Below are positions 1 through 64,000 of a DNA stretch of 64,000 nt, piece by piece (position 1 is the stretch's first letter; each line of letters begins with the position of its first letter). The notes under the pieces are model-generated. The model did no database searches, had not been told where the DNA came from, and was given only the letters and a program-made list of their open reading frames with translations. The DNA lies in the sequence record KJ019095.1; one strand, given 5' to 3'. The translations under genes were made by a program, and so were the position numbers.

Positions 1-1
1 T

Positions 2-886
2 ACAGGAAGAATCGATCATATCTTCGATCAGTTACACCTCCACTACGGGGATTTGACTGACTCCCTGAACATAGTCTCTATCATTAAGGAAGTAGAACCT
101 GATGAGATCTACAACCTAGGGGCACAGAGTCATGTGAAAGTATCTTTCGAGGAACCTGAATATACAGCACAGACTGATGCTCTGGGAACCCTAAGAGTAT
201 TGGAGGCAGTTCGTCTCCTAGGTATGACAGATAGGGTCCGTATCTACCAGGCATCCACCAGTGAGTTGTATGGGTTGGTACAAGAGACACCACAGAAAGA
301 AACAACACCTTTCTACCCACGATCTCCATATGGCGTAGCTAAACTCTATGGATATTGGATTATAAAGAACTACAGAGAGAGTTATGGGATGCACGCCAGT
401 AGTGGTATTCTATTCAACCATGAGTCACCACGACGGGGTGAGACTTTCGTAACCCGTAAGATTACTAGGGGACTATCCCGTATTAGTACAGGACTACAGG
501 ATTGTCTATACCTAGGTAATCTAAACTCAAGACGAGATTGGGGTCATGCTGAAGACTATGTGGAGGCTATGTGGTTGATGTTACAACAGGAAACTCCTGA
601 TGACTATGTGATTGCCACAGGTAAAGAGTATTCAGTGAAGGACTTTGTAGAGGCATCTGCTGAATACTTTGGTATGAAGATTGAGTGGCAGGGTGAAGGA
701 TTGGATGAAGTGGGTATAGATAGATTTACAAAGAAGGTTGTCGTTCGTGTGAGTGACAAATACTTCAGACCAGCAGAGGTTGAAACTCTCTGGGGTGATC
801 CCACTAAGGCTAAAGAGGTATTGGGTTGGAAACCTAATCATACCTTTGCTTCCCTAGTAGAAGATATGTGTATCTACGGTCAGTAA
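2..886 (+). CDS. gmd: GDP-mannose 4,6-dehydratase (5' end lies upstream of the window)
   Basis: Frame is open from base 2 ([20 protein letters not shown]). Motifs [59 protein letters not shown]. Confidence 0.97.
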
Positions 887-888
887 TT

Positions 889-1815
889 ATGGAAAAAGGT
901 GCAACGGTAGCAGTATTTGGTTCGGGTGGATTGGCTGGAAGTGCCATCACCAGGGCACTCAGGTGTTCTTTTGGGGGGTATAAGATTCTTACTCCTAGGA
1001 GTAAAGAACTAGACCTAAGAGAACAAGCAGATGTTCGTAGTTGGTTTAAGCATAACAAAGTTGATTATGTATTCTTAGCTGCTGCCTTAGTTGGTGGTAT
1101 CATGGCTAACAAGACTAGAAAGGCAGAGTTCTTACATGACAATCTAATGATGCAGTGTAATGTAATTGACTCTGCATACTATAGTGGAGTGAAGAAACTT
1201 CTATTCCTAGGTACTTCTTGTATCTATCCAGCAGGAAGGCACCATCCACTAGTGGAACATGAACTACTCACAGGACTATTAGAACCAACCAATGACGCAT
1301 ACGCAATCGCAAAGATCGCAGGGATCAAACAATGTGACTTCTACCGAGAACAATATGGATTTGATGCTATCTCTATCATGCCTCCTAATCTATATGGTCC
1401 TGGAGATAATTTCAATGAGGGATCAGGACATGTCCTCGCCTCATTGATGAATAGGTTTCACCTAGCGAAGGAAGCAGGTGCATCTAGAGTTGAATGTTGG
1501 GGTGATGGGACACCTATGAGGGAGTTCCTATATGTGGATGACTTAGCAGATGCTTCCTTATACTTTATGGATAGTTATAGTGAGTCTGGGCACATTAATA
1601 CTGGGACTGGTAGGGATGTAACTATCAAACAACTAGCGGAGACTATTGCTGATGTAGTTGGATACAAAGGTGAGATAGGTTGGGATACAACTAAACCCAA
1701 CGGAAACCCAAGGAAACTACTTGACAGCAGTAGGGCAAACCTGTTAGGATGGGAACCCAAGGTTAAATTTGAAGACGGAATCAAACTCACATACAACTGG
1801 TATCTAGCACAATGA
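889..1815 (+). CDS. fcl: GDP-L-fucose synthase family epimerase/reductase (Fcl/WcaG or ColC-like)
   Basis: GSGGLAG NAD(P) motif, FLAAALVGGIMAN, FLGTSCIYP, YAIAKIAGIK, PPNLYGPGDNF, REFLYVDDLA. ATG at 889 preferred over the track's 868 start. Confidence 0.93.
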   Translation: MEKGATVAVFGSGGLAGSAITRALRCSFGGYKILTPRSKELDLREQADVRSWFKHNKVDYVFLAAALVGGIMANKTRKAEFLHDNLMMQCNVIDSAYYSGVKKLLFLGTSCIYPAGRHHPLVEHELLTGLLEPTNDAYAIAKIAGIKQCDFYREQYGFDAISIMPPNLYGPGDNFNEGSGHVLASLMNRFHLAKEAGASRVECWGDGTPMREFLYVDDLADASLYFMDSYSESGHINTGTGRDVTIKQLAETIADVVGYKGEIGWDTTKPNGNPRKLLDSSRANLLGWEPKVKFEDGIKLTYNWYLAQ

Positions 1816-3005
1816 CAAAGATTACAAATGGATATACGTGGCCTCTTATGAAGGACACTGTGACCAAAAGAGATAGGTTGAGGATGGCAAAGTTTATCCT
1901 CACCAGTGATAGACTAACACAAGGTAAAGAAGTTCGTAAGTTTGAGGAGCAGTGGAGTGAGTGGCTTGGAGTTAAACATTCTCTTTTTGTTAGCAGTGGC
2001 AGTACCGCTAACCTACTTCTTGTGTCTGCTTGGAAGGAATTATACGAGATCCCAGACCAGTCGAAAGTAATTGTACCTGCTTGTACTTGGGTAACTAACG
2101 TTGCTCCTATTATCCAGTGTGGATTGACTCCAGTCTTTTGTGATATCAATCTAGAAGATTACTCTTTTGATTTGGATAAACTACAAGAACTACGTGATGA
2201 ATATCACGATGACATCAGAGGTATCTTTGTTACTCACCTCCTAGGATTTCCTGCTAATGTGGAAAAGTTTCGTGATGTTTTCCCCGACGCTCATATTCTA
2301 GAAGATGTATGTGAGAGTCACGGAGCAGTCCTCCCTAGTGGTGATAAGGCGGGAACCTTTGATGTTGGTGGCACATTTAGTTTCTACTTTGGGCACCACA
2401 TGACTACCATTGAAGGTGGTATGGTGAGTACTAATGATCCAGAACTCTATGATCTAATGAGAATGAAGCGTTCTCATGGGTTAGCGAGAGAATCACTATA
2501 CTTTGAAACATACAAAGAGAAGTATCCTGATGTAAATCCACAGTTTCTCTTCGTTACTGAGGGATATAACTTCCGTAATACTGATCTAGCTGCTGTATTA
2601 GGACAGTCTCAACTGAAGAGACTAGACAGTATGATTGGGATTCGTAACAGGAACTATGAGTTATACCAACAATTACTAAAGAAACACGAACATGACCTTA
2701 CACATGAGTATGGTGGTTCTTTCTATATCCCCTCCACACAGGGGGATGTAAGTAGTTTCTGTTTTCCATTTGTAGTTGATAATATGCACTGCTATCTTAA
2801 GTTAAAAGAACTTCTAGAAGAATACTATGTTGAGTATCGACCTATTGTGAGTGGTAACCTCCTACGACAACCATTCTTGAGAGAATATTCTGCTGAGTGT
2901 CCCAAGGCAGATATAGCCCATGAAAAGGGACTATATATTGGGAATAATCACTTTGTAGATGAGTCTAACTTTCACATGCTAGATGAGATTTTGAGCCAAC
3001 TTTGA
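1812..3005 (+). CDS. DegT/DnrJ family PLP enzyme, ColD-like (GDP-4-keto-6-deoxymannose 3-dehydratase type)
   Basis: SSGSTANLL, EDVCESHGA, and FSFYFGHHMTTIEGGMV with His where aminotransferases have the Schiff-base Lys. No Fe-S Cys cluster. Confidence 0.8.
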   Translation: MTKITNGYTWPLMKDTVTKRDRLRMAKFILTSDRLTQGKEVRKFEEQWSEWLGVKHSLFVSSGSTANLLLVSAWKELYEIPDQSKVIVPACTWVTNVAPIIQCGLTPVFCDINLEDYSFDLDKLQELRDEYHDDIRGIFVTHLLGFPANVEKFRDVFPDAHILEDVCESHGAVLPSGDKAGTFDVGGTFSFYFGHHMTTIEGGMVSTNDPELYDLMRMKRSHGLARESLYFETYKEKYPDVNPQFLFVTEGYNFRNTDLAAVLGQSQLKRLDSMIGIRNRNYELYQQLLKKHEHDLTHEYGGSFYIPSTQGDVSSFCFPFVVDNMHCYLKLKELLEEYYVEYRPIVSGNLLRQPFLREYSAECPKADIAHEKGLYIGNNHFVDESNFHMLDEILSQL

Positions 3006-3006
3006 T

Positions 3007-3801
3007 ATGACATTTTCATTTAATCATATGGGCAACTTGGGGCATCTGGGAAACCAGATGTTTCAGTATGCCGCACTCATTGGTATGGGGGCTAAGCATG
3101 GGAGGAGTATTTGTATCCCCCATAAACAAAGTTTTGGGCAATCATACTACCAGGATCTTCGTAGTAATATCTACGATGCTTTCAACCTCTCACCCAATGG
3201 TGTAGGTATCAGTAGGTTCCCCACAGTTCAGGAAGGTAGTTTCCACTTTGATGGAAACTTATTTGAGAACCCACCAGAGGAGAACTGTAACCTCTATGGA
3301 TTCTTCCAGAGTGAAAAGTGGTTCTCACATATTAAAGAAGGTATTAGGAAAGAGTTCACTCTAAAGGATGAGTACCGGGAAGTGGCACAACTGATGAGAG
3401 AACAACTCTCTGGTCAGGTTGTTGCTATTCATGTTCGTAGAACTGACTACCTATCCAATCCAAACCACGGAGCATTGGGTTTAGATTACTATGAGAAGGC
3501 ACTGGAGTTGGTTCCTAATAACCTTACAGTAGTTGTATTCACTGATGATCCAGAGTGGGCTAAAGAACAACCACTCTTTCCAGATGATAGGTTCTTTGTA
3601 TCAGAGACAGACTGTCCCTATACAGACCTTGCTCTTATGAGTATGTGTGATTATCATATTATTGCCAACAGTTCATACTCTTGGTGGGGTGCATACTTAT
3701 CTGATAGTAAGAAAGTAATTGCTCCTAAACAGTGGTTTGGGGAACCACTTAAAACAAATAACCTGAAAGATCTTTATTGTGATGGGTGGGTGAAACTATG
3801 A
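3007..3801 (+). CDS. GT11 alpha-1,2-fucosyl/colitosyltransferase
   Basis: GHLGNQMFQYA, HVRRTDY, VFTDDPEW, DLALMSMCDYHIIANSSYSWWGAYL: the standard GT11 motif set. Confidence 0.93.
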   Translation: MTFSFNHMGNLGHLGNQMFQYAALIGMGAKHGRSICIPHKQSFGQSYYQDLRSNIYDAFNLSPNGVGISRFPTVQEGSFHFDGNLFENPPEENCNLYGFFQSEKWFSHIKEGIRKEFTLKDEYREVAQLMREQLSGQVVAIHVRRTDYLSNPNHGALGLDYYEKALELVPNNLTVVVFTDDPEWAKEQPLFPDDRFFVSETDCPYTDLALMSMCDYHIIANSSYSWWGAYLSDSKKVIAPKQWFGEPLKTNNLKDLYCDGWVKL

Positions 3802-4421
3802 GTAACTTTGCAAGTGCTAAACAGTTTATCAAGAATGGTATTGATACACAACAGGAGTCTATCTCTGGTGGTGGCAGCACTATGGCTTCCACAGTTGCCT
3901 TCAGATACTTCCTACCAAAGTATATCAAACAGTATGGTATTGAGAGTATCTTAGACATTGGGTGTGGTGACTGGCATTGGATGTCTACTATCAGAGAAGA
4001 GTTTCCTGATGTAGACTATGAGGGATGGGATGCCTCTGAGGATATGATTAATCCCATGACTGAGAAGTATGGAACAGAGAATACCAGGTTTGAGGTAAAG
4101 GATATCATTGATAACAAGTATCCCAAAGTGGATTTGGTTATCGCTCGTGATGTTCTATTCCACCTCAAAGAAGATTACCTAAAGAAGGTTCTCAAGAATA
4201 TCAGTAAGGCAGGTGTGAAGTATCTACTAGCAACTACCTTCCCAGGTTTACCTAAGAACGAAGAACTCACTCCTAAGAAATATGACGGTTGGGGATTCAG
4301 ACCAATCAATCTGGATATCGAGCCTTATAATATGAAAGATTATTGTATCAATGATTTCAAGGAAACCACAGCCCCCAACAGGGGGTATCATCGTCATGTG
4401 TATTTGTATGAGGTAAAATGA
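3798..4421 (+). CDS. Class I SAM-dependent methyltransferase
   Basis: ILDIGCGDWHWM motif I, later DLVIARDVLFHL. ATGA overlap with the GT11 stop. Confidence 0.85.
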   Translation: MSNFASAKQFIKNGIDTQQESISGGGSTMASTVAFRYFLPKYIKQYGIESILDIGCGDWHWMSTIREEFPDVDYEGWDASEDMINPMTEKYGTENTRFEVKDIIDNKYPKVDLVIARDVLFHLKEDYLKKVLKNISKAGVKYLLATTFPGLPKNEELTPKKYDGWGFRPINLDIEPYNMKDYCINDFKETTAPNRGYHRHVYLYEVK

Positions 4422-4570
4422 AGATCGAAATTGAACTCTCTAAAGATGTAGAATACAAAGGAGAGAAACTAGGTGAGTATATCTGGAACCTAGAAGAGGG
4501 AATTAATCATGTTACTGGTTTTGGTGATTCACTTGAGGAATGTTTTAAGGAAATTGTGAGGTTTAGATGA
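4418..4570 (+). CDS. Small hypothetical protein (50 aa, not in ORF track)
   Basis: MKIEIELSKDVEYKGEKLGEYIW...KEIVRFR; ATGA overlaps with both neighbours, indicating translational coupling. Confidence 0.7.
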   Translation: MKIEIELSKDVEYKGEKLGEYIWNLEEGINHVTGFGDSLEECFKEIVRFR

Positions 4571-5298
4571 AGAAAGTAGCTATTATCTTTATTGGAACAG
4601 GTAGATACCTAGAGTTTCTACCAAAGTATTATGAACAGGCAGAAGCAAACCTCTTCCCTGACAGACCCAAACACTACTATGTGTTTACTGATGGTGACTT
4701 AGGTAATGAACTACCTGACAATGTAACTGTATACGAACAGGAACATCTCCAATGGCCATACATCACCCTCTATCGTTTCGGTATTATCCAGAAACACCTA
4801 GAGGAGATTGAGAAGGAGTGTGGTTTCCTACTCTTTATGGATGCTGATACACAGGTAGTATCCCCTGTATCGTTCGATGAAGTATTCAGGAAGGGAAAAC
4901 CCTATACAGGTGTTCATCACCCCTGCCACGCCCTGAATATGCCACCACACAATGAGTTTCCTGGTAGTCTAGAAACTAATACAGCATCCAAGGCAGCATG
5001 TAAACCTGGTGATGACTTCTCTGTATATTGGCAAGGTTGTGTATGGGGTGGAAACATAAAGGGTGCTCGTAAGATTATTGATACTCTCCACCACAGAACT
5101 AAACAAGATGAGGAGAATGGAATCATTGCCAAGTGGCATGATGAAAGTCATATCAATAGATACTTCCTTGACAACAAAGATAAGGTGAATACCCTATCAC
5201 CTAGTTTCGCATACCCAGAGTCCTTCACTGAGTATATGGAAGACTACGAACCTAAGATTGTACACCTAGCAAAAGAGAATTCTAAGTATCAGGTATGA
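4567..5298 (+). CDS. GT6 family glycosyltransferase (ABO-like alpha-1,3-Gal/GalNAc transferase)
   Basis: IGTGRYLEF, YYVFTD, FMDAD (DXD), YWQGCVWGG, and the GT6 signature WHDESHINRYF. Confidence 0.9.
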   Translation: MKKVAIIFIGTGRYLEFLPKYYEQAEANLFPDRPKHYYVFTDGDLGNELPDNVTVYEQEHLQWPYITLYRFGIIQKHLEEIEKECGFLLFMDADTQVVSPVSFDEVFRKGKPYTGVHHPCHALNMPPHNEFPGSLETNTASKAACKPGDDFSVYWQGCVWGGNIKGARKIIDTLHHRTKQDEENGIIAKWHDESHINRYFLDNKDKVNTLSPSFAYPESFTEYMEDYEPKIVHLAKENSKYQV

Positions 5299-5918
5299 GT
5301 TACTTCACAGATTATGACAACGAATTCACAGTATTCGAGGCACCAAAGAACGGGGGAACTACTCTCCGTCTTTGGATATACTACGCAGGAACAGGGGAGT
5401 TGGTGAAGTCAGCGGAGTCTGAATACTACGCTGGCACTGGAGAAACATACAAACAACTCCAAGAGTGGGGTTATGTGAATGGGGAATACGAGAACCCCAA
5501 GACCCAGATGGTATGTATCAAGAGAGACCCTGTAGATAGGTTTGTAAGTGCCTTCTATGATAAGGTAATCAAAGAGGGGAGAATCAAAGTAACCATCGAT
5601 GAGTTTCTCTCAAACTATGAAGAGATACTTGATAAGTCTACCCTCAAGATGAATGATGGTAAGACTAACTTCATGAAGTTTCACTTTGAGTCACAGACAT
5701 ATCACTTCGGTAAAGATAAAGATCTATATCATAAGGTCTTTGATATCTCAGAGGTTGGTACTGGTCTGAAGAAGTATCTGGAGGGTAAGTGGAATATAGA
5801 ACTACCTGATGTCCATGCTAGAAATAGTGGTGGTGGTCGGAAGTTTGATCTCTCCAGGGGACAACTGAATAAGGTGAAGGAAATCTACACACAGGACTAT
5901 TATAATGGCTGGTACTGA
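5295..5918 (+). CDS. Sulfotransferase family 2-like protein
   Basis: 5'-PSB-like APKNGGTTLR and 3'-PB-like RDPVDRFVSAF; later HF..Q and C-terminal 'IYTQDY'. Confidence 0.75.
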   Translation: MSYFTDYDNEFTVFEAPKNGGTTLRLWIYYAGTGELVKSAESEYYAGTGETYKQLQEWGYVNGEYENPKTQMVCIKRDPVDRFVSAFYDKVIKEGRIKVTIDEFLSNYEEILDKSTLKMNDGKTNFMKFHFESQTYHFGKDKDLYHKVFDISEVGTGLKKYLEGKWNIELPDVHARNSGGGRKFDLSRGQLNKVKEIYTQDYYNGWY

Positions 5919-6690
5919 AGGATATATCCTGATAGGTATTGGTGATAGGTATCTACAGATGACAGAGAACCTCACTAAAACTCTAAAGAAACATGGAGAT
6001 AATAGAGGATCCCTAACTATCACAAGATCGGATAATAGGGAACTCTATAGTGAGTGTAACACTGAGTTTGAGAGGAATGGAACTCTACCTAAGATTACCT
6101 TAGACAGATACTTACCTTTTGATCACAATATATTCCTAGATGCTGATATGTTATGTGTAGGTGATACACAACATGTATGGGATCTATTCAGGAGTAGTGA
6201 TCAGTTTGTTCAACAGGTAGGATGTTTGGGAAGAGATCCTAACTTCCACGCTCACCAGTATGAGAGTGAGTTGGGTTTTGAGATTCCTAGAGTCCATGGT
6301 GGTTGTATCTACATCAATAGAGAGAAACTAGACCCAGGGTTCTTTCCCTATATGAGAGAGTGTTTCCTAAACTATAAACAAATATTTCATAATAGTGGTC
6401 TAACCTATAAGAATAGTAGACCAGATCAACCACTATACGCTCTAGCAAATGGTATGTGGGGATTCAAACCTGTGGATCTATACACTAACCCTATCATGAC
6501 TATTGTGAATGATAGTACCCCACCCCCACTAGATAGTGTGTTCTTCAATAAGAAGAGGGGTCCTAAGTTAGATACTCCTGTTCCCTTTGTTCATGTATTC
6601 CGTGGAGAAGAGGGTATGTCTAAGGGTTATACTAGAGGTGACCAGAAGATGTTGTTGTCCCATTATGATTACTACCTGAACTATGAATAA
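5905..6690 (+). CDS. Putative GT-A fold glycosyltransferase (GT8-like)
   Basis: PKITLDRYLPFDHNIFLDADML (DXD), HGGCIYI, PDQPLY; located within the glycosylation island. Confidence 0.65.
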   Translation: MAGTEGYILIGIGDRYLQMTENLTKTLKKHGDNRGSLTITRSDNRELYSECNTEFERNGTLPKITLDRYLPFDHNIFLDADMLCVGDTQHVWDLFRSSDQFVQQVGCLGRDPNFHAHQYESELGFEIPRVHGGCIYINREKLDPGFFPYMRECFLNYKQIFHNSGLTYKNSRPDQPLYALANGMWGFKPVDLYTNPIMTIVNDSTPPPLDSVFFNKKRGPKLDTPVPFVHVFRGEEGMSKGYTRGDQKMLLSHYDYYLNYE

Positions 6691-7471
6691 AACTATATGG
6701 ATGTGTTGGTTCCAGGGTTGGGATAAGGCACCAGAGATTACAGAGAAGTGTTTAGAGTCCTGGAAACACTACAATAGTGATTGGGATATTGTTCTACTAG
6801 ATGAATCCAACTACAAGGATTACATCTCCATTGATAAAGAACTACCAGGACTGAAGACAAACTATATCTCACTGGGTGATATCCTTCGTCTCTTTCTACT
6901 AAAAGAGCATGGTGGAGTATGGGCAGATGCAACTATCTTCTGCAACAAACCAGTGGATTGGGTTTTGGATTATGAGGATTCTTTCGTCTTCACCAGGAAG
7001 GATAAGATGATTGCCTCTTGGTTTGTTGCTGCTCAGAAAGATTCCCATGTTGTAGATGTATGGTATAATAAGATGTTAGAGTTCTGGAAGTATCGTATGG
7101 AAAATACAGATACTTTCGAGCAACAATATGGTTGGATACACGCTTTGTTCCGTCAGTCCTACGCTCAGGATAAGGGGTTCAGGGATATTGTAGATAGTAT
7201 GGATAAGATTGATTGCATGAGTGATGGTCAATCTAGAGGTAAGGGTCCGCACTTCTTTGCACCCTACAGTAAATACTTCTACAACCCTATCAGTGACACG
7301 ATAAAGAATCGTATAGACTCTAAAGTTGATCCACTATATAAGTTGTCTTACAAGGCAAACACAGACTGGAGAAGTCCAGAGAACAGGGGTATCCACCCAG
7401 CAGACCAAAAGATTATGTTGGAATATCCAACTAATAGTGAACTACATTATCTACTCAACACATTAAAATGA
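6683..7471 (+). CDS. Capsular polysaccharide synthesis protein (GT32-like)
   Basis: IWMCWFQG, DILRLFLLKEHGGVWADATIF, ASWFVAA. Confidence 0.85.
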   Translation: MNKTIWMCWFQGWDKAPEITEKCLESWKHYNSDWDIVLLDESNYKDYISIDKELPGLKTNYISLGDILRLFLLKEHGGVWADATIFCNKPVDWVLDYEDSFVFTRKDKMIASWFVAAQKDSHVVDVWYNKMLEFWKYRMENTDTFEQQYGWIHALFRQSYAQDKGFRDIVDSMDKIDCMSDGQSRGKGPHFFAPYSKYFYNPISDTIKNRIDSKVDPLYKLSYKANTDWRSPENRGIHPADQKIMLEYPTNSELHYLLNTLK

Positions 7472-8373
7472 CAAATAAATCATTGGTTACCGGTGGCGCG
7501 GGTTTCATCGGGTCACATATTGTGGACCGACTTATTACACTAGGACATCAAGTCGTAGTGATTGACAATGAATCCTCTGATGGTCATGATGAATACCATT
7601 GGAACAGAAGCGGACAAGTACAAAACCATAAGGCAGACATTCGTGACTACGATGCAATCAAACACTTGTTTGGTGGAGTCAATAATGTTTTTCACCTTGC
7701 CGCTAAAGCATCAGTACAGGCGTCAGTAGATAACCCCCTACCAACTATTGCCACACAGGTAATGGGAACCGCCAATGTATTGGAGGCAGCACGACAATCT
7801 GGTGTGAGTAAGTTTGTATATTCCTCTACTAGTGCTTGTTATGGTAACAACAACCCCATTCCTAATGTAGAAACGATGAGAGAAGATCCTCTCAACGCCT
7901 ATGCTATTGGTAAGTTATCTGGGGAACAACTAGTTCGTGCCTATCACTACCTCTATGGTATGAAGACGGTGGCATTCCGTTATACCAATGTATATGGGGA
8001 GAGGGCAAGACATGTAGGACACTATGCTCCTGCTGTTAGTAAGTTCCTAAAGATGAGAGCACAGGGAGAACCCCTAACTATCTTTGGTGATGGTGCCCAA
8101 CGCCGGGACTTTATTCATGTATCTGATGTAGTCAACGCTAACTGCTGTATTACCTATGAGGAACTAGAGCAGTGGGGTGAGACCTATAACATTGGTTATG
8201 GTAAGAACTGGAGTATCCAAGAGATCGCAGACTCTATCAGTCAGGAACAGATTCACCTATCTGCTCGTACTGGTGAGATGCGTGAGACCCTTGCTGATAT
8301 TGGGAAGGCAAAGGCAGAGTTGATGTGGAAACCAAAGACTGACATCATGGATTGGATTAGGGTACAACTCTGA
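7468..8373 (+). CDS. NAD-dependent nucleotide-sugar epimerase/dehydratase
   Basis: LVTGGAGFIGSH, HLAA, SSTSACYG, YAIGK (YxxxK), RYTNVYG, RRDFIHVSD. Confidence 0.93.
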   Translation: MTNKSLVTGGAGFIGSHIVDRLITLGHQVVVIDNESSDGHDEYHWNRSGQVQNHKADIRDYDAIKHLFGGVNNVFHLAAKASVQASVDNPLPTIATQVMGTANVLEAARQSGVSKFVYSSTSACYGNNNPIPNVETMREDPLNAYAIGKLSGEQLVRAYHYLYGMKTVAFRYTNVYGERARHVGHYAPAVSKFLKMRAQGEPLTIFGDGAQRRDFIHVSDVVNANCCITYEELEQWGETYNIGYGKNWSIQEIADSISQEQIHLSARTGEMRETLADIGKAKAELMWKPKTDIMDWIRVQL

Positions 8374-8990
8374 TGCCAGTATTTCAGAAGGACAACAAGA
8401 AAGTTCTATTCATCCATGTTCCCAAGACTGCAGGAAGTTCTGTGAATAAACTCTTTGTGAATAATGGATATGAAATGTCCTACTATTCTGAGAGTTCTAA
8501 AGATCTATACAATGGATTATGTGGACCACAACATCTGGACTCACTTCTATTGGAAGATGAGTTCCAAGATTTCTCTCAGTTTGATTATATCTTCTCTATC
8601 TTCAGAGACCCAGTAGACAGACATCTATCTGAGTTCACCTGGGCACCCTGGGGACTAATGGGTAGAAACATCTACACACCAGAAAGATTTGATGAGTGGT
8701 GTCCTAAGATATTCAGAGCGTATCAGGACTCACCATATAGGATGGATAATCACATTAGACCTCAACATGAGTTCTATGTCAATGGATGTGATGTGTATGA
8801 CTATGAAAATATCAATACACTCACAGAGAAACTATGTGATAAAATAGGTCTAGATAATAAAGAGATGCCATATGAAAGGTCTTCACGATATGATAGTGAG
8901 GATTATGTCATCTATGAAGATACTTACAATTGTATTACTGAATTTTACAAAGGAGACTATCAATGGCAAAAGGATTCAGTCCTGTTGTGA
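8373..8990 (+). CDS. Sulfotransferase family 2 protein
   Basis: FIHVPKTAGSSV (5'-PSB), FRDPVDRHLSEF (3'-PB), HIRPQHEF, EFYKGDY. Confidence 0.85.
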   Translation: MPVFQKDNKKVLFIHVPKTAGSSVNKLFVNNGYEMSYYSESSKDLYNGLCGPQHLDSLLLEDEFQDFSQFDYIFSIFRDPVDRHLSEFTWAPWGLMGRNIYTPERFDEWCPKIFRAYQDSPYRMDNHIRPQHEFYVNGCDVYDYENINTLTEKLCDKIGLDNKEMPYERSSRYDSEDYVIYEDTYNCITEFYKGDYQWQKDSVLL

Positions 8991-9841
8991 CTAAGGATAA
9001 GAACAAGTCCCAGTTCAAACTACAGGGTGTTCCTAGGATTTACTACATCAGTTTAGATGATCATGCTCATCGTCAAGACTATATGGAGTCCCAGTTTGAA
9101 GACTGGGGCATCACTAACTTCGAAAGAATCTCTGCTCATGATGGTAGAGGTGATAATGATCTGAGTGATATTCTCAAAGGATCTTATCCAAAGATGATGA
9201 GTTCTGGTGAGGTTGGTTGTGTAACCTCTCACCTAAAGGCACTAAAACACTGGTTAGATACTACAGAGGGTGAAGAGTTTCTCCTTATGATGGAGGATGA
9301 TTGTGATATCTCCACTGCTTCCCACTGGGGGTTCTCCTGGAGAGAGTTTGTTGGGAATATTCCATCCCATGTAGATTGTGTTCAGTTAGCAGTTATCAAC
9401 CCATCAGAACTACATATCAAACTCCATATCAGGTTTGTGAATGATTTCTCCACTGCCTCATACCTAATCCGTAGATCACACGCAGAGAAGTTAGTTAGAC
9501 TCTATTGTAGGGGTGATAAGTATAAACTTGATAGTGATATCAAACCCAGAGCAGTTGCTGATGATCTTATCTACAACTCTGGTGTGACTCTTGCTATGCC
9601 TCTATTTGCCTTCAAGATTGCACTAGGTTCCAGTATCCATGATGTCCATATCAATACCTTCCACAAGAGTAGTCATGATGGTATCTGGGAGTTTTGGAAG
9701 AAAACAGCACCAACTATTGAGAACTGGAAACCATTCTTCAACTATGATGCCTATCTGGGAACCCTACCACCCAATGTTGTGGTTCAACAATGGCAGCAAA
9801 AACAGGAATCCAAAGCAAAAGATTCAGGGGCTTCGCAATAG
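8963..9841 (+). CDS. GT25 family glycosyltransferase
   Basis: IYYISLD, RISAHDG, GEVGCVTSHLKAL, LMMEDD, TASYLI. Confidence 0.85.
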   Translation: MAKGFSPVVTKDKNKSQFKLQGVPRIYYISLDDHAHRQDYMESQFEDWGITNFERISAHDGRGDNDLSDILKGSYPKMMSSGEVGCVTSHLKALKHWLDTTEGEEFLLMMEDDCDISTASHWGFSWREFVGNIPSHVDCVQLAVINPSELHIKLHIRFVNDFSTASYLIRRSHAEKLVRLYCRGDKYKLDSDIKPRAVADDLIYNSGVTLAMPLFAFKIALGSSIHDVHINTFHKSSHDGIWEFWKKTAPTIENWKPFFNYDAYLGTLPPNVVVQQWQQKQESKAKDSGASQ

Positions 9842-9885
9842 AACATATATATGTTATAATATTTACATTCACCCATGAGGTTATT

Positions 9886-10005
9886 ATGAAATTTGGTTTT
9901 ACCCCCGAAGCAGAAATCCTAAACGCTCGTTTGGCAATGTTGGGATTCGTTATCGCCGTAGGCACTTACTTGACCACAGGTCAGATTATTCCAGGAGTTC
10001 TTTGA
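9886..10005 (+). CDS. hli: High-light-inducible protein (39 aa)
   Basis: [22 protein letters not shown] contains the ExxNxRxAMxGF chlorophyll-binding motif; preceded by TGTTATAAT and a GAGG RBS. Confidence 0.95.
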
Positions 10006-10298
10006 TGGCGTTTTCTGTAACACTTAGATCACCTACTGGTGAAGATAAAGTTGTAACAGTGGAGGGAGATCAATACATCCTAGATGCCGCAGAGGAAGCG
10101 GGTGTAGATCTCCCATATTCATGTAGAGCTGGTGCTTGTTCATCCTGTGCAGGTAAGATTGTATCTGGAAAGGTGAATCAAGAAGACCAGTCATTCTTAG
10201 ATGATGATCAGATCGAAGCAGGTTTCGCACTCTTATGTGTAGCTTATGCCGAATCTGATTGTGTGATTGAGACGGAAAAAGAGGAAACCCTTTACTGA
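10005..10298 (+). CDS. petF: Plant-type [2Fe-2S] ferredoxin
   Basis: [16 protein letters not shown]...LLCVAY. Confidence 0.98.
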
Positions 10299-10303
10299 GA
10301 CTG

Positions 10304-10453
10304 ATGTCTAATCCAAACGCTCTATATGAAGATATGGAGAAACTGAATGCCCTCTACGAAGAACTTTGTTGGGGGCATAACGATGAACTACAGTTTTCCC
10401 ATGACGGGGAGAGCATTATTATTACCAATAAAACCCAGGAGAAACAAAAATGA
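10304..10453 (+). CDS. Small hypothetical protein (49 aa, not in ORF track)
   Basis: MSNPNALYEDMEKLNALYEELCWGHNDELQFSH...; fills the petF-hli gap and has an ATGA overlap with hli. Confidence 0.75.
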   Translation: MSNPNALYEDMEKLNALYEELCWGHNDELQFSHDGESIIITNKTQEKQK

Positions 10454-10659
10454 CAGTAACAACTGAAGATGGTGGACGTACAAACATGTATGCTACTGAA
10501 CCCACTATGTTTATTGATCCTTCTTACACTGAGAAGTATGGTTTAGAAACACACGCGGAACGAGCTGAAACAGCAAACGGGCGTTGGGCAATGATTGGAT
10601 TTGTTTCTGGTATTGTATCCTATGTTATTACTGGTAACTTCTTCTTTGGTGTTATCTAA
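10450..10659 (+). CDS. hli: High-light-inducible protein
   Basis: ERAETANGRWAMIGFVSG motif with the phage-type N-terminus TTEDGGRTNMYATEP. Confidence 0.95.
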   Translation: MTVTTEDGGRTNMYATEPTMFIDPSYTEKYGLETHAERAETANGRWAMIGFVSGIVSYVITGNFFFGVI

Positions 10660-10664
10660 TATTA

Positions 10665-10693
10665 GAAGGAGGGTTTGATACCCTCCTTTTTTT
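10665..10693 (+). terminator. Rho-independent terminator
   Basis: AAGGAGGG...CCCTCCTT hairpin followed by a T-run. Confidence 0.8.
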
Positions 10694-10702
10694 GTGCTCC
10701 TA

Positions 10703-10708
10703 TAAATA
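10703..10708 (+). promoter_or_regulatory. T4-type late promoter (TATAAATA)
   Basis: TAAATA shortly upstream of the fibre gene. The same motif precedes other genes at 23263, 25247, 27385, 45365, 51725, 53503, 54765, 57574 and 63023. Confidence 0.75.
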
Positions 10709-10740
10709 CCTTTTAGGCACCCACACACCTTCGTATCAAA

Positions 10741-13056
10741 ATGGCATTTAAGATTAATGGCGTAGTACGCATTGATAATAGTGGCAACGGTTTTCTGGGA
10801 ATTGTAACCGCTACCGACGCTAATATCACAGGAGTTCTCACTGCCACTGAGGTGGATGCGAAAGTATCATCTAAGGCAATAACTGAACAAACAGATGGAA
10901 CCGTAGATGATGTAACTGGTGCAGATGAACTATTACTATTAGATGCCGAGACTGGTGGATTACTAAGAGTATCAATAGATGAGTTCGTGCAGGGTTCAGG
11001 CATTGGAACTCTAGTAACGGACTTTGATAACTTAACTGTTACTGGTATCACAACCGTTGCCACCCTCAAAGGTATTGGATCTAATAACATCAGTGTAGGG
11101 AGCACACTTTCCTTTGCTGATGGTACAGAGATCATCATGGGTGACTCTGGTGACTTCAGTATTCATCATGATGGTGACCATACTTACCTAGATGAGACGG
11201 GGCAGGGTAATCTAAAACTCCGTACAAATAACTTTAGAGTAACAAATATAGCAGAAACAAAACCAGCTATTACAGCACAGGTTACTTCTGGTGTTGAGTT
11301 GTATTTTGATGGTAATAAGAAGATAGAAACTACAAATACTGGTGTTCTTGTGAGTGGTATGCTCACTGCTGATAGATTAAGATCAGGTGATATTGCTGCT
11401 AGAAATGTAATCACACTGGGTATTACCACTATCCAAGATCATTTGGAAGTGAATGATAGTACTGGTTCTGGTACGGAATATAATCTTAATGTTAAGACTA
11501 ATGGTAGTTCTACCTTTGGTGTCTTAGGTAATGGAAATATTCTACTTGGAAACAGTTCCGGTGCTCCATTCATGGCGACGAATGATCACCACGCAACTTC
11601 CAAGAAATATGTAGATGACGCCATCGCTGATGATCCTAGCGGTGCTGCGGCTTGGGGTACTGTTGCCTCAAACAACAGTGGTGGTGCTAGTAGTATTACT
11701 TTACTGGGTGGGATGAATGTAGCAAGTGTCACAGCTGGCACATCAAATGCAAAAGGAAATTTCGTGGTTACATTTGCCACTCCAATGCCTGATGCAAACT
11801 ATTCAGTAACCGCTAGTTATAATAACGCTAATGTTAACACATATGGGGATATTAGTGTAGGTTCTAAAACAGCAAGTAGTTTTGAGGTTCAAACTTTTGA
11901 ATCATCAAATCTGCCTGACTGGCAGGGGTTTGGATTTGTCGTCTTCGCAACCAATGCCCTCCCACCAACAGGCGGCACCGGCACAGATAGCTGGGCAGCT
12001 GTAGATCAAACTATTGTTAATGGTGCTTGTAATGTACCGGCAAGTTTTAACGTTGCTTCAGTAACTAGAACTGGACTGGGCCTATATGACGTGGTGTTTA
12101 CAACGCCGATGCCTACTGATAAATACAGCGTTGTGGGTAGCATTACCCGAGACACATTTTCTAATTTCTGTACTTCTAATAGGTCGGCTACTGGCTTTAC
12201 AGTAAAGAACACCTATCAGAATCGCGATAACGGTGCTACTCAGTATGCAGACAACCCCTTCTCCTTCACCGTCAACGCCACCAACGCAACGCTACCTGAA
12301 ACTATTACAACGGATCAGTTTACCTCTGCGTTTAATGCTCCTACCTTCAAAAACATTCTCATCAATGGAAATCTGACAATTAATCAACGTAATGTTAATA
12401 TTACATCTGTTTCTGCCGGTGAATATGGTGAAGATCGTTGGAAAAAGACATTAGGTGGGATGACGCAGATTGTTGAAGATGGTAATTATCTACCAAGTTC
12501 TTCTTACACTTTATCTGGAACAGGTATTACTACAACTACAGCAAACTCACCTGCTTCTGGTGACTGGGACATCTCAACAACCTTTGGTGATATTCCTATT
12601 ACTGCTCGTTCTATCCAACTTGAATATGGCAACGTAGCCTCAGCGTTTGACTTGAGACCGGTTGGGGTGGAGCTGAGTTTGTGTCATCGTTATTTTTATA
12701 GAATAATAAGGTCCGTCAACAGCACTCCTTTTACTATTAAATCTAACAGTAACTCAAACGACATTCCCGCTGTAGGCTCGATCGAGTGTTCTTACAGTGT
12801 AGTTTTTCCAGCCACAATGAGAACCCAACCTACTGGCTCAAATTACAGTAACAACGGAGCAAATAACTATTTGGCAATTCCAGGATATAGGGCTATTACT
12901 AACTCTTTTCTGGCAAGCGATGTAAGTTTTTCATACGCATCCTCTGAAGACGCAGTAATTTTAGTGGATACGACCTTAGGGAGCATCGGAGTAGTTCAAG
13001 GAGCTGCGTTCCCGCTAGAGGCGGCTTTTAGTTATGACATCGACGCCGAACTTTAA
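10741..13056 (+). CDS. Tail-fibre-like virion protein (771 aa)
   Basis: G/T-rich fibre repeats, two tandem ~95-aa modules (VASVT..G.Y.V.F.TPMP...YSV), and the C-terminal fibre block FKNILING...ELSLCHRYFY...DAEL; late promoter upstream. Confidence 0.75.
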   Translation: MAFKINGVVRIDNSGNGFLGIVTATDANITGVLTATEVDAKVSSKAITEQTDGTVDDVTGADELLLLDAETGGLLRVSIDEFVQGSGIGTLVTDFDNLTVTGITTVATLKGIGSNNISVGSTLSFADGTEIIMGDSGDFSIHHDGDHTYLDETGQGNLKLRTNNFRVTNIAETKPAITAQVTSGVELYFDGNKKIETTNTGVLVSGMLTADRLRSGDIAARNVITLGITTIQDHLEVNDSTGSGTEYNLNVKTNGSSTFGVLGNGNILLGNSSGAPFMATNDHHATSKKYVDDAIADDPSGAAAWGTVASNNSGGASSITLLGGMNVASVTAGTSNAKGNFVVTFATPMPDANYSVTASYNNANVNTYGDISVGSKTASSFEVQTFESSNLPDWQGFGFVVFATNALPPTGGTGTDSWAAVDQTIVNGACNVPASFNVASVTRTGLGLYDVVFTTPMPTDKYSVVGSITRDTFSNFCTSNRSATGFTVKNTYQNRDNGATQYADNPFSFTVNATNATLPETITTDQFTSAFNAPTFKNILINGNLTINQRNVNITSVSAGEYGEDRWKKTLGGMTQIVEDGNYLPSSSYTLSGTGITTTTANSPASGDWDISTTFGDIPITARSIQLEYGNVASAFDLRPVGVELSLCHRYFYRIIRSVNSTPFTIKSNSNSNDIPAVGSIECSYSVVFPATMRTQPTGSNYSNNGANNYLAIPGYRAITNSFLASDVSFSYASSEDAVILVDTTLGSIGVVQGAAFPLEAAFSYDIDAEL

Positions 13057-13098
13057 ACTCCTTAATTCCTTACAATAGAACTATCACACTTTAAAACT

Positions 13099-13341
13099 AT
13101 GGCTTATACTTACGCATTTACTGATGCTGATAACAACAGCATCAAACGCACTGATGAAGACGGTAACGTTGCATTCGTTCCAGTCGCAGAAGGCAATCGT
13201 GACTACGCAGAATATCTATCCTCTGGTATCACTGCCGATGCATACGTAGCACCACCGGAACCAGAACCCCTTACTCCAGAAGAGAAACTAGCCAACTCTG
13301 GACTGACAGTTGATGAGCTAAAGAGTTTGTTAGATCTATAG
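13099..13341 (+). CDS. Putative tail-fibre assembly chaperone (80 aa)
   Basis: Small acidic ORF directly after the fibre: NRDYAEYL...PPEPEPLTPEEKLANSGLTVDELKSLL. Confidence 0.55.
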   Translation: MAYTYAFTDADNNSIKRTDEDGNVAFVPVAEGNRDYAEYLSSGITADAYVAPPEPEPLTPEEKLANSGLTVDELKSLLDL

Positions 13342-13400
13342 GTGTGACAGCCAGCAAACTGGCACAGGGGGTTGGCACCCTGGGGAATGTGTGTTATAAT
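13342..13400 (+). promoter_or_regulatory. psbA promoter region: inverted repeat plus extended -10
   Basis: GTGACAG-N7-CTGGCAC imperfect palindrome, then TGTGTTATAAT. Confidence 0.6.
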
Positions 13401-13446
13401 AAACACATAAATAAGATATGTAAAGTTCTTATTACAACACTTCCAT

Positions 13447-13558
13447 CTAACCGAGACCTACGGGGAAGTAAAATACGTCTCTAATACCTACACCGGAGGG
13501 TGGTGTAGGAATAATACTATCGTCAGCTCCCCCTGGCACTACTTACCCTTTTTACACA
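13447..13558 (+). ncRNA. Structured psbA 5' leader, PhotoRC-II-like RNA motif
   Basis: Hairpins GAGAC/GTCTC and CCTACACC/GGTGTAGG immediately upstream of psbA, the known location of this motif in cyanophages. Confidence 0.65.
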
Positions 13559-14638
13559 ATGGCTTCAACACTTACACGCCGTCAAGGCGCATCTATCTGG
13601 GATCAGTTTTGTTCCTGGGTCACATCAACCAACAATCGTCTTTACGTCGGTTGGTTCGGTGTTCTAATGATTCCTACATTGTTAGCCGCAACTGTATGTT
13701 TCATTATCGCTTTCGTGGGTGCTCCCCCAGTGGACATCGACGGAATCCGTGAACCAGTAGCTGGTTCACTCATGTATGGAAACAACATCATCTCTGGTGC
13801 AGTTGTTCCTAGTTCAAACGCAATCGGTTTACACTTCTACCCCATCTGGGAAGCTGCATCACTTGATGAATGGCTTTACAATGGTGGTCCTTTCCAACTA
13901 GTTGTCTTCCACTTCCTTATCGGTATCTACGCCTATATGGGACGTGAATGGGAACTCTCTTATCGTTTAGGTATGAGACCTTGGATCTGTGTAGCATACT
14001 CTGCACCAGTTGCAGCAGCTTCAGCAGTATTCCTAGTCTATCCTTTCGGTCAAGGTTCATTCTCAGACGCGATGCCCTTGGGTATCTCTGGAACATTCAA
14101 CTACATGTTGGTCTTCCAAGCAGAACATAACATCTTGATGCACCCCTTCCACATGTTGGGAGTCGCAGGTGTCTTCGGTGGTTCATTGTTCTCAGCGATG
14201 CATGGTTCACTTGTTACCTCTTCACTTGTCCGTGAGACAACTGAAACTGAGTCACAGAACTATGGTTACAAGTTCGGTCAAGAAGAAGAGACCTATAACA
14301 TCGTGGCAGCCCATGGCTACTTCGGTCGTTTGATCTTCCAATACGCTTCATTCAACAACTCACGCTCACTCCACTTCTTCTTAGCCGCATGGCCAGTTGT
14401 GGGTATCTGGTTCACCGCACTTGGTGTTTCCACAATGGCATTCAACCTCAATGGTTTCAACTTCAACCAGTCTGTTATCGACGGACAAGGTAGAGTATTG
14501 AACACCTGGGCGGATGTTCTTAACAGAGCTGGTCTTGGGATGGAAGTAATGCATGAGAGAAATGCACACAACTTCCCACTAGATTTGGCAGCAGCTGAGT
14601 CCACACCAGTGGCTCTAATTGCACCATCTGTTGGTTGA
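13559..14638 (+). CDS. psbA: Photosystem II D1 protein
   Basis: Full-length 359 aa: [44 protein letters not shown]. Confidence 0.99.
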
Positions 14639-14660
14639 TCACTCAACCTGTGGTATGATA

Positions 14661-14690
14661 AAGGGGGACTTCGGTCCCCTTTCTTTTTCT
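14661..14690 (+). terminator. Rho-independent terminator after psbA
   Basis: AAGGGGGAC-TTCG-GTCCCCTTT plus T-rich tail. Confidence 0.8.
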
Positions 14691-14708
14691 TTTGTAATGT
14701 AAAGTTTT

Positions 14709-14939
14709 ATGTCTCACGATCTAATCGAATTGCTCACTTACTATGTGATCGGTGGTGCCCTTATCATAGGACCACCCGCTATCTTTCTCATCATTGCTAT
14801 GATGGCAGCACTCCAAAATACGAAAGGTCGCATGGTTGGATACAAAGATCACAAAACTTATGGTGATTCATCCATCTACGATCCGGCACCAAAATTGCCA
14901 GTAGATCAAACAAAATTCTTCTTGGAACTTAACAACTGA
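14709..14939 (+). CDS. Hypothetical membrane protein between psbA and psbD
   Basis: 76 aa with one hydrophobic segment; normal spacing in the psbA-psbD operon. Confidence 0.75.
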   Translation: MSHDLIELLTYYVIGGALIIGPPAIFLIIAMMAALQNTKGRMVGYKDHKTYGDSSIYDPAPKLPVDQTKFFLELNN

Positions 14940-14950
14940 GGTAAACAAAA

Positions 14951-16006
14951 ATGACGACAAGTACACTTACAACACCACAAAGGGGGTGGTTTGATCTACT
15001 GGACGATTGGATCAAGAGAGATAGATTTATCTTTATTGGTTGGTCTGGACTTCTCCTTCTCCCCTGTGCATATCTCTCTATTGGCGGATGGCTCACTGGA
15101 ACGACATTCGTAACTTCATGGTATACGCATGGACTCGCCTCCTCTTATTTGGAAGGTGCAAACTTCTTGACGGCGGCTGTCTCGACTCCTGCTGATGCTA
15201 TGGGTCATTCTCTCCTTCTACTTTGGGGTCCTGAATCTCAGGGCGACTTCCAGCGGTGGCTCCAACTTGGAGGGCTTTGGTCATTTGTTGCTCTCCATGG
15301 TGCCTTCGCTCTAATTGGATTCATGCTTCGTCAGTTTGAACTGGCAAGACTCATTGGTATCCGTCCCTACAACGCTATTGCATTCAGTGGTCCTATCGCT
15401 GTATTTGTCAGTGTGTTTCTTCTATACCCACTAGGTCAATCTTCCTGGTTCTTTGCCCCCTCCTTTGGTGTGGCAGCAATCTTTAGATTCCTATTGTTTC
15501 TTCAGGGTTTCCACAACTGGACACTGAACCCCTTCCATATGATGGGAGTTGCTGGTATACTAGGTGGAGCACTACTATCTGCAATCCATGGCGTTACTGT
15601 TGAAAATACCCTATATGAAGATGGAGAACAGAACAACACCTTCACTGCGTTCGATTCCACGCAGGAGGAAGAGACCTATTCGATGGTTACTGCGAACCGC
15701 TTCTGGTCGCAAATCTTCGGGGTTGCGTTTAGTAATAAGCGTTGGCTTCACTTCTTTATGTTGTTTGTTCCTGTCATGGGTCTTTGGGTCTCAAGTATTG
15801 GGATCATTGGGCTTGCTCTTAATCTTCGTGCTTATGATTTTGTGAGCCAAGAGATTAGAGCAGCAGAAGATCCTGAGTTTGAAACTTTCTACACAAAGAA
15901 CATCCTTCTTAACGAAGGACTAAGAGCATGGATGGCACCTGTGGATCAACCACATGAGTCATTTGTATTCCCAGAAGAAGTTCTACCTAGAGGTAACGCA
16001 TTGTGA
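14951..16006 (+). CDS. psbD: Photosystem II D2 protein
   Basis: [24 protein letters not shown]...[10 protein letters not shown]; GAGG RBS. Confidence 0.99.
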
Positions 16007-16248
16007 TTAACGCACTCTTCACTTTTATATTTGCTGCGGTGATGTGGGTGCAAGTCCCACAGTGGCAGGATGATTGGTCTAAGTGCGCAGTAGATGTACC
16101 TGATGTTCAATGTCATTGGTATATCACAGCACCCGATAGCACCATGGGTGAAGGATTTAGTTGGGCGAATGCCCCTTGGTTCAGTGCTGAAGGTCTCCTT
16201 GATATTGGAGAACTTCACAACACAGTTCAATCACTTCAGGAGGCATGA
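16003..16248 (+). CDS. Hypothetical protein (signal-peptide-like N-terminus)
   Basis: GTGA overlap with the psbD stop; [23 protein letters not shown]. Confidence 0.7.
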
Positions 16249-16460
16249 TGAATATATTATTTTTAGTATTATACTTCGTCTGTTTCTGTCTCATTGCAGG
16301 TGGTGCCGCAGCTATGATGTATGCAAACATACAATCTATCTGGAACACACCACCCGCTCCACCTAAACCAATTCATCCTGAGGCACCTGTAGCAGGTGAA
16401 GAGGTTATGTATGTCGATCTAACAAGAGAAAAACTGGAAGATTTGTACCATGAACATTGA
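16245..16460 (+). CDS. Hypothetical membrane protein
   Basis: N-terminal TM segment, Pro-rich linker, HPEAP...YVDL; coupled to the previous ORF. Confidence 0.7.
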   Translation: MMNILFLVLYFVCFCLIAGGAAAMMYANIQSIWNTPPAPPKPIHPEAPVAGEEVMYVDLTREKLEDLYHEH

Positions 16461-16572
16461 ATACCTTTTAGGTTGGGTTGCTATTCTTGTTTTGTTTATA
16501 GCAACACAGAATACTGATGATGACGATGATCCAGAAGGTGGTATGATGGTTCCTTCCACTCAATCTACATAA
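16450..16572 (+). CDS. Small membrane peptide with acidic tail (40 aa, not in ORF track)
   Basis: MNIEYLLGWVAILVLFIATQNTDDDDDPEGGMMVP; followed by a terminator. Confidence 0.65.
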   Translation: MNIEYLLGWVAILVLFIATQNTDDDDDPEGGMMVPSTQST

Positions 16573-16696
16573 CAAAACTACAAGGGGATTGCTAACAATC
16601 CTCTTTTTTTGTATCGTTATTTTGTTTGATTGTTATATATTGTGTGTATTTTCACACAAACCATATACATAGAGTGTAGAGCAAAGAGGAAGTATT

Positions 16697-16897
16697 ATGT
16701 TATCGCATAATCTTATTTCACATAACCAACTAGAAGGTTGGCGTGAATCTTTTCAGAAGATAGATAAATCTACCAATAGAACAACAGACGAACTAAACCT
16801 AATTAATGATTACTATGATTGCTTAATAGAGTGTGATGATAACCAATCAGCATGTAAGCGTATCTGTAAACATGTATTGACATCTCCACCAATTTAA
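16697..16897 (+). CDS. Hypothetical protein with Cys motif
   Basis: GAGGA RBS; DYYDCLIECDDNQSACKRIC. Confidence 0.75.
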   Translation: MLSHNLISHNQLEGWRESFQKIDKSTNRTTDELNLINDYYDCLIECDDNQSACKRICKHVLTSPPI

Positions 16898-16936
16898 ATA
16901 TGTTAGAATGGAGGGTATAACAACCCTCTTTTTTTT

Positions 16937-17104
16937 ATGCGATTCGATTTAACCATGGATGATTATGCCATCATCCTCAACGCATTACACTATTATAAGA
17001 AAGTAGAGAAGCGTGGCAACTTCAAGCAGTATAATGAGGAGCGAGTTAACGATCTTAGGGACCGAATGGCCCACCAAATCGTCTGGGAACAGGGTGAAGA
17101 GTAG
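16937..17104 (+). CDS. Small hypothetical protein (55 aa, not in ORF track)
   Basis: MRFDLTMDDYAIILNALHYYKK...WEQGEE; open frame filling the gap after a terminator. Confidence 0.65.
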   Translation: MRFDLTMDDYAIILNALHYYKKVEKRGNFKQYNEERVNDLRDRMAHQIVWEQGEE

Positions 17105-17219
17105 CAAATACCACCATTTTCAGGAACCTCTCACCAAACCTTTGGGATACACTATGGGAAAACGGGTTGTTGATCGCCTATAATAAGGGGGTAGAACACA
17201 ACTGGAGAGAAAATCCACT

Positions 17220-17984
<765 letters not shown>

Positions 17985-18054
17985 TCACTCAACCTGTGAT
18001 ATGATAAAAGGGGACTTCGGTCCCCTTTCTTTTTCTTTTGTAATGTAAAGTTTT

Positions 18055-18285
18055 ATGTCTCACGATCTAATCGAATTGCTCACTTACTATGTGATCGGTG
18101 GTGCCCTTATCATAGGACCACCCGCTATCTTTCTCATCATTGCTATGATGGCAGCACTCCAAAATACGAAAGGTCGCATGGTTGGATACAAAGATCACAA
18201 AACTTATGGTGATTCATCCATCTACGATCCGGCACCAAAATTGCCAGTAGATCAAACAAAATTCTTCTTGGAACTTAACAACTGA
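18055..18285 (+). CDS. Duplicate of hypothetical 14709-14939
   Basis: Identical translation. Confidence 0.6.
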   Translation: MSHDLIELLTYYVIGGALIIGPPAIFLIIAMMAALQNTKGRMVGYKDHKTYGDSSIYDPAPKLPVDQTKFFLELNN

Positions 18286-18296
18286 GGTAAACAAAA

Positions 18297-19352
18297 ATGA
18301 CGACAAGTACACTTACAACACCACAAAGGGGGTGGTTTGATCTACTGGACGATTGGATCAAGAGAGATAGATTTATCTTTATTGGTTGGTCTGGACTTCT
18401 CCTTCTCCCCTGTGCATATCTCTCTATTGGCGGATGGCTCACTGGAACGACATTCGTAACTTCATGGTATACGCATGGACTCGCCTCCTCTTATTTGGAA
18501 GGTGCAAACTTCTTGACGGCGGCTGTCTCGACTCCTGCTGATGCTATGGGTCATTCTCTCCTTCTACTTTGGGGTCCTGAATCTCAGGGCGACTTCCAGC
18601 GGTGGCTCCAACTTGGAGGGCTTTGGTCATTTGTTGCTCTCCATGGTGCCTTCGCTCTAATTGGATTCATGCTTCGTCAGTTTGAACTGGCAAGACTCAT
18701 TGGTATCCGTCCCTACAACGCTATTGCATTCAGTGGTCCTATCGCTGTATTTGTCAGTGTGTTTCTTCTATACCCACTAGGTCAATCTTCCTGGTTCTTT
18801 GCCCCCTCCTTTGGTGTGGCAGCAATCTTTAGATTCCTATTGTTTCTTCAGGGTTTCCACAACTGGACACTGAACCCCTTCCATATGATGGGAGTTGCTG
18901 GTATACTAGGTGGAGCACTACTATCTGCAATCCATGGCGTTACTGTTGAAAATACCCTATATGAAGATGGAGAACAGAACAACACCTTCACTGCGTTCGA
19001 TTCCACGCAGGAGGAAGAGACCTATTCGATGGTTACTGCGAACCGCTTCTGGTCGCAAATCTTCGGGGTTGCGTTTAGTAATAAGCGTTGGCTTCACTTC
19101 TTTATGTTGTTTGTTCCTGTCATGGGTCTTTGGGTCTCAAGTATTGGGATCATTGGGCTTGCTCTTAATCTTCGTGCTTATGATTTTGTGAGCCAAGAGA
19201 TTAGAGCAGCAGAAGATCCTGAGTTTGAAACTTTCTACACAAAGAACATCCTTCTTAACGAAGGACTAAGAGCATGGATGGCACCTGTGGATCAACCACA
19301 TGAGTCATTTGTATTCCCAGAAGAAGTTCTACCTAGAGGTAACGCATTGTGA
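18297..19352 (+). CDS. psbD: Photosystem II D2 protein, second (duplicated) copy
   Basis: Identical translation to 14951-16006. Confidence 0.8.
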
Positions 19353-19594
19353 TTAACGCACTCTTCACTTTTATATTTGCTGCGGTGATGTGGGTGCAAG
19401 TCCCACAGTGGCAGGATGATTGGTCTAAGTGCGCAGTAGATGTACCTGATGTTCAATGTCATTGGTATATCACAGCACCCGATAGCACCATGGGTGAAGG
19501 ATTTAGTTGGGCGAATGCCCCTTGGTTCAGTGCTGAAGGTCTCCTTGATATTGGAGAACTTCACAACACAGTTCAATCACTTCAGGAGGCATGA
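19349..19594 (+). CDS. Duplicate of hypothetical 16003-16248
   Basis: Identical translation. Confidence 0.6.
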
Positions 19595-19806
19595 TGAATA
19601 TATTATTTTTAGTATTATACTTCGTCTGTTTCTGTCTCATTGCAGGTGGTGCCGCAGCTATGATGTATGCAAACATACAATCTATCTGGAACACACCACC
19701 CGCTCCACCTAAACCAATTCATCCTGAGGCACCTGTAGCAGGTGAAGAGGTTATGTATGTCGATCTAACAAGAGAAAAACTGGAAGATTTGTACCATGAA
19801 CATTGA
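19591..19806 (+). CDS. Duplicate of hypothetical 16245-16460
   Basis: Identical translation. Confidence 0.6.
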   Translation: MMNILFLVLYFVCFCLIAGGAAAMMYANIQSIWNTPPAPPKPIHPEAPVAGEEVMYVDLTREKLEDLYHEH

Positions 19807-19918
19807 ATACCTTTTAGGTTGGGTTGCTATTCTTGTTTTGTTTATAGCAACACAGAATACTGATGATGACGATGATCCAGAAGGTGGTATGATGGTTCCT
19901 TCCACTCAATCTACATAA
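19796..19918 (+). CDS. Duplicate of 40-aa membrane peptide 16450-16572
   Basis: Same sequence at +3346. Confidence 0.55.
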   Translation: MNIEYLLGWVAILVLFIATQNTDDDDDPEGGMMVPSTQST

Positions 19919-20042
19919 CAAAACTACAAGGGGATTGCTAACAATCCTCTTTTTTTGTATCGTTATTTTGTTTGATTGTTATATATTGTGTGTATTTTCA
20001 CACAAACCATATACATAGAGTGTAGAGCAAAGAGGAAGTATT

Positions 20043-20243
20043 ATGTTATCGCATAATCTTATTTCACATAACCAACTAGAAGGTTGGCGTGAATCTTTTC
20101 AGAAGATAGATAAATCTACCAATAGAACAACAGACGAACTAAACCTAATTAATGATTACTATGATTGCTTAATAGAGTGTGATGATAACCAATCAGCATG
20201 TAAGCGTATCTGTAAACATGTATTGACATCTCCACCAATTTAA
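20043..20243 (+). CDS. Duplicate of Cys-motif hypothetical 16697-16897
   Basis: Identical translation. Confidence 0.6.
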   Translation: MLSHNLISHNQLEGWRESFQKIDKSTNRTTDELNLINDYYDCLIECDDNQSACKRICKHVLTSPPI

Positions 20244-20282
20244 ATATGTTAGAATGGAGGGTATAACAACCCTCTTTTTTTT

Positions 20283-20450
20283 ATGCGATTCGATTTAACC
20301 ATGGATGATTATGCCATCATCCTCAACGCATTACACTATTATAAGAAAGTAGAGAAGCGTGGCAACTTCAAGCAGTATAATGAGGAGCGAGTTAACGATC
20401 TTAGGGACCGAATGGCCCACCAAATCGTCTGGGAACAGGGTGAAGAGTAG
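20283..20450 (+). CDS. Duplicate of 55-aa hypothetical 16937-17104
   Basis: Same sequence at +3346. Confidence 0.55.
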   Translation: MRFDLTMDDYAIILNALHYYKKVEKRGNFKQYNEERVNDLRDRMAHQIVWEQGEE

Positions 20451-20565
20451 CAAATACCACCATTTTCAGGAACCTCTCACCAAACCTTTGGGATACACTA
20501 TGGGAAAACGGGTTGTTGATCGCCTATAATAAGGGGGTAGAACACAACTGGAGAGAAAATCCACT

Positions 20566-20946
20566 ATGAAAATCCAACAATCAATGCTTCGTCGTCTCGC
20601 CGCTAAGAAAGGAAAGACGCAGAACGGATTCACACTAATTGAACTGATGGTGGTTGTTGCTATCGTTGGTGTCCTGTCCGCTGTAGCACTTCCTCAACTC
20701 ACTAAAGCACAAGACCGTGCTAAGTCCGCAGCCGCATCTTCCACCGCATTAAACGCTGCTAAGACTTGTTCAATCGCTATCATCGGCGGTGATTCTACAG
20801 AGGGTGACGTCGCTGAAGTTACCACAGGGGACGTTACCAATGGAGCGATCACTTGTGCTGATGATGCCGAATTCGTATTCATCGGTGGCGGAGACACATG
20901 GACAGTAGCGATGGATGACGGCATTCCCGGTAACCCTTCTAAGTAA
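20566..20946 (+). CDS. Type IV prepilin (major-pilin-like)
   Basis: Basic leader ending QNG|FTLIELMVVVAIVGVLSAVALP (G/F cleavage site, Glu+5), two Cys in the head; upstream TATAAT promoter and GGAG RBS. Confidence 0.92.
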   Translation: MKIQQSMLRRLAAKKGKTQNGFTLIELMVVVAIVGVLSAVALPQLTKAQDRAKSAAASSTALNAAKTCSIAIIGGDSTEGDVAEVTTGDVTNGAITCADDAEFVFIGGGDTWTVAMDDGIPGNPSK

Positions 20947-20952
20947 AAATCA

Positions 20953-21516
20953 ATGAACCTAATGTCCGCTCTGGTAGGACTTAGTGTTATGGGGGCTGCG
21001 GCTCCCTCAATAACACAAATGTCCATCGCACCATTCGAAGCTCAAAAGAGAGCACAAAACCTTGGAGTCGCTGAAACTGCTGCTGTAGTATTCGCCGCTA
21101 CTTACGAAGGTAAGCTCGAACTCCCAGAAGATACAGACACCTGTGTATCAAAGTTACGTGAAGGTACTGCAAACGCTTTTAGCGTTACCTGTACTGAAGG
21201 TGATGGTAAGTATGTCCAAAGTGTCACTCGTGCCTTCCGTCTAGCTGTACCTGATTCAGAACTAGATGGTGGTAATGGAACTGATACAAGCAGAGAGTTT
21301 GCATTTGAAACTCCTACTCGTTTCTCAGGACACCAATGTCCAATTCACGACAGATGGGGAACTAATGGATACAACGATAGAAATTACTCTGCCTTAGGTG
21401 GAGCTTGTATTCCTAACGATGGTTGGAATCAAACTAATTATCAGTTCTCTAATCCAGACGCTTGGCTTTATGACATCAACAACCGTAATGGTTGGGGAGC
21501 ACATCCTGACTACTAA
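20953..21516 (+). CDS. Putative minor-pilin-like / pilus-associated secreted protein
   Basis: Pilin-like N-terminal hydrophobic helix (MNLMSALVGLSVMGAAAPSI) and four Cys; starts 6 bp after the pilin stop. Confidence 0.55.
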   Translation: MNLMSALVGLSVMGAAAPSITQMSIAPFEAQKRAQNLGVAETAAVVFAATYEGKLELPEDTDTCVSKLREGTANAFSVTCTEGDGKYVQSVTRAFRLAVPDSELDGGNGTDTSREFAFETPTRFSGHQCPIHDRWGTNGYNDRNYSALGGACIPNDGWNQTNYQFSNPDAWLYDINNRNGWGAHPDY

Positions 21517-21698
21517 TGATTGAGTTACTCGCATCTAGCATTATCATTTACGGTAATGCCAACGGGGTGTGGTCTCCCTCACATCCCGATATTTATCCTT
21601 ATTCAGAACCACCTACACGAGTAGAAAAACCTGAAACTCCAAAAACATCTACGACTAGCGGAAATGGAGATATCATTTTCCCTCAACTATTAGAATAA
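21516..21698 (+). CDS. Small secreted-like hypothetical protein
   Basis: TAATG overlap; hydrophobic N-terminus and P/T-rich tail; terminator GGAGGG-CAA-CCCTCC-T-run follows at about 21721-21742. Confidence 0.6.
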   Translation: MIELLASSIIIYGNANGVWSPSHPDIYPYSEPPTRVEKPETPKTSTTSGNGDIIFPQLLE

Positions 21699-21757
21699 CT
21701 AAAACTAGGAAACACACACAGGAGGGCAACCCTCCTTTTTTTGTGCTATAATTACTA

Positions 21758-22057
21758 GTGAGTTGTGAGACTACTATGGATGAAAGAATAAGAACTTTAT
21801 ATGTCTTTCAGTCAGAAGAGCGTCTTATAACTCATGACGGGCATGTTCAACTAGGTTGTCACAACATGACTATGGAAGAGTTTATGTCTTTCGATAGGGA
21901 GAATATCCGATACATCGAAACCTACTGGTTGCCTGATGTATTTGGAAATAGGTATAAGCGTTCTAACTTCCAAGCACACCAGAGGGTATCTGGGGAGAAG
22001 GGTGTATTAGAACTATCCAATAACCAACCAGAAAACAGACTTGATAGGTCTGTATAA
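21758..22057 (+). CDS. Hypothetical protein
   Basis: ORF after TGCTATAAT promoter; YIETYWLPDVFGNRYKR. Confidence 0.65.
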   Translation: MSCETTMDERIRTLYVFQSEERLITHDGHVQLGCHNMTMEEFMSFDRENIRYIETYWLPDVFGNRYKRSNFQAHQRVSGEKGVLELSNNQPENRLDRSV

Positions 22058-22085
22058 GGCACCTATATACACAAAAAGGATTCCT

Positions 22086-22295
22086 ATGGGACCTATAATT
22101 GTATTTGCTTGTTTTCTACCTATAGTTGCTATATTCATTGTAATAAAACTAGCTGTTTGGGTAGAAGCTGTTAACTCCGAAACAAACTATGTCAGAGAAG
22201 AACCTTCAAGACAACGAGGACCTTGGGTGGAAAACCCATATGAGGATATTGATGTTGAGGAAGAGGAGTATGGAGATCGCACAGACTATCGATGA
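22086..22295 (+). CDS. Hypothetical membrane protein
   Basis: MGPIIVFACFLPIVAIFIVIKLAVWV TM segment with acidic tail; start at 22086 preferred over the track's 22041. Confidence 0.65.
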   Translation: MGPIIVFACFLPIVAIFIVIKLAVWVEAVNSETNYVREEPSRQRGPWVENPYEDIDVEEEEYGDRTDYR

Positions 22296-22422
22296 AGCGA
22301 TTAACGACTATTATTCGCTTCATGGACTCCCTGTTCCCGATTGGAAACTGAAAAAGAATCCAGACTGGTGGATTGAATACTTACTTTCTCTTGGATTAAC
22401 TGATAACAATGAACCCCTTTAA
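22270..22422 (+). CDS. Small hypothetical protein
   Basis: MEIAQTIDEAINDYYSLHGLPVPDWK...PDWWIEYL; the start is approximate. Confidence 0.55.
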   Translation: MEIAQTIDEAINDYYSLHGLPVPDWKLKKNPDWWIEYLLSLGLTDNNEPL

Positions 22423-22579
22423 GATACTCGGACCTTTCCTGAACCTATTGGTGGTGTATAGTCTATGGTATTCTGACTTATACAGTAGGAATCGATACTA
22501 CGCATATGGTATTGTACTACTACACATTCTCGTACTGGCATCAATTCCAACCATACCCGCAATTCTATATTGGTATTAA
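22409..22579 (+). CDS. Small two-TM membrane protein (56 aa, not in ORF track)
   Basis: MNPFKILGPFLNLLVVYSLW...GIVLLHILVLASIPTIPAILYWY; ends 2 bp before talC. Confidence 0.55.
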   Translation: MNPFKILGPFLNLLVVYSLWYSDLYSRNRYYAYGIVLLHILVLASIPTIPAILYWY

Positions 22580-22581
22580 TT

Positions 22582-23232
22582 ATGAAGATCTTTTTAGACA
22601 CCGCTGACCTGAATGAAATCAAAGAGGCATCATCCACTGGTTTGATTGATGGGGTGACTACCAACCCAACACTCATTCTAAGAAGTGGAAACACTCTGTA
22701 CTCCACTGCAAAACTATTACAACTAGAATACCCCACATTTGAGAGTATCTCCACTGAGGTGGTTGCAGATACCGCAGAGGAGATGGTAGAACAGGCACGT
22801 CAGTACCTTGATATTGGACCTGCAATCACTGTTAAGGTTCCTTGTACTGTAGAGGGTCTTAAGGCGTGTAGAACACTCTCAGAGGAGGGTGTGAAGACCA
22901 ATGTGACCCTTGTGTTCTCTGTATCCCAGGCTATCCTGGCAGCTAAGTCAGGAGCCACCTACGTGTCTCCCTTTGTTGGTAGGGTGAATGATAACTCCTT
23001 CAGTGGAGTTGCACTTATCCAAGCTATCTCAGAGACCTTCTCCCTACACAGGGTGAAGACAGAGGTATTGGCAGCTTCAGTTCGTGAAGCAAACCAAGTA
23101 GGACGTTGTTTTGCAGCTGGTGCTGACATTTGTACCATCCCAACCAAAGTATTCTGGAAGATGTACGAGCACATTCTCACAGAGAAAGGTTTAGAACTCT
23201 TCCAAAAGGACTGGGAGAACTCAGTACGATAA
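22582..23232 (+). CDS. talC: Transaldolase (phage TalC / FSA family)
   Basis: MKIFLDTAD, GVTTNPTL, VKVPCTVEGL, NVTLVFS, YVSPFVGR, LAASVR. Confidence 0.97.
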   Translation: MKIFLDTADLNEIKEASSTGLIDGVTTNPTLILRSGNTLYSTAKLLQLEYPTFESISTEVVADTAEEMVEQARQYLDIGPAITVKVPCTVEGLKACRTLSEEGVKTNVTLVFSVSQAILAAKSGATYVSPFVGRVNDNSFSGVALIQAISETFSLHRVKTEVLAASVREANQVGRCFAAGADICTIPTKVFWKMYEHILTEKGLELFQKDWENSVR

Positions 23233-23295
23233 AGTGTGAATATCCACACTTTAAGTATTATATAAATATTAAAGAATACATATTTCTTTGCATAA

Positions 23296-23502
23296 ATGAA
23301 ACGTCCAGCCTTTTATTTGGTTGCGAGTGTTGTTATTGTTCAGATGTTAATGGCGGCGGGGGTATTATTTGGTTGTTTTGCACGACCGGATCCCCGTTGT
23401 ACCGGAGATAAAGCATCTGATTTACTGAATAATATTATTGTACAAACTTTCGCACTCTATGCGGCTGAGAAAGTTTCCCATAAAGATGATAAACAAGTAT
23501 AG
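23296..23502 (+). CDS. Small late membrane protein
   Basis: TAAATA at 23263; hydrophobic N-terminal helix, CxxxxxxxC, second amphipathic helix. Confidence 0.65.
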   Translation: MKRPAFYLVASVVIVQMLMAAGVLFGCFARPDPRCTGDKASDLLNNIIVQTFALYAAEKVSHKDDKQV

Positions 23503-23541
23503 TGTGGTAGAATAGGGGAGAACACCTCCACCTATTTTTTT

Positions 23542-24030
23542 ATGCCTATCAATAAAGAGTATTATGATAAATGGTATGGGATATGGAGTTCCCAATCAGA
23601 AGATGTATTGGAAGTTACTGCCTTAGTTAGAGCTATTGAATGTACTAATGGGTGTATTCAGTGGGCGTTTAGGGACGATGATGAAAGGTCACTACCCATT
23701 GAGAAGACCAGAGAGGCTATGAAACTCTCCATGGGTGTGATGAAGAATAAGGTTTTACCATTCCCTGATGGTGGGAAGTTTGTTATCCCAGAGGATGTAG
23801 TTCCCCTCATGGATAAGTCCAGAGATATTTACATTAGAGGATTCAAACAAGGTGATGAGGATGCCTACCAAGAGTTTATGGCACTATCCAAGTCACACTT
23901 TGTTGTAATGGGTAGAGAGAGGATGGATAGAAACTTCCAGAAGGTGAAGGATCATTTCATAGATGTGTTTAGTGACTACTGGATTGAGATGGGTAGGGGA
24001 TATGTTTATGCCCTTGGGGAGTATGTATAA
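23542..24030 (+). CDS. Hypothetical protein
   Basis: 162-aa ORF with phage-like codon usage; no recognisable motif. Confidence 0.75.
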   Translation: MPINKEYYDKWYGIWSSQSEDVLEVTALVRAIECTNGCIQWAFRDDDERSLPIEKTREAMKLSMGVMKNKVLPFPDGGKFVIPEDVVPLMDKSRDIYIRGFKQGDEDAYQEFMALSKSHFVVMGRERMDRNFQKVKDHFIDVFSDYWIEMGRGYVYALGEYV

Positions 24031-24054
24031 ATATCTGGTATCGCTTCTCCTCCA

Positions 24055-24246
24055 ATGGACGAAAATAGTGCATCACGTATTTTAGATTCAGCAGGAAAAG
24101 GTGGGCATGTTAATCCTACCGCCCTGGCTGTTACCATACGTGCCGCAGTGAAGGAATGTCTAGACCATAATGGTATGGTTAGTATGTCATCCCTCTACGA
24201 ACTCAGTTGTCAGTTGGAAAAGAAGGGAAAAGAGTGGTATGATTAG
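24055..24246 (+). CDS. Hypothetical protein
   Basis: ORF in a run of small co-directional genes. Confidence 0.6.
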   Translation: MDENSASRILDSAGKGGHVNPTALAVTIRAAVKECLDHNGMVSMSSLYELSCQLEKKGKEWYD

Positions 24247-24266
24247 TAAACTTATTTGGTGATGTC

Positions 24267-24467
24267 ATGAGTGAAAAACTTTGGGTGAAGATGGCGGAAG
24301 TATTCTACAATAAGGATGCCGAGACCGCAGAGCGAATGGGAGTTGAGAACTTCTTCAATAAAGCAGCATCTAGAATGATTGCAGTTGTTGCTGAGAGTAT
24401 TGATGGGGAGGAGAGACTATACCTAGAAGAGCAATCCAAAATAGCAGAGGCTGAACAACGAGTATGA
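24267..24467 (+). CDS. Hypothetical protein
   Basis: ATGA overlap with the next ORF. Confidence 0.6.
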   Translation: MSEKLWVKMAEVFYNKDAETAERMGVENFFNKAASRMIAVVAESIDGEERLYLEEQSKIAEAEQRV

Positions 24468-24691
24468 ACACTTACTATGTGATAGTATACACACTAGTAT
24501 TCTTTGTTGGTGTGTGTATTATTGAACCCAACCTACTCAAGTGGATAGAACTCCAGTTTAAGTGGGCAGGTATAAACGTCAGAAGAGCTATACTTATAGT
24601 TCAATTTCATCCACGTAACTTTGTTACCAACTGGATAATTCGTAGGAAGTTTCAGAAGATTATCAGAGAACATAGTCAACCTAAAGAGTAG
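24464..24691 (+). CDS. Hypothetical membrane protein
   Basis: N-terminal TM segment and basic C-terminus. Confidence 0.65.
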   Translation: MNTYYVIVYTLVFFVGVCIIEPNLLKWIELQFKWAGINVRRAILIVQFHPRNFVTNWIIRRKFQKIIREHSQPKE

Positions 24692-24699
24692 GAGTTAGT

Positions 24700-24876
24700 T
24701 GTGATTGAGACTTTGGCATTTGTTTTCCTTTCATGCCAAGATGCACGTCAGGTTGCAGATCGTGCAATGAATACTGAGAGTATTACCAAAGAAGTAGCCA
24801 TAGAAGTTATTATTGAACTTGATATAGCTTCTGGCGGCAAATGTAACTTACCTGGAATAACTGATGGGCATGTTTG
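24700..24876 (+). CDS. Small hypothetical protein (GTG start, not in ORF track)
   Basis: AGGAG RBS, then VIETLAFVFLSCQDARQVA...GGKCNLPGITDGHV. Confidence 0.5.
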
Positions 24877-25253
24877 ATACTATAAGATGCTCCTATGATA
24901 TTGGAGAACTAACTGATGTAGAATGTCAGTCTAAGAATATAGATGATTGGGGAGGCACTATGTCTTTCTATTGGGTAGATCCTAATGGGAGGTTGTGGTC
25001 TCCCAGTTATGCTGGAACCTATGACTTTGTTCCTGAAGAAGGACCCTTCCCCGAGCTCGGAAAGGGGAAGCTTAGTCATGTACAATATTTGGGTACTACA
25101 CCTAATGGAACTCATGGGAAGTATCAGTTCGTATCTATGACAAGATGTATAGAGATATATGATACAAAAACACATGCAGATGGGTATGTAGAGTTTGTGA
25201 CATGTTATTTGTCATTCTACCAAGGACTACTGAGAGATTACTTTTATAAATAA
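24864..25253 (+). CDS. Hypothetical phage protein
   Basis: MGMFDTIRCSY...QSK...YWVDPNGRLW. Confidence 0.7.
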   Translation: MGMFDTIRCSYDIGELTDVECQSKNIDDWGGTMSFYWVDPNGRLWSPSYAGTYDFVPEEGPFPELGKGKLSHVQYLGTTPNGTHGKYQFVSMTRCIEIYDTKTHADGYVEFVTCYLSFYQGLLRDYFYK

Positions 25254-25278
25254 GTCCATATAGAGTTGTTTTTAACCA

Positions 25279-26775
25279 ATGGATCTCCAATCATATATCC
25301 AACTTAAAGAGGCGTACACCAACGTCCACTCCCCAAAGGTAGAAGTCACTAGAGAAGAAGTTGATGCTTTCATTGATGCTCTACTGGAAGAAGGATACGA
25401 TCTAAGTGAGTTCACTTGGGAGGAAGTCCGTGATGCTTACCTAGAAGAGGGTGTTGCTAATAATCCTCGTTGGGGAGTTATTGGTCAAGGTGCAAGACTT
25501 CTTCAGAAAGGTTTTGGTAACAAACAACAGGGAGATGCTGCTAGGGATTATGAGACATCTGTAAATAATATTAATAGTCGTAGAAATCAAAATTCTAGTA
25601 CATCAACCGCAACTGCTAACGAGATTGCAGCAGAAACCAAAGGTAGGAAAGCTCAGACAGGTGGTGGATCTAGTTCTAGTGGATCTAGTTCTAGTGGATC
25701 TGGTGGATCAAGTCTCTCTGATTCTGTTGCTAGAAAACAGAAAGAGGCTGATGCCAAACGCGCAAGACAAAGGGAGACTGGTGGAACTGGAGCCACCGAC
25801 AATAAGCCCGCTGGTGGTTCCGGTGGTTCTGGTGGATCCGGTGGTTCTGGTGGATCCGGTGGTTCTGGTGGTTCTGGTGGATCCGGTGGCGGCAGTAATA
25901 GACCAGTAGCAAAGGCTAAGCCAGTACAGACAGCACAACAGAAGGCAGACTCTTCTACTAACGCACAGTATGACAAGTTGAGGAAGTCTGATCCAGCTGC
26001 CGCTAAGAAGTTTGGTATGGCTGCATCACAGAAGAAGTTTGGTAATCAACTAAAGCCAAAGACTCCAAATCCATTGATGAGGGGTATGAATACTGCTTCT
26101 ACTAAGCCAGCAACTACTCCCAAACCAGCAACTACTCCTAAGCCAACAACTCCAGTAGCAGACTCATCTCCTGTTAGGGCAATGAGTAAGACTACCCCCA
26201 CACCAGCTGCCTCCAAGCCAAAGGCAACACCTATCAAGTCAAGTCGCCTAAACAAGGCACTATCCAGTGTTGGTGAAGCAGTGGAATTTGATTCCTTTGA
26301 TATCATCCTAGAATACCTAGTTGATTCTGGTTTCCCACAACAGGAAGCTCTCGTCATCATGGCGGAAATGCCTGAAGAGAAACGCGAAGAGATTCTCGAA
26401 GCTATGAAGCATCGTGACGCCAAGACTGGTGAAGTCACAGACAAGCCTGAAATTGGCAAGACATACTACCCCCATGGTGAGCGTCAGAAGTCTTCTGTAG
26501 CTCTTCGCAAAGAGAAGGAGAGGGCAGATGCTAAAAAGAAATCAGTGAAGGAGGATAGAGCTTCCCTCGCAGATGCCTATCGGGCAGTTTATTCTGAGGA
26601 AGCTTCCGATACTAAAAAGGATAAGCACCTAGAGCGTGGTGGTCACTCTGCTAAGACTGACTATAGTAAGCCACCTTCTACTGGTAACACCTTCGGTAAG
26701 AAGCCATCTATGAGTGAGGAAGATCGTAGTGAGGCTATGGCTAAGATTGTTGCTAGAATGAAAGGTAAGAAATAA
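25279..26775 (+). CDS. Late low-complexity protein (likely virion-associated)
   Basis: TAAATA upstream; acidic helical modules (FIDALLEEGYDLSEFTWEE; FDIILEYLVDSGF) separated by GS-rich and P/T/K-rich linkers. Confidence 0.8.
   Translation: MDLQSYIQLKEAYTNVHSPKVEVTREEVDAFIDALLEEGYDLSEFTWEEVRDAYLEEGVANNPRWGVIGQGARLLQKGFGNKQQGDAARDYETSVNNINSRRNQNSSTSTATANEIAAETKGRKAQTGGGSSSSGSSSSGSGGSSLSDSVARKQKEADAKRARQRETGGTGATDNKPAGGSGGSGGSGGSGGSGGSGGSGGSGGGSNRPVAKAKPVQTAQQKADSSTNAQYDKLRKSDPAAAKKFGMAASQKKFGNQLKPKTPNPLMRGMNTASTKPATTPKPATTPKPTTPVADSSPVRAMSKTTPTPAASKPKATPIKSSRLNKALSSVGEAVEFDSFDIILEYLVDSGFPQQEALVIMAEMPEEKREEILEAMKHRDAKTGEVTDKPEIGKTYYPHGERQKSSVALRKEKERADAKKKSVKEDRASLADAYRAVYSEEASDTKKDKHLERGGHSAKTDYSKPPSTGNTFGKKPSMSEEDRSEAMAKIVARMKGKK
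25813..25893 (+). repeat. 9-bp coding tandem repeat (GGS)n
   Basis: GGTGGTTCT/GGTGGATCC units, about 8 copies; an 18-bp KPATTP repeat occurs about three times near 26104-26157. Confidence 0.9.
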
Positions 26776-26853
26776 TAGTGTTATAATAACCCCATAGGTC
26801 CATTCCCATGGGGTTTTTTGTTATGAATACATAAAACTAGATGGACTTACTCC

Positions 26854-27228
26854 ATGAATACATATGGTTCTCCCGAAGGTTATCTCTTTAATCTTCATAC
26901 CTGCTCAGCATCAGAAGCGAAGCGAATGTGGAAAGAATCTATAAAGAATGATTGGAAACATAAATGTGCTTATTGTGGATCGGAACATGAAATTACTTTA
27001 GATCATATAGTACCCAAAGCAAAAGGGGGTACTAGTCATACAACCAATGTCGTAGCTTGTTGTCGTTCTTGTAACGGGAGTAAGGCATATGAGGATTGGA
27101 TTATCTGGTATATTCAACAGCCATTCTTCACTGAAGAGAGGAGGGAGGCTATTGAAAAGTGGATGGAGAAGGGCCTCCTCAACAATAACTTAGTTGCATA
27201 TCCACCCAGAAGAAATGTCGTTTATTGA
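26854..27228 (+). CDS. HNH endonuclease (McrA/HNH_5-like)
   Basis: CAYCG...TLDHIVPKAKGG...NVVACCRSCNGSK. Confidence 0.92.
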   Translation: MNTYGSPEGYLFNLHTCSASEAKRMWKESIKNDWKHKCAYCGSEHEITLDHIVPKAKGGTSHTTNVVACCRSCNGSKAYEDWIIWYIQQPFFTEERREAIEKWMEKGLLNNNLVAYPPRRNVVY

Positions 27229-27234
27229 GTCTTT

Positions 27235-27363
27235 ATGGATTCCTATCACCCGTCTAGGGCAGATCAAGAACTAGAACTAGAACAGCAAGAACTAAAAACA
27301 ATCATAGGAGGATCTATACTATCCTTCTTCACTGTACTTATACCTTTTATTATACTTCTCTAA
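27235..27363 (+). CDS. Small membrane peptide (42 aa, not in ORF track)
   Basis: MDSYHPSRADQELELEQQELKTIIGGSILSFFTVLIPFIILL. Confidence 0.55.
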   Translation: MDSYHPSRADQELELEQQELKTIIGGSILSFFTVLIPFIILL

Positions 27364-27444
27364 AACCTTTCAGTTCAGGCGATATAAATAAACCTAAGAA
27401 GAGTATATGCGTTCTTCGTCGGATAGCCTGAATCGACAAAAGAG

Positions 27445-30400
27445 ATGATCTCAACAGCGACTAAGATTAAATTTAAAAGGTCTGGTGTAGCCGGACGTAG
27501 ACCCTCCTTAGCTGATCTTCAGTTAGGTGAATTGGGGATCAATTATAACGATGGTAAACTATTTTTCCGACAGGAAAATGAAGTAGTTGGCTCTCGTATC
27601 ATTGAACCTGGACAGGGTGATGTAATCGGTAAGACTATTTTCGTATCCACAAAGGGTAACGATAACAATAGTGGTCTTAACGAAAGGGATGCCAAGAGAA
27701 CTGTTAAAGCGGCCGCCGCAGTAGCAGAACCTGGTGACTCCATCAAACTGTATCCAGGTCAGTACATCGAAGATAACCCTATCGTATTTAAGGATAGGGT
27801 ATCTGTAGAGGGTATGGAGCTTCGTAACGTTCTCGTTACTCCAGCCAACCCCAGTAAAGACTTGTATCAAGTTGGTGAGGCGTTCCACGCTACCAACCAT
27901 TCCTTTGTGTCCAATAGGGATTCAACAGATGGTGCCTCTATTATCACCTATCGTCCTCTAGAGGGAACTGCGTCTGACAGGTATTTTGACGCGGCTAGAC
28001 TCATCAGGGACAATCTTAGCTTCATTGCTAACGAGACAGTAGGTTTCCTAACCAGTGGATATTCAGGCTTTGCCGCTGGTCAGAGATCACAGGACGCTGC
28101 TCGTGCTCTAGAACTAAACAAGAACTTCATAGTAGAAGAAGCATTTCAATATATCAACTCTCCTGATTATACAGGAGCCACATACTTCAACCCAGACCCA
28201 GCACAGTGTAAGAGAGACCTAGGAAATATCATTGATGGTTGGAGATATGATCTCATCTCTGATGGTAACACCAGATCTACTGGTCTTGGTCTAACCTACT
28301 ACGCACCTATTCCCTTTGTGAATAGTGCTAATGTTGCTGACCTTGTATACAACAGAAATAACGGTGATGTTCTAATTGAAACCGACGTAGATACACAGGT
28401 TTCAGTTGGTGAGAAGATCAAACTACAGGATATCAGACTAGAGTGTGGTTCCTACAATAACGACTTCTTTATCACTGGTTTCAAGTATGATAACACCAGT
28501 GGTATTGGAACAGTTAATCTACCCTTTATCCATAACGTCAAGGTTGGAGACCTTGTTAAGTTTGATGGTTTAGAGTTTGATTGTCCTGCCTATGGTGCCA
28601 TTGAATATGGTATCCAAGACTTCAAGTATAATGAAACTACTGGTGGAAGTGTTGTCACACTCACCGAAGATCACGATCTAAAGATTGGTGACACCATTGA
28701 ACTAAGAGACCTTCAGTTCGATTGTCCCGCCTATGGTGGTGACTTCACTAACATCATCAACCTAGAATACAATAAGACCAGTGGTCAGGGTGTTATCACA
28801 TATGACAAACCCGCCGATCTCAAGTCTGGTGACGTTGTTATCCTCTATGACCTCACACTAACTTGTGATGCTTATGGTAACGCTATCTCAGTTACTGATT
28901 TCTCTTATGATAACTTCACTGGTATCACTGAAGTAGAAGTAAATAGACCCCACAACCTCCGTCCCGGAGACCTAATCAAACTAGAGAACCTTAAGTTCTC
29001 TTGTGATTCCTACCTTAATGAAACATACAAGGTCTCTAACTTTGTATATAATGAGAGCACTGGTGATAGTGTCCTCACCCTAACTGAACCACATAGTTTA
29101 GTTGCTGGTAAGAACGTCAGACTTGCTGACCTAGTTTTCTCCTGTAACTCCTATGTTCCAACCGCTAAAGCAATCTCTGATTTCCAGTATGATGAAGTAG
29201 TTGGTATCTCTACTATTACTCTAGCATCTCCACACAACTTATCAGTTGGTGAGCAGTTCAGACTAGAGGACCTAGTATTCTCCTGTAACTCATACTCCTT
29301 CACTGATATTCCTATCATTGATGCACCATATGATAATGTAACTGGTTATGTAACCCTATCGTTCTCTGGTGACCACGGACAACAGGTTGGTGAGAGAGTA
29401 AGACTCAGAGATATTGAGTACTCCTGCCCTGGTGGTTCAGGTATCACTACAACCTTGTTCCCCGATGGAACCTTTGGTTATGAGTTTGAAATCCTAAGTG
29501 TTCCAAACACTAAGAAGATGATTCTTAATGTTGGCACCTCCACTATTGAACACTCCTATGTGAGTGGTGGTACTGCTACCGTTGGTATTACAACTACTAT
29601 CTTCCCTGATGGAACACAAGGTTTCGACTTCAATGTATCCAGTGTTAATAGTTCCACTGTTATCGAAGCAAGTGTTGGTATTTCTACCATCGCTCACAAC
29701 TATGTTTCTGGTGGATCATTATTCGTTGGTTTCACTACCACAGTATTCCCCGATGGAACACAAGGTGATACCTTCAGAGTTAATTCTATTCCTTCTAGCA
29801 CTCAAATCAGTGTTAATGTTGGTGTATCTTCTATCGCCCATACTTTCGTATCCGGTGGTACAGCAACTGACCTAGACTCTTTCATCCCTGTATCTGGTTT
29901 CACCTACAATGAAGGTGACGGAACTGGACTAGTATCCCTAGACAAGGCACACAACCTAGTGGTTGGTGACTCTTTTGTTCTAGAGGATCTTAAGTTCAAC
30001 TGTAACTCCTACAGAACAGGTGGTACTTCTACTATTGATATCACTAACTTTGAGTATGATAAGGTAACCGGACTATCTACAGTCACACTATCTTCTTCAC
30101 ACAACCTACATGTTAATGATACCGTAGCACTATATGATATCAAGTTCTCTTGTCCTGGTGGTTCAGGTATTACAACTAATATCTTCCCCGATGGAACCAG
30201 AGACAACTTCTATGATGTAGTTGCTGACCTAAACCCCAACCAGATTATTGTTCGGGTTGGTAAGTCTGACATTACTCACACATATGCTAGTGGTGGTAGT
30301 CTATCCGTTGGTATCACTACTAACATCTTCCCTGATGGAACTAGACCTTCTGGTGACTTCTTCCAGGTTATCTCTGTCCCTTCTACCAAGTCTGTTCTAA

Positions 30401-33400
30401 CTCAGGTTGGTCTATCCTCTATCGCCCACTCATACGCAAGTGGTGGTAAGTTCTACACTGGTATCACTACTAATGTGTTCCCACAGGTATTCACTGACCC
30501 CAACATCAAGGTAACCAACGCTGTATATGACGAAGTATCTGGTGTTATCACCATTACTACTAACAAGGCACACGGACTTACCGCTACCGCACCTGTTCTA
30601 CTACAGGACCTAAACTTCTCTTGCCTCTCTGGTGGTGTAGGAAACACCCCAGGCAACCTTGTGTTCCCCAGGAACCAGGAAGTTTATGATGTTGTGTCCG
30701 TTCTATCTACTACACAATATACGATCAATGTAGGTCCTTCTGACTTCTCTCACACATATGTTGATGGTGGTACTTCTACCACACAGAACATCACCAAGGC
30801 AACCTACAACAAAGGAACCGGTGATCTAACAGTAACCCTAGACAAGCAACACGGTTATTCAGTTGGTGATCGTGCTAGTGTGGTTGATCTCCTCTTCTCC
30901 TGTCAGTCTGGTGGTCCCAACAACCAACCTGGAACACTTCTATTCCCCAGACCTACTGATGAGTATGAGGTTCTATCAGCAAGTGGTAAGACACTCACAG
31001 TTAATGTTGGAGCGTTCCCATCACTAGTTCATACCTATAAGAATGGTGGTTCACTAACCTATAGTTCTACTGTACTTCCTGTAACTAACGCAGTTTATGA
31101 TCAATCAACTGGAGTTCTAACACTCACCACATCAATTGCACTAGGGGCACCTGTTGGTTCTACCATTAAGATGCAGGGTCTAAACTTCTCCTGTGATTCT
31201 GGTGGTCCTGGTAATGACTCTGGTTCTATTGTATTCCCAAGACTAGACACCCCTACCTTCAAGGTGAAGGAAGTCAAGAGTGGTGTATCCTATGTTATCA
31301 ATGTAGGAACCTCCACACTCTCACACACCTATACTTCTGGTGGTTTCTCATCACTCAAGAAGTTGAAGAACGACCCCAATATTTTCAAAGTTATCGACAC
31401 CCCAACACCTAGTAAGGTTATTACTAATGTCGGTGTATCCTCTATCGCCCATGACTATGTGAGTGGTGGTAATATGTTCGTGGGTATCACCACTAATGTA
31501 TTCCCTGATGGAACTCGCCCTGATGGAAGTAGGTTCGAAGTTATCTCCGCCCTATCACCCAACCAGGCACTCATCAACATCGGTGTTTCTACTATCACCC
31601 ACAACTACGATAGTGGTGGTAGGATGCAGTATGGTACTACCAATGAGAGACCTGTTCTAGACTTCCTATACGATGGTCAGACTGGTATCTCCACTGTAAC
31701 TATTAGAGGAACTCATGGTTTGAACCAGGGTGACCTAGTGAAACTCAGAGGTCTTGAGTTCGCTTGTACTAACTCACCTGGTATTACAACTACTATCTTC
31801 CCAGATGGAACTGCCGCTGGTCTCAATATCTACAAGGTTACTGAGATTATTAGTAACAGTACCTTCAAGACAAATGTAGGTAGAGTTGGATTCGATCATA
31901 CTTACATCCAAGGTGGTTCCGCTTTCGTTGGTATCACTACTAACATCTTCCCAGATGGAACACAAGGTTACAACTATACAGTTGCCGCCATTCCTAATAA
32001 GAATCAGGTAACAGTTGATGTGGGTATCTCCAGTATCCAACATGATTATATTCGTGGTGGATCACTATTCTCTGGTAAGACTAACGAGAGAGATATCGCA
32101 GACTTCAAGTATGATCACATCTCTGGTGATGCGGTTCTTACCTTCAGAAAGGCACAGAACTTATTCACACAAGATCTAGTAAAACTTAAGAACCTTCAGT
32201 TTGATTGTCCAAACTCTACTGGTATCACTACTACTCTCTTCCCAGACGGAACCAGAAGTAACCTCTTCCTAATCAAGGAGAGACTAAACCCAACACAGTT
32301 CAAACTCAATGTTGGCACTTCACCATTCGGTCATGACTATGTGAGAGGAACAGGTCAGGCATTCGTTGGTATCACTACTAACATCTTCCCTGATACCAAG
32401 ACACAACCAAGTAAGTTATTCAAGGTTGTTGATGTCCCAACTCCTACTACTATCTCCGCCAAGATTGGTGTATCCACTATCTCCCACTCATATGTTAAGG
32501 GTGGTAAGGTATTCGTTGGTATTAACACTGATATCTTCCCTGGAGATGAGCAAGTATCACCACTAGGTGACACATATACAGTTCAGAGTATCACTAAAGA
32601 TGGTGAGTTGGTTATCAATGTTGGACTATCTTCTATCAGTCACTCCTATGGTGGCGGTGGTAAGGTTCTATATGGACAGAGTTCTGGTAACAACCTACAA
32701 CATATCACTGGTCCTGGTGTACTAGACGCAACCATCGCCGCTATCGATTTCGAGAAACAGGTAGCAATCAACGCACTAAACAACAGACCTTGGGGTTCAT
32801 TCGTTCCTGAAGAGACTGCTGTTGTGGAGGCGTTCGCCTATGATAACCAGACTGGTTTCGGAACAGTAACCGCTAGGGGAATCAACGTCAACACTGGTGA
32901 CACCATCAGGATGAGTGACATTCAGTTTGTTTGTTCTGAGGAGTACGCAGGTGTAACCACTACCTTCTTCCCTGATAATACTAGACCAGAGGGTCAGTAC
33001 TTTAGAGTAGAAAGAAGAATCAACATCGATGAGTTTGAAGTTAATATTGGTGTTTCTACTATCAAACACGTATTCAACTACGAAACAGGTGGTAACGTAT
33101 ATCGTTACAGACAGTCTATTCTAGATGTTAACTACGATAGATCCAGTGGTATCACTAGTATCCGAGCAACCAAGCATGGTTACAAGGCAAAAGATATTGT
33201 GGAACTAGGTGATATCGAGTTCGATTGTCCCGTATTCAAACCTCAATATGATATTGAGAACTTTGTTTATGATAACACAACTGGTCTATCCACAGTTACT
33301 ACTACTGTAGATAACACTATCAAGGTAGGTGACAATGTAAAACTAGCAGACATCAAACTAGAGTGTCCTCCATATGGTAACCAGAGAGTTATTGATAACT

Positions 33401-36400
33401 TTGTTTATGATAACAAGAGTGGTCTTTCCACCATATCACTAACAGCAGCACACGGACTCAACCTAAGACCTAGACCTTCTGTTTCTATCTCTACCGCCCT
33501 CTATGATAACCAGACTGGTATCCTAACCGTTACCACCAATGCTGACATCAACTTCACCGATAGAAGTGGTCAGGGTGTTCAACTCAGTGGTCTAAGGTTC
33601 TCCTGTGACTCCGCTGGTTTCCCTGGAACTCTCACCTATCCTGAAGAGAATCTAGTTTATGATATCCTAGAGATTCAGTCTCCTAGTAAGTTTAAGATTA
33701 ATGTTGGTCTCTCCACTATCGCTCACGAGTATGTGAATGGTGGTGCCGCTACTAAGGTTGATAGATTCGATGTGAAACTACAGGGTATCAAGTTTGATTG
33801 TCCCGCCTATGGAAACACAATCGATGTTACTAACTTCCTATACGATCAGAGAAGTGGTAACTCACTAGTTACCGTAGATAAGGCACACAAACTATCTGTT
33901 GGTGATAACATCAAACTAGCGGATCTCAAGTTCCAATGTGCTCCATATGGTAACGATTACAATGTTCTAAACGCAGATTACGACAACACAACTGGTATTA
34001 TTACAGTAACCACTAACCAAAACATCAACGGTGTTGGTGTTGGTGATACTATTCGCCTCTCCAGACTACAGTTTGATTGTGTAGGTAGTGGTCCTGAGTA
34101 TAATATCACTAACGTATTCTTCAATACTGGTAACAGATCAGTTATTCTCACAGTTCCTGAAAGACCAATTGGTCTAAACCCAGGTGATGACATTAAACTA
34201 ACCAATATGTCATACCTAGAAGGTGGTAGTGGTAATGTAGTTGCGTATCCAGACGGAAGAGATTCGAGTCTAAACATCTTCCGTATCAATGATGTTCAAC
34301 CTAACTCCATTCTCCCTGGATACTTCGATGTAACCACAGCGTTCCCCAATGTTAAGGATCCTTTCGCGATCTTCAACAATACTGGTAGACTAACCACTGG
34401 TATTACTACTAACATCTACCCTGAGAATGTAGGTGCTGAAGGTGGTTTCTATGAAGTTATCCGCCTAAGACAAGATAACCAGTTTGAGATTCAGGTAGGA
34501 ACCTCTACTATCACTCACAACTATGTGAGACAAGGACAGATGTTCACTGGTGTAACCACCAACTTCTTCCCTGGTAACCTACAGAACTCACCTAGAGGAA
34601 ACATCTTTGAGATTGTGGAAGTTCCCACAGCAACACAGGTGAGAATCAATGTAGGTGTATCTTCTATCTCTCATAGTTATGATAGTGGTGGTCAGATGTT
34701 TGTTGGTATTACTACTAACATCTTCCCTGATGGAACCAGAGGTAACCTATTCCCAGTTGTTGGAGTGGCAAATACTCTCACCCTAAGAATCGACGCGGGT
34801 GTATCCAGTATCCCCCACAACTATGTTTCTGGTGGAGAACTATTCGTAGGTATTACAACTAATATCTTCCCTGGTAACTCACAGAACTCACCAAGAGGTA
34901 GTATCTTCAAGGTCCTATCTAAGGATAATGAGTGTGGTTCTGATAGATTCACTATCAACGTTGGTGTATCTTCTATCACTCACGGTTATGTTGAGGGTGG
35001 AACAGTCACCACTGGTGTTACAACTAATAAGTTCCCTGATGGAACACACGGATTCAAGTTCCCTGTTATCGATGTTCTAGATGACAACTACTTCACCGTG
35101 AATGTTGGTACTTCTACTATCACTCACAACTATATCTCTGGTGGTTTCACTAGAAGACTTGAAGTTCCTATCAATAGTTTCGTATATGATAGAGTTTCTG
35201 GTCTATCCACAGTGGGTATCCAAAGTCACAGAATGAATATCGGTGACCTTGTGAAACTTCGTGATGTGAAGTTCAACTGTGATCCATATGGTGGAGAAAA
35301 GACTATCTCTGGTGTTGTTTATGATAATACCTCTGGTAGAATGACCGTTAACACCACTGGTTCTCATAGTCTAAACATCAATGATGTTGTGAAACTCTCC
35401 AATATTCAGTTGGATTGTTCCCCATATGGTAACGAGAGAACTATTACCGCCGCCACCTACAACAGAAACAATGGAAACCTAAGTGTTCAGGTATCTGAAC
35501 CTCACAACCTCAAGATTAGTGAGAATGTGAAACTTAAAGGTTTAGAGTTCTCCTGTTCCTCAGAACACGCAGGTGTGACAACAACAATCTTCCCAGATTC
35601 AACCGCACCTTCTCTAAACATCTACGCCATCCAGAGTATCACCAACTCCACAACCTTCATGGTTAATGTTGGAACCTCTACTATCAGTCACAACTATGTT
35701 TCTGGTGGTTCCGCTTTCGTAGGTATCACAACTAACATCTTCCCAGGTGATAGCCAGAACTCCCCCAGAGGTTCTTTCCTCAGTGTGGTAGATATCCCAG
35801 CATCAGACGCCTTCGTGGTGAATGTAGGGGTTTCTACTATCTCTCACGGGTATGTTAGAGGTGGATTGGTTCAGACAGGTATTACAACTGATGTATTCCC
35901 TGATGGAACACAGAGTGATTTCTTCAAGATTGAAGATGTCCCTAGTAATAATACAGTTGTAATCAACGCAGGTATCTCTTCTATCATCCATAGATACAAC
36001 TCTGGTGGTTTCGCCGCCAAGTATGTTACCTATCAGTCCAATAACTCACAACTACTTGATAGTTCTGTTATTAGAGTGAGTGGTGATTGTATGGCAGTTG
36101 GTGAGAGAGTTGAAGAACTCGCAGGTATTGTTACCTCCATCATCAAGAATGGTCCTTCAATCGCACCTGGTGGTATTCCAGTAGATGTGGTAAGTGCATC
36201 CTACGACCAGTCTGGTGGAGCACTATCAGTCACAGTCAAAGACGCAATTGACCTCACACCAACTAACATAGTTAGAATCGAAGGTCTTATCTTCGAGTGT
36301 GAGTCCTCTGGTGTAACAAACACTCGTGTATATCCTGACAATAAGGTATTCAACTATGAGGTTCTATCAGTTCAGTCTCCAACAACCTTCACTATCAATG

Positions 36401-39348
36401 TAGGTTCTCAGGCAGATATCCCACACACATATGTGAATGGTGGAACTGTAAGACCAGGTAACAAGTTTGATGTGGCAACCGCAACCTACAATACTGAAAA
36501 TGGTATTGTGAGAGTTACTACCACTGAAGATAACTACTTGGTTCTTGGTAGAGGAGTTAACCTACAGGGTCTAAACTTCTCCTGTACCTCTGGTGGTCCT
36601 AACAACAAACCTGGAACACTAACCTTCCCCGACAAAACACCAACCAATGTAACCGCCGCCACATATGATAGTGTGACTGGTGTATTACGTATCACAACCA
36701 ACAGACCTCACCAAGCATACAAGGACGCGTTTGTATCCCTAAACGGACTAACCTTCACTTGTGATCCAGGTGGTCCTCTAGTATTCCCTAGAAACCCTGA
36801 TACTAAGTCCTTCAGAGTTACTAAGAGAGTTGATGACTACACATATGAGTGTCAGTTGGCACCAACCAATAAGGTTCATACTTATCTAAGTGGTGGTACT
36901 TCATCCACAGGAAACGGAAACTTCAGAGTTTCTCGTCTCATTGATACAAAGACCTTCGAAGTCACAATGGTTCCTCTAGATCTACCACATACCTATGTAA
37001 ATGGTGGTTCCGCCGCTAGTGTATTCACTAGACAGATCATTGATGGAATCAACATCAACACTAGGAAGTGTGCTAGAGACGTTAGACGTATCTACCTCGC
37101 AGTGGCACACGATATCACTCGTGGTGGTAACTGGAAGTGTGTTGAAGGAGCGAAACTCTACTACGATAACGTGGGTCAAACCAAGTTTATCTCTGGTGGT
37201 GAAGTAAATCAAACCGTTGAGGCACTTGACTTCTCCCTAAACATTGTTAGATGTTTAATCAACAACGTAACATGGGGTGGAGTTCCAAGAGGATATCTCA
37301 CTAAGGGTGAGAGAAGTGAACTAAGAATTCCATCTTCAGCTAAGACTTCAGTGGTTGGTTTCAGACAACAACTACTTTCCAACCAATATACTACTGAGAA
37401 AAAGAATATCTCAGGTATGATATACGATAACCTTACGGGTATCGCAACCGTCACTACTAAACTCTCTCACGAACTCATCAAGTATGATGGTATTCAACTC
37501 TCAGATATTGAGATGAGATGTACTGGTAGTCCAAGGATTACCACCAATGTATTCCCTGATGGAACACAAGGTGAGATCTTTGAGGTTATGGAAACTCTAG
37601 ATGATAGAGTAGCATACATCGTAACTGACGCGTCATACACCAACACCACTGGTAAGTTGGTAGTAACAACAACAGGAAACAATGATATTCCTGTTGGATC
37701 AAGAGCAAAACTAGATGGTTTACTCTGGACTTGTTCATACGATCCTTCAAAACAACTTAAGTTCCCAGAGAACAGGAAGTTCCGTTATGAGGTTATCGCA
37801 AAACCAGATGGTACAACACTAGAGTTCAATGTTGGTATCTCTACGATTCCACACACATTTGTTCCAGCTCCTATAGATGTTGAATACACAGTCAAGGAGG
37901 ATCCAGTTAAGTTTAAGGTTCATGTTGGTACAGTTTCCTTCCCACACACCTACTTCGGTGGTGGAACAGTATGGCACAAACTACCATTCACTCCACCTTT
38001 CACCCAAACACAGATCAAGGACGTATCACAACAGAAAGATCCAGTCCAGTTCTCTAACAATACTCCTAACGGATGTGCTAATGTATTCTCCGCTATCAGT
38101 AATTGTATTGGTGTTGTTACTAGTATCGTAGCAAATGGATTAGAAGGATCAGGTATCTCCACAACTTATCCAGGTAATGATGGTAAAGGTGTTCCAACTA
38201 TGGATGAGATGCCTTCACAGGGTGTTGGTAACATTATCAAAGGTCCATACATCAGAAACTGTACGAACTTCGTTCCCAAGTCTATTGGTATGAGAATGGA
38301 TGGTTTCGACGCGGAACCTGGTGATGAAATCTCCAATGGTGTTCAAGGTTCATCTAACGTTGACTCCTTCACCCAGTTCAACCCTGGTGGTGTTGGTTGT
38401 TCCATCTCCAACGGAACCTACCAACAGTTGGTTTCTATCTTCACTATCTGTTGTGACGAAGCAATCGTATGTGACTCTGGAGCACAACTCGACCTCACTA
38501 ACTCCAACTCTTCCTTCGGTAGATTGGGTCTAGTCGCAAGAGGTATTGGTGATAAACTCTCCAAGTGTATCGACAGATATACTGGTATCGTCGCCAAAGA
38601 GGCATCAATCGAAGATGACCTAGTTGTTGTGAAGGGTATTGGTGATAAGAGACCCTACGATGGTCAGGGTATTTTCTTCGGAGAACTCTTCAGGGATGTG
38701 GTTAGTATCGAAGTTCTGGACGGTGGTTCAGGTTACAACGATGATATTCCACCTAACGCGTTTGTCGCAGAACCTACTGGTCCCGCTGGTATTAAGGCGG
38801 AAGTTTCACCAACAGTCAGAGATGGTGTTGTTGTTTCTATCGAGGTTATCGCAAATGGTAACCAATACAGAGAGAAATTCCCTGAGGTTGTAATATCACC
38901 TCCTAAGAGTCCTCTTGGTAGAACCGCAAAAGCAAGGGCAATTACCGAACCTCTCTACTATAATGTAGAAAGTTCTTCCCCACCTGAAGAGGGTACAACT
39001 AGTATCATCTTCAAACAGCGTCTAAATAATACCGTATCGGTAGGCACAACTGTATTCTTCTCTAGATTAAGTCTACAGATTGCCTCCTCTCACTCCTTCG
39101 AATACATTGGTGCTGGTAACAGCATTAACGGAGCAAGACCTTCTGAAGGTGGAGTTCCAATTAAGGAAAATGAGATCGTGAAGGAAGACGGTGGTTCAAT
39201 TGTCTATACCTCCACTGACCAGGCAGGTAACTTTAACATTGGTGACGATTTCGTTATCAACCAGTTCACTGGTACTATCACTGGTAGATCGTTCGATCAA
39301 TCAGTCCTAAATAAAGTTACTCCACTCATCATCGCCCTAGACAGTTAA
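27445..39348 (+). CDS. Giant virion structural protein (3967 aa) with 31 nested ~95-aa repeat domains inserted in a beta-helix/helical scaffold
   Basis: Late promoter at 27385; N-terminal KIKFKRSG...PS..DL..GELGINY.DGKLF attachment motif; FVSTKGNDNNSG pectin-lyase-like start; repeats YDNxTG...HxLxxGD...FxC and GITTNIFPDG...NVG...HxYxxGG. Confidence 0.92.
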   Translation: MISTATKIKFKRSGVAGRRPSLADLQLGELGINYNDGKLFFRQENEVVGSRIIEPGQGDVIGKTIFVSTKGNDNNSGLNERDAKRTVKAAAAVAEPGDSIKLYPGQYIEDNPIVFKDRVSVEGMELRNVLVTPANPSKDLYQVGEAFHATNHSFVSNRDSTDGASIITYRPLEGTASDRYFDAARLIRDNLSFIANETVGFLTSGYSGFAAGQRSQDAARALELNKNFIVEEAFQYINSPDYTGATYFNPDPAQCKRDLGNIIDGWRYDLISDGNTRSTGLGLTYYAPIPFVNSANVADLVYNRNNGDVLIETDVDTQVSVGEKIKLQDIRLECGSYNNDFFITGFKYDNTSGIGTVNLPFIHNVKVGDLVKFDGLEFDCPAYGAIEYGIQDFKYNETTGGSVVTLTEDHDLKIGDTIELRDLQFDCPAYGGDFTNIINLEYNKTSGQGVITYDKPADLKSGDVVILYDLTLTCDAYGNAISVTDFSYDNFTGITEVEVNRPHNLRPGDLIKLENLKFSCDSYLNETYKVSNFVYNESTGDSVLTLTEPHSLVAGKNVRLADLVFSCNSYVPTAKAISDFQYDEVVGISTITLASPHNLSVGEQFRLEDLVFSCNSYSFTDIPIIDAPYDNVTGYVTLSFSGDHGQQVGERVRLRDIEYSCPGGSGITTTLFPDGTFGYEFEILSVPNTKKMILNVGTSTIEHSYVSGGTATVGITTTIFPDGTQGFDFNVSSVNSSTVIEASVGISTIAHNYVSGGSLFVGFTTTVFPDGTQGDTFRVNSIPSSTQISVNVGVSSIAHTFVSGGTATDLDSFIPVSGFTYNEGDGTGLVSLDKAHNLVVGDSFVLEDLKFNCNSYRTGGTSTIDITNFEYDKVTGLSTVTLSSSHNLHVNDTVALYDIKFSCPGGSGITTNIFPDGTRDNFYDVVADLNPNQIIVRVGKSDITHTYASGGSLSVGITTNIFPDGTRPSGDFFQVISVPSTKSVLTQVGLSSIAHSYASGGKFYTGITTNVFPQVFTDPNIKVTNAVYDEVSGVITITTNKAHGLTATAPVLLQDLNFSCLSGGVGNTPGNLVFPRNQEVYDVVSVLSTTQYTINVGPSDFSHTYVDGGTSTTQNITKATYNKGTGDLTVTLDKQHGYSVGDRASVVDLLFSCQSGGPNNQPGTLLFPRPTDEYEVLSASGKTLTVNVGAFPSLVHTYKNGGSLTYSSTVLPVTNAVYDQSTGVLTLTTSIALGAPVGSTIKMQGLNFSCDSGGPGNDSGSIVFPRLDTPTFKVKEVKSGVSYVINVGTSTLSHTYTSGGFSSLKKLKNDPNIFKVIDTPTPSKVITNVGVSSIAHDYVSGGNMFVGITTNVFPDGTRPDGSRFEVISALSPNQALINIGVSTITHNYDSGGRMQYGTTNERPVLDFLYDGQTGISTVTIRGTHGLNQGDLVKLRGLEFACTNSPGITTTIFPDGTAAGLNIYKVTEIISNSTFKTNVGRVGFDHTYIQGGSAFVGITTNIFPDGTQGYNYTVAAIPNKNQVTVDVGISSIQHDYIRGGSLFSGKTNERDIADFKYDHISGDAVLTFRKAQNLFTQDLVKLKNLQFDCPNSTGITTTLFPDGTRSNLFLIKERLNPTQFKLNVGTSPFGHDYVRGTGQAFVGITTNIFPDTKTQPSKLFKVVDVPTPTTISAKIGVSTISHSYVKGGKVFVGINTDIFPGDEQVSPLGDTYTVQSITKDGELVINVGLSSISHSYGGGGKVLYGQSSGNNLQHITGPGVLDATIAAIDFEKQVAINALNNRPWGSFVPEETAVVEAFAYDNQTGFGTVTARGINVNTGDTIRMSDIQFVCSEEYAGVTTTFFPDNTRPEGQYFRVERRINIDEFEVNIGVSTIKHVFNYETGGNVYRYRQSILDVNYDRSSGITSIRATKHGYKAKDIVELGDIEFDCPVFKPQYDIENFVYDNTTGLSTVTTTVDNTIKVGDNVKLADIKLECPPYGNQRVIDNFVYDNKSGLSTISLTAAHGLNLRPRPSVSISTALYDNQTGILTVTTNADINFTDRSGQGVQLSGLRFSCDSAGFPGTLTYPEENLVYDILEIQSPSKFKINVGLSTIAHEYVNGGAATKVDRFDVKLQGIKFDCPAYGNTIDVTNFLYDQRSGNSLVTVDKAHKLSVGDNIKLADLKFQCAPYGNDYNVLNADYDNTTGIITVTTNQNINGVGVGDTIRLSRLQFDCVGSGPEYNITNVFFNTGNRSVILTVPERPIGLNPGDDIKLTNMSYLEGGSGNVVAYPDGRDSSLNIFRINDVQPNSILPGYFDVTTAFPNVKDPFAIFNNTGRLTTGITTNIYPENVGAEGGFYEVIRLRQDNQFEIQVGTSTITHNYVRQGQMFTGVTTNFFPGNLQNSPRGNIFEIVEVPTATQVRINVGVSSISHSYDSGGQMFVGITTNIFPDGTRGNLFPVVGVANTLTLRIDAGVSSIPHNYVSGGELFVGITTNIFPGNSQNSPRGSIFKVLSKDNECGSDRFTINVGVSSITHGYVEGGTVTTGVTTNKFPDGTHGFKFPVIDVLDDNYFTVNVGTSTITHNYISGGFTRRLEVPINSFVYDRVSGLSTVGIQSHRMNIGDLVKLRDVKFNCDPYGGEKTISGVVYDNTSGRMTVNTTGSHSLNINDVVKLSNIQLDCSPYGNERTITAATYNRNNGNLSVQVSEPHNLKISENVKLKGLEFSCSSEHAGVTTTIFPDSTAPSLNIYAIQSITNSTTFMVNVGTSTISHNYVSGGSAFVGITTNIFPGDSQNSPRGSFLSVVDIPASDAFVVNVGVSTISHGYVRGGLVQTGITTDVFPDGTQSDFFKIEDVPSNNTVVINAGISSIIHRYNSGGFAAKYVTYQSNNSQLLDSSVIRVSGDCMAVGERVEELAGIVTSIIKNGPSIAPGGIPVDVVSASYDQSGGALSVTVKDAIDLTPTNIVRIEGLIFECESSGVTNTRVYPDNKVFNYEVLSVQSPTTFTINVGSQADIPHTYVNGGTVRPGNKFDVATATYNTENGIVRVTTTEDNYLVLGRGVNLQGLNFSCTSGGPNNKPGTLTFPDKTPTNVTAATYDSVTGVLRITTNRPHQAYKDAFVSLNGLTFTCDPGGPLVFPRNPDTKSFRVTKRVDDYTYECQLAPTNKVHTYLSGGTSSTGNGNFRVSRLIDTKTFEVTMVPLDLPHTYVNGGSAASVFTRQIIDGININTRKCARDVRRIYLAVAHDITRGGNWKCVEGAKLYYDNVGQTKFISGGEVNQTVEALDFSLNIVRCLINNVTWGGVPRGYLTKGERSELRIPSSAKTSVVGFRQQLLSNQYTTEKKNISGMIYDNLTGIATVTTKLSHELIKYDGIQLSDIEMRCTGSPRITTNVFPDGTQGEIFEVMETLDDRVAYIVTDASYTNTTGKLVVTTTGNNDIPVGSRAKLDGLLWTCSYDPSKQLKFPENRKFRYEVIAKPDGTTLEFNVGISTIPHTFVPAPIDVEYTVKEDPVKFKVHVGTVSFPHTYFGGGTVWHKLPFTPPFTQTQIKDVSQQKDPVQFSNNTPNGCANVFSAISNCIGVVTSIVANGLEGSGISTTYPGNDGKGVPTMDEMPSQGVGNIIKGPYIRNCTNFVPKSIGMRMDGFDAEPGDEISNGVQGSSNVDSFTQFNPGGVGCSISNGTYQQLVSIFTICCDEAIVCDSGAQLDLTNSNSSFGRLGLVARGIGDKLSKCIDRYTGIVAKEASIEDDLVVVKGIGDKRPYDGQGIFFGELFRDVVSIEVLDGGSGYNDDIPPNAFVAEPTGPAGIKAEVSPTVRDGVVVSIEVIANGNQYREKFPEVVISPPKSPLGRTAKARAITEPLYYNVESSSPPEEGTTSIIFKQRLNNTVSVGTTVFFSRLSLQIASSHSFEYIGAGNSINGARPSEGGVPIKENEIVKEDGGSIVYTSTDQAGNFNIGDDFVINQFTGTITGRSFDQSVLNKVTPLIIALDS

Positions 39349-39352
39349 GATC

Positions 39353-39703
39353 ATGGCAGCAGTTGCTTTAAATACGTTCAAAACGGTCAGGCATTTAGTT
39401 TCTGATTCCAATGTGGGGATTTATACATCCCCCATTGGTGTTGCCTCTATTGTCCTATACGCTCAGGCGACACACGTTGCGAACGATGAAAGTGTATATT
39501 TCATTAACTTTTCACATGCTCGTCCCGACGAGGATCCTGTGCAGTTTGAAATCATTAAGGATGGTCCAGTTATCCCTAATGACGCACTAAACCTATTAAC
39601 AGGTAGATTAGTTCTCGAAACTGGAGACGAACTTAGAGTATCAGGAAATACGACCGGAGATGTGAAGGTTGTTGTTTCTATTCTAGAGACTGCAAAGTCT
39701 TAA
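39353..39703 (+). CDS. Small virion-associated protein (116 aa)
   Basis: Directly after the giant gene; beta-rich GRLVLETGDELRVS motif. Confidence 0.75.
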   Translation: MAAVALNTFKTVRHLVSDSNVGIYTSPIGVASIVLYAQATHVANDESVYFINFSHARPDEDPVQFEIIKDGPVIPNDALNLLTGRLVLETGDELRVSGNTTGDVKVVVSILETAKS

Positions 39704-39735
39704 TAGCATAACACACACACCCAAAGCGTAGACCA

Positions 39736-42700
39736 ATGCCTCTAAATTATCTTACCGGAAGAGTAAGTAGATTACAAGTTGGATTTCCAGGGTTTTCAAC
39801 AGCAAAGGACCTTACAGTTGATGTAGCAGGTGCCATTGGTATTGATACCCAAAACCCAAGAGCAGCTGCCGACTTCCCAGATGTCAGTATCCGTGGTGAT
39901 ATTGTTGACTCTGTTGGATTTACCGGTGGTATTGGGTATTTTCTAGCGCAAGATGTTCAGGGTGTTCGGTGGGTAGAGGCTCCACCTATCAACTCTAACG
40001 CCATCTTAGTGTTAGACAATGGAGTTATCGTTGGTGCTGGATCATTCATTGGTCTAAACTTTGACTCTGGTAAGGATGAGGACTTCCTCTCGGTTGTTCC
40101 TGACCCACTAAACCCACAGATTGCAAAGATTGCATATGATGTTCGTTGGGTAAGATATAATTACGGTAATAATAAAGGTATCTCCACAGGTTTTGGAGAT
40201 AATGGTGACTACTCCTCTATCCCTGGTTATGGAACCACAGAGGCAGTTGGTGTTACCTCAGTTGGTATTGGTACTAACCAACCACTAGATGACTTCCAAG
40301 TTGGTATTGGATCTACTGGTGTTACTATCAACGGACCTCTAGGTCTAGTTGATGCAGAAATTATTAAAGCAAAATCAATCTCGGTTGAAGGAAACCTAGA
40401 GGTTGAATCACTTATTGTTAGACCTGGTGTTGCCACTCTAACCACTCTAGATGTATTGAACGAGGCGTTCATACCAGTAGAGTATGTTGGTTTCTCCAGC
40501 ATTCAAGATGCAAATATTGATGCTCTCTTTGCTAATCAGTTACTAGCAGGTATTACTACCCTAGGTTTCGGTGGTGAAGATGTATTCATCCTCAACGACT
40601 TATATGTTCAGGGTGGTTTAGGTACCTTCGATGGCGACGTATTCGTTGGTGGAGACCTAACTGTTAAGGGTGAGACGTTCTTCAACCAGATTAACGCAGT
40701 CAACTTATCAGTATCTGGTATTGCCACTATCGTCCAAGCGGAGATAGCTGTTGGTTTAGTTACCGATCTAAAAGTATCTGGTTTCTCTACACTATCAGAT
40801 TTCTCATTCAACATTGGTGTTGGTACATACCTAGAACTAGAAGATCTAGATGTATCTGGTGTTGGTAGTTTTGGTGTTGTCAACTCTGGTGATATTAATG
40901 TTAGTGGTGGTTTAACCGCTAGTGAGATTGATGCAGATAAGGGATACATTGGTATTCTCACAGCAGACTCTATTGTATCTGGTGCAGGTACTATTGGTTC
41001 TATCGAGTCTGATGGGAACCTAACAACACTTAATGATATTATTGTTGGTGGTGCTTCAACCTTCGTTGGTTTGGGTACTTTCCAAGACGATCTCTTTGTT
41101 GGTGGTGACCTCTTTGTTAGAGGTGATGTTACCTTTAAGAATATTAATGGTGAACAACTACTAATCAGTGGTATTGGTACCATCAAGGAACTAGTCTTTG
41201 ATAGTGGTATTGGAACCTCACTAGAAGTGAGAGATCAGATTACGACTGGTATATCTACGATCAATGAAGCAGATATTCAAGATGCCGCTGTTGAGAGACT
41301 TACTGTTGGTGATGCAGAGATCATCGGTATCGCAACTATTACCGAGATTGATGTAGATAGAGGTAGAGTTGGTATCCTAACTGGTACAGACCTCTCCTAT
41401 GCTGGTATCGGTACTATCACGGAGATTGATGTTGACCAGGGTAGAGTTGGTCTAGTCACTGGTGACACACTACTATACTACGAACAGTCTAGGATCAATA
41501 GAGTTACCTTCTTTGATAACTACCTATCAGTTAATCAGAGTCTAAGAGTTTCTGGTCTCTCCACCTTTGTTGGAACAGGTACATTCTTCAATGACTTGTA
41601 TGTTGGTGGTGACCTATATGTTGCTGGTGAACTAAACTTCAAACAACTCAATGGTGAGAACCTATACCTAACTGGTGTTGGTACCATCTATGATTTACGT
41701 AACACTGTTGGTTTCATTACTAACCTCTACGTAGAAGAGTCTGTAACTGGTTTAGCAACTATCAGTAGTCTAGTTGGTTCTTCCGCCACTATCACAGACT
41801 TCACTGGTGAGTCACTACTCATCCAGAATCCATTCAACCCAATGCCTCTGGACCCAACTGGGATCCCAGGACAGGGTGTTATTGATAGTCTCCTAGTTAG
41901 AAACCTAACTTCCTCTAACAACATTCTAGCCAATGACATTGATGCCAACTTCGTTGACACCGATGATCTAAAGGCTGGTGTTGGTACTATCACTGACCTA
42001 GAGTGGACTACCGCTGTTGGTGATGACACTACTACCAATACTCTACAGGTTACTGATACAGCAACCATTAACATCATCGATGCCAATCAGATCGATGCCG
42101 AAGATGCTAATATTGGAGTTGCCACCCTCTCTAGTCTCCTAGTAACTGGTGTCACTACCTTCAAGGGTCAGGTTGATATTGAGGATATTGAGTTCGTTGA
42201 CCAGAGTGTCACCGGTATTTCCTCTATCAACATCCTCAAGTTCAATGTTGGTTATGGAACCTACCTAGAGGTTACTGACTCAGTAACTGGTGTTGGAACT
42301 ATTGGTCTTGCCAGTATCACAACCGCTCAGGTATCTTTCCTAGATGTAAGAGATGAGGTAGTTGGGGCATCCACTATTGGTGTTCTATCAGTAACTGAAG
42401 GATTTGCAGTATCTGGTTTCTCCACCTTTGTTGGTTTCACTACCTATAAAGGAGATGTATTTGTTGATGGTAACTTAACTGTTACTGGTTTCGTTAGTTT
42501 CACACAACTAAACGCTGATCAATCACAGATTGGTATCCTAACTGTATTCGATGCGTTAGACGCCAGAACTGGTGTTGGTACATTCAAACACCTAGAGACA
42601 GTAGATAGTGCCGTTCTATCGGGTGTATCTACTATTGGTCTCTCAACCTTCAAGAATGGTGATGTTAATATTAACCGCAACCTAACAGTTGGTGGTATCA

Positions 42701-45342
42701 CTACCTTCATTGGTAATGTTTTCATTGAAGATACTGAGTTTGTAGAACTAAGTGTTACCAATCAGGCTAACATTAACAAACTATTTGTAAACTCTGGTGT
42801 TGCAACTCAGTTCAGTATCGGTGTTGCCACTATCACCCAGTCACTAACAGGTATCGCCACTATTGGTGACCTCAATGTAACTGGTCTTTCTACCTTCGTT
42901 GGTCTCGCTACCTTCCAGGGTGATGTTTATGTTGATAGTTACCTAGAAGTATCTAAGGATGTTGTAGTTGGTTCAGCACTAACAGTTCCTAACCTTACAT
43001 TCACTGATGGTGATGGACAGTTCCTCAATATTCAGGAAGAGGTTGTTGGTGTATCCACTATTGGTTTTGCTAGTATTACAGATGAGATAGTAGGAACTTC
43101 CACTATCTTTAGATCCAATATTCGTGACCTAGCAGTATCCGGTCTCTCCACCTTTATTGGTGATGTGTTGATGGGTTCCAACCTAGATGTGGTTGGTGAT
43201 ATATCTGGAACTAATATATCAATTGCACAATCAGTAACTTCTGACACCCTATTCACTAGGTTTGCTGATATTGAGGGATCCAATACTGGTGTTGCTACTA
43301 TTGGTTTCGCCACTATAACTGAACTCTTCACTGAGGATCTAACGGTTGTAGGAACCTCCACCTTCGTTGGTTTCACAACGATGACGGGAGACCTAAACAT
43401 TGAGGGTAACCTTAATGTAACTGGTGTTGTTACCTTCCAACAGTTAGACGCAACTCAGTCACAGATTGGTATCCTAACGGTATTCAACTACCTAGACAAC
43501 CAAGGAGACCTAAGAGTAGTTGGTTTCTCCACACTCGGTGACTTCTCAGCCAACTCCGGTATCCTTACCAGTATTGAATCTGGTGAGATTGATGTAACCG
43601 GTGATGTTTCTATCGGTGGAACACTGGGTGTTGCCGGTGAAGTTGGTTTCTCCAGTAACTTCTATACCGTTGGTATTACTACCCTCGCTTCTGGAACTGG
43701 TATTGTTACTACTGGTGGTGACCTCTATGTTGGTGGTAACCTATTCGTATATAACGATATTGTATATGATGAAATCATTGGTCGTAACCTAGACATCAGT
43801 GGTATTGGTACTATCGCAGACCTCAGAGTGGGTCTTGGTAGTATCGCAGACCTTAGAGGTACAACACTCAGGTATCAGACTGGTATTATTACTTCACTCA
43901 GAGCAGAAGATTCTGAAGTTGGAAGACACATTGGTACCTCAGTTGTTGTAGAGAACATAACTGCTACTGGTCCTTCTACTTTCGTTGGTGTTGTTACTAC
44001 TACTAACGAACTCTTTGTTGGAACTAACCTATTCGTAGGTAACAACGCAGATATCCAAGGTGATATCTTCGGTAGAAACCTAACACTCGAACTAAACGCC
44101 TCTGGTACTACACTAGACTTTGATTCAGGTCAGATCGATGACCTTATCTCACAGTATATACTCTCTGATGACTTGTTTGTCACTGGTATTACTACTTCAG
44201 TTGCGGCACAAATCAACTTCCTGAATGTATCTGGTGTAACTACTTCACCTATCATTAACTCCACACTACTAACCAACTCTGGTTTAGTTACAACTGGTAG
44301 TCTATATGTTCAGGGTCTAGCACAGGTAGAAACAACTCTACTTGTAGATGGTAACTCCATCTTCAATGGTCCAGCACTCTTCAATGATACAGTTACAGTC
44401 AATGACGACATTAATGTAACAGGTGATATCACCTTCAACGATATCAGTGGTATTAATGGTAACTTCGCTGGTATTGTTACCGCAACGAAACTCAAGTCCA
44501 ACTTCCTAGAGGTTAATGGTCAAACAGCCATTACTGGTTTGGCTACCTTCTTCAGTGGATTGAATGTAAGAGGTGGTCCTCTAGTAGTAGATAATCAGAT
44601 CTTCGCTAACTCTGGTTTCGTTACTACCATTCAGGGTACTGACTTAACATATACTGATGGTATTTTCTTAGGTGATCTACAGGTCAATAAGGATACAACC
44701 ATCAACCAGAACCTAAGAGTTGTTGGTATCACTACCTCAACCAACTTAGATGTATCAGCACAAACTGAAACCTCACTACTAAGTGTAACGGGTGTAGGTA
44801 CCATTCCAATCTTATACTCCACCAATGGTGAGTTTAAGACTTCACTCAAGACGGATCAACTCTTCTTTAATACTGGTTTAGGTACATACCTCAGTGTTAC
44901 TGATCTAAATGTTGTTGGTGTTGCTACTATCCCAACACTAGACATTGAATTCCTAGAAGCTGACAGAGCTGAAATTGGTATTCTAACCGTCACAAATAGA
45001 ACTGATATCAGTGATACTTCCAGTATCTTTAGTTACAGACTAACTACATCTGGATCAGCCACCAACGTAACTCTCTACGACTCCTCAGTTTATAGAAGTT
45101 TCGAGGCAAATATCCAAGTATCCACTGGTAGTAGTTTCCAATCTAGTAAGATGCATGGTTTGAGTGATGATAACTCTACACCAAATGTACTCTTCAATGA
45201 AACTTCTTACCTCTCTAATGGTGGTGAGTTGGCTGAGTTTGATGTATCAGGTTCCGCTGGTAACAATGTTATCCTAACAGTTACTCCATATACAGTTGGA
45301 ATTACAACCTATATACTTTCAGTAACCGCGGTAAGGGTCTAA
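39736..45342 (+). CDS. Long fibre-like virion protein (1868 aa)
   Basis: Dozens of GIGT/GIAT and VSGLSTFVG..TF..DL.VGGDL.V.G repeats typical of beta-helical fibre shafts. Confidence 0.88.
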   Translation: MPLNYLTGRVSRLQVGFPGFSTAKDLTVDVAGAIGIDTQNPRAAADFPDVSIRGDIVDSVGFTGGIGYFLAQDVQGVRWVEAPPINSNAILVLDNGVIVGAGSFIGLNFDSGKDEDFLSVVPDPLNPQIAKIAYDVRWVRYNYGNNKGISTGFGDNGDYSSIPGYGTTEAVGVTSVGIGTNQPLDDFQVGIGSTGVTINGPLGLVDAEIIKAKSISVEGNLEVESLIVRPGVATLTTLDVLNEAFIPVEYVGFSSIQDANIDALFANQLLAGITTLGFGGEDVFILNDLYVQGGLGTFDGDVFVGGDLTVKGETFFNQINAVNLSVSGIATIVQAEIAVGLVTDLKVSGFSTLSDFSFNIGVGTYLELEDLDVSGVGSFGVVNSGDINVSGGLTASEIDADKGYIGILTADSIVSGAGTIGSIESDGNLTTLNDIIVGGASTFVGLGTFQDDLFVGGDLFVRGDVTFKNINGEQLLISGIGTIKELVFDSGIGTSLEVRDQITTGISTINEADIQDAAVERLTVGDAEIIGIATITEIDVDRGRVGILTGTDLSYAGIGTITEIDVDQGRVGLVTGDTLLYYEQSRINRVTFFDNYLSVNQSLRVSGLSTFVGTGTFFNDLYVGGDLYVAGELNFKQLNGENLYLTGVGTIYDLRNTVGFITNLYVEESVTGLATISSLVGSSATITDFTGESLLIQNPFNPMPLDPTGIPGQGVIDSLLVRNLTSSNNILANDIDANFVDTDDLKAGVGTITDLEWTTAVGDDTTTNTLQVTDTATINIIDANQIDAEDANIGVATLSSLLVTGVTTFKGQVDIEDIEFVDQSVTGISSINILKFNVGYGTYLEVTDSVTGVGTIGLASITTAQVSFLDVRDEVVGASTIGVLSVTEGFAVSGFSTFVGFTTYKGDVFVDGNLTVTGFVSFTQLNADQSQIGILTVFDALDARTGVGTFKHLETVDSAVLSGVSTIGLSTFKNGDVNINRNLTVGGITTFIGNVFIEDTEFVELSVTNQANINKLFVNSGVATQFSIGVATITQSLTGIATIGDLNVTGLSTFVGLATFQGDVYVDSYLEVSKDVVVGSALTVPNLTFTDGDGQFLNIQEEVVGVSTIGFASITDEIVGTSTIFRSNIRDLAVSGLSTFIGDVLMGSNLDVVGDISGTNISIAQSVTSDTLFTRFADIEGSNTGVATIGFATITELFTEDLTVVGTSTFVGFTTMTGDLNIEGNLNVTGVVTFQQLDATQSQIGILTVFNYLDNQGDLRVVGFSTLGDFSANSGILTSIESGEIDVTGDVSIGGTLGVAGEVGFSSNFYTVGITTLASGTGIVTTGGDLYVGGNLFVYNDIVYDEIIGRNLDISGIGTIADLRVGLGSIADLRGTTLRYQTGIITSLRAEDSEVGRHIGTSVVVENITATGPSTFVGVVTTTNELFVGTNLFVGNNADIQGDIFGRNLTLELNASGTTLDFDSGQIDDLISQYILSDDLFVTGITTSVAAQINFLNVSGVTTSPIINSTLLTNSGLVTTGSLYVQGLAQVETTLLVDGNSIFNGPALFNDTVTVNDDINVTGDITFNDISGINGNFAGIVTATKLKSNFLEVNGQTAITGLATFFSGLNVRGGPLVVDNQIFANSGFVTTIQGTDLTYTDGIFLGDLQVNKDTTINQNLRVVGITTSTNLDVSAQTETSLLSVTGVGTIPILYSTNGEFKTSLKTDQLFFNTGLGTYLSVTDLNVVGVATIPTLDIEFLEADRAEIGILTVTNRTDISDTSSIFSYRLTTSGSATNVTLYDSSVYRSFEANIQVSTGSSFQSSKMHGLSDDNSTPNVLFNETSYLSNGGELAEFDVSGSAGNNVILTVTPYTVGITTYILSVTAVRV

Positions 45343-45413
45343 AACACCTCTCCCACTCCCTCTATAAATATCTGTATATCTAACACTGCAGATTATAGGG
45401 GGAATGTGAACCC

Positions 45414-48400
45414 GTGGCGAATCAGAATTTTCGTGTCAAAAAAGGTATAGAAGTTGGCTTAGGTGCCACTTTTCTATACGCAGACGACAGTGGAGTTGGC
45501 ATTAATAGTGCTAGCCCACGATCAAACCTAGACGTTCGAGGTAGATCCCAAACAGAGGAACTACTGGTAGACAACTATGCAGAGGTGCAAGGACCCTCTA
45601 CATTCGTTGGACTAGGTACCTTTGGGGGTGATCTATATGTTGGGAATGATCTATATGTAAAGGGCAACCTATCATTCACCAGTTTTGAATCTGAGACTGG
45701 TAATGTAACAGGTGTTCTTACCACAAGAGACTTTAATGTAACCGGATTATCTACGTTTGCGGGAGACGCCACCTTCCAAAGTGACGTAAATATCTCTGGT
45801 GCTTCTTCAATTACTGGAAACTTAGTAGTTTCTGGTGCCTCTACGCTCACAGGTATCGTCACAACTGGCGATGACCTCTATGTGGGTGGTAGTTTATATG
45901 TATTCAATGATATCTTCTATGATGAGATTACTGGTAGAAACCTCAGTATCTCTGGTATTGCCACACTCAGACAGTTAGAAATCCAACAGGACCTAGAAGT
46001 TGCAGGTCTCTCCACATTTGTTGGTTTAGTATCGTTCAGAGATGCAGTAGGTACAAACCTCACAGTTTATAATCTTTCCGCCAATACTGGTAACTTCGTA
46101 GAGATTAACGTCGATGGTGGAGGAGGCGGCGGTGGCGGTACTGGTATCGATAGTACCTCCGTCAATACCGAGTTCTTAAACGTCACTGGTGTTGCAACAT
46201 TTAACAATGGTATTGCCACCAACTTCAGCGCAGAGTTTATTGACGCTGGTGTAACCACAACTACCGACCTCCACTTCACTAATGGTTACGGTGTCAATCT
46301 CAATATGAGTGGCATCACAACTGTTGGTATTCTAACAGTCTATGAGAATATCTATGACTCTAGAAACCAAGTTGGTTATGGTGACTCACTACTAGTCACA
46401 CAGGGTGGGAAACTAGTATGGACTAGACCTGATATTGCAGGTATTGCCACTTCATTCCAACCAGGTTCTACCTTCTATGTAAGTGAGAATGGTAGTAATA
46501 CCAATGATGGTAGAAGTCCAGAGAAAGCATGGAGTTCTATTGCATATGCCGTATCACAGATTGGAGATACTTCTCACGATATTCTAGAGGTTACTGCTGG
46601 TGAATACACAGAAACCTTCCCTATCACAGTCCCTAAAGGTTTAACCATTTCTGGTGCTGGACAAAGGGCAACCATTGTTAGACCGTCACAGGCAACAGAA
46701 ACCAATGATGGTTTCCTACTAAACGATAGATCCACTATCCATAACATCACAGTTACTGGATTCTACAAACCACAAGGTTCTATCAACTACGCCTTCAAGT
46801 TTAGTGTTGGAGCAGCAATCACCAGTAGAAGTCCTTATGTTGATAAGGTCACGGTCATCAACAAAGGTACTCAGACAAGTGCCAGTGACCCATATGGTTA
46901 TGGTTCAGCTGACTCCTACCCAACCACAGCACCTGGTGGTGCTGGTGTTTTAGTTGATGGTAGTGTAGTTGCAACCAACTCACTAGAAGCAGCAATTCTC
47001 CTCAATGAGGTTACACTATTCACTGCTGGCAACCAAGGTATTAAGATTACCAATGGTGGTAGAGTAGAGTGGTTGAATGGTTTCATCTACTTCGCTTCTG
47101 AAGCACTTGTAGGTCTTAGTGATAAGACTACTGGTTTAGCGGGTGCTGGTAAGGCAAGACTAACCCTAGAGAACGCCTCTGGTGGATTGGTTGGTGGTAA
47201 TACCGTTCAATACTATGATAGTGATGGAACCACAGTTCTTGCTTCTGGTACCATTGATAATGTATCTGGTAGTTATGTAACACTAACCAACGCTGGTGTT
47301 GGTACATTCACAACTCCTAGAAATAGAACAGCCAAGAAGGTTGACTTTGTTAATGGAGCACAACTATCCACAGCACAGGCAAGGTTCGGTACATCCTCAC
47401 TAGATGTAACTGGTGCCGGAACTGATAACATCACAGTTGATTCCACTTCAGACTTTGGGTTTGGAACTGGAGACTTCACCGTTGAATTCTGGATATACAG
47501 AACTGGTAATATTAATGGTAAGGTAATCTGTGACTTCAGAGATACCGCCGCTACAGATCAAGCAATTACTATCCAAGGTGATGGTGGTAATGAGACTGAT
47601 GTTTATATTGGTACTACATCCGTTGTCACTGGTACAGTTCCTACCACACTGAATGCTTGGAACCATATCGCTGTTTGTAGAGTTGGTTCTACCATCACTC
47701 AGTATATTGATGGTGCTGTTTCTGGTAGTGGAACTGCTGCTACTGATCTAGGTGTTGCTAGACAACTAACCTTTGGTGATAGGTACGACAATAGTAACAA
47801 CGGTCCTACAGCATACCTAGATGAACTTCGTGTCACTAAGGGGGCAGCAAAATACACAGGAGCATTCACTTCACCTTCAGTAGCACTCACAGGTGATAAG
47901 GATACTTCTATCCTACTACACTTTGATGGTATCAATGGAGCAACCTCCACTACAGATGATATCATTGTCCTCCAGGATATTCGTATCACTGGTGGTAACA
48001 CAGCAGATAAAGTTACCCTAGCAGACTACAGTCAGTTTGGTGCTGACCTCAGGTCTATCGCTTGTGCCATTGAATATGGTAACCAGGGTATGATTGGTGA
48101 TGGTGATGGAGTAACTCTCCGTGCTATCTCTATCAACTTCAACCATGTAGGTGCTCTTGGTGATATCACTAACGATCCTAACCTAGCGATTCAATCGAAC
48201 GAGGTTATCGAACTCAATGGTGGTCAAGTATCCTATGTAAGTATTGACCAGAAGGGTGACTTCCGTGTTGGTGAATCCTTCTATGTTAACCAGGAAACTG
48301 GTGATGTATCATTCAACAACACAACAACTGATCTAACCTCACTATCTAGTCTAACCATCACTGATGGTACTAACAACTCACTTATCACTCCTACCTCTGG

Positions 48401-51400
48401 TAGATTTGGTAATGTTCAGATCTCTGGACAGCAAGTTGCTTCTGTATCTGGTGACCTAGACCTAGTAACCGCTGGTGGTGGTGAAGTTAACATCTACGGT
48501 AATACTAACGTTGTTGGTATTCTAACCGCACAGGTTGTTGAGATCAACGCTATCCAGAAGGGTGATACTTCTATCGCTCTAGATGATACCGGTACTGATG
48601 GTACTATCCGGTTTAACACCGATGGTTCTGAGGCAGGTAGATTCACTAAGGATAACGACCTTGCAGTAACACACAACTTCCGCGTTGGTGGAATTGGTAC
48701 TATTCCAAACTTGGTAAGTACTACTGCAACCATCACAACTCTAAATGTTGAGAACCTTGTCAGTAGTGGTAGCACTAGTGGCGGTGGCGGAACTGGTATC
48801 GGTTCTACCGCTATCAATTCACCTAACCTTAATATTTCTGGTCAGGCAAACTTCAACAACGTCAACGTTTCTGGTGTTGCCACGGTTCCTGATCTAACTG
48901 TAACCAACTCCTTTACTAATACTGGTTATTCAACCATCACTGGTGACGCCGAAGTTGGTGGAAATCTATGGTTGAAGGGTGACCTCAATGTTATCGGTTC
49001 CCAGAATGTTAGCGAGTTCTTCGCTACCAATATGGAGATCTCTGGTATCGCTACCTTCGGTACCGTAAAGGTCAACAGTAATGTCCATTGTGACGATACT
49101 GTATTTGTTGGCGGTGCTGTAACAATCACTGGTCCAATCACAGCAGTGGATATCTTTGCCACTGGTATTGGAACCATTCCTGTAGCAGATGTTGGACATG
49201 CCGATGTTGATTCTATCAATGTCACTGGTATCTCTACTATCTCTCAGGTTGATATCGGTAAGATTACCGTAGGTGACTTCACTGTAACTGGATTTGCAAC
49301 TGTCACTGACGGACTTGAAGTTATCGGTCCTGTCTCATTTGGTGGTTCTATCACACAACTACCTCTACCAACTGGTCAAGGTGGTGTTTGGTTTGACAAC
49401 TCTGTTGTGGGTGTCGGCACACTACTCGCCACTAATGCATCAATTAGCGGACTCCTCGGAGTTGGTAATTCATTGGGTGTTGCTGGTGATGCCTACATCG
49501 ATGGAAACATCATTGGTTCTGGTGGTACTATCTCTAATTACAACGAGATTATTACACCTCTCCTAACCGCAACTGATATCGATGCAGCTACACTCGATGT
49601 TAGTGGTAACGTAACCATTGATGGAAACGTAGACCTTGGTGACACATCTGCCGACTTCGTTAGAATCAACGGTAGAGTAAGTACTTCCTTTATTCCTTCT
49701 ACTGATAGTGCAACTGACTTAGGTAGCAATGGTCTCAGGTGGAAAGAACTCTTCGTTGATAAACTCACCCTCACAGATGATGCTGCTATTGGTGGTGATC
49801 TATCTGTTGGTGGTAGTGTATCTGCCGATTATGTAGATACTACTGAACTCAATGTCAGTGGTGTTGCAACCTTCGCTCAGATTTCAATTGGTGGTGGCGG
49901 CGGTGGTATTAGTACCAACGGCGTTATTATTAACAATGTTACTGTTACTGACCAGAGTACTCTTAACAACCTCATTGTTTCTGGTGTATCAACCTTCGTT
50001 GGTGTTTCTACCTTCAAGGGTGATGTCTATATCGATGGTAACCTAATCATTGATGGTGATAACAGTCAGGATCTAATCAGTGGTACTAACCTACTCGTCA
50101 GTGGTATTGCTACCATCGGCACACTAGGTGTAACTACAAACTTAACTGTTGGTGGTGATGTACTTGTCAGTGGTGCTATGACCGCTGGTTCATACAATGG
50201 TGATGGTTCTCAGTTAGATAATCTACCTGCAGCATCAATCACAACCTCCATAACACCTACAACTAGGGTGAATGGTGATACACTACAGACTGGTGATCTA
50301 TGGTATGACTCTTCTGAGTTACGCCAGTATACTTACTATGATGATGGTGGATCCGTTCAGTGGGTACCTTCAGCCCCAGAACCTACTATTCCTGATTTTA
50401 CCTACGCAGGTAACACAGGTATTGGTACTCTATCCTTAGGGGATGATACTTTCTCTGTTGTTGGTGATGGTACAAACGTAGTCACTACTGCAAGTGGTGT
50501 AACTACTACCGTAACCATTTCACTATCCGATAGTGTGGCAATCGCCGGTTCTATGACCGCTGGTAGCTTCCTTGGTGAGAACCTCAATGTTTCTGGTGTA
50601 TCAACCTTCGTTGGCGTTACAACCTTCAGAGGTGATGTCTTCATCGAAGGTAACCTAATCATTGATGGTGATGAGAGTCAGGATCTAGTCAGTGGTACTA
50701 ACCTAATTATTACTGGTATTGCTACCATTGGTACATTAGGAGTAACTACTACTACTACCAATACTCTCACCGTACTCGATACCTTCACTCTAGATAACCC
50801 AGTCAATTCTATCGGAATTAGTTCTGATCTAGGTGGTGCCGGTGCTGCTCACACAGCTCTTGCTTCCCAGTTAGCAATCAAACAATACATTGATGCTAAT
50901 AACTCAGATCAAAACCTAAACTTCACTGGTGATACTGGTTCTGGCTCGATTGGTCTTGGTACTGAATTCCTAGAGGTTCGTGGTACAGCACAACAGGTTA
51001 CAACCATTGGTGTTGGTAACAGTGTTGTTATTGGACTACCTAACACAGTAAGAGTACCACAGAGACTATATGTTGGTGGTGGTGCCTTTACTCAGGTTAT
51101 GGATGCCAACTCCGCTTCTGGTGTGGTATTTGCCAATAAGATTGTTACGATCAACAAAGGTCTAACCCTCAGTAGTAGTGACCTAACCGGAGTTCGTAAC
51201 CTAGTTCAGACTGGTATTGCAACTCTCGGTACAGTTAACTTCTCTGGTGTAACAACCACTGTAGGTAACGCATTCGTTGGTAATGACTTAAGTGTCTTAG
51301 GCACAGTCAACGCTAATGACTTCAACTCTACTTCTGACGCTACTAGAAAAGAAGACGTAGTTGAGATTGAAGATGCACTCGCTAAGGTCCTAGACCTACG

Positions 51401-51623
51401 TGGTGTAACATTCAACTGGAAGAATGGTGAAGGATCATCTGCTGGTGTTCTTGCACAAGAAGTTCAGATGGTTCTACCTGAGATTGTTAAGGGTGATGTA
51501 GGCAATATGTCCGTTCAGTATAACGGTATTATAGCACTTCTCGTCCAAGCAGTCAAGGAACTCTCTTCTGAAGTTGAAGAACTCAAGAGAACCAAGAGTG
51601 ACAAGAGAAGGAAGAAATCCTGA
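45414..51623 (+). CDS. Long tail fibre (2069 aa) with pectin-lyase-like domain, LamG/ConA-like lectin domain and C-terminal peptidase S74 chaperone
   Basis: GTG start after the late promoter at 45365; FYVSENGSNTNDGRS; FGTGDFTVEFWIY...WNHIAVCR...YLDELRVTKG; SDATRKEDV...LRGVTFNWK...GVLAQEV...LLVQAVKEL. Confidence 0.9.
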   Translation: MANQNFRVKKGIEVGLGATFLYADDSGVGINSASPRSNLDVRGRSQTEELLVDNYAEVQGPSTFVGLGTFGGDLYVGNDLYVKGNLSFTSFESETGNVTGVLTTRDFNVTGLSTFAGDATFQSDVNISGASSITGNLVVSGASTLTGIVTTGDDLYVGGSLYVFNDIFYDEITGRNLSISGIATLRQLEIQQDLEVAGLSTFVGLVSFRDAVGTNLTVYNLSANTGNFVEINVDGGGGGGGGTGIDSTSVNTEFLNVTGVATFNNGIATNFSAEFIDAGVTTTTDLHFTNGYGVNLNMSGITTVGILTVYENIYDSRNQVGYGDSLLVTQGGKLVWTRPDIAGIATSFQPGSTFYVSENGSNTNDGRSPEKAWSSIAYAVSQIGDTSHDILEVTAGEYTETFPITVPKGLTISGAGQRATIVRPSQATETNDGFLLNDRSTIHNITVTGFYKPQGSINYAFKFSVGAAITSRSPYVDKVTVINKGTQTSASDPYGYGSADSYPTTAPGGAGVLVDGSVVATNSLEAAILLNEVTLFTAGNQGIKITNGGRVEWLNGFIYFASEALVGLSDKTTGLAGAGKARLTLENASGGLVGGNTVQYYDSDGTTVLASGTIDNVSGSYVTLTNAGVGTFTTPRNRTAKKVDFVNGAQLSTAQARFGTSSLDVTGAGTDNITVDSTSDFGFGTGDFTVEFWIYRTGNINGKVICDFRDTAATDQAITIQGDGGNETDVYIGTTSVVTGTVPTTLNAWNHIAVCRVGSTITQYIDGAVSGSGTAATDLGVARQLTFGDRYDNSNNGPTAYLDELRVTKGAAKYTGAFTSPSVALTGDKDTSILLHFDGINGATSTTDDIIVLQDIRITGGNTADKVTLADYSQFGADLRSIACAIEYGNQGMIGDGDGVTLRAISINFNHVGALGDITNDPNLAIQSNEVIELNGGQVSYVSIDQKGDFRVGESFYVNQETGDVSFNNTTTDLTSLSSLTITDGTNNSLITPTSGRFGNVQISGQQVASVSGDLDLVTAGGGEVNIYGNTNVVGILTAQVVEINAIQKGDTSIALDDTGTDGTIRFNTDGSEAGRFTKDNDLAVTHNFRVGGIGTIPNLVSTTATITTLNVENLVSSGSTSGGGGTGIGSTAINSPNLNISGQANFNNVNVSGVATVPDLTVTNSFTNTGYSTITGDAEVGGNLWLKGDLNVIGSQNVSEFFATNMEISGIATFGTVKVNSNVHCDDTVFVGGAVTITGPITAVDIFATGIGTIPVADVGHADVDSINVTGISTISQVDIGKITVGDFTVTGFATVTDGLEVIGPVSFGGSITQLPLPTGQGGVWFDNSVVGVGTLLATNASISGLLGVGNSLGVAGDAYIDGNIIGSGGTISNYNEIITPLLTATDIDAATLDVSGNVTIDGNVDLGDTSADFVRINGRVSTSFIPSTDSATDLGSNGLRWKELFVDKLTLTDDAAIGGDLSVGGSVSADYVDTTELNVSGVATFAQISIGGGGGGISTNGVIINNVTVTDQSTLNNLIVSGVSTFVGVSTFKGDVYIDGNLIIDGDNSQDLISGTNLLVSGIATIGTLGVTTNLTVGGDVLVSGAMTAGSYNGDGSQLDNLPAASITTSITPTTRVNGDTLQTGDLWYDSSELRQYTYYDDGGSVQWVPSAPEPTIPDFTYAGNTGIGTLSLGDDTFSVVGDGTNVVTTASGVTTTVTISLSDSVAIAGSMTAGSFLGENLNVSGVSTFVGVTTFRGDVFIEGNLIIDGDESQDLVSGTNLIITGIATIGTLGVTTTTTNTLTVLDTFTLDNPVNSIGISSDLGGAGAAHTALASQLAIKQYIDANNSDQNLNFTGDTGSGSIGLGTEFLEVRGTAQQVTTIGVGNSVVIGLPNTVRVPQRLYVGGGAFTQVMDANSASGVVFANKIVTINKGLTLSSSDLTGVRNLVQTGIATLGTVNFSGVTTTVGNAFVGNDLSVLGTVNANDFNSTSDATRKEDVVEIEDALAKVLDLRGVTFNWKNGEGSSAGVLAQEVQMVLPEIVKGDVGNMSVQYNGIIALLVQAVKELSSEVEELKRTKSDKRRKKS

Positions 51624-51688
51624 TAACTTGCCATACTCCTTCTGATCCTGTATAATACCTTTGTGGAGGATCAGAAGTTGGCTCTAAG

Positions 51689-51716
51689 CTTAGACCCCTT
51701 ATGGGGTCTTTTTTTA
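51689..51716 (+). terminator. Rho-independent terminator
   Basis: AGACCCC-TTAT-GGGGTCT plus T-run. Confidence 0.8.
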
Positions 51717-51754
51717 TGCCATAATAAATAGAAGTGATAACTCCATGAAGACAC

Positions 51755-52129
51755 ATGTCTCTTTCAATTACTACTGCCACTACTACACATGATGGTGTAG
51801 TTACTGATGTACAATGGGCTTATACTACATCTGAAGGTATTATCTCAGGTGGTCACACAATGCAAGGAACACCTGGTAGTGTTTCATTAGAAAATGTTAA
51901 TGAATCTGTTATATCTGGTTGGTTAGAAGAACAGATGGATACCTCACACTTTGATAGACTTTGTTCTGAAAGAGGTTTCCCAACAGAAGAAGAGAAAGAA
52001 GACAGAACCTTCAACTTCTCAGAAACAGGTACAATGGAAGAAGTAGTTGCACCTGAGCCTGAGCCTGAGCCTGAACCTGAAGATAATGTTGGTATTGCAA
52101 CCGATGGTTCATCTGGTATTTCAACTTAG
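51755..52129 (+). CDS. Small fibre-associated protein
   Basis: Late promoter at 51725; GVVTDVQWAY...VISGWLEEQM; (PE)n repeat near the C-terminus. Confidence 0.7.
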   Translation: MSLSITTATTTHDGVVTDVQWAYTTSEGIISGGHTMQGTPGSVSLENVNESVISGWLEEQMDTSHFDRLCSERGFPTEEEKEDRTFNFSETGTMEEVVAPEPEPEPEPEDNVGIATDGSSGIST

Positions 52130-52165
52130 AAACTTTTAATCTTCCAAAAGAACAAAATTATTCTA

Positions 52166-52840
52166 ATGTCTCAAATCAATTTCCCAAATATCCCATCAGA
52201 TGGTGATGAGTTTTTGGCACCCAATGGTACAACTTACCAATATGATTCCGACACAGGTCAGTGGAAGATTCTATTAGGTCCTGGTGCCGATGGTCCCAAG
52301 GGTCCTATAGGTCCTGAAGGTGCTACTGGATCCACAGGTCCCGATGGTCCTACTGGTGCTACTGGAACGGATGCTACAAGAATAACTGGTGAGATTATTG
52401 CATTTGGTGGAACTACTGTTCCATCTGGCTGGCTTGAATGTAATGGTCAAGCTGCTCCTAGTGCTCTTGCTGCTGTATTAGGTATATCTAATGTACCAGA
52501 CTTACGTGGTGAGTTTATAAGAGGATTTGATAACGGTAGAGGTGTTGATAGTGGCCGTGCCATTCTCACCGCTCAGGGTGATGAATTTGAGAGTCACACA
52601 CACATTCAAAATTCCCATAACCATACACAAAATCCACACACTCACCAAGCAAATTACACACCCTTAACCTATGTGGCGGGGCAACCACAAGCAAATGGAT
52701 TGGTTACCGCGGTAACAGCTCTAACAAACATTTCCACAAACACAGCAACTAATATTGCAAACACAGCAACCAACCAAAGCACAGGTGGTACTGAAACCCG
52801 TCCACGCAACATATCTCTGATGTACATCATTAAAACCTAA
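52166..52840 (+). CDS. Short fibre with collagen-like segment and phage tail-collar domain
   Basis: MSQINFP module, GxY repeats, TGEIIAFGG...GWLECNGQ...PDLRGEFIRG...ETRPRNISLMYIIKT. Confidence 0.88.
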   Translation: MSQINFPNIPSDGDEFLAPNGTTYQYDSDTGQWKILLGPGADGPKGPIGPEGATGSTGPDGPTGATGTDATRITGEIIAFGGTTVPSGWLECNGQAAPSALAAVLGISNVPDLRGEFIRGFDNGRGVDSGRAILTAQGDEFESHTHIQNSHNHTQNPHTHQANYTPLTYVAGQPQANGLVTAVTALTNISTNTATNIANTATNQSTGGTETRPRNISLMYIIKT

Positions 52841-52844
52841 ACCC

Positions 52845-53492
52845 ATGTCTCAAATTAATTTCCCAAATAGCCCATCCGATGGTGAAGAGTTTCTAGCATC
52901 TAATGGAACTACGTATCGATACGATAGTTCTACGGGTCAGTGGAAGATTCTATCAGGTCCTGGTGTTCAGGGACCCGCTGGTAATACAGGTCCTACTGGA
53001 TCTATTATTATGTGGGGAACTTCAACACTACCAGAGGGATATATCGAATGTAATGGTCAATCTACTTCTGGATATACAGCTTTAGCTGCGTTATATGGTT
53101 CCAATGTCCCAGATCTTCGTGGTGAGTTTGTAAGGGGTTGGGATAACGGTAAGGGTACTGATAGTGGTCGGGCTCTATTGGGTAGTCAAGGCGAATCGTT
53201 TAAAAGCCACACACACACTCAGAATTCACACAATCACAGTCAGAATTCACACAATCACACACAGAATCCCCACAAACACACGCAACAACTGGGTGGAACT
53301 ATTTCATCTGACCTTTTGCAATCCGGGAGCTATCGGATTGGTAACGCAAATTCTGCATCAGTTAGTAATACCACAGCAACCAATAAATCTACTACAGCAA
53401 CCAATAATGCAGCCACAGCAACCAACCAAAGCACAGGTGATACTGAAACCCGTCCACGCAACATATCTTTGATGTATATTATTAAGACCTAG
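52845..53492 (+). CDS. Paralogous short fibre with tail-collar domain
   Basis: MSQINFP module, GSIIMWG...GYIECNGQ...PDLRGEFVRGWDNG...ETRPRNISLMYIIKT. Confidence 0.88.
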   Translation: MSQINFPNSPSDGEEFLASNGTTYRYDSSTGQWKILSGPGVQGPAGNTGPTGSIIMWGTSTLPEGYIECNGQSTSGYTALAALYGSNVPDLRGEFVRGWDNGKGTDSGRALLGSQGESFKSHTHTQNSHNHSQNSHNHTQNPHKHTQQLGGTISSDLLQSGSYRIGNANSASVSNTTATNKSTTATNNAATATNQSTGDTETRPRNISLMYIIKT

Positions 53493-53528
53493 TGTGATAT
53501 AATAAATACACTGTAAGAATACTATATT

Positions 53529-53762
53529 ATGTACACCCTATACTCCAAACTAAACTGTTCTCATTGTAAAGCAATTGAGAATGTATTTGATCTAAAGAAC
53601 ATCCCATACACCAAGAAAACACTAGGTCTAGACTTCACTAAGGTGGAGTTTATGGAACAATTTGGTAGAACTACTTTCCCCAGAGTAGTCAGTAATGAAG
53701 GAGTGGTATTGGGTGGTGCTAGTGAAACTGTTAAAATCCTAAAAGAACAAGGTATCCTTTAA
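53529..53762 (+). CDS. Glutaredoxin
   Basis: CSHC active site, TFPRV cis-Pro motif, GG...ET. Confidence 0.88.
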   Translation: MYTLYSKLNCSHCKAIENVFDLKNIPYTKKTLGLDFTKVEFMEQFGRTTFPRVVSNEGVVLGGASETVKILKEQGIL

Positions 53763-53974
53763 TGTCTCAAATTAATTTTCCAAGTTCACCAGATAATGGT
53801 GATGAGTTTTTAGCCGGTAATGGCACAACATATCAATATGACAGTGCAACAGGTCAGTGGAAGATTCTATCAGGTCCTGGATCTCAAGGTCCTATAGGTC
53901 CTGCAGGTCCTCTTGGATCTACAGGTGCTACTGGACCTACCATTGATATTGGTGCCCTACCAGAACTTAGTTGA
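53762..53974 (+). CDS. Third MSQINFP-module protein (70 aa, no collar domain)
   Basis: Same N-terminal module plus collagen-like repeats, ending TIDIGALPELS. Confidence 0.75.
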   Translation: MSQINFPSSPDNGDEFLAGNGTTYQYDSATGQWKILSGPGSQGPIGPAGPLGSTGATGPTIDIGALPELS

Positions 53975-54008
53975 TATGTTATAATGTATCATAGTAACTC
54001 TATGATAT

Positions 54009-54767
54009 ATGGCTGCCCCTGTTGTTAAGATTTTGACTCCTGCATATATGGGTCAAGTGACCACACAATATATGCATAGTCTTATTGAATTTATACCATA
54101 TGCTATGAGTAATGGTATAAATGTAACCTTTGAGACAATGCCCAACTGTTCTCTCATCAGTTTGGGTAGGAATGTGATGCAGTCTAGAGCACTCAGAGAT
54201 CCCACATGGACTCATCTAATGTGGATTGATTCTGATATTAGATTTCCAAAGGAAGCTATTATCAGTATGTTATTTGATGATAAACCTATTATGGGTGGTT
54301 TCTATCCAAAGAAGTCACTACCCATTGACATGGCAAGTTCTCCCATGCCTGGTGGTGAAGAAACTGAGCAACTATTTGAAACTGATTATGTTGCCACTGG
54401 TTTCATGTTAATTAAACGTGAAGTCATTGAGAAGATGCAAGATTCATACCCCGAACGTAAGTTTTTCTATCAGGGTAGTGACGAATATTATGATTTATAT
54501 GCACCTTACATCGATGAAGATTCACCTAATAGATTATTTCTCACTGAAGACTACGCCTTCTGTCGTCTAGCACGTAAGATAGGTTATAAGTCATACATGT
54601 CCAAGAGATTTACTCTAGGTCATATTGGTGTCTATGAGTTTAATTGGAATACAGAAAAGAATCTATCACAAGCATATATTCAGAAGTATGCACAACCAAA
54701 ACAAAAACTAGAAAAGGTTGAAGGTGATAGTGAAGATTACAATAAACTAGATGATCTTCCACAATAA
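54009..54767 (+). CDS. GT-A-fold glycosyltransferase-like protein
   Basis: ILTPAY, LISLGRN, LMWIDSDIRF (DXD), VATGFMLIKREV, LTEDYAFC. Confidence 0.7.
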   Translation: MAAPVVKILTPAYMGQVTTQYMHSLIEFIPYAMSNGINVTFETMPNCSLISLGRNVMQSRALRDPTWTHLMWIDSDIRFPKEAIISMLFDDKPIMGGFYPKKSLPIDMASSPMPGGEETEQLFETDYVATGFMLIKREVIEKMQDSYPERKFFYQGSDEYYDLYAPYIDEDSPNRLFLTEDYAFCRLARKIGYKSYMSKRFTLGHIGVYEFNWNTEKNLSQAYIQKYAQPKQKLEKVEGDSEDYNKLDDLPQ

Positions 54768-54795
54768 ATACTAACACTAGAACTACCACAAACAA

Positions 54796-55950
54796 ATGTC
54801 TATAAGAACTGCTTATTACTTAATGCAAAGAAGTGGCGTTAATTATAAGGTTTCGGGATTAGATCTTATAAACAGAGACACTTCTATACTTAATGCTGGT
54901 GATGTATTTTTGGTTGAAAGGAGTGGAACTGCATACAAATTTACAGTATCACTTGATGCAGGAGGGGATGTAGATACATCTAGCATTCAAGATGATGATC
55001 TGTTTGTTTGTTTTATTGATGGATCTGAAAAGAAAATTAATGGATTAGAGTTTAGTGCTCTAGTTAGTCCGAACGTATGGGAAACCAAAGACAGTTGGAC
55101 TCATATTATTACAGATATAGAATACGAATGGCAAAGCGTATATGGTTATGATCATGATGGTGTCTATCGATTAGATGGAACATTAATAGCTGCTGCTGCT
55201 TCCAGCACCGAGCTCACGACTGAATCAGAATTTGTGATCACTGGTAATAGTTCTACTGTGAGTGCAGGCGGCATTGATGTTAGAGTAGCGTGGCTTAGTA
55301 ACATAGGCACAAGAACAGACTTAAGTCGTGCGTTCGAAGATCTACCCGATCTGACTTTATTTGATGGGTATTGGGATATGACCAACGTTACAAACATGGC
55401 ACAGATGTTCTACAACGTTGGACCTTTTACAGCTGACGTTAGTAGTTGGAATACATCTAATGTGACTAATATGTCGGATATGTTCTATCGCTCGGGTTGG
55501 GGTGATTACACCTTCAATGTTACAGGGCTTTCTTCCTGGGATACAACGAATGTCACATGTATGTCGTTTATGTTTGAAGGCATTGATCTAACTGAAGATA
55601 TTACTGGTTGGGATGTTTCTAATGTAACTAATATGGCGGGTATGTTCGAGTTCGGTATCTTCAACCAAAACATTGGTGGTTGGGATGTTTCTAATGTAAC
55701 TAATATGAGTTATATGTTCCACGAGAGTAACACCTTCAATCAAAACATTGGTGGTTGGGATGTTGCTAATGTAACTAATATGGATGCTATGTTCTATTAC
55801 TATAGTGGTGGACAATTTGCTGGACAATTCAACCAAAACCTAAGTGGATGGTGTGTAACTAACATTGGATCTAAACCTAATGACTTCGATACTAATTCTG
55901 GTTTCGCAGGTCAGACCGCCCTACAACCACAGTGGGGTACTTGCCCATAA
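54796..55950 (+). CDS. BspA/DUF285-repeat protein with fibre-type N-terminus
   Basis: About seven WD(V/T)SNVTNMxxMF repeats ending NQNLSGWCV; late promoter at 54765. Confidence 0.85.
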   Translation: MSIRTAYYLMQRSGVNYKVSGLDLINRDTSILNAGDVFLVERSGTAYKFTVSLDAGGDVDTSSIQDDDLFVCFIDGSEKKINGLEFSALVSPNVWETKDSWTHIITDIEYEWQSVYGYDHDGVYRLDGTLIAAAASSTELTTESEFVITGNSSTVSAGGIDVRVAWLSNIGTRTDLSRAFEDLPDLTLFDGYWDMTNVTNMAQMFYNVGPFTADVSSWNTSNVTNMSDMFYRSGWGDYTFNVTGLSSWDTTNVTCMSFMFEGIDLTEDITGWDVSNVTNMAGMFEFGIFNQNIGGWDVSNVTNMSYMFHESNTFNQNIGGWDVANVTNMDAMFYYYSGGQFAGQFNQNLSGWCVTNIGSKPNDFDTNSGFAGQTALQPQWGTCP

Positions 55951-56567
55951 TGAGTAAGGTTGATATTGTTATTCCTTGTCATGAGTTATATGAAATTCTT
56001 GGAGAATGTATTGAATCAGTTTTAGAAACCAAATCTCACAATCCAAATACCTTCGGTCAAGTTATTCTAGTTGATGATGACTCCTCATCAGAGGGAACAC
56101 TAGAAGAATACTTCAGTGACAAATATCCTGATGTTAAATACGTCAGGAATCCAAACAGGATGTATTTTAGTGGAACTGTTAATCATGGTTCTGACTATGT
56201 TACATCCAAATACTTTATGATGCTAAATTCTGATACTCTAATTGAAACTCCAAATTGGTTGGAGGTTATGGTAGAGGAATATAACTCTGATGATAAGATT
56301 AAGATTATTAGTGCAAACTTTAATGATCGCAAACCATACTTTTCTGGAGGACCATTTGTGTGTGGTGTTTGTCTTATGATGGAGATTGATTTGTTCAGAC
56401 AAATAGGAAAGTTAAAATCTGATGGTAAATTCATTCACTGGCATAGTGATAAGAAATTACAGAATGATGTACGTCGTATGGGATATTTGAATGCTTTATC
56501 CACTGCTAAGATAAAACATTTGGGAGGCAGATCCCGCGGATATATTCCTACTGAATTGGAAAGATGA
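55950..56567 (+). CDS. GT2 family glycosyltransferase
   Basis: DIVIPCH, VILVDDDS, VNHG, MMLNSDT, GVCLMM, HLGGRS. ATG at 55950. Confidence 0.85.
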   Translation: MSKVDIVIPCHELYEILGECIESVLETKSHNPNTFGQVILVDDDSSSEGTLEEYFSDKYPDVKYVRNPNRMYFSGTVNHGSDYVTSKYFMMLNSDTLIETPNWLEVMVEEYNSDDKIKIISANFNDRKPYFSGGPFVCGVCLMMEIDLFRQIGKLKSDGKFIHWHSDKKLQNDVRRMGYLNALSTAKIKHLGGRSRGYIPTELER

Positions 56568-57556
56568 AAAGAGTTCTTGTGACAGGTGGTGCTGGTTTCA
56601 TCGCTCACCATCTAATCTTAATGATATTAGAAACTACAGACTGGGAGATTATTAGTTTAGATAGATTAGACTTCAGTGGTAATTTGAATAGGTTATATGA
56701 TATTCTATTAGAATCTCCTCATAAGTCTAGAGTTAAGATAGTATATCATGACCTAAAGGCACCTATCAATCCATTGGTGGCATCAGATATTGGAAAGGTA
56801 GATTATATTCTACACCTTGCTGCTGGATCACATGTTGATCGTAGTATTGAGTATCCTTTAGAGTTTGTTATGGATAATGTTGTGGGAACCTGCAACATAT
56901 TAGACTTTGCTAGAACACAGGATCTGATTCGGTTTATCTACTTTGGAACTGATGAAGTGTTCGGTCCCGCTCCTACAGGTGTAAGTTATAAGGAGAATGA
57001 TAGATACAACTCAACCAATCCATATAGTGCCAGTAAGGCAGGTGGTGAGGAACTAGCAGTATCATTTCAAAATACCTATGGTGTTCCAGTGTATATCACA
57101 CACACTATGAATGTATTTGGACAGAGACAACACCCAGAGAAGTTCATACCTATGTGTATTAAACGCATCAGGGACGGTCAAGTTGTAACTATTCATAGTG
57201 ATGAGACTAAAACCATACCAGGATCTAGACACTACATTCATGCGGAGGATGTATCTGATGCTATTATGTTCCTCCTATCCTATGAGAGTGATGAGAAGTG
57301 TCCCAAGTTTAATATTGTAGGAACAGAAGAGTTGAATAACTTACAACTAGCACAGATCATTGCTGAAATTCAAGGAAAGGAATTAAACTATGAGATGGTT
57401 GATTTCCACACATCAAGACCGGGACATGATCTTCGATACTCATTGTGTGGGGAGAAAATGAAGTCATTGGGTTGGGAACCAAAGAATATAAGAGATAGGA
57501 TTGAAGAAGTTGTTGATTGGACACTTGATAATGAACGTTGGATTAGTGTGTTATAA
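56564..57556 (+). CDS. dTDP-glucose 4,6-dehydratase-like NAD-dependent dehydratase
   Basis: VTGGAGFI, HLAAGSHVDRSI, GTDEVFG, NPYSASKAG, RPGHDLRYS. Confidence 0.88.
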   Translation: MKRVLVTGGAGFIAHHLILMILETTDWEIISLDRLDFSGNLNRLYDILLESPHKSRVKIVYHDLKAPINPLVASDIGKVDYILHLAAGSHVDRSIEYPLEFVMDNVVGTCNILDFARTQDLIRFIYFGTDEVFGPAPTGVSYKENDRYNSTNPYSASKAGGEELAVSFQNTYGVPVYITHTMNVFGQRQHPEKFIPMCIKRIRDGQVVTIHSDETKTIPGSRHYIHAEDVSDAIMFLLSYESDEKCPKFNIVGTEELNNLQLAQIIAEIQGKELNYEMVDFHTSRPGHDLRYSLCGEKMKSLGWEPKNIRDRIEEVVDWTLDNERWISVL

Positions 57557-57602
57557 TAATGAGGTTAGGGGTATAAATAACTAAAAATAGGAGGCTATTA
57601 AG

Positions 57603-57833
57603 ATGCTTACCGTATCAATTGTGTTTGGGGTTATCCTACTCCAAATGTTCCTCCTCCTAGGTGGTGTTATCGGGTACCTAGCTTATGGGTACCTATCAAT
57701 ACAAGCCTCCCAGCTACCCAATCATCCTGAATTCTACGATGAAGAAGGAAACGTACTACCAGATGAAATTCTTGCTATTCGTTTTGAGCATAGCTATGGT
57801 CAGGATGGAGAGTGGATTGGTGAAGAGGATTAA
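57603..57833 (+). CDS. Hypothetical membrane protein
   Basis: GGAGG RBS; N-terminal TM, HPEFYDEEGNVLPDEILAIRFE. Confidence 0.75.
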   Translation: MLTVSIVFGVILLQMFLLLGGVIGYLAYGYLSIQASQLPNHPEFYDEEGNVLPDEILAIRFEHSYGQDGEWIGEED

Positions 57834-57856
57834 ACTATTACTTTTTGGAAAACATT

Positions 57857-58462
57857 ATGACAGAAGCGACAGAAACCAAGAAACCGCGTAGCGCACGAAA
57901 GGCACGCAAACCAGCGGCACCCAAAGTCCCTACCTCCCTACCAAACAATCCTTTGATGTTTGAGATTCTTGACATGGCATCCCGTACTAGGGGTACTGAA
58001 AAGAAGGTAGATGTTCTCAAGAGATACGGGTGTGGTGCTCTAAAGGCACTATTCATCTGGAACTTTGATGAAACTGTAGAGTCTGCTCTACCACCAGGTG
58101 AGGTTCCCTACTCTGGATATGAAGAACAGCATGTATACAGTGGAACACTAACTGATAAGATTGAAGAGTCTTCACGTCAGATGTATGAGAATGGAAGTTT
58201 CTCATTGGGTTCTACTGATGCCAACGCTAAGACTACACTAAGAGCACAATGGAAGAACCTCTATCACTTTGTTGAGGGTGGTAATGGTGGTCTATCTAAA
58301 ACACGTCGTGAGATGATGTTTATCAACCTCCTAGAATCTGTTCATCCCCTGGAAGCAGAGATCCTCATCCTAGTCAAGGATAAGGAACTTGACACCAAGT
58401 ATAAGGTTCCCTTTGAGGTTGTAGAAGAAGCATTCCCCGAGATCCAATGGGGAGGACGTTGA
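57857..58462 (+). CDS. Hypothetical T4-like cyanophage protein
   Basis: LFIWNFD...LPPGEVPY...RREMMFINLLESVHPLEAEILILVKDK; ATG at 57857 preferred over the track's 57845. Confidence 0.75.
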   Translation: MTEATETKKPRSARKARKPAAPKVPTSLPNNPLMFEILDMASRTRGTEKKVDVLKRYGCGALKALFIWNFDETVESALPPGEVPYSGYEEQHVYSGTLTDKIEESSRQMYENGSFSLGSTDANAKTTLRAQWKNLYHFVEGGNGGLSKTRREMMFINLLESVHPLEAEILILVKDKELDTKYKVPFEVVEEAFPEIQWGGR

Positions 58463-58488
58463 CATAAATACAAAGGATATGTTATAAT
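58459..58488 (+). promoter_or_regulatory. Consensus sigma70 promoter
   Basis: TTGACA (58459) - 18 bp - TATAAT (58483) with extended TG; predicts a transcription start near 58495. Confidence 0.85.
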
Positions 58489-58495
58489 ATCCACA

Positions 58496-58581
58496 CGTTC
58501 AACCCACTTCGGTGGGTCGCAAGTAAGTCGCGGAACGGATTCGTTCATCCAGGAAACTGGACGCAAACGACTGAAGGAACG
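58496..58581 (+). ncRNA. Glutamine riboswitch-like (glnA-type) leader with tandem/nested aptamer
   Basis: P1 CGTTC/GAACG, P2 ACCCAC-TTCG-GTGGGT, junction CGCAAGTAAG, AGTCG/CGACT pairing, TGAAGGAACG 3' end; lies upstream of a DUF4278-like ORF. Confidence 0.75.
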
Positions 58582-58615
58582 GGTTTTAACTAACCTCAAC
58601 TTCAGGAGTACTACT

Positions 58616-58783
58616 ATGAACACTCTCGCACTCATCAAAAAGCAGATCAACAAAGCTGCCGCACTTCACAACGCTCAGATCTCTCACACCGCCTATCGTG
58701 GTGTTGAGTATGATACTCATTGTGTAGAGTCTTCCGAGACACACGGCACTTTCTGCTACCGCGGACGCACTTACAATAAGTGA
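58616..58783 (+). CDS. DUF4278-like small protein (55 aa, not in ORF track)
   Basis: CAGGAG RBS; MNTLALIKKQINKAAALHNAQISHTAYRGVEY...TFCYRGRTYNK with two YRG motifs. Confidence 0.8.
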   Translation: MNTLALIKKQINKAAALHNAQISHTAYRGVEYDTHCVESSETHGTFCYRGRTYNK

Positions 58784-58803
58784 GTTCTAACTGAATAGTG
58801 TAG

Positions 58804-58835
58804 GAAAGGGAAGGACTTGTTTCTTCCCTTTTTTT
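58804..58835 (+). terminator. Rho-independent terminator
   Basis: AAAGGGAAG...CTTCCCTTT plus T-run. Confidence 0.75.
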
Positions 58836-58866
58836 GTGCTATAATATAAACAAGTATTCTATCATC

Positions 58867-59046
58867 ATGGACACAGACAAAGTAAAGTTTCTCATTCAAT
58901 CCATAGAGGTTCTCATTGATGAACTAAAATCAGAAGTATATGCTGAGGGTGAAACTTTTAAAGTAAGTGAAACCCAGTACTCAGAGGAATCAGAAATTCC
59001 AACGACTATAACAAACTTTTATCCTGAAGTAACGGACGATCTATGA
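58867..59046 (+). CDS. Small hypothetical protein
   Basis: MDTDKVKFLIQSIEVLIDELKSEVY; follows a TGCTATAAT promoter. Confidence 0.7.
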   Translation: MDTDKVKFLIQSIEVLIDELKSEVYAEGETFKVSETQYSEESEIPTTITNFYPEVTDDL

Positions 59047-59795
59047 AACCAGTCAAGGCAGATACACTCCTCAAACTAGATCCTCACCAGAAGGTTGAGA
59101 TGATCCGTTGTACTCCCAACCCACAGCAACTTGTGTTTATGGGTGGTAAGAATGACTATAGTGAGTTACCTATTGAAGACACAGACATTCCTCAAGAGAA
59201 GGAGTGTGGTGAGTGGGTTATTGAGCAACTCTTAGCGAACGAGAGAGGACACTGGGGACCCCTAGAACACCCCTCTATCACCTTCTCCTGTAGTGGGTTC
59301 GTTCATAATGTTATCGTTCAGGCAAGAACCCATAGAGTAGGTATTAGTTTTGATGTACAATCACAACGATATACCTGCAAGAGAATCATAAAAGTAGCAG
59401 AGGGGAAACTATCACCCCAGTCAGTATTCTATGTGAGACCTCCTGGTTTCTATACTAATAGGAAGGGGAAGAAGTACGAATGGATAGACGCAGACTATCA
59501 AACTCAGTTAGGTCTCTGTCAGGCTGCAGCTGAACGATTTGCTCGTCAGTTTGAGAATGGTGTATCTGAAGAACACGCTCGTGATTATCTACCACAGAAT
59601 ATTCGTCAGAACTTTGTAGTCACCTTTAGTCTTCGTTCTCTCCTACACTTCCTAGATCTTCGAGCTAAACTAGATGCTCAGTTGGAAATCCAAGCTCTAT
59701 GTGAGGCTATGATTGAACCTACTAAGACCTGGATTCCTGAAATCTTTGAATACTACTCAGAGAAAAGACTACACAGGGCAAGACTTGCCCCCTAA
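59043..59795 (+). CDS. thyX: Flavin-dependent thymidylate synthase
   Basis: GHWGPLEH, QARTHRVGISFDVQSQRY, ARDYLP, RSLLHFLDLR...AQLEI. Confidence 0.95.
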   Translation: MKPVKADTLLKLDPHQKVEMIRCTPNPQQLVFMGGKNDYSELPIEDTDIPQEKECGEWVIEQLLANERGHWGPLEHPSITFSCSGFVHNVIVQARTHRVGISFDVQSQRYTCKRIIKVAEGKLSPQSVFYVRPPGFYTNRKGKKYEWIDADYQTQLGLCQAAAERFARQFENGVSEEHARDYLPQNIRQNFVVTFSLRSLLHFLDLRAKLDAQLEIQALCEAMIEPTKTWIPEIFEYYSEKRLHRARLAP

Positions 59796-59823
59796 ATATT
59801 TTTATGTCTAATGGAGGACTATT

Positions 59824-60066
59824 TTGGCGAAATTTGATGTGATCAATAAAGACACTGGGGAGACTAAAATCATTGATGTTAGTGTCCATGAAATCACCCA
59901 GTGGTATGAAGATAATAAACCTTGGGTTCGTGACTGGTCACAGGGATGTGCTGGTGGAGGTGAGATTGGTGACTGGAGAGACACTCTAAGAAAGAAAGCA
60001 CCAGGTTGGAATGATGTATTGGGTGTAGCCGCCTCACAGAGAGGCTCCCGAGTCAAGAAGCTCTGA
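59824..60066 (+). CDS. Hypothetical T4-like protein
   Basis: GGAGG RBS, TTG start; GEIGDWRDTL...PGWNDVL. Confidence 0.7.
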   Translation: MAKFDVINKDTGETKIIDVSVHEITQWYEDNKPWVRDWSQGCAGGGEIGDWRDTLRKKAPGWNDVLGVAASQRGSRVKKL

Positions 60067-60091
60067 TTTTTAGTATTATTGTATAGTTATT

Positions 60092-60859
60092 ATGGCCGCT
60101 AGAAAGAAAAGAACATCTGCGAACTCCAACATTGGGGTAGGACTTACTACCAAGCAGATGAAGAGGAAGAAACCAATCAATAGTGACTTCCTCACCCGGA
60201 TTGAACCCATGACGGATAATCAGAAGTTGTTATTCGATGAGTATGACAAGGGACAACACATTGTTGCCTATGGTTCTGCTGGTACTGGTAAGACCTTTGT
60301 AACCCTCTACAAGGCGTTGAAAGAGGTTTTGGATGAGAGATCCCCGTATGAGAAAGTATATCTCGTCAGGTCTCTTGTAGCAACCAGAGAGATTGGTTTC
60401 CTTCCTGGTGACCATGATGATAAGGTAGCTATCTATCAGATTCCATATAAGAATATGGTGAAGTATATGTTTGCAATGCAGACAGACTCTGACTTTGAAA
60501 TGTTATATGGAAACCTAAAGTCACAAGAGACTCTAAGTTTCTGGAGTACCTCATTCCTTCGTGGTACTACACTAGACAAGGCAGTTATCATCGTAGATGA
60601 GTTCCAGAACCTCAACGCACACGAACTTGATTCCATCATGACTCGTGTTGGTGAGGATACTAAGATTCATTTCTGTGGTGATGCAACTCAGTCTGACCTT
60701 ACCAAGGCGTCAGAAAGGACAGGTATCATGGACTTCATGGCTATTCTAGAAAGAATGCCCTCTATCAGTAAGATTGAGTTTGGTCTAGATGATATTGTTA
60801 GATCTGGTTTGGTTAAAGAATACCTAACTGCTAAGGCAGAGTCTGGTATTGAGATCTGA
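60092..60859 (+). CDS. phoH: PhoH family ATPase
   Basis: GSAGTGKT Walker A, REIGFLPG, FLRGTTL, IIVDEFQN, CGDATQSDL, DIVRSGLV. Confidence 0.96.
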   Translation: MAARKKRTSANSNIGVGLTTKQMKRKKPINSDFLTRIEPMTDNQKLLFDEYDKGQHIVAYGSAGTGKTFVTLYKALKEVLDERSPYEKVYLVRSLVATREIGFLPGDHDDKVAIYQIPYKNMVKYMFAMQTDSDFEMLYGNLKSQETLSFWSTSFLRGTTLDKAVIIVDEFQNLNAHELDSIMTRVGEDTKIHFCGDATQSDLTKASERTGIMDFMAILERMPSISKIEFGLDDIVRSGLVKEYLTAKAESGIEI

Positions 60860-60889
60860 TGTGGTATAATAGTATTGTCTTTACTATAG

Positions 60890-61570
60890 ATGATGCCATT
60901 TATTCACAGCCCTATTGATCTACCAAACCTTGAGAGGTACCCTATCAACGGGGTTAGGTACTATAAAGTACCAGATGGAGATACACTACACACTCTAGTG
61001 TCAGTAACCTCTGTAACTTCACACTGGAAGGCAGACTTCTTCCGTAAGTGGAGAGCAAAGGTTGGTGAAGAGGAAGCTAATCGTATAACAAATAGAGCAA
61101 CAACTAGGGGTACAGACATGCACCTACTAACTGAACACTATTTGAGGAACGAGACTCTACCAAAGGCAAAGGTTCCTATTGCCGATCTCCTATTCAAAAT
61201 AGCCAAACCAGAGTTAGATAGGATCAATAACATCATTGTTCAAGAACAGGCAATGTATAGTTTGAAACTTGGTATCGCTGGTACTCCTGATTGTATTGCT
61301 GACTACAATGGGGAGTTATCCATCATTGACTTTAAGACATCAGCCAGACCCAAACCCAGAGCGTGGATTGAAGGTTACTTTGTTCAGGCATCAGCATACG
61401 CTTGTATGTTGTATGAACTCACAGGACTAAAGGCTAAGAACCTAGTTATTATTATGGCGTGTGAAGATGGTGAGTGTGTGGTATATGAAGAGCGTGATAT
61501 AATGAAGTACGCAAGACTACTTCACCAATACATTACCAAATTTGTAAACGACAAACTAGAGGAACTATGA
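60890..61570 (+). CDS. PD-(D/E)XK exonuclease (Cas4-like phage exonuclease)
   Basis: SVTSV, WRAKVG, RGTDMH, AGTPDCIA...IIDFKTS, YFVQASAYA. Confidence 0.9.
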   Translation: MMPFIHSPIDLPNLERYPINGVRYYKVPDGDTLHTLVSVTSVTSHWKADFFRKWRAKVGEEEANRITNRATTRGTDMHLLTEHYLRNETLPKAKVPIADLLFKIAKPELDRINNIIVQEQAMYSLKLGIAGTPDCIADYNGELSIIDFKTSARPKPRAWIEGYFVQASAYACMLYELTGLKAKNLVIIMACEDGECVVYEERDIMKYARLLHQYITKFVNDKLEEL

Positions 61571-61830
61571 GCAAAGAAGAGTTTAATAAAGTATTGGAGG
61601 AGAAGTTTATCACCCCCATTCATTTCTCCTATGAGGTGGAGAAGATTGTATTGAAGGAAAAGGTTAACTATATTGATGGTATCCTCCTCTATTGTGAGAG
61701 GGAAAGTATTGAGGTAGAAGCTATTCCCAAACTGATGACTAAACCCCTCAAGGAGAAGCTGAAAATTGATGCCAATCGCTTGAACTTTATGAAGTCCAGA
61801 AACTTCTCTATGGCAAAGTTACCACTCTGA
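61567..61830 (+). CDS. gp33: Late promoter transcription coactivator gp33
   Basis: IEKIV...NYIDGILLYCE...IEVE...KLMTKPLKEKLKIDA; T4-like synteny. Confidence 0.85.
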   Translation: MSKEEFNKVLEEKFITPIHFSYEVEKIVLKEKVNYIDGILLYCERESIEVEAIPKLMTKPLKEKLKIDANRLNFMKSRNFSMAKLPL

Positions 61831-61870
61831 TCTTTATTATTATATGATGTACATTCGAGGAACAGGTACA

Positions 61871-62458
61871 GTGAAACCATTTGAAGTTTATACAACATAC
61901 CTGGCTCTGAAACGCCATTTTAGTAGTTCCTACGATTATTTTAAGTATAGGGGAAAAACAAGGTGTTCTGAATCTTCCTTCTACTCCCGCAAAGACCGAT
62001 ACTTCTTCGAGCGCATGAGTAGGAAGCTTAGCGACGAAGAAGTAAAACTCTACTTCCTCTCTTGTTTCTTAGCAACTGATAACCCCTCTTCTATTTGGGT
62101 TGGTGAGATCATGAGAACCGGGGAGGATAACTTTAGAGAACTAGTCAAGAGGCATCAAAGTATGTCTTACATATTCACACAGGAGTGTGAGTCAATTTTT
62201 TCGGAACATAAGCTCCCAGAGGCATTCGACGCCACAATGGGTCACCCCCCAATTTTGAAGGGATATCTACGGGGAGAGGTGAGTATTGAGACTTTAGTGA
62301 TACTCGAAATGATCTTTGGGTTCTCCAAGAACTTAGATCGTAAACTAAAAGATCCTGTATGGGACATAGTGTGTATGAAAATGAAGAAATACCGCCCGTT
62401 CCTGAATATAGAGTTAGATAAGTATAAGAAGATACTAAGAAACATAGTGTATGTCTGA
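61871..62458 (+). CDS. gp59: Helicase loader gp59
   Basis: FEVYTTYLALKRHF..SYDYFKYRGK, RKDRYFF, ISIETL-type motif; follows gp33. GTG start at 61871 preferred. Confidence 0.88.
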   Translation: MKPFEVYTTYLALKRHFSSSYDYFKYRGKTRCSESSFYSRKDRYFFERMSRKLSDEEVKLYFLSCFLATDNPSSIWVGEIMRTGEDNFRELVKRHQSMSYIFTQECESIFSEHKLPEAFDATMGHPPILKGYLRGEVSIETLVILEMIFGFSKNLDRKLKDPVWDIVCMKMKKYRPFLNIELDKYKKILRNIVYV

Positions 62459-62520
62459 GAACAACAGAGCTATACTAAGTGATATAGATATGTTATAATA
62501 GAAATAACTACACTCTTACT

Positions 62521-63018
62521 ATGTGGTATGTGTATCTATATCTAAGAGAAGATAGAACCCCTTACTATGTGGGTAAGGGGACTAGAAATAGGTGCCATGC
62601 CAAAAATAGAACCTGTGAGGTTCCCCCCGCCGATAGAATTACTATCGTAAAGTATTTCCAAGATGAAGATGATAGTTACGCGTATGAAGAATGGCTGATA
62701 AGATTATACGGAATAAAAAGAACTGGTGGAATATTAGAAAATAAAACAATAGGTAGGAGTGGTAGTAAAACTCTACATAGAACCGAAACCGAGTTCAGAG
62801 AAAGAAGAAAGGAGGTTATGAAGAAATACAACCAAAGTGATAGGGGGAAGGAAACAAGACAAAATAATATGGAAAATATCAGAGCGAGGAAGAAAAGATA
62901 TGCGGAAAATAACAAAGAAAAGGTGAGAGAATACCAGAGAGAGTGGAGAAAGAAAAACAAAGAGAAGTATAACGAATACCAAAAGAATCTAATGAGAAAG
63001 AGGAAAGGTGTGGTATAA
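62521..63018 (+). CDS. Free-standing GIY-YIG homing endonuclease
   Basis: WYVYLYLREDRTPYYVGKG...R...AYAYEEWLI...G.LEN; basic C-terminal tail; own TGTTATAAT promoter. Confidence 0.85.
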   Translation: MWYVYLYLREDRTPYYVGKGTRNRCHAKNRTCEVPPADRITIVKYFQDEDDSYAYEEWLIRLYGIKRTGGILENKTIGRSGSKTLHRTETEFRERRKEVMKKYNQSDRGKETRQNNMENIRARKKRYAENNKEKVREYQREWRKKNKEKYNEYQKNLMRKRKGVV

Positions 63019-63049
63019 TATATAAATACCAGGTAAAGCAATATAGTGT

Positions 63050-63418
63050 ATGTCTGAGTTTTTCGATTCCGAACAAGTACAGAAAGCTCTAAGCGAAATA
63101 GCTTTCCTACAGAATAAGGTGATGGCATTCACAGTTGTTGCTGCCTTCGCTGATGAAGAAGAACAGAGAGAGAATATCATGACACTCAGATTACTTCTGA
63201 GCAAACAGGAAAACATGTATAACAGATGTGCTCTGAGCGATAGTGAAGAAGCTAAAGAGTTAATGATAGAAGTGATGAAACACTTCTCTGAGCATGATAT
63301 TCCTACAAATCAACCAATGGGTGAAGTATTCAAAGCAATCCGTGAAAGGGTTGATGATATTGAAAACGATCTCAACCGGTTCATAGAAGAAGGGGAAACA
63401 GATCCCTGGTTCTTCTGA
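63050..63418 (+). CDS. Cyanophage conserved protein (DUF1825-like)
   Basis: MSEFFDSEQVQKAL...KQENMYNRCALSDSEEA; sits at the usual position upstream of gp32. Confidence 0.7.
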   Translation: MSEFFDSEQVQKALSEIAFLQNKVMAFTVVAAFADEEEQRENIMTLRLLLSKQENMYNRCALSDSEEAKELMIEVMKHFSEHDIPTNQPMGEVFKAIRERVDDIENDLNRFIEEGETDPWFF

Positions 63419-63436
63419 GGTGTGTTATAATATAGT

Positions 63437-63919
63437 ATGAAATACCTTGACATGTATTCCGTCTATCCTGATGGTAGAGTCCTGAGGGAAGACGGGAAGG
63501 AGATGAAACACTATACTAATCAGTATGGTTATAAGTTTGCCTCCCTAAAATGTGAGGACGGAAAGTTCCGTACCTTCTATATTCACAGAATGGTGGGTGA
63601 TGAGTGGTTGACAAACCCCTCTAACCTGCCTATAATAATGCATATCGATGATGACCCTTCTAATAACCACTGGACTAATCTTCAATGGGGCACACAGAAG
63701 GACAACATCCGTGATATGATGAAGAAGGGTAGGAGAGGGAAACCTGTGGTGGTAAAACACTATAAACTTCTATCCCCAGATGGGAAAGTGTATGAAGTCA
63801 CTAACATGAAAGAGTTCTGTAAGGGTAAAAATCTTAGCTCTAGCAGTATGACTGGAATGTATCGTGGCTATCAGGGAAGAACCCAACACAAGGGTTGGAC
63901 CCGATATACTGAAACCTAA
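63437..63919 (+). CDS. Free-standing HNH homing endonuclease
   Basis: YIHRMV...HIDDDPSNNHWTNLQWGTQKDN, with a C-terminal NUMOD-like DNA-binding segment (NMKEFCKGKNLS...QHKGW). Confidence 0.88.
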   Translation: MKYLDMYSVYPDGRVLREDGKEMKHYTNQYGYKFASLKCEDGKFRTFYIHRMVGDEWLTNPSNLPIIMHIDDDPSNNHWTNLQWGTQKDNIRDMMKKGRRGKPVVVKHYKLLSPDGKVYEVTNMKEFCKGKNLSSSSMTGMYRGYQGRTQHKGWTRYTET

Positions 63920-64000
63920 ATATCCAGTGGCTTGGCATCCACAATATTATCGTGTATAATATGAAAGTTCAGCCGTTATCCAACGAATCTAAAACATCCT

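What the first reader, a model, noticed from the sequence alone, without database searches (positions are those of the whole stretch)
28336..37980. Recursively nested ('balanced parentheses') domain architecture in the 3967-aa virion protein
Seen in sequence: the ~95-aa repeat splits into an A half (V/I..F.Y(D/N)..TG...TV....H.L..GD.I.L..L.F.C) and a B half (GITT.IFPDG...F.V......NVG.S.I.H.Y..GG). Adjacent A+B units (for example VTNAVYDEVSG...HTYVDGG) are complete domains. Most halves, however, occur in runs. Counting A=+1 and B=-1, the first insert reads AAAAAAAA BBB AA BB, then a B interrupted by three whole AB domains, then B A BB A BBB. Depth reaches 8 and returns exactly to 0 at about 32680, where the helical scaffold (LDATIAAIDFEKQV) resumes. 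Later inserts (32824-36020, 36187-37020, 37408-37980) also return to 0, including cases where a whole domain sits inside an A or B half. The total is 31 A and 31 B halves, and the count never goes negative. Inference: domains were repeatedly inserted into a loop of the same domain type (mostly between C-x-x-Y and GITT). The chain would run out and back to form antiparallel stalks with side branches, giving a dendritic appendage rather than beads on a string. I know of no description of insertion nesting this deep in a phage protein.
Basis: partly seen in the sequence, partly recalled or inferred. Interest (0 to 1): 0.92.

Follow-up and report, generated by a model that had tools for sequence, protein, structure and literature searches.

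The report
Eight-deep nested domains in phage fibre protein
A 3967-residue protein of a marine cyanophage, probably a tail-fibre-like virion protein, carries 31 copies of one small beta-barrel domain inserted into one another up to eight levels deep, which is deeper and larger than the six-level case in cyanobacterial RNA polymerase that I found as the deepest described.

Summary
ORF 27445-39348 (+) of Synechococcus phage ACG-2014f holds 31 A halves and 31 B halves of a ~90-residue domain. Read as brackets they form a perfectly balanced word. Depth reaches 8 and returns to 0 at the four places where non-repeat scaffold resumes.

This is not chance: about 1e-5 for random order and 3e-5 under a run-length null. 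In 119 homologues A and B counts correlate at r = 0.99. Every large indel among 30 orthologues is a whole AB unit or a balanced block.

Bracket-matched halves share history (Mantel r = 0.44, P = 0.002), whereas order-preserving pairing gives r = -0.06. In AlphaFold models, A halves whose bracket partner is present have three strands. Two orphan A halves lose the third strand.

Nested self-insertion is therefore well supported. The tools returned no coordinates, so I did not see the 3D reunion of halves directly.

The domain has no Pfam family and no solved relative. It weakly resembles the E1 FCCH beta-barrel.

The principle is known from cyanobacterial RNA polymerase Si3 (six levels, a different fold). 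This is a new, deeper variant in a phage protein. The tree-like shape and the fibre role are inferred.

The parts
27445..39348 (+). Intact ORF of 3967 aa (stop codon 39346-39348). The GenBank record KJ019095.1 annotates it as 'hypothetical protein'.
27445..28338 (+). N-terminal non-repeat region, aa 1-298. It contains a fibre-type N-terminus, a sub-threshold DUF1565 (beta-helix) match at aa 70-126, and a ~70-aa helical unit at aa 210-286.
28339..32661 (+). Insert 1, aa 299-1739. It holds 15 AB domains and reaches depth 8. A five-level trunk carries two side leaves. The fifth level bears a 3-level stalk and a 2-level stalk at its A|B junction, plus three leaves in its B loop.
30460..31470 (+). 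Split B half, aa 1006-1014 plus 1310-1342. It hosts three contiguous AB domains (aa 1024-1300).
   Evidence: Orthologue P0020 has a fourth AB here.
32662..32829 (+). Scaffold segment, aa 1740-1795. Depth is 0 here.
32830..36009 (+). Insert 2, aa 1796-2855, with 11 AB domains. It consists of one leaf, a six-level nest (aa 1894-2567) and a three-level nest (aa 2578-2855).
33397..33801 (+). Split A half, aa 1985-2006 plus 2110-2119. It hosts one AB domain (aa 2017-2100).
   Evidence: Seven orthologues have a second AB inserted at the junction of the guest.
34120..34392 (+). Degenerate innermost AB domain, aa 2226-2316. The A half lacks Cys and the B half lacks His-Tyr.
   Evidence: and reading. 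Orthologues keep clearer copies.
35158..36030 (+). AAABBB nest (aa 2572-2862) used for AlphaFold job 1.
28753..29877 (+). aa 437-811, used for AlphaFold job 2. It contains two A halves without partners, followed by AAABBB.
36010..36192 (+). Scaffold segment, aa 2856-2916. Depth is 0 here.
36193..37008 (+). Insert 3, aa 2917-3188. It has one leaf AB, and one AB whose B half (aa 3050-3066 plus 3156-3188) hosts an AB (aa 3070-3151).
   Evidence: 22 orthologues carry an extra AB at the junction of the first domain.
37009..37422 (+). Scaffold segment, aa 3189-3326. It includes a second copy of the ~70-aa helical unit (aa 3199-3277).
37423..37965 (+). Insert 4, aa 3327-3507. It is one AB whose B half (aa 3365-3387 plus 3486-3507) hosts an AB (aa 3394-3473).
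37966..39345 (+). C-terminal non-repeat region, aa 3508-3967. It is shared with other giant cyanophage fibre-like proteins and matches PHROG 5342 'tail fiber' at aa 3634-3700.

Best explanation
**What it is.** The protein is a fibre-like structural protein of a T4-like cyanophage. Its non-repeat scaffold has an N-terminal fibre-type start, a probable beta-helix, and short helical units. The scaffold is interrupted at four places by 'trees' made of one ~90-residue beta-barrel domain.

**The domain.** It has two halves:
- A: three strands, ending in an invariant Cys.
- B: three to four strands, with an invariant Pro, Gly and His.

The two chain termini of the domain, and the A|B junction, are each bridged by linkers of only 2-13 residues.

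**How the nests arose.** Copies of the whole domain were inserted again and again into loops of other copies. There are 15 insertions at the A|B junction, three inside B and one inside A.

**How the chain runs.** It runs outward through a series of A halves, turns at the innermost contiguous domain, and runs back through the matching B halves. Each level is one domain assembled from two sequence-distant halves. This gives rods up to eight domains long, with side branches.

**What is shown.** The bracket word, its conservation, the balanced indels, the co-history of matched halves, and the dependence of the A-half fold on the presence of its bracket partner in AlphaFold models.

**What is inferred.** The actual 3D reunion of halves, the rod or tree shape, presence in the virion, and a role in spacing or host-surface contact.
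For: **The bracket word.**
- The curated parse gives 31 domains, an empty stack and depth 8. Linkers are A-A 9-13 aa, A-B 3-9 aa and B-B 2-6 aa.
- Chance is 1.2e-5 (random order) to 3e-5 (run-length null).

**Homologues.**
- r(nA, nB) = 0.99 over 119 proteins with 2-35 halves of each kind.
- 61 of 67 distinct words never go negative, against 11.4 expected by chance.
- Among 30 orthologues (48-98% identity), every indel of 30 aa or more in the repeat region is an AB unit of 86-95 aa or a balanced block. Two of these units sit exactly at A|B junctions, at aa 2057 and 2953.
- Gained units match other contiguous AB domains over 83-93 aa, covering both halves in one alignment, at 37-59% identity.

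**Co-history of matched halves.** The Mantel correlation of A-A and B-B similarity for the 13 unsplit host domains is r = 0.44 (P = 0.0016). For contiguous domains it is 0.57. With order-preserving pairing it is -0.06.

**AlphaFold.**
- Balanced AAABBB: all three A halves, including the outermost one 200 aa from its partner, form three strands (21-22 of 35-37 residues in strand). pLDDT is 75.6 and pTM 0.51.
- Construct with two extra A halves: the orphans have 8 and 10 residues in strand and no third strand. The three partnered halves have 20-23 residues in strand. pTM falls to 0.35.

**AB as a unit.** There are contiguous copies within the window protein, and a 133-aa protein that is a single AB (P0259).

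**Fibre context.**
- PHROG 'tail fiber' families match.
- Neighbouring genes encode a baseplate wedge initiator and tail-collar proteins.
- Homologues carry Mtd_N and Peptidase_S74 domains.
- BFVD relatives are named tail fibre, long tail fibre, fibre, endosialidase and baseplate wedge initiator.
Against: - The tools returned no coordinates or contact maps, so I never observed the packing of matched halves.
- The AlphaFold alignments were shallow (25-31 rows) and the models only moderately confident.
- pLDDT of the orphan halves was only slightly lower than that of partnered ones. The difference lies in strand formation.
- A coupling log-odds test, trained on contiguous domains, did not clearly favour nested pairing (fractions 0.47-0.69). 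The mutual-information comparison was only suggestive (0.21 against 0.05-0.10).
- Automatic tokenising gives exact balanced words in only 50 of 119 homologues, and in 41 of 143 more distant proteins. I traced the excess of A to diverged or degenerate B halves in the cases I inspected, but not in all.
- There is no proteomic or imaging evidence that the protein is in the virion. Its oligomeric state is unknown.
Confidence: 0.8

Rival explanations
1. A runs and B runs are two different repeat types that fold independently, for example as separate solenoids or stacks. Under this view the apparent AB 'domain' is only an A unit lying next to a B unit, and the balance is incidental.
For: The halves occur mostly in runs. 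The orphan A halves in AlphaFold job 2 still have pLDDT of about 75-85. The coupling log-odds test was inconclusive.
Against: - Nothing in this model requires balance. Yet the four blocks and all five split halves enclose balanced content.
- nA and nB track each other at r = 0.99.
- No orthologue indel changes one count alone, even though the runs of similar repeats should favour unequal exchange.
- Orphan A halves lose their third strand while partnered ones keep it.
- Matched halves share history.
Confidence: 0.07
2. The halves do pair, but partly between chains or between neighbouring levels. In an oligomeric fibre, A halves of one subunit would complete B halves of another. Alternatively, adjacent nested domains would exchange strands, so the rods would be interdigitated rather than a string of discrete domains.
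For: Many phage fibres are trimers, and some homologues carry the Peptidase_S74 chaperone domain typical of trimeric fibres. In RNA polymerase Si3, recursively inserted domains are reported to exchange secondary-structure elements (PMC11515920; PMC10895346). pTM is only 0.35-0.51.
Against: Linkers of 2-13 residues at every step make the intrachain hairpin the simplest geometry. A monomer model already gives all halves of the balanced construct their full set of strands. I did not model any oligomer.
Confidence: 0.1
3. The pattern is a relic. The nesting records past insertions, but the outer halves no longer fold together, and the region is now largely a flexible or differently folded spacer.
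For: One innermost domain (aa 2226-2316) is clearly degenerate. DNA copies are only 60-85% alike, so the insertions are old.
Against: - Outer halves keep the invariant Tyr, Gly and Cys (A) and Pro, Gly and His (B) positions.
- They score 26-67 bits against the half profiles.
- They are conserved at 50-60% identity across orthologues.
- Balance is maintained by ongoing indels.
Confidence: 0.03

Closest known systems
Si3 insertion of cyanobacterial RNA polymerase beta' (recursively inserted SBHM / HABAS hybrid-motif domains)
   Same: In both, one small beta domain type is inserted repeatedly into copies of itself. Several domains are built from sequence-distant elements, and the chain runs out and folds back to give an elongated, branched array. 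Si3 is described as eight or nine domains in a 'six-level recursive insertion architecture' (PMC13114784, PMC11515920), with a crystal structure (PMC10895346).
   Different: - The fold and family differ. The AB profile hits no RNA polymerase chain in PDB sequences at E up to 10. Foldseek lists only one beta' chain, at probability 0.05.
- This protein has 31 domains in four trees with depth 8, and apparently about 10 in relatives P0033-P0035.
- The host is a phage fibre-like protein, not an enzyme.
- Halves are cleanly separable, which gives a strict bracket word.
FCCH domain of ubiquitin-activating E1 enzymes (Pfam PF16190)
   Same: This is the only solved fold that either AlphaFold model retrieves with high Foldseek probability (0.96-1.00; about 131-149 aligned columns; TM 0.51 to the isolated mouse FCCH, 2v31). 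Two homologues reach 28-29 bits on PF16190, and one BFVD relative is named after this domain. FCCH is itself an inserted beta-barrel.
   Different: The window protein has no Pfam hit at all. The homologues stay below the 29.5-bit cut-off. Foldseek E-values are 0.005-0.1, and none is at or below 0.001. The context is not a ubiquitin system. Homology is unproven.
Periplasmic adaptor proteins of efflux pumps (AcrA / MexA / HlyD type). This comparison is from my own knowledge and was not tested here.
   Same: These have an out-and-back chain topology in which successive domains are each formed from an N-terminal and a C-terminal segment, nested around a hairpin.
   Different: They have only three or four levels, each level is a different domain type, and there is no self-insertion or branching. 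No tool returned a similarity.
Beads-on-a-string repeat domains of phage fibres and adhesins (tandem Ig-like, FN3 or BACON-type arrays)
   Same: Many copies of a small beta domain decorate a phage structural protein. Fourteen of the 31 domains here are contiguous, like ordinary tandem domains.
   Different: Seventeen domains are split by guests. The order of halves is a bracket word, not a tandem array.

Membership tests
Recursive (nested) domain-insertion architecture | Complete copies of a domain lie between the two sequence halves of another copy | tested here: met
   Seventeen split domains enclose only whole domains.
Recursive (nested) domain-insertion architecture | The order of halves is balanced at every level and is kept balanced in relatives | tested here: met
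   The stack parse ends empty. r(nA, nB) = 0.99. All orthologue indels are balanced.
Recursive (nested) domain-insertion architecture | The two halves of each split domain come together in three dimensions | tested here: inconclusive
   The support is indirect. The strand content of A halves depends on the presence of the bracket partner, and matched halves share history. No coordinates or contacts were available.
SBHM / HABAS hybrid-motif superfamily (the domain that nests in RNA polymerase Si3) | Detectable sequence or fold similarity to SBHM domains | tested here: not met
   The AB profile finds no PDB chain of RNA polymerase at E up to 10. Foldseek gives one beta' chain at probability 0.05 and none in the second search. 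A Gly-Asp pair before the last A strand recalls the GD-box described in PMC11515920. This is a lead only.
E1_FCCH (PF16190) | Score at or above Pfam's gathering threshold (29.5 bits) | tested here: not met
   The window protein and its 12 contiguous domains give no hit. Homologues P0065 and P0008 reach 28.0 and 29.1 bits.
E1_FCCH (PF16190) | Fold similarity to solved FCCH barrels | tested here: inconclusive
   Foldseek probability is 0.96-1.00 in two independent models, but E is 0.005-0.1 and TM is about 0.5 on the isolated domain.
Phage tail fibre / baseplate-associated structural protein | Similarity to annotated fibre proteins and location in the tail or baseplate gene cluster | tested here: met
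   PHROG 17885 and 5342 'tail fiber' match. Downstream genes encode a baseplate wedge initiator and tail-collar proteins. BFVD relatives are named fibre proteins.
Phage tail fibre / baseplate-associated structural protein | Presence in the virion and attachment to the tail | not testable with these tools
   I found no proteomic or imaging data for this phage.
Pectin-lyase-like beta-helix (DUF1565, PF07602) as scaffold | Pfam gathering threshold (20.3 bits) | tested here: not met
   17.4 bits, E = 0.003, aa 70-126 only.

The most novel reading that the evidence does not exclude
This protein and its cyanophage relatives would be the deepest and largest case of recursive self-insertion of a protein domain known. 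It has 31 domains, eight levels here and apparently about ten in relatives. These would fold into branched, tree-like rods. That would be a previously undescribed way of building a phage appendage, from a domain family that has no Pfam entry and no solved structure.
Probability: 0.55. Interest if true: 0.85.

Novelty: new variant of a known kind. Interest (0 to 1): 0.74.

Why it matters
**Protein architecture.** Recursive domain insertion is regarded as rare and shallow. A 2026 survey of 2.7 million classified domains singles out the six-level nest of cyanobacterial RNA polymerase as its extreme (PMC13114784). A phage protein with 31 self-inserted domains and eight levels would move that limit. 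It would also show that the principle arose independently in a different fold.

**A natural experiment.** The family offers dozens of orthologues that differ by single balanced insertions. These bear on which loops tolerate insertion and on how such nests grow.

**Why surveys miss it.** BFVD stores this protein cut into three pieces that sever the nests. Long phage proteins are usually absent from structure databases.

**Phage biology.** It suggests that some of the giant 'hypothetical' genes of marine cyanophages encode branched, rod-like appendages rather than simple fibres. This bears on how these abundant viruses meet their hosts.

Tried and rejected
- **Covariation coupling test.** I learned log-odds from contiguous AB pairs and applied them to split pairs. 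Nested pairing beat permutations in only 47-69% of nests, depending on how many column pairs were used. I treat this as inconclusive because the effective sample is about 177. The related mutual-information comparison was only suggestive.
- **Fully automatic bracket parsing with partial HMM hits.** Split halves and diverged halves were mislabelled, so most proteins failed for technical reasons. I replaced it with a marker-based count and a curated parse of the window protein.
- **Using the 143 extra proteins from the representative search as an independent balance test.** Many are gene fragments, and their B halves are too diverged for my profile, scoring only 3-8 bits. Apparent A-only runs such as P0171 and the trailing A halves of P0068 are followed by B-like stretches. 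I draw no conclusion from this set.
- **Pfam, PDB sequence and Foldseek PDB searches for a named relative of the AB domain.** Nothing was significant except the marginal FCCH likeness.
- **Scaffold pieces against Pfam and PDB.** I found only sub-threshold DUF1565 and Phycobilisome-like hits.
- **Literature searches for a prior description in phages.** I found none.
- **Recent tandem duplication as the origin.** I rejected this. DNA copies are only 60-85% alike, and tandem duplication of AB cannot produce AABB.
- **E. coli rpoC as an SBHM yardstick.** I did not fetch it, because no tool or paper had shown me a nucleotide accession for it.
Full report
**Where the window comes from.** The 11.9-kb region is 100% identical to Synechococcus phage ACG-2014f isolate Syn7803US34 (KJ019095.1; Kyanoviridae, a T4-like cyanomyovirus). 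More than 40 other isolates carry the gene at 99% identity or better. ORF 27445..39348 (+) is intact, encodes 3967 aa, and is annotated 'hypothetical protein'. Downstream lie a 1868-aa hypothetical protein, a 2069-aa 'baseplate wedge initiator' and three tail-collar-domain proteins.

**Checking the observation.** I built one HMM for each half from the protein's own copies (A 37 positions, B 46 positions) and mapped them back. I later refined both on homologues.
- A curated list of 31 A and 31 B halves parses with a stack that ends empty. This includes one A and three B halves that are themselves split by whole AB domains.
- The parse gives 31 domains, a maximum depth of 8, and a return to depth 0 at aa 1739, 2855, 3188 and 3507, where non-repeat sequence resumes.
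- Fifteen domains host guests at the A|B junction. One hosts a guest inside A (after about profile position 23). Three host guests inside B (after about positions 9-14 or 25). Fourteen are contiguous.
- Linkers are short throughout: A to A 9-13 aa, A to B 3-9 aa, B to B 2-6 aa.
- One innermost domain (aa 2226-2316) is degenerate.
- No other ORF of the window contains these halves.

**Is it more than chance?**
- For 31 A and 31 B in random order, the chance of a balanced word is 1/32.
- The chance that all four scaffold-delimited blocks are balanced is 1.2e-5.
- Under a null that keeps the run structure and draws run lengths from the pooled distribution, the joint probability is 3e-5.

**Relatives.** A search of 5.8 billion proteins gave 135 relatives, and I analysed 120 of them.
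- About 30 are full-length orthologues (48-98% identity; S-CAM7 gp208 is the only named one).
- The rest are other giant cyanophage proteins of 2200-5500 aa with different scaffolds. Precomputed Pfam domains among them include YHYH, Mtd_N and Peptidase_S74.
- With a marker-based count (one token per half, placed at its C-terminal motif), nA and nB range from 2 to 35 and correlate at r = 0.99.
- 61 of 67 distinct words never go below zero, against 11.4 expected for random order. 50 of 119 proteins give exact balanced words without any curation.
- The commonest deviation is +1. In the orthologues this is the degenerate domain, whose B half is not detected.

**Indels among the 31 aligned sequences (the window protein and 30 orthologues).** Every indel of 30 aa or more within the repeat region is either one AB unit of 86-95 aa or a balanced block.
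- An AB unit at aa 1208 in 1 sequence.
- An AB unit at aa 2057 in 7 sequences.
- An AB unit at aa 2953 in 22 sequences.
- An AB unit around aa 3097-3122 in 5 sequences.
- In P0025 and P0027-P0030, two stalks and the three leaves of insert 1 are absent, leaving a shorter but still balanced word.
- The units at aa 2057 and 2953 sit immediately after the Cys that ends an A half, that is, exactly at the junction.
- The gained units find their best matches in other contiguous AB domains of the same protein, in single alignments spanning both halves (83-93 aa, 37-59% identity).

Whole domains are therefore the unit of gain and loss, and loops of the same domain are the landing sites.

**Do bracket-matched halves belong together?**
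1. *Geometry.* With linkers of 2-13 residues, the B half that follows the last A of a run must lie next to it, the next B next to the previous A, and so on. An order-preserving pairing would need long crossing connections that do not exist (inference).
2. *Shared history.* For the 13 unsplit host domains of the window protein, the matrix of A-A similarities correlates with the matrix of similarities of their bracket partners at r = 0.44 (P = 0.0016 against random re-pairing). This is close to the 0.57 seen for contiguous domains. Reversing the partner order within each nest gives r = -0.06.
3. *AlphaFold.* The tool returns no coordinates, so I used strand content as the read-out.
 - In the balanced construct AAABBB (aa 2572-2862; 31-row alignment; pLDDT 75.6, pTM 0.51), all three A halves form three strands, with 21-22 residues in strand. 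This includes the outermost half, which lies 200 residues from its partner.
 - In aa 437-811, two A halves lack partners and are followed by AAABBB (pLDDT 80.9, pTM 0.35). The two orphans have only two short strands (8 and 10 residues) and no third strand. The three partnered halves have 20-23 residues in strand.
 - An A-only solenoid would predict no such difference.
4. *Statistical coupling.* The tests were weak or inconclusive.

I conclude that nested pairing is well supported but not directly seen.

**What the domain is.**
- In the 12 contiguous copies of the window protein, six columns are invariant: a Tyr, a Gly and the terminal Cys in A, and a Pro, a Gly and a His in B.
- The domain has no Pfam family and no relative among PDB sequences.
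- Both AlphaFold models retrieve E1 ubiquitin-activating enzymes over about 131-149 aligned columns. This is the FCCH beta-barrel, and TM is 0.51 to the isolated mouse domain. Foldseek probability is 0.96-1.00, but E-values are only 0.005-0.1.
- Two homologues reach 28-29 bits on PF16190, just under its cut-off. One BFVD relative is named after that domain.
- The likeness is reproducible but marginal.
- A profile of the domain finds only 577 clusters among 1.84 billion representatives. These include short proteins such as a 133-aa single-AB protein, which fits an autonomous folding unit.
- BFVD relatives are almost all cyanophage proteins, named tail fibre, long tail fibre, fibre, endosialidase or baseplate wedge initiator.

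**The scaffold.** The non-repeat parts give only sub-threshold hits: DUF1565 (a beta-helix) at aa 70-126, and a Phycobilisome-like helical stretch at aa 204-275. A ~70-aa helical unit (aa 210-286, again at aa 3199-3277) is itself a repeat in other giant cyanophage proteins, with at least 14 copies in P0061. The C-terminal 130 residues and aa 3597-3704 are shared with those proteins. The four trees therefore appear to sit in loops of a helical or beta-helical fibre scaffold.

**Mechanism proposed.**
- *Shown:* the topology of the chain as a forest of four trees.
- *Inferred:* each level is one barrel made from an outgoing A and a returning B, so a nest of n levels is a rod of n stacked domains with both chain ends at its base. 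Side leaves and double stalks give branches.
- *Inferred from context:* the protein is a tail or baseplate appendage, and the trees act as spacers or multivalent contact surfaces.

The insertions are old, because DNA copies are only 60-85% alike. Turnover nevertheless continues among orthologues.

**Comparison with what is known.**
- Recursive insertion of one domain type into itself is documented for the Si3 region of cyanobacterial RNA polymerase beta'. It has eight or nine hybrid-motif (SBHM/HABAS) domains, several built from distant segments.
- A survey of 2.7 million classified domains described this as a six-level recursive architecture and presented it as the extreme (PMC10895346, PMC11515920, PMC13114784).
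- The present case works the same way, but it is not a member of that family. I detected no sequence or fold similarity to SBHM.
- It has about three and a half times as many domains, is two levels deeper, is branched into four trees, and sits in a phage structural protein.
- Relatives P0033-P0035 show about ten A halves in a row before the first B. Some of those tokens are weak.
- I found no description of such nesting in a phage protein.
- BFVD stores this very protein as three ~1320-aa pieces that cut through the nests, which may explain why surveys missed it.

**Verdict.** The novelty is a new, more extreme variant of a known architectural principle, in a new domain family and a new biological setting. 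The main gap is direct 3D evidence.

Noticed in passing
window 13915-17268 and 17261-20614: There is a tandem duplication with a period of 3346 nt, 98.6% identical (46 mismatches). It covers part of psbA, a small ORF, psbD, two 'carboxylesterase' fragments and several small ORFs. The second psbA copy is annotated as shorter (765 nt against 1080 nt). It could be a real duplication of the photosystem II cassette or an assembly artefact.
   Followed up: partly
window 28072-28302 (aa 210-286) and 37039-37275 (aa 3199-3277): A ~70-aa helical unit of the scaffold occurs twice in this protein. In other giant cyanophage proteins it is a many-copy repeat, with at least 14 copies in P0061 and at least 6 in P0094. 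It gives a weak, sub-threshold match to the Pfam Phycobilisome family (E = 0.06), and P0094 carries that precomputed annotation.
   Followed up: partly
window 39736-45342 and the next ORF (record 204123-210332, about window 45414-51623): Two further giant genes follow directly: a 1868-aa hypothetical protein and a 2069-aa 'baseplate wedge initiator'. Neither contains A or B halves. I did not analyse their architecture.
   Followed up: no
outside the window (the same phage species, BFVD entries A0A0E3G2L9 and A0A0E3G351): At least two other proteins attributed to phage ACG-2014f contain related AB nests (33-36% identity to the AAABBB model). One of them is named 'tail fiber-like protein'. The module is therefore used in several structural genes of one genome.
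   Followed up: no
homologues P0033-P0035 (about aa 3389-4790): These relatives, which carry a YHYH domain, show about ten A halves in a row followed by eight B halves, then four A and five B. This suggests nests deeper than eight levels. Two A tokens and one B token there are weak, and gaps of 35-41 aa hint at undetected elements.
   Followed up: partly
A halves followed directly by their own B instead run into a Gly/Ser-rich turn (for example ...SCPGGSG...). The junction sequence therefore differs between hosts and leaves. I did not quantify this.
   Followed up: no

Follow-up and report, generated by a model that had tools for sequence, protein, structure and literature searches.

The association of glutamine riboswitches with genes for DUF4278 proteins and the glutamine synthetase inactivating factor IF17 is established (Klahn 2018), as a preliminary description of the locus reported here, made from its letters alone, had also stated. 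Two classes of these RNAs, Glutamine-I (RF01739), represented by the leader of Synechocystis gifB, and Glutamine-II (the Downstream-peptide motif, RF01704) of marine picocyanobacteria, build their glutamine binding site from the same parts: a CGUUC/GAACG helix, a CGC strand lying in the groove of that helix, and a long-range C:G pair in which the partner is the G following GAACG (Huang 2019, PMC6698751). In the Glutamine-II crystal the RNA forms a domain-swapped dimer in which the CGUUC/GAACG helix is a hybrid (Huang 2019, PMC6698751), and a review presumes that such crystal domain swaps are absent in vivo. Tandem glnA RNAs have been published (Weinberg 2010, PMC2864571), and 157 glutamine doublets have been counted as pseudo-cooperative tandems (Sherlock 2022, PMC9481103); until now the class has been regarded as one of simple aptamers, which are at times found side by side in tandem. 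Glutamine riboswitches have also been published in T4-like cyanophages (PMC9964418, which includes a 99-nt glnA match in S-CREM1; PMC9602691).

The RNA considered here, from Synechococcus phage ACG-2014f (KJ019095, Kyanoviridae, a T4-like cyanomyovirus), shares with Glutamine-I the P1 helix CGUUC/GAACG, the P2 hairpin, the CG(C/G)AAGUA strand, P3 and GAAG. Like the gifB leader it forms the 5' end of an mRNA that encodes a DUF4278 protein and appears to follow an ON logic that acts through a strand able to pair with the ribosome site. Unlike that leader, however, its P3 opens into a second aptamer-like junction instead of ending in a hairpin, and it is phage-borne and transcribed from a constitutive-looking sigma-70 promoter, whereas the gifB promoter is NtcA-repressed; where the Rfam consensus for Glutamine-I has CGGAAGUA, the ACG-2014f junction reads CGCAAGUA. 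With Glutamine-II it has in common the nucleotides of the binding site and a position upstream of short DUF4278 peptides with two YRG motifs, but its inner unit follows a circularly permuted Glutamine-I order and not that of the Glutamine-II pseudoknot, in which a P2 hairpin surrounds GGAACG. The strand swap that we propose recalls the hybrid helix of the Glutamine-II dimer, and differs from it in being intramolecular and backed by covariation.

As in the published tandem glutamine riboswitches (Weinberg 2010; Sherlock 2022), two aptamer cores for the same ligand would lie in one leader; in contrast to those tandems, which are arranged side by side with platforms of their own, the ACG-2014f units lie one within the other, with P3 in common and P1 strands exchanged, and serve one platform. 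Independent closure and separate platforms, by which Sherlock 2022 recognises pseudo-cooperative tandems, are accordingly both absent from the ACG-2014f leader. The tandem glycine riboswitch likewise joins two same-ligand aptamers through helices to a single platform, with possible cooperativity, but its aptamers lie next to each other and are docked by tertiary contacts, whilst those of ACG-2014f would be nested through a shared helix and have another fold and ligand. Neither a nested and strand-swapped arrangement that feeds a single expression platform nor ORFs inside glutamine aptamer loops were found in the literature searched, which did not extend to Ames and Breaker 2011. The sensor in cyanophages, its tandem copies and the DUF4278 link are known already, and what appears to be new is the interlocked layout.

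An independent transcription unit in ACG-2014f

All coordinates refer to the window, a 64,000-nt stretch of record KJ019095, which at this locus is 100% identical to the ACG-2014f sequence. Leader and peptide recur in 395 phage records, nearly all of them from Synechococcus myoviruses, and at least 591 stretches in IMG/VR encode a relative of the peptide. Divergent leaders were added by a pattern scan (CGTTCA...CGCAAGTA), and parsing gave a comparison set of 84 distinct two-unit leaders. Taken as a whole, positions 58459-58835 are best explained as an independent transcription unit of ACG-2014f made up of a promoter, a Glutamine-I aptamer with a nested second junction, a gene for a 55-aa peptide and a terminator, and we regard this explanation, with the architecture and mechanism set out below, as probably correct; a self-contained unit of this kind had been proposed in the preliminary description, every feature of which was found at its proposed position. 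The features of the unit are as follows.

58459-58488, + strand: sigma-70-type promoter (TTGACA 58459-58464, 18-nt spacer, TATAAT 58483-58488)
58496-58501, + strand: 5' strand CGUUC of outer P1 with junction A, from the Rfam alignment; invariant in the 84 leaders
58502-58517, + strand: P2a hairpin, 6-bp stem with UUCG loop; covaries (e.g. U-A, A-U, C-G)
58518-58525, + strand: outer junction CGCAAGUA, comprising the CGC binding-site strand and half of the E-loop; fits the Rfam consensus
58526-58530, + strand: 5' strand AGUCG of P3, partner of 58568-58572
58532-58538, + strand: first GGAACGG, 3' strand of the inner helix P1i; covaries with the second CGUUC
58542-58547, + strand: second CGUUC with A, 5' strand of P1i, from the RNAalifold fold and covariation
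58548-58561, + strand: P2b hairpin, 5-bp stem with GAAA loop; covaries, and is the slot for ORF1 in most relatives
58562-58567, + strand: inner junction CGCAAA; CGCAA in 73 of the 84 leaders, CGCAC in 10, CGGAA in 1
58568-58572, + strand: 3' strand CGACU of P3; in relatives, both bases have changed at four P3 pairs
58573-58582, + strand: GAAG (the other half of the E-loop), 3' strand GAACG of outer P1 and the G of the predicted long-range pair, from the Rfam alignment
58571-58608, + strand: expression platform, in which CUGAAG (58571-58576) can pair with CUUCAG (58600-58605), overlapping the Shine-Dalgarno sequence AGGAG (58604-58608)
58616-58783, + strand: peptide gene, 55 aa, two YRG motifs, DUF4278-like, PHROG 545, GenBank Syn7803US34_283
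58805-58835, + strand: intrinsic terminator, 11-bp stem (58805-58815/58821-58831), CUUGU loop, U run to 58835

The promoter, previously described as a perfect TTGACA-18-TATAAT, does match the consensus at 12 of 12 positions and has an extended -10 element (TGtTATAAT, with TG at 58480-58481); the DUF6433 gene upstream ends with a stop codon (58460-58462) that falls within the -35 box. Transcription is predicted to start 1-3 nt upstream of 58496, in agreement with the earlier placement of the start just before CGTTCA. A promoter-like -35/-10 pair, mostly TTGAC(T/A)-17/18-TATAAT, accompanies 78 of 80 related leaders, and where it is present 6-10 nt (mostly 7-9) separate the end of the -10 box from the CGTTCA that follows, indicating that the RNA begins essentially at the aptamer. 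The promoter is strong and of host type; it looks constitutive and is probably early. At the other end of the unit the terminator hairpin folds with a z-score of -3.3 (it is absent from the output of a simple terminator scan), and just beyond it, at 58837-58845, is the extended -10 box of the following unit. Marine metatranscriptome contigs cover the unit; one reaches from 58486 to 58781, and another stops at 58834, in weak support of the terminator. Both agree with this promoter and terminator, within the limit that contigs cannot prove transcript ends. A search of the whole KJ019095 record found no second glutamine riboswitch locus.

Aptamer elements and comparative evidence for a nested fold

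The Rfam Glutamine model RF01739 matches 58494-58585 with 41.1 bits (threshold 35; E 1.6e-5 over the 64-kb window), bearing out the earlier view that the RNA is glutamine-riboswitch-like. P1 CGUUC/GAACG, the P2 hairpin and the CG(C/G)AAGUA and GAAG strands are all aligned with a posterior probability of at least 0.9, and 41 nt are placed as an insertion in the P3 loop. That the phage RNA senses glutamine is, by homology, well founded. The search with the Downstream-peptide model, suggested alongside that with the glnA model, gave a match at 58539-58589 with 32.1 bits, just below the threshold of 33, in which the P2 stem (the 3' hairpin) is mismatched and flagged as non-canonical at 6 positions. 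Membership of the inner unit in Glutamine-II was rejected on this sub-threshold score and on a strand order that differs from the Glutamine-II pseudoknot.

Two CGTTCA-hairpin-CGCAA units starting at 58496 and 58542, and complementarity between AGTCG (58526) and CGACT (58568), had been noted before; both are present, the latter pairing covaries in relatives, and the binding-site parts named by Huang 2019 occur twice in the RNA. Two readings of this arrangement had been offered, either tandem P1-P2 aptamers or one glnA-type aptamer with a P3 that encloses the second unit. Covariation speaks against the former and the latter is favoured here, in which outer P1 pairs the first CGUUC with the second GAACG, and P1i pairs the first GAACG with the second CGUUC. 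Since all four P1 strands are identical in ACG-2014f, the choice of fold must rest on relatives.

P3 changes from AGUCG/CGACU to AGUCA/UGACU in one lineage, variants such as AGUCAC with AUGACU occur, and in other lineages P3 is a helix of 8-9 bp with A-U to U-A and G-C swaps, the pairing being kept throughout. When 17 diverse compact leaders were scored against the nested structure, 94.8% of cells were paired and 12 pairs had changed on both sides; none of 500 shuffles reached these figures, and sliding the partners left only 32-53% paired. RNAalifold, run on the same 17 leaders, independently returned outer P1, P2a, P1i and P2b. For P1i, IMG/VR was scanned for stretches that combine GCAACG in the first strand with CGTTG in the second, and for each single change, with about 120 matches listed per scan. 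The double change, which converts a G-C pair to C-G, was found in riboswitch context in at least 46 matches, at least 38 of them distinct, in two different P3 backgrounds; single mutants of either strand were not found in riboswitch context among the roughly 120 matches listed per scan. The first CGTTCA and the second GAACG are wild type in most double mutants, so that the change would introduce a mismatch into both tandem P1 helices and keeps all nested pairs. These double mutants may stem from few events spread by recombination. Helices P2a, P2b, P3 and P1i are supported by sequence and covariation, and the reading favoured for the RNA is a Glutamine-I aptamer with a P3 that opens into a second three-way junction.

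The inner unit

In the favoured fold P3 would lack an end loop and would open into a junction of P1i, P2b and CGCAAA. The second CGUUCA, P2b, CGCAA and the first GGAACGG would there bring together the conserved nucleotides of a glutamine site, in the strand order of Glutamine-I but with P1 capped and P3 open. The inner unit may accordingly be described as a circularly permuted second aptamer, which would share P3 with the outer one and swap the GGAACG strand with it. It probably stabilises P3, and it may bind a second glutamine and thereby sharpen the response; the double aptamer may act cooperatively. The pair that is flipped in P1i is invariant at outer P1 in the 84 leaders, and because the inner unit lacks an E-loop and tolerates the flipped pair, its role is possibly structural only.

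An intramolecular, nested and strand-swapped double aptamer with a single output would, if correct, be a new way of building a two-site RNA sensor, and the domain swap of the Glutamine-II crystal would have a natural counterpart, against the presumption of the review.

Expression platform and proposed direction of the switch

The CUGAAG strand overlaps the 3' end of P3 and the GAAG junction, and the helix by which it hides the ribosome site is part of the minimum-energy fold; it is the only ribosome-site helix of the leader, which thus has one expression platform. Its two strands vary together. CUGAAG is found with CUUCAG in 29 leaders and with CUUUAG, through a G-U pair, in 9, and CUAAAG occurs only with CUUUAG-type partners (35 leaders). 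G/A variation in the GAAG junction thereby tracks the partner base in the ribosome-site helix, and an A opposite C was never found in this helix across the related leaders. Formation of the outer aptamer requires the same GAAGGAACG strand as the ribosome-site helix.

From this covariation we infer that the switch turns translation ON, in the same way as that of cyanobacterial gifB. When glutamine is lacking, pairing of CUGAAG with CUUCAG would hide part of the Shine-Dalgarno sequence; binding of glutamine would lock GAAGGAACG into the outer aptamer, leaving the ribosome site free and allowing the 55-aa peptide to be translated. The nearest-neighbour energies calculated for the OFF fold and the closed aptamer are -45.2 and -34.5 kcal/mol, respectively. 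The OFF fold is therefore more stable by about 10 kcal/mol, indicating that the switch needs ligand energy, tertiary contacts or control during transcription.

ORF-bearing relatives

ACG-2014f is a compact exception with hairpin loops that hold no ORFs. Of the 84 leaders, 67 have a P2b loop of 140-190 nt that encodes a small protein, ORF1, which belongs to PHROG 504 in most. ORF1 starts directly after the 5' stem strand (UCCC-AUG), reads across the 3' stem strand, CGCAA and the 3' strand of P3, such that the protein ends in WDAND or WDAKAD, and terminates at the UGA or UAA with which the GAAG/AAAG junction begins; identical borders are used by at least three unrelated ORF1 families. The P2b stem is paired across the insert in 64-67 of the 67 leaders, with compensatory changes, and third-position entropy over the last five codons of ORF1 is 0.05, compared with 1.32 in the body of the ORF, a near-absence of variation which indicates that the coding sequence is also constrained as RNA. 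The ribosome site of ORF1, GGAG, is the P1i loop in the AGUCG-type main lineage; compact leaders of that type have GAU(U) or GGUA in its position. Some relatives also hold an ORF of about 66 aa in the P2a loop, as in Syn9, in which gp196 occupies P2a, gp197 occupies P2b and gp198, a DUF4278-type peptide, lies downstream.

In such leaders a mechanical link could exist between translation and glutamine sensing. At high glutamine the inner unit would close, so that ORF1 is repressed and ORF2 opened, and the helix over the ORF2 ribosome site would be melted by ribosomes as they complete ORF1; on this model ACG-2014f would be a stripped-down form, a bare sensor. The joint proposal of a phage-specific, strand-swapped double glutamine aptamer in T4-like cyanophages, with translated ORFs in its loops and with translation and sensing coupled in the manner outlined, is offered tentatively, as a possibility and not as the expected outcome. 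Rfam searches gave only sub-threshold scores for the leaders of S-RIM44 and S-RSM4, and no match, even at an E of 1, for that of Syn9. Glutamine sensing in cyanomyoviruses may thus be much commoner than annotated, since ORF-bearing leaders score below threshold or are unmatched.

Alternative readings

If the leader instead contained two independent side-by-side aptamers, each closing its own P1 in the manner of Glutamine-II units and acting pseudo-cooperatively, the Glutamine-II score of 32.1 bits on the second unit, and one of 28.8 bits on the first unit of S-RIM44, would find a ready explanation; the 157 doublets treated as pseudo-cooperative tandems (Sherlock 2022, PMC9481103) provide precedent, and the first unit could close during transcription before the second is made. 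Both scores are, however, sub-threshold, with the 3' hairpin of the model mismatched, and covariation in P3 ties the two units together. The GCAACG/CGUUG double mutant would break both tandem P1 helices and keeps P1i, there is one expression platform only, and nearest-neighbour energies place the tandem fold 3 kcal/mol above the nested one. The tandem arrangement was accordingly rejected as the main fold on P3 and P1i covariation, RNAalifold and energy, and we consider it improbable that the leader works in this way. Small ORF cassettes of T4-like cyanophages might also use the conserved strands chiefly as joints for recombination or as landing pads, with sensing lost or secondary. Such a role is suggested by unrelated ORF families that fill the same loop slots between identical borders, and by promoter palindromes that overlap the -10 box, but the compensatory changes that keep the stem closed across inserted ORFs, the entropy contrast at the last five ORF1 codons and the covariation of the ribosome-site helix are marks of selection on RNA structure, and make this explanation very unlikely.

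A more serious alternative keeps the nested fold but allows it a single functional aptamer, the inner junction only extending P3 as a structured element, or being what is left of the ORF1 slot, and neither binding glutamine nor conferring cooperativity. The inner junction is without an E-loop, and its joining strands are shorter; the C-G to G-C flip is tolerated there, as are occasional CGC changes. The first GGAACG is missing entirely from one relative (L161), and other phages have canonical single aptamers with a plain P3 hairpin (L151, L157). Against this, the inner CGUUCA, CGCAA and GGAACGG are near-unchanged in very divergent phages, beyond what a spacer helix would need. We regard the single-aptamer reading as possible, if rather doubtful.

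Distribution of the nested form

A pattern for the nested junction occurred in 17 stretches among about 186,000 species genomes, of which 11 were counted as real, and all 11 lie on phage-sized contigs (188-194 kb) or on short contigs that are apparently mis-binned. Among 401 genomes of the picocyanobacterial family, the strict pattern was present on one contig of the phage-like or mis-binned type only and was not found in the other 400. A host origin of the nested form was rejected, the strict pattern having been found only on phage-like contigs in the genomes searched; on the same grounds, and within the limits of that pattern, the nested form looks phage-specific.

The 55-aa peptide

The presence of a 55-aa, DUF4278-like ORF with the YRG motif, part of the preliminary description, was confirmed at 58616-58783, with YRG occurring twice; the accompanying statement that the track had missed this ORF does not apply to the public database, GenBank listing it as a hypothetical protein. 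The peptide belongs to PHROG 545 (E 1e-36). Its own match to DUF4278 (PF14105) scores 23.1 bits, below the cutoff of 25.3 (E 9.4e-5), and the family assignment is strengthened by the diverse peptides found downstream of leaders of this type, 21 of 22 of which match DUF4278 at E of 0.01 or less (best 2.9e-7). A profile search against the PDB gave no meaningful match, and in a protein atlas the peptide matched only its own clusters and, weakly, a DUF4278 cluster.

DUF4278 corresponds to the N-terminal part of IF17, which stabilises that protein and is dispensable for inhibition of glutamine synthetase, and short DUF4278 peptides are without the C-terminal residues that contact the enzyme (literature including Klahn 2018). 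The ACG-2014f peptide shares with IF17 (gifB) and with IF17-like DUF4278 peptides such as Prochlorococcus PMM1846 its DUF4278 homology, small size, basic character and control by a glutamine riboswitch. Unlike IF17, it is only 55 aa long and carries a phage-specific N-terminal extension of 24 aa; the DUF4278 match covers residues 26-54, leaving no room for a C-terminal IF7-like module, and the peptide thus lacks the glutamine-synthetase-inactivating part that marks the factors IF17 and IF7. As short DUF4278 peptides are without the C-terminal contact residues, inhibition of glutamine synthetase by this peptide would be a guess.

We hypothesise that the peptide modulates nitrogen assimilation, and propose that the phage reads the nitrogen status of its host early in infection and doses a peptide of the host's own glutamine-controlled family, a phage-host system in which the function of DUF4278 peptides becomes testable. 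Both YRG motifs are invariant among the downstream peptides, and variation in the peptide gene is highest at third codon positions, as expected of coding sequence.

Open reading frames and possible further units in related leaders

In the leader of phage Syn9 both hairpin loops of the nested aptamer carry a gene, and all three genes concerned lie downstream of one promoter; a search of this leader with Rfam detected no member of the glutamine family, even at an E value of 1. Across related leaders the P2b loop is occupied by at least three unrelated families of small proteins, the borders of which are identical and which have in common a C-terminal DAND-stop that is encoded by the aptamer core. 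The coordinates below are those of each related stretch.

200-890, Syn9 leader (L586, DQ149023): gp196 in the P2a loop, gp197 in the P2b loop, and gp198, the DUF4278-type peptide
695-862 (L082), 577-770 (L587) and about 453-650 (L026): small-protein genes in the P2b loop

Another relative, L008 (IMGVR_UViG_3300021347_000236), has an ORF of ~180 aa that apparently lies in the P2a loop and reads into the aptamer core, and its product looks like an HNH endonuclease; P3 differs completely in this leader, with GAGCAUA paired to UAUGCUC over 7 bp.

Some contigs (L208, L263, L295 and L323) have no ribosome site at its usual place behind the second GGAACG; what follows instead is ACUGAAGGAAAC, then a hairpin, then CGUUCAUCCC in a third copy, a succession of motifs that suggests arrays of at least three units. 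Cyanomyovirus-like contigs with the nested leader also occur in bacterial and archaeal genome bins and single-cell assemblies (L576, a 188-kb contig within the Nonlabens xiamenensis assembly; L569; L580; L577/L579), a placement likely to reflect contamination, mis-binning or infected cells.

Additional elements of the ACG-2014f window

13427-13522 (+): PhotoRC-II RNA (RF01717), 69.4 bits
58476-58494: palindrome enclosing the -10 box (GGATAT...ATATCC)
58837-58845: extended -10 box TGcTATAAT, directly after the riboswitch unit's terminator
58867-59046: 59-aa gene (PHROG 2848) downstream of that box
59043-59795: thyX, its start overlapped by the 59-aa gene

The PhotoRC-II RNA, far over the family threshold of 39 bits, is a second known cyanophage regulatory RNA of the window. 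Many relatives' promoters likewise hold the -10 box within a palindrome, GGTCTATAATAGACC, and these palindromes presumably resemble the promoter-stem-loop cassettes of T4-type phages. The minimum-energy fold pairs the aptamer 5' GUUCA (58497-58501) with UGAAC (58617-58621), part of the start region (AUGAAC) of the peptide gene; this might tentatively be read as a second OFF-state helix, a reading weakened because relatives also use AAU as second codon.
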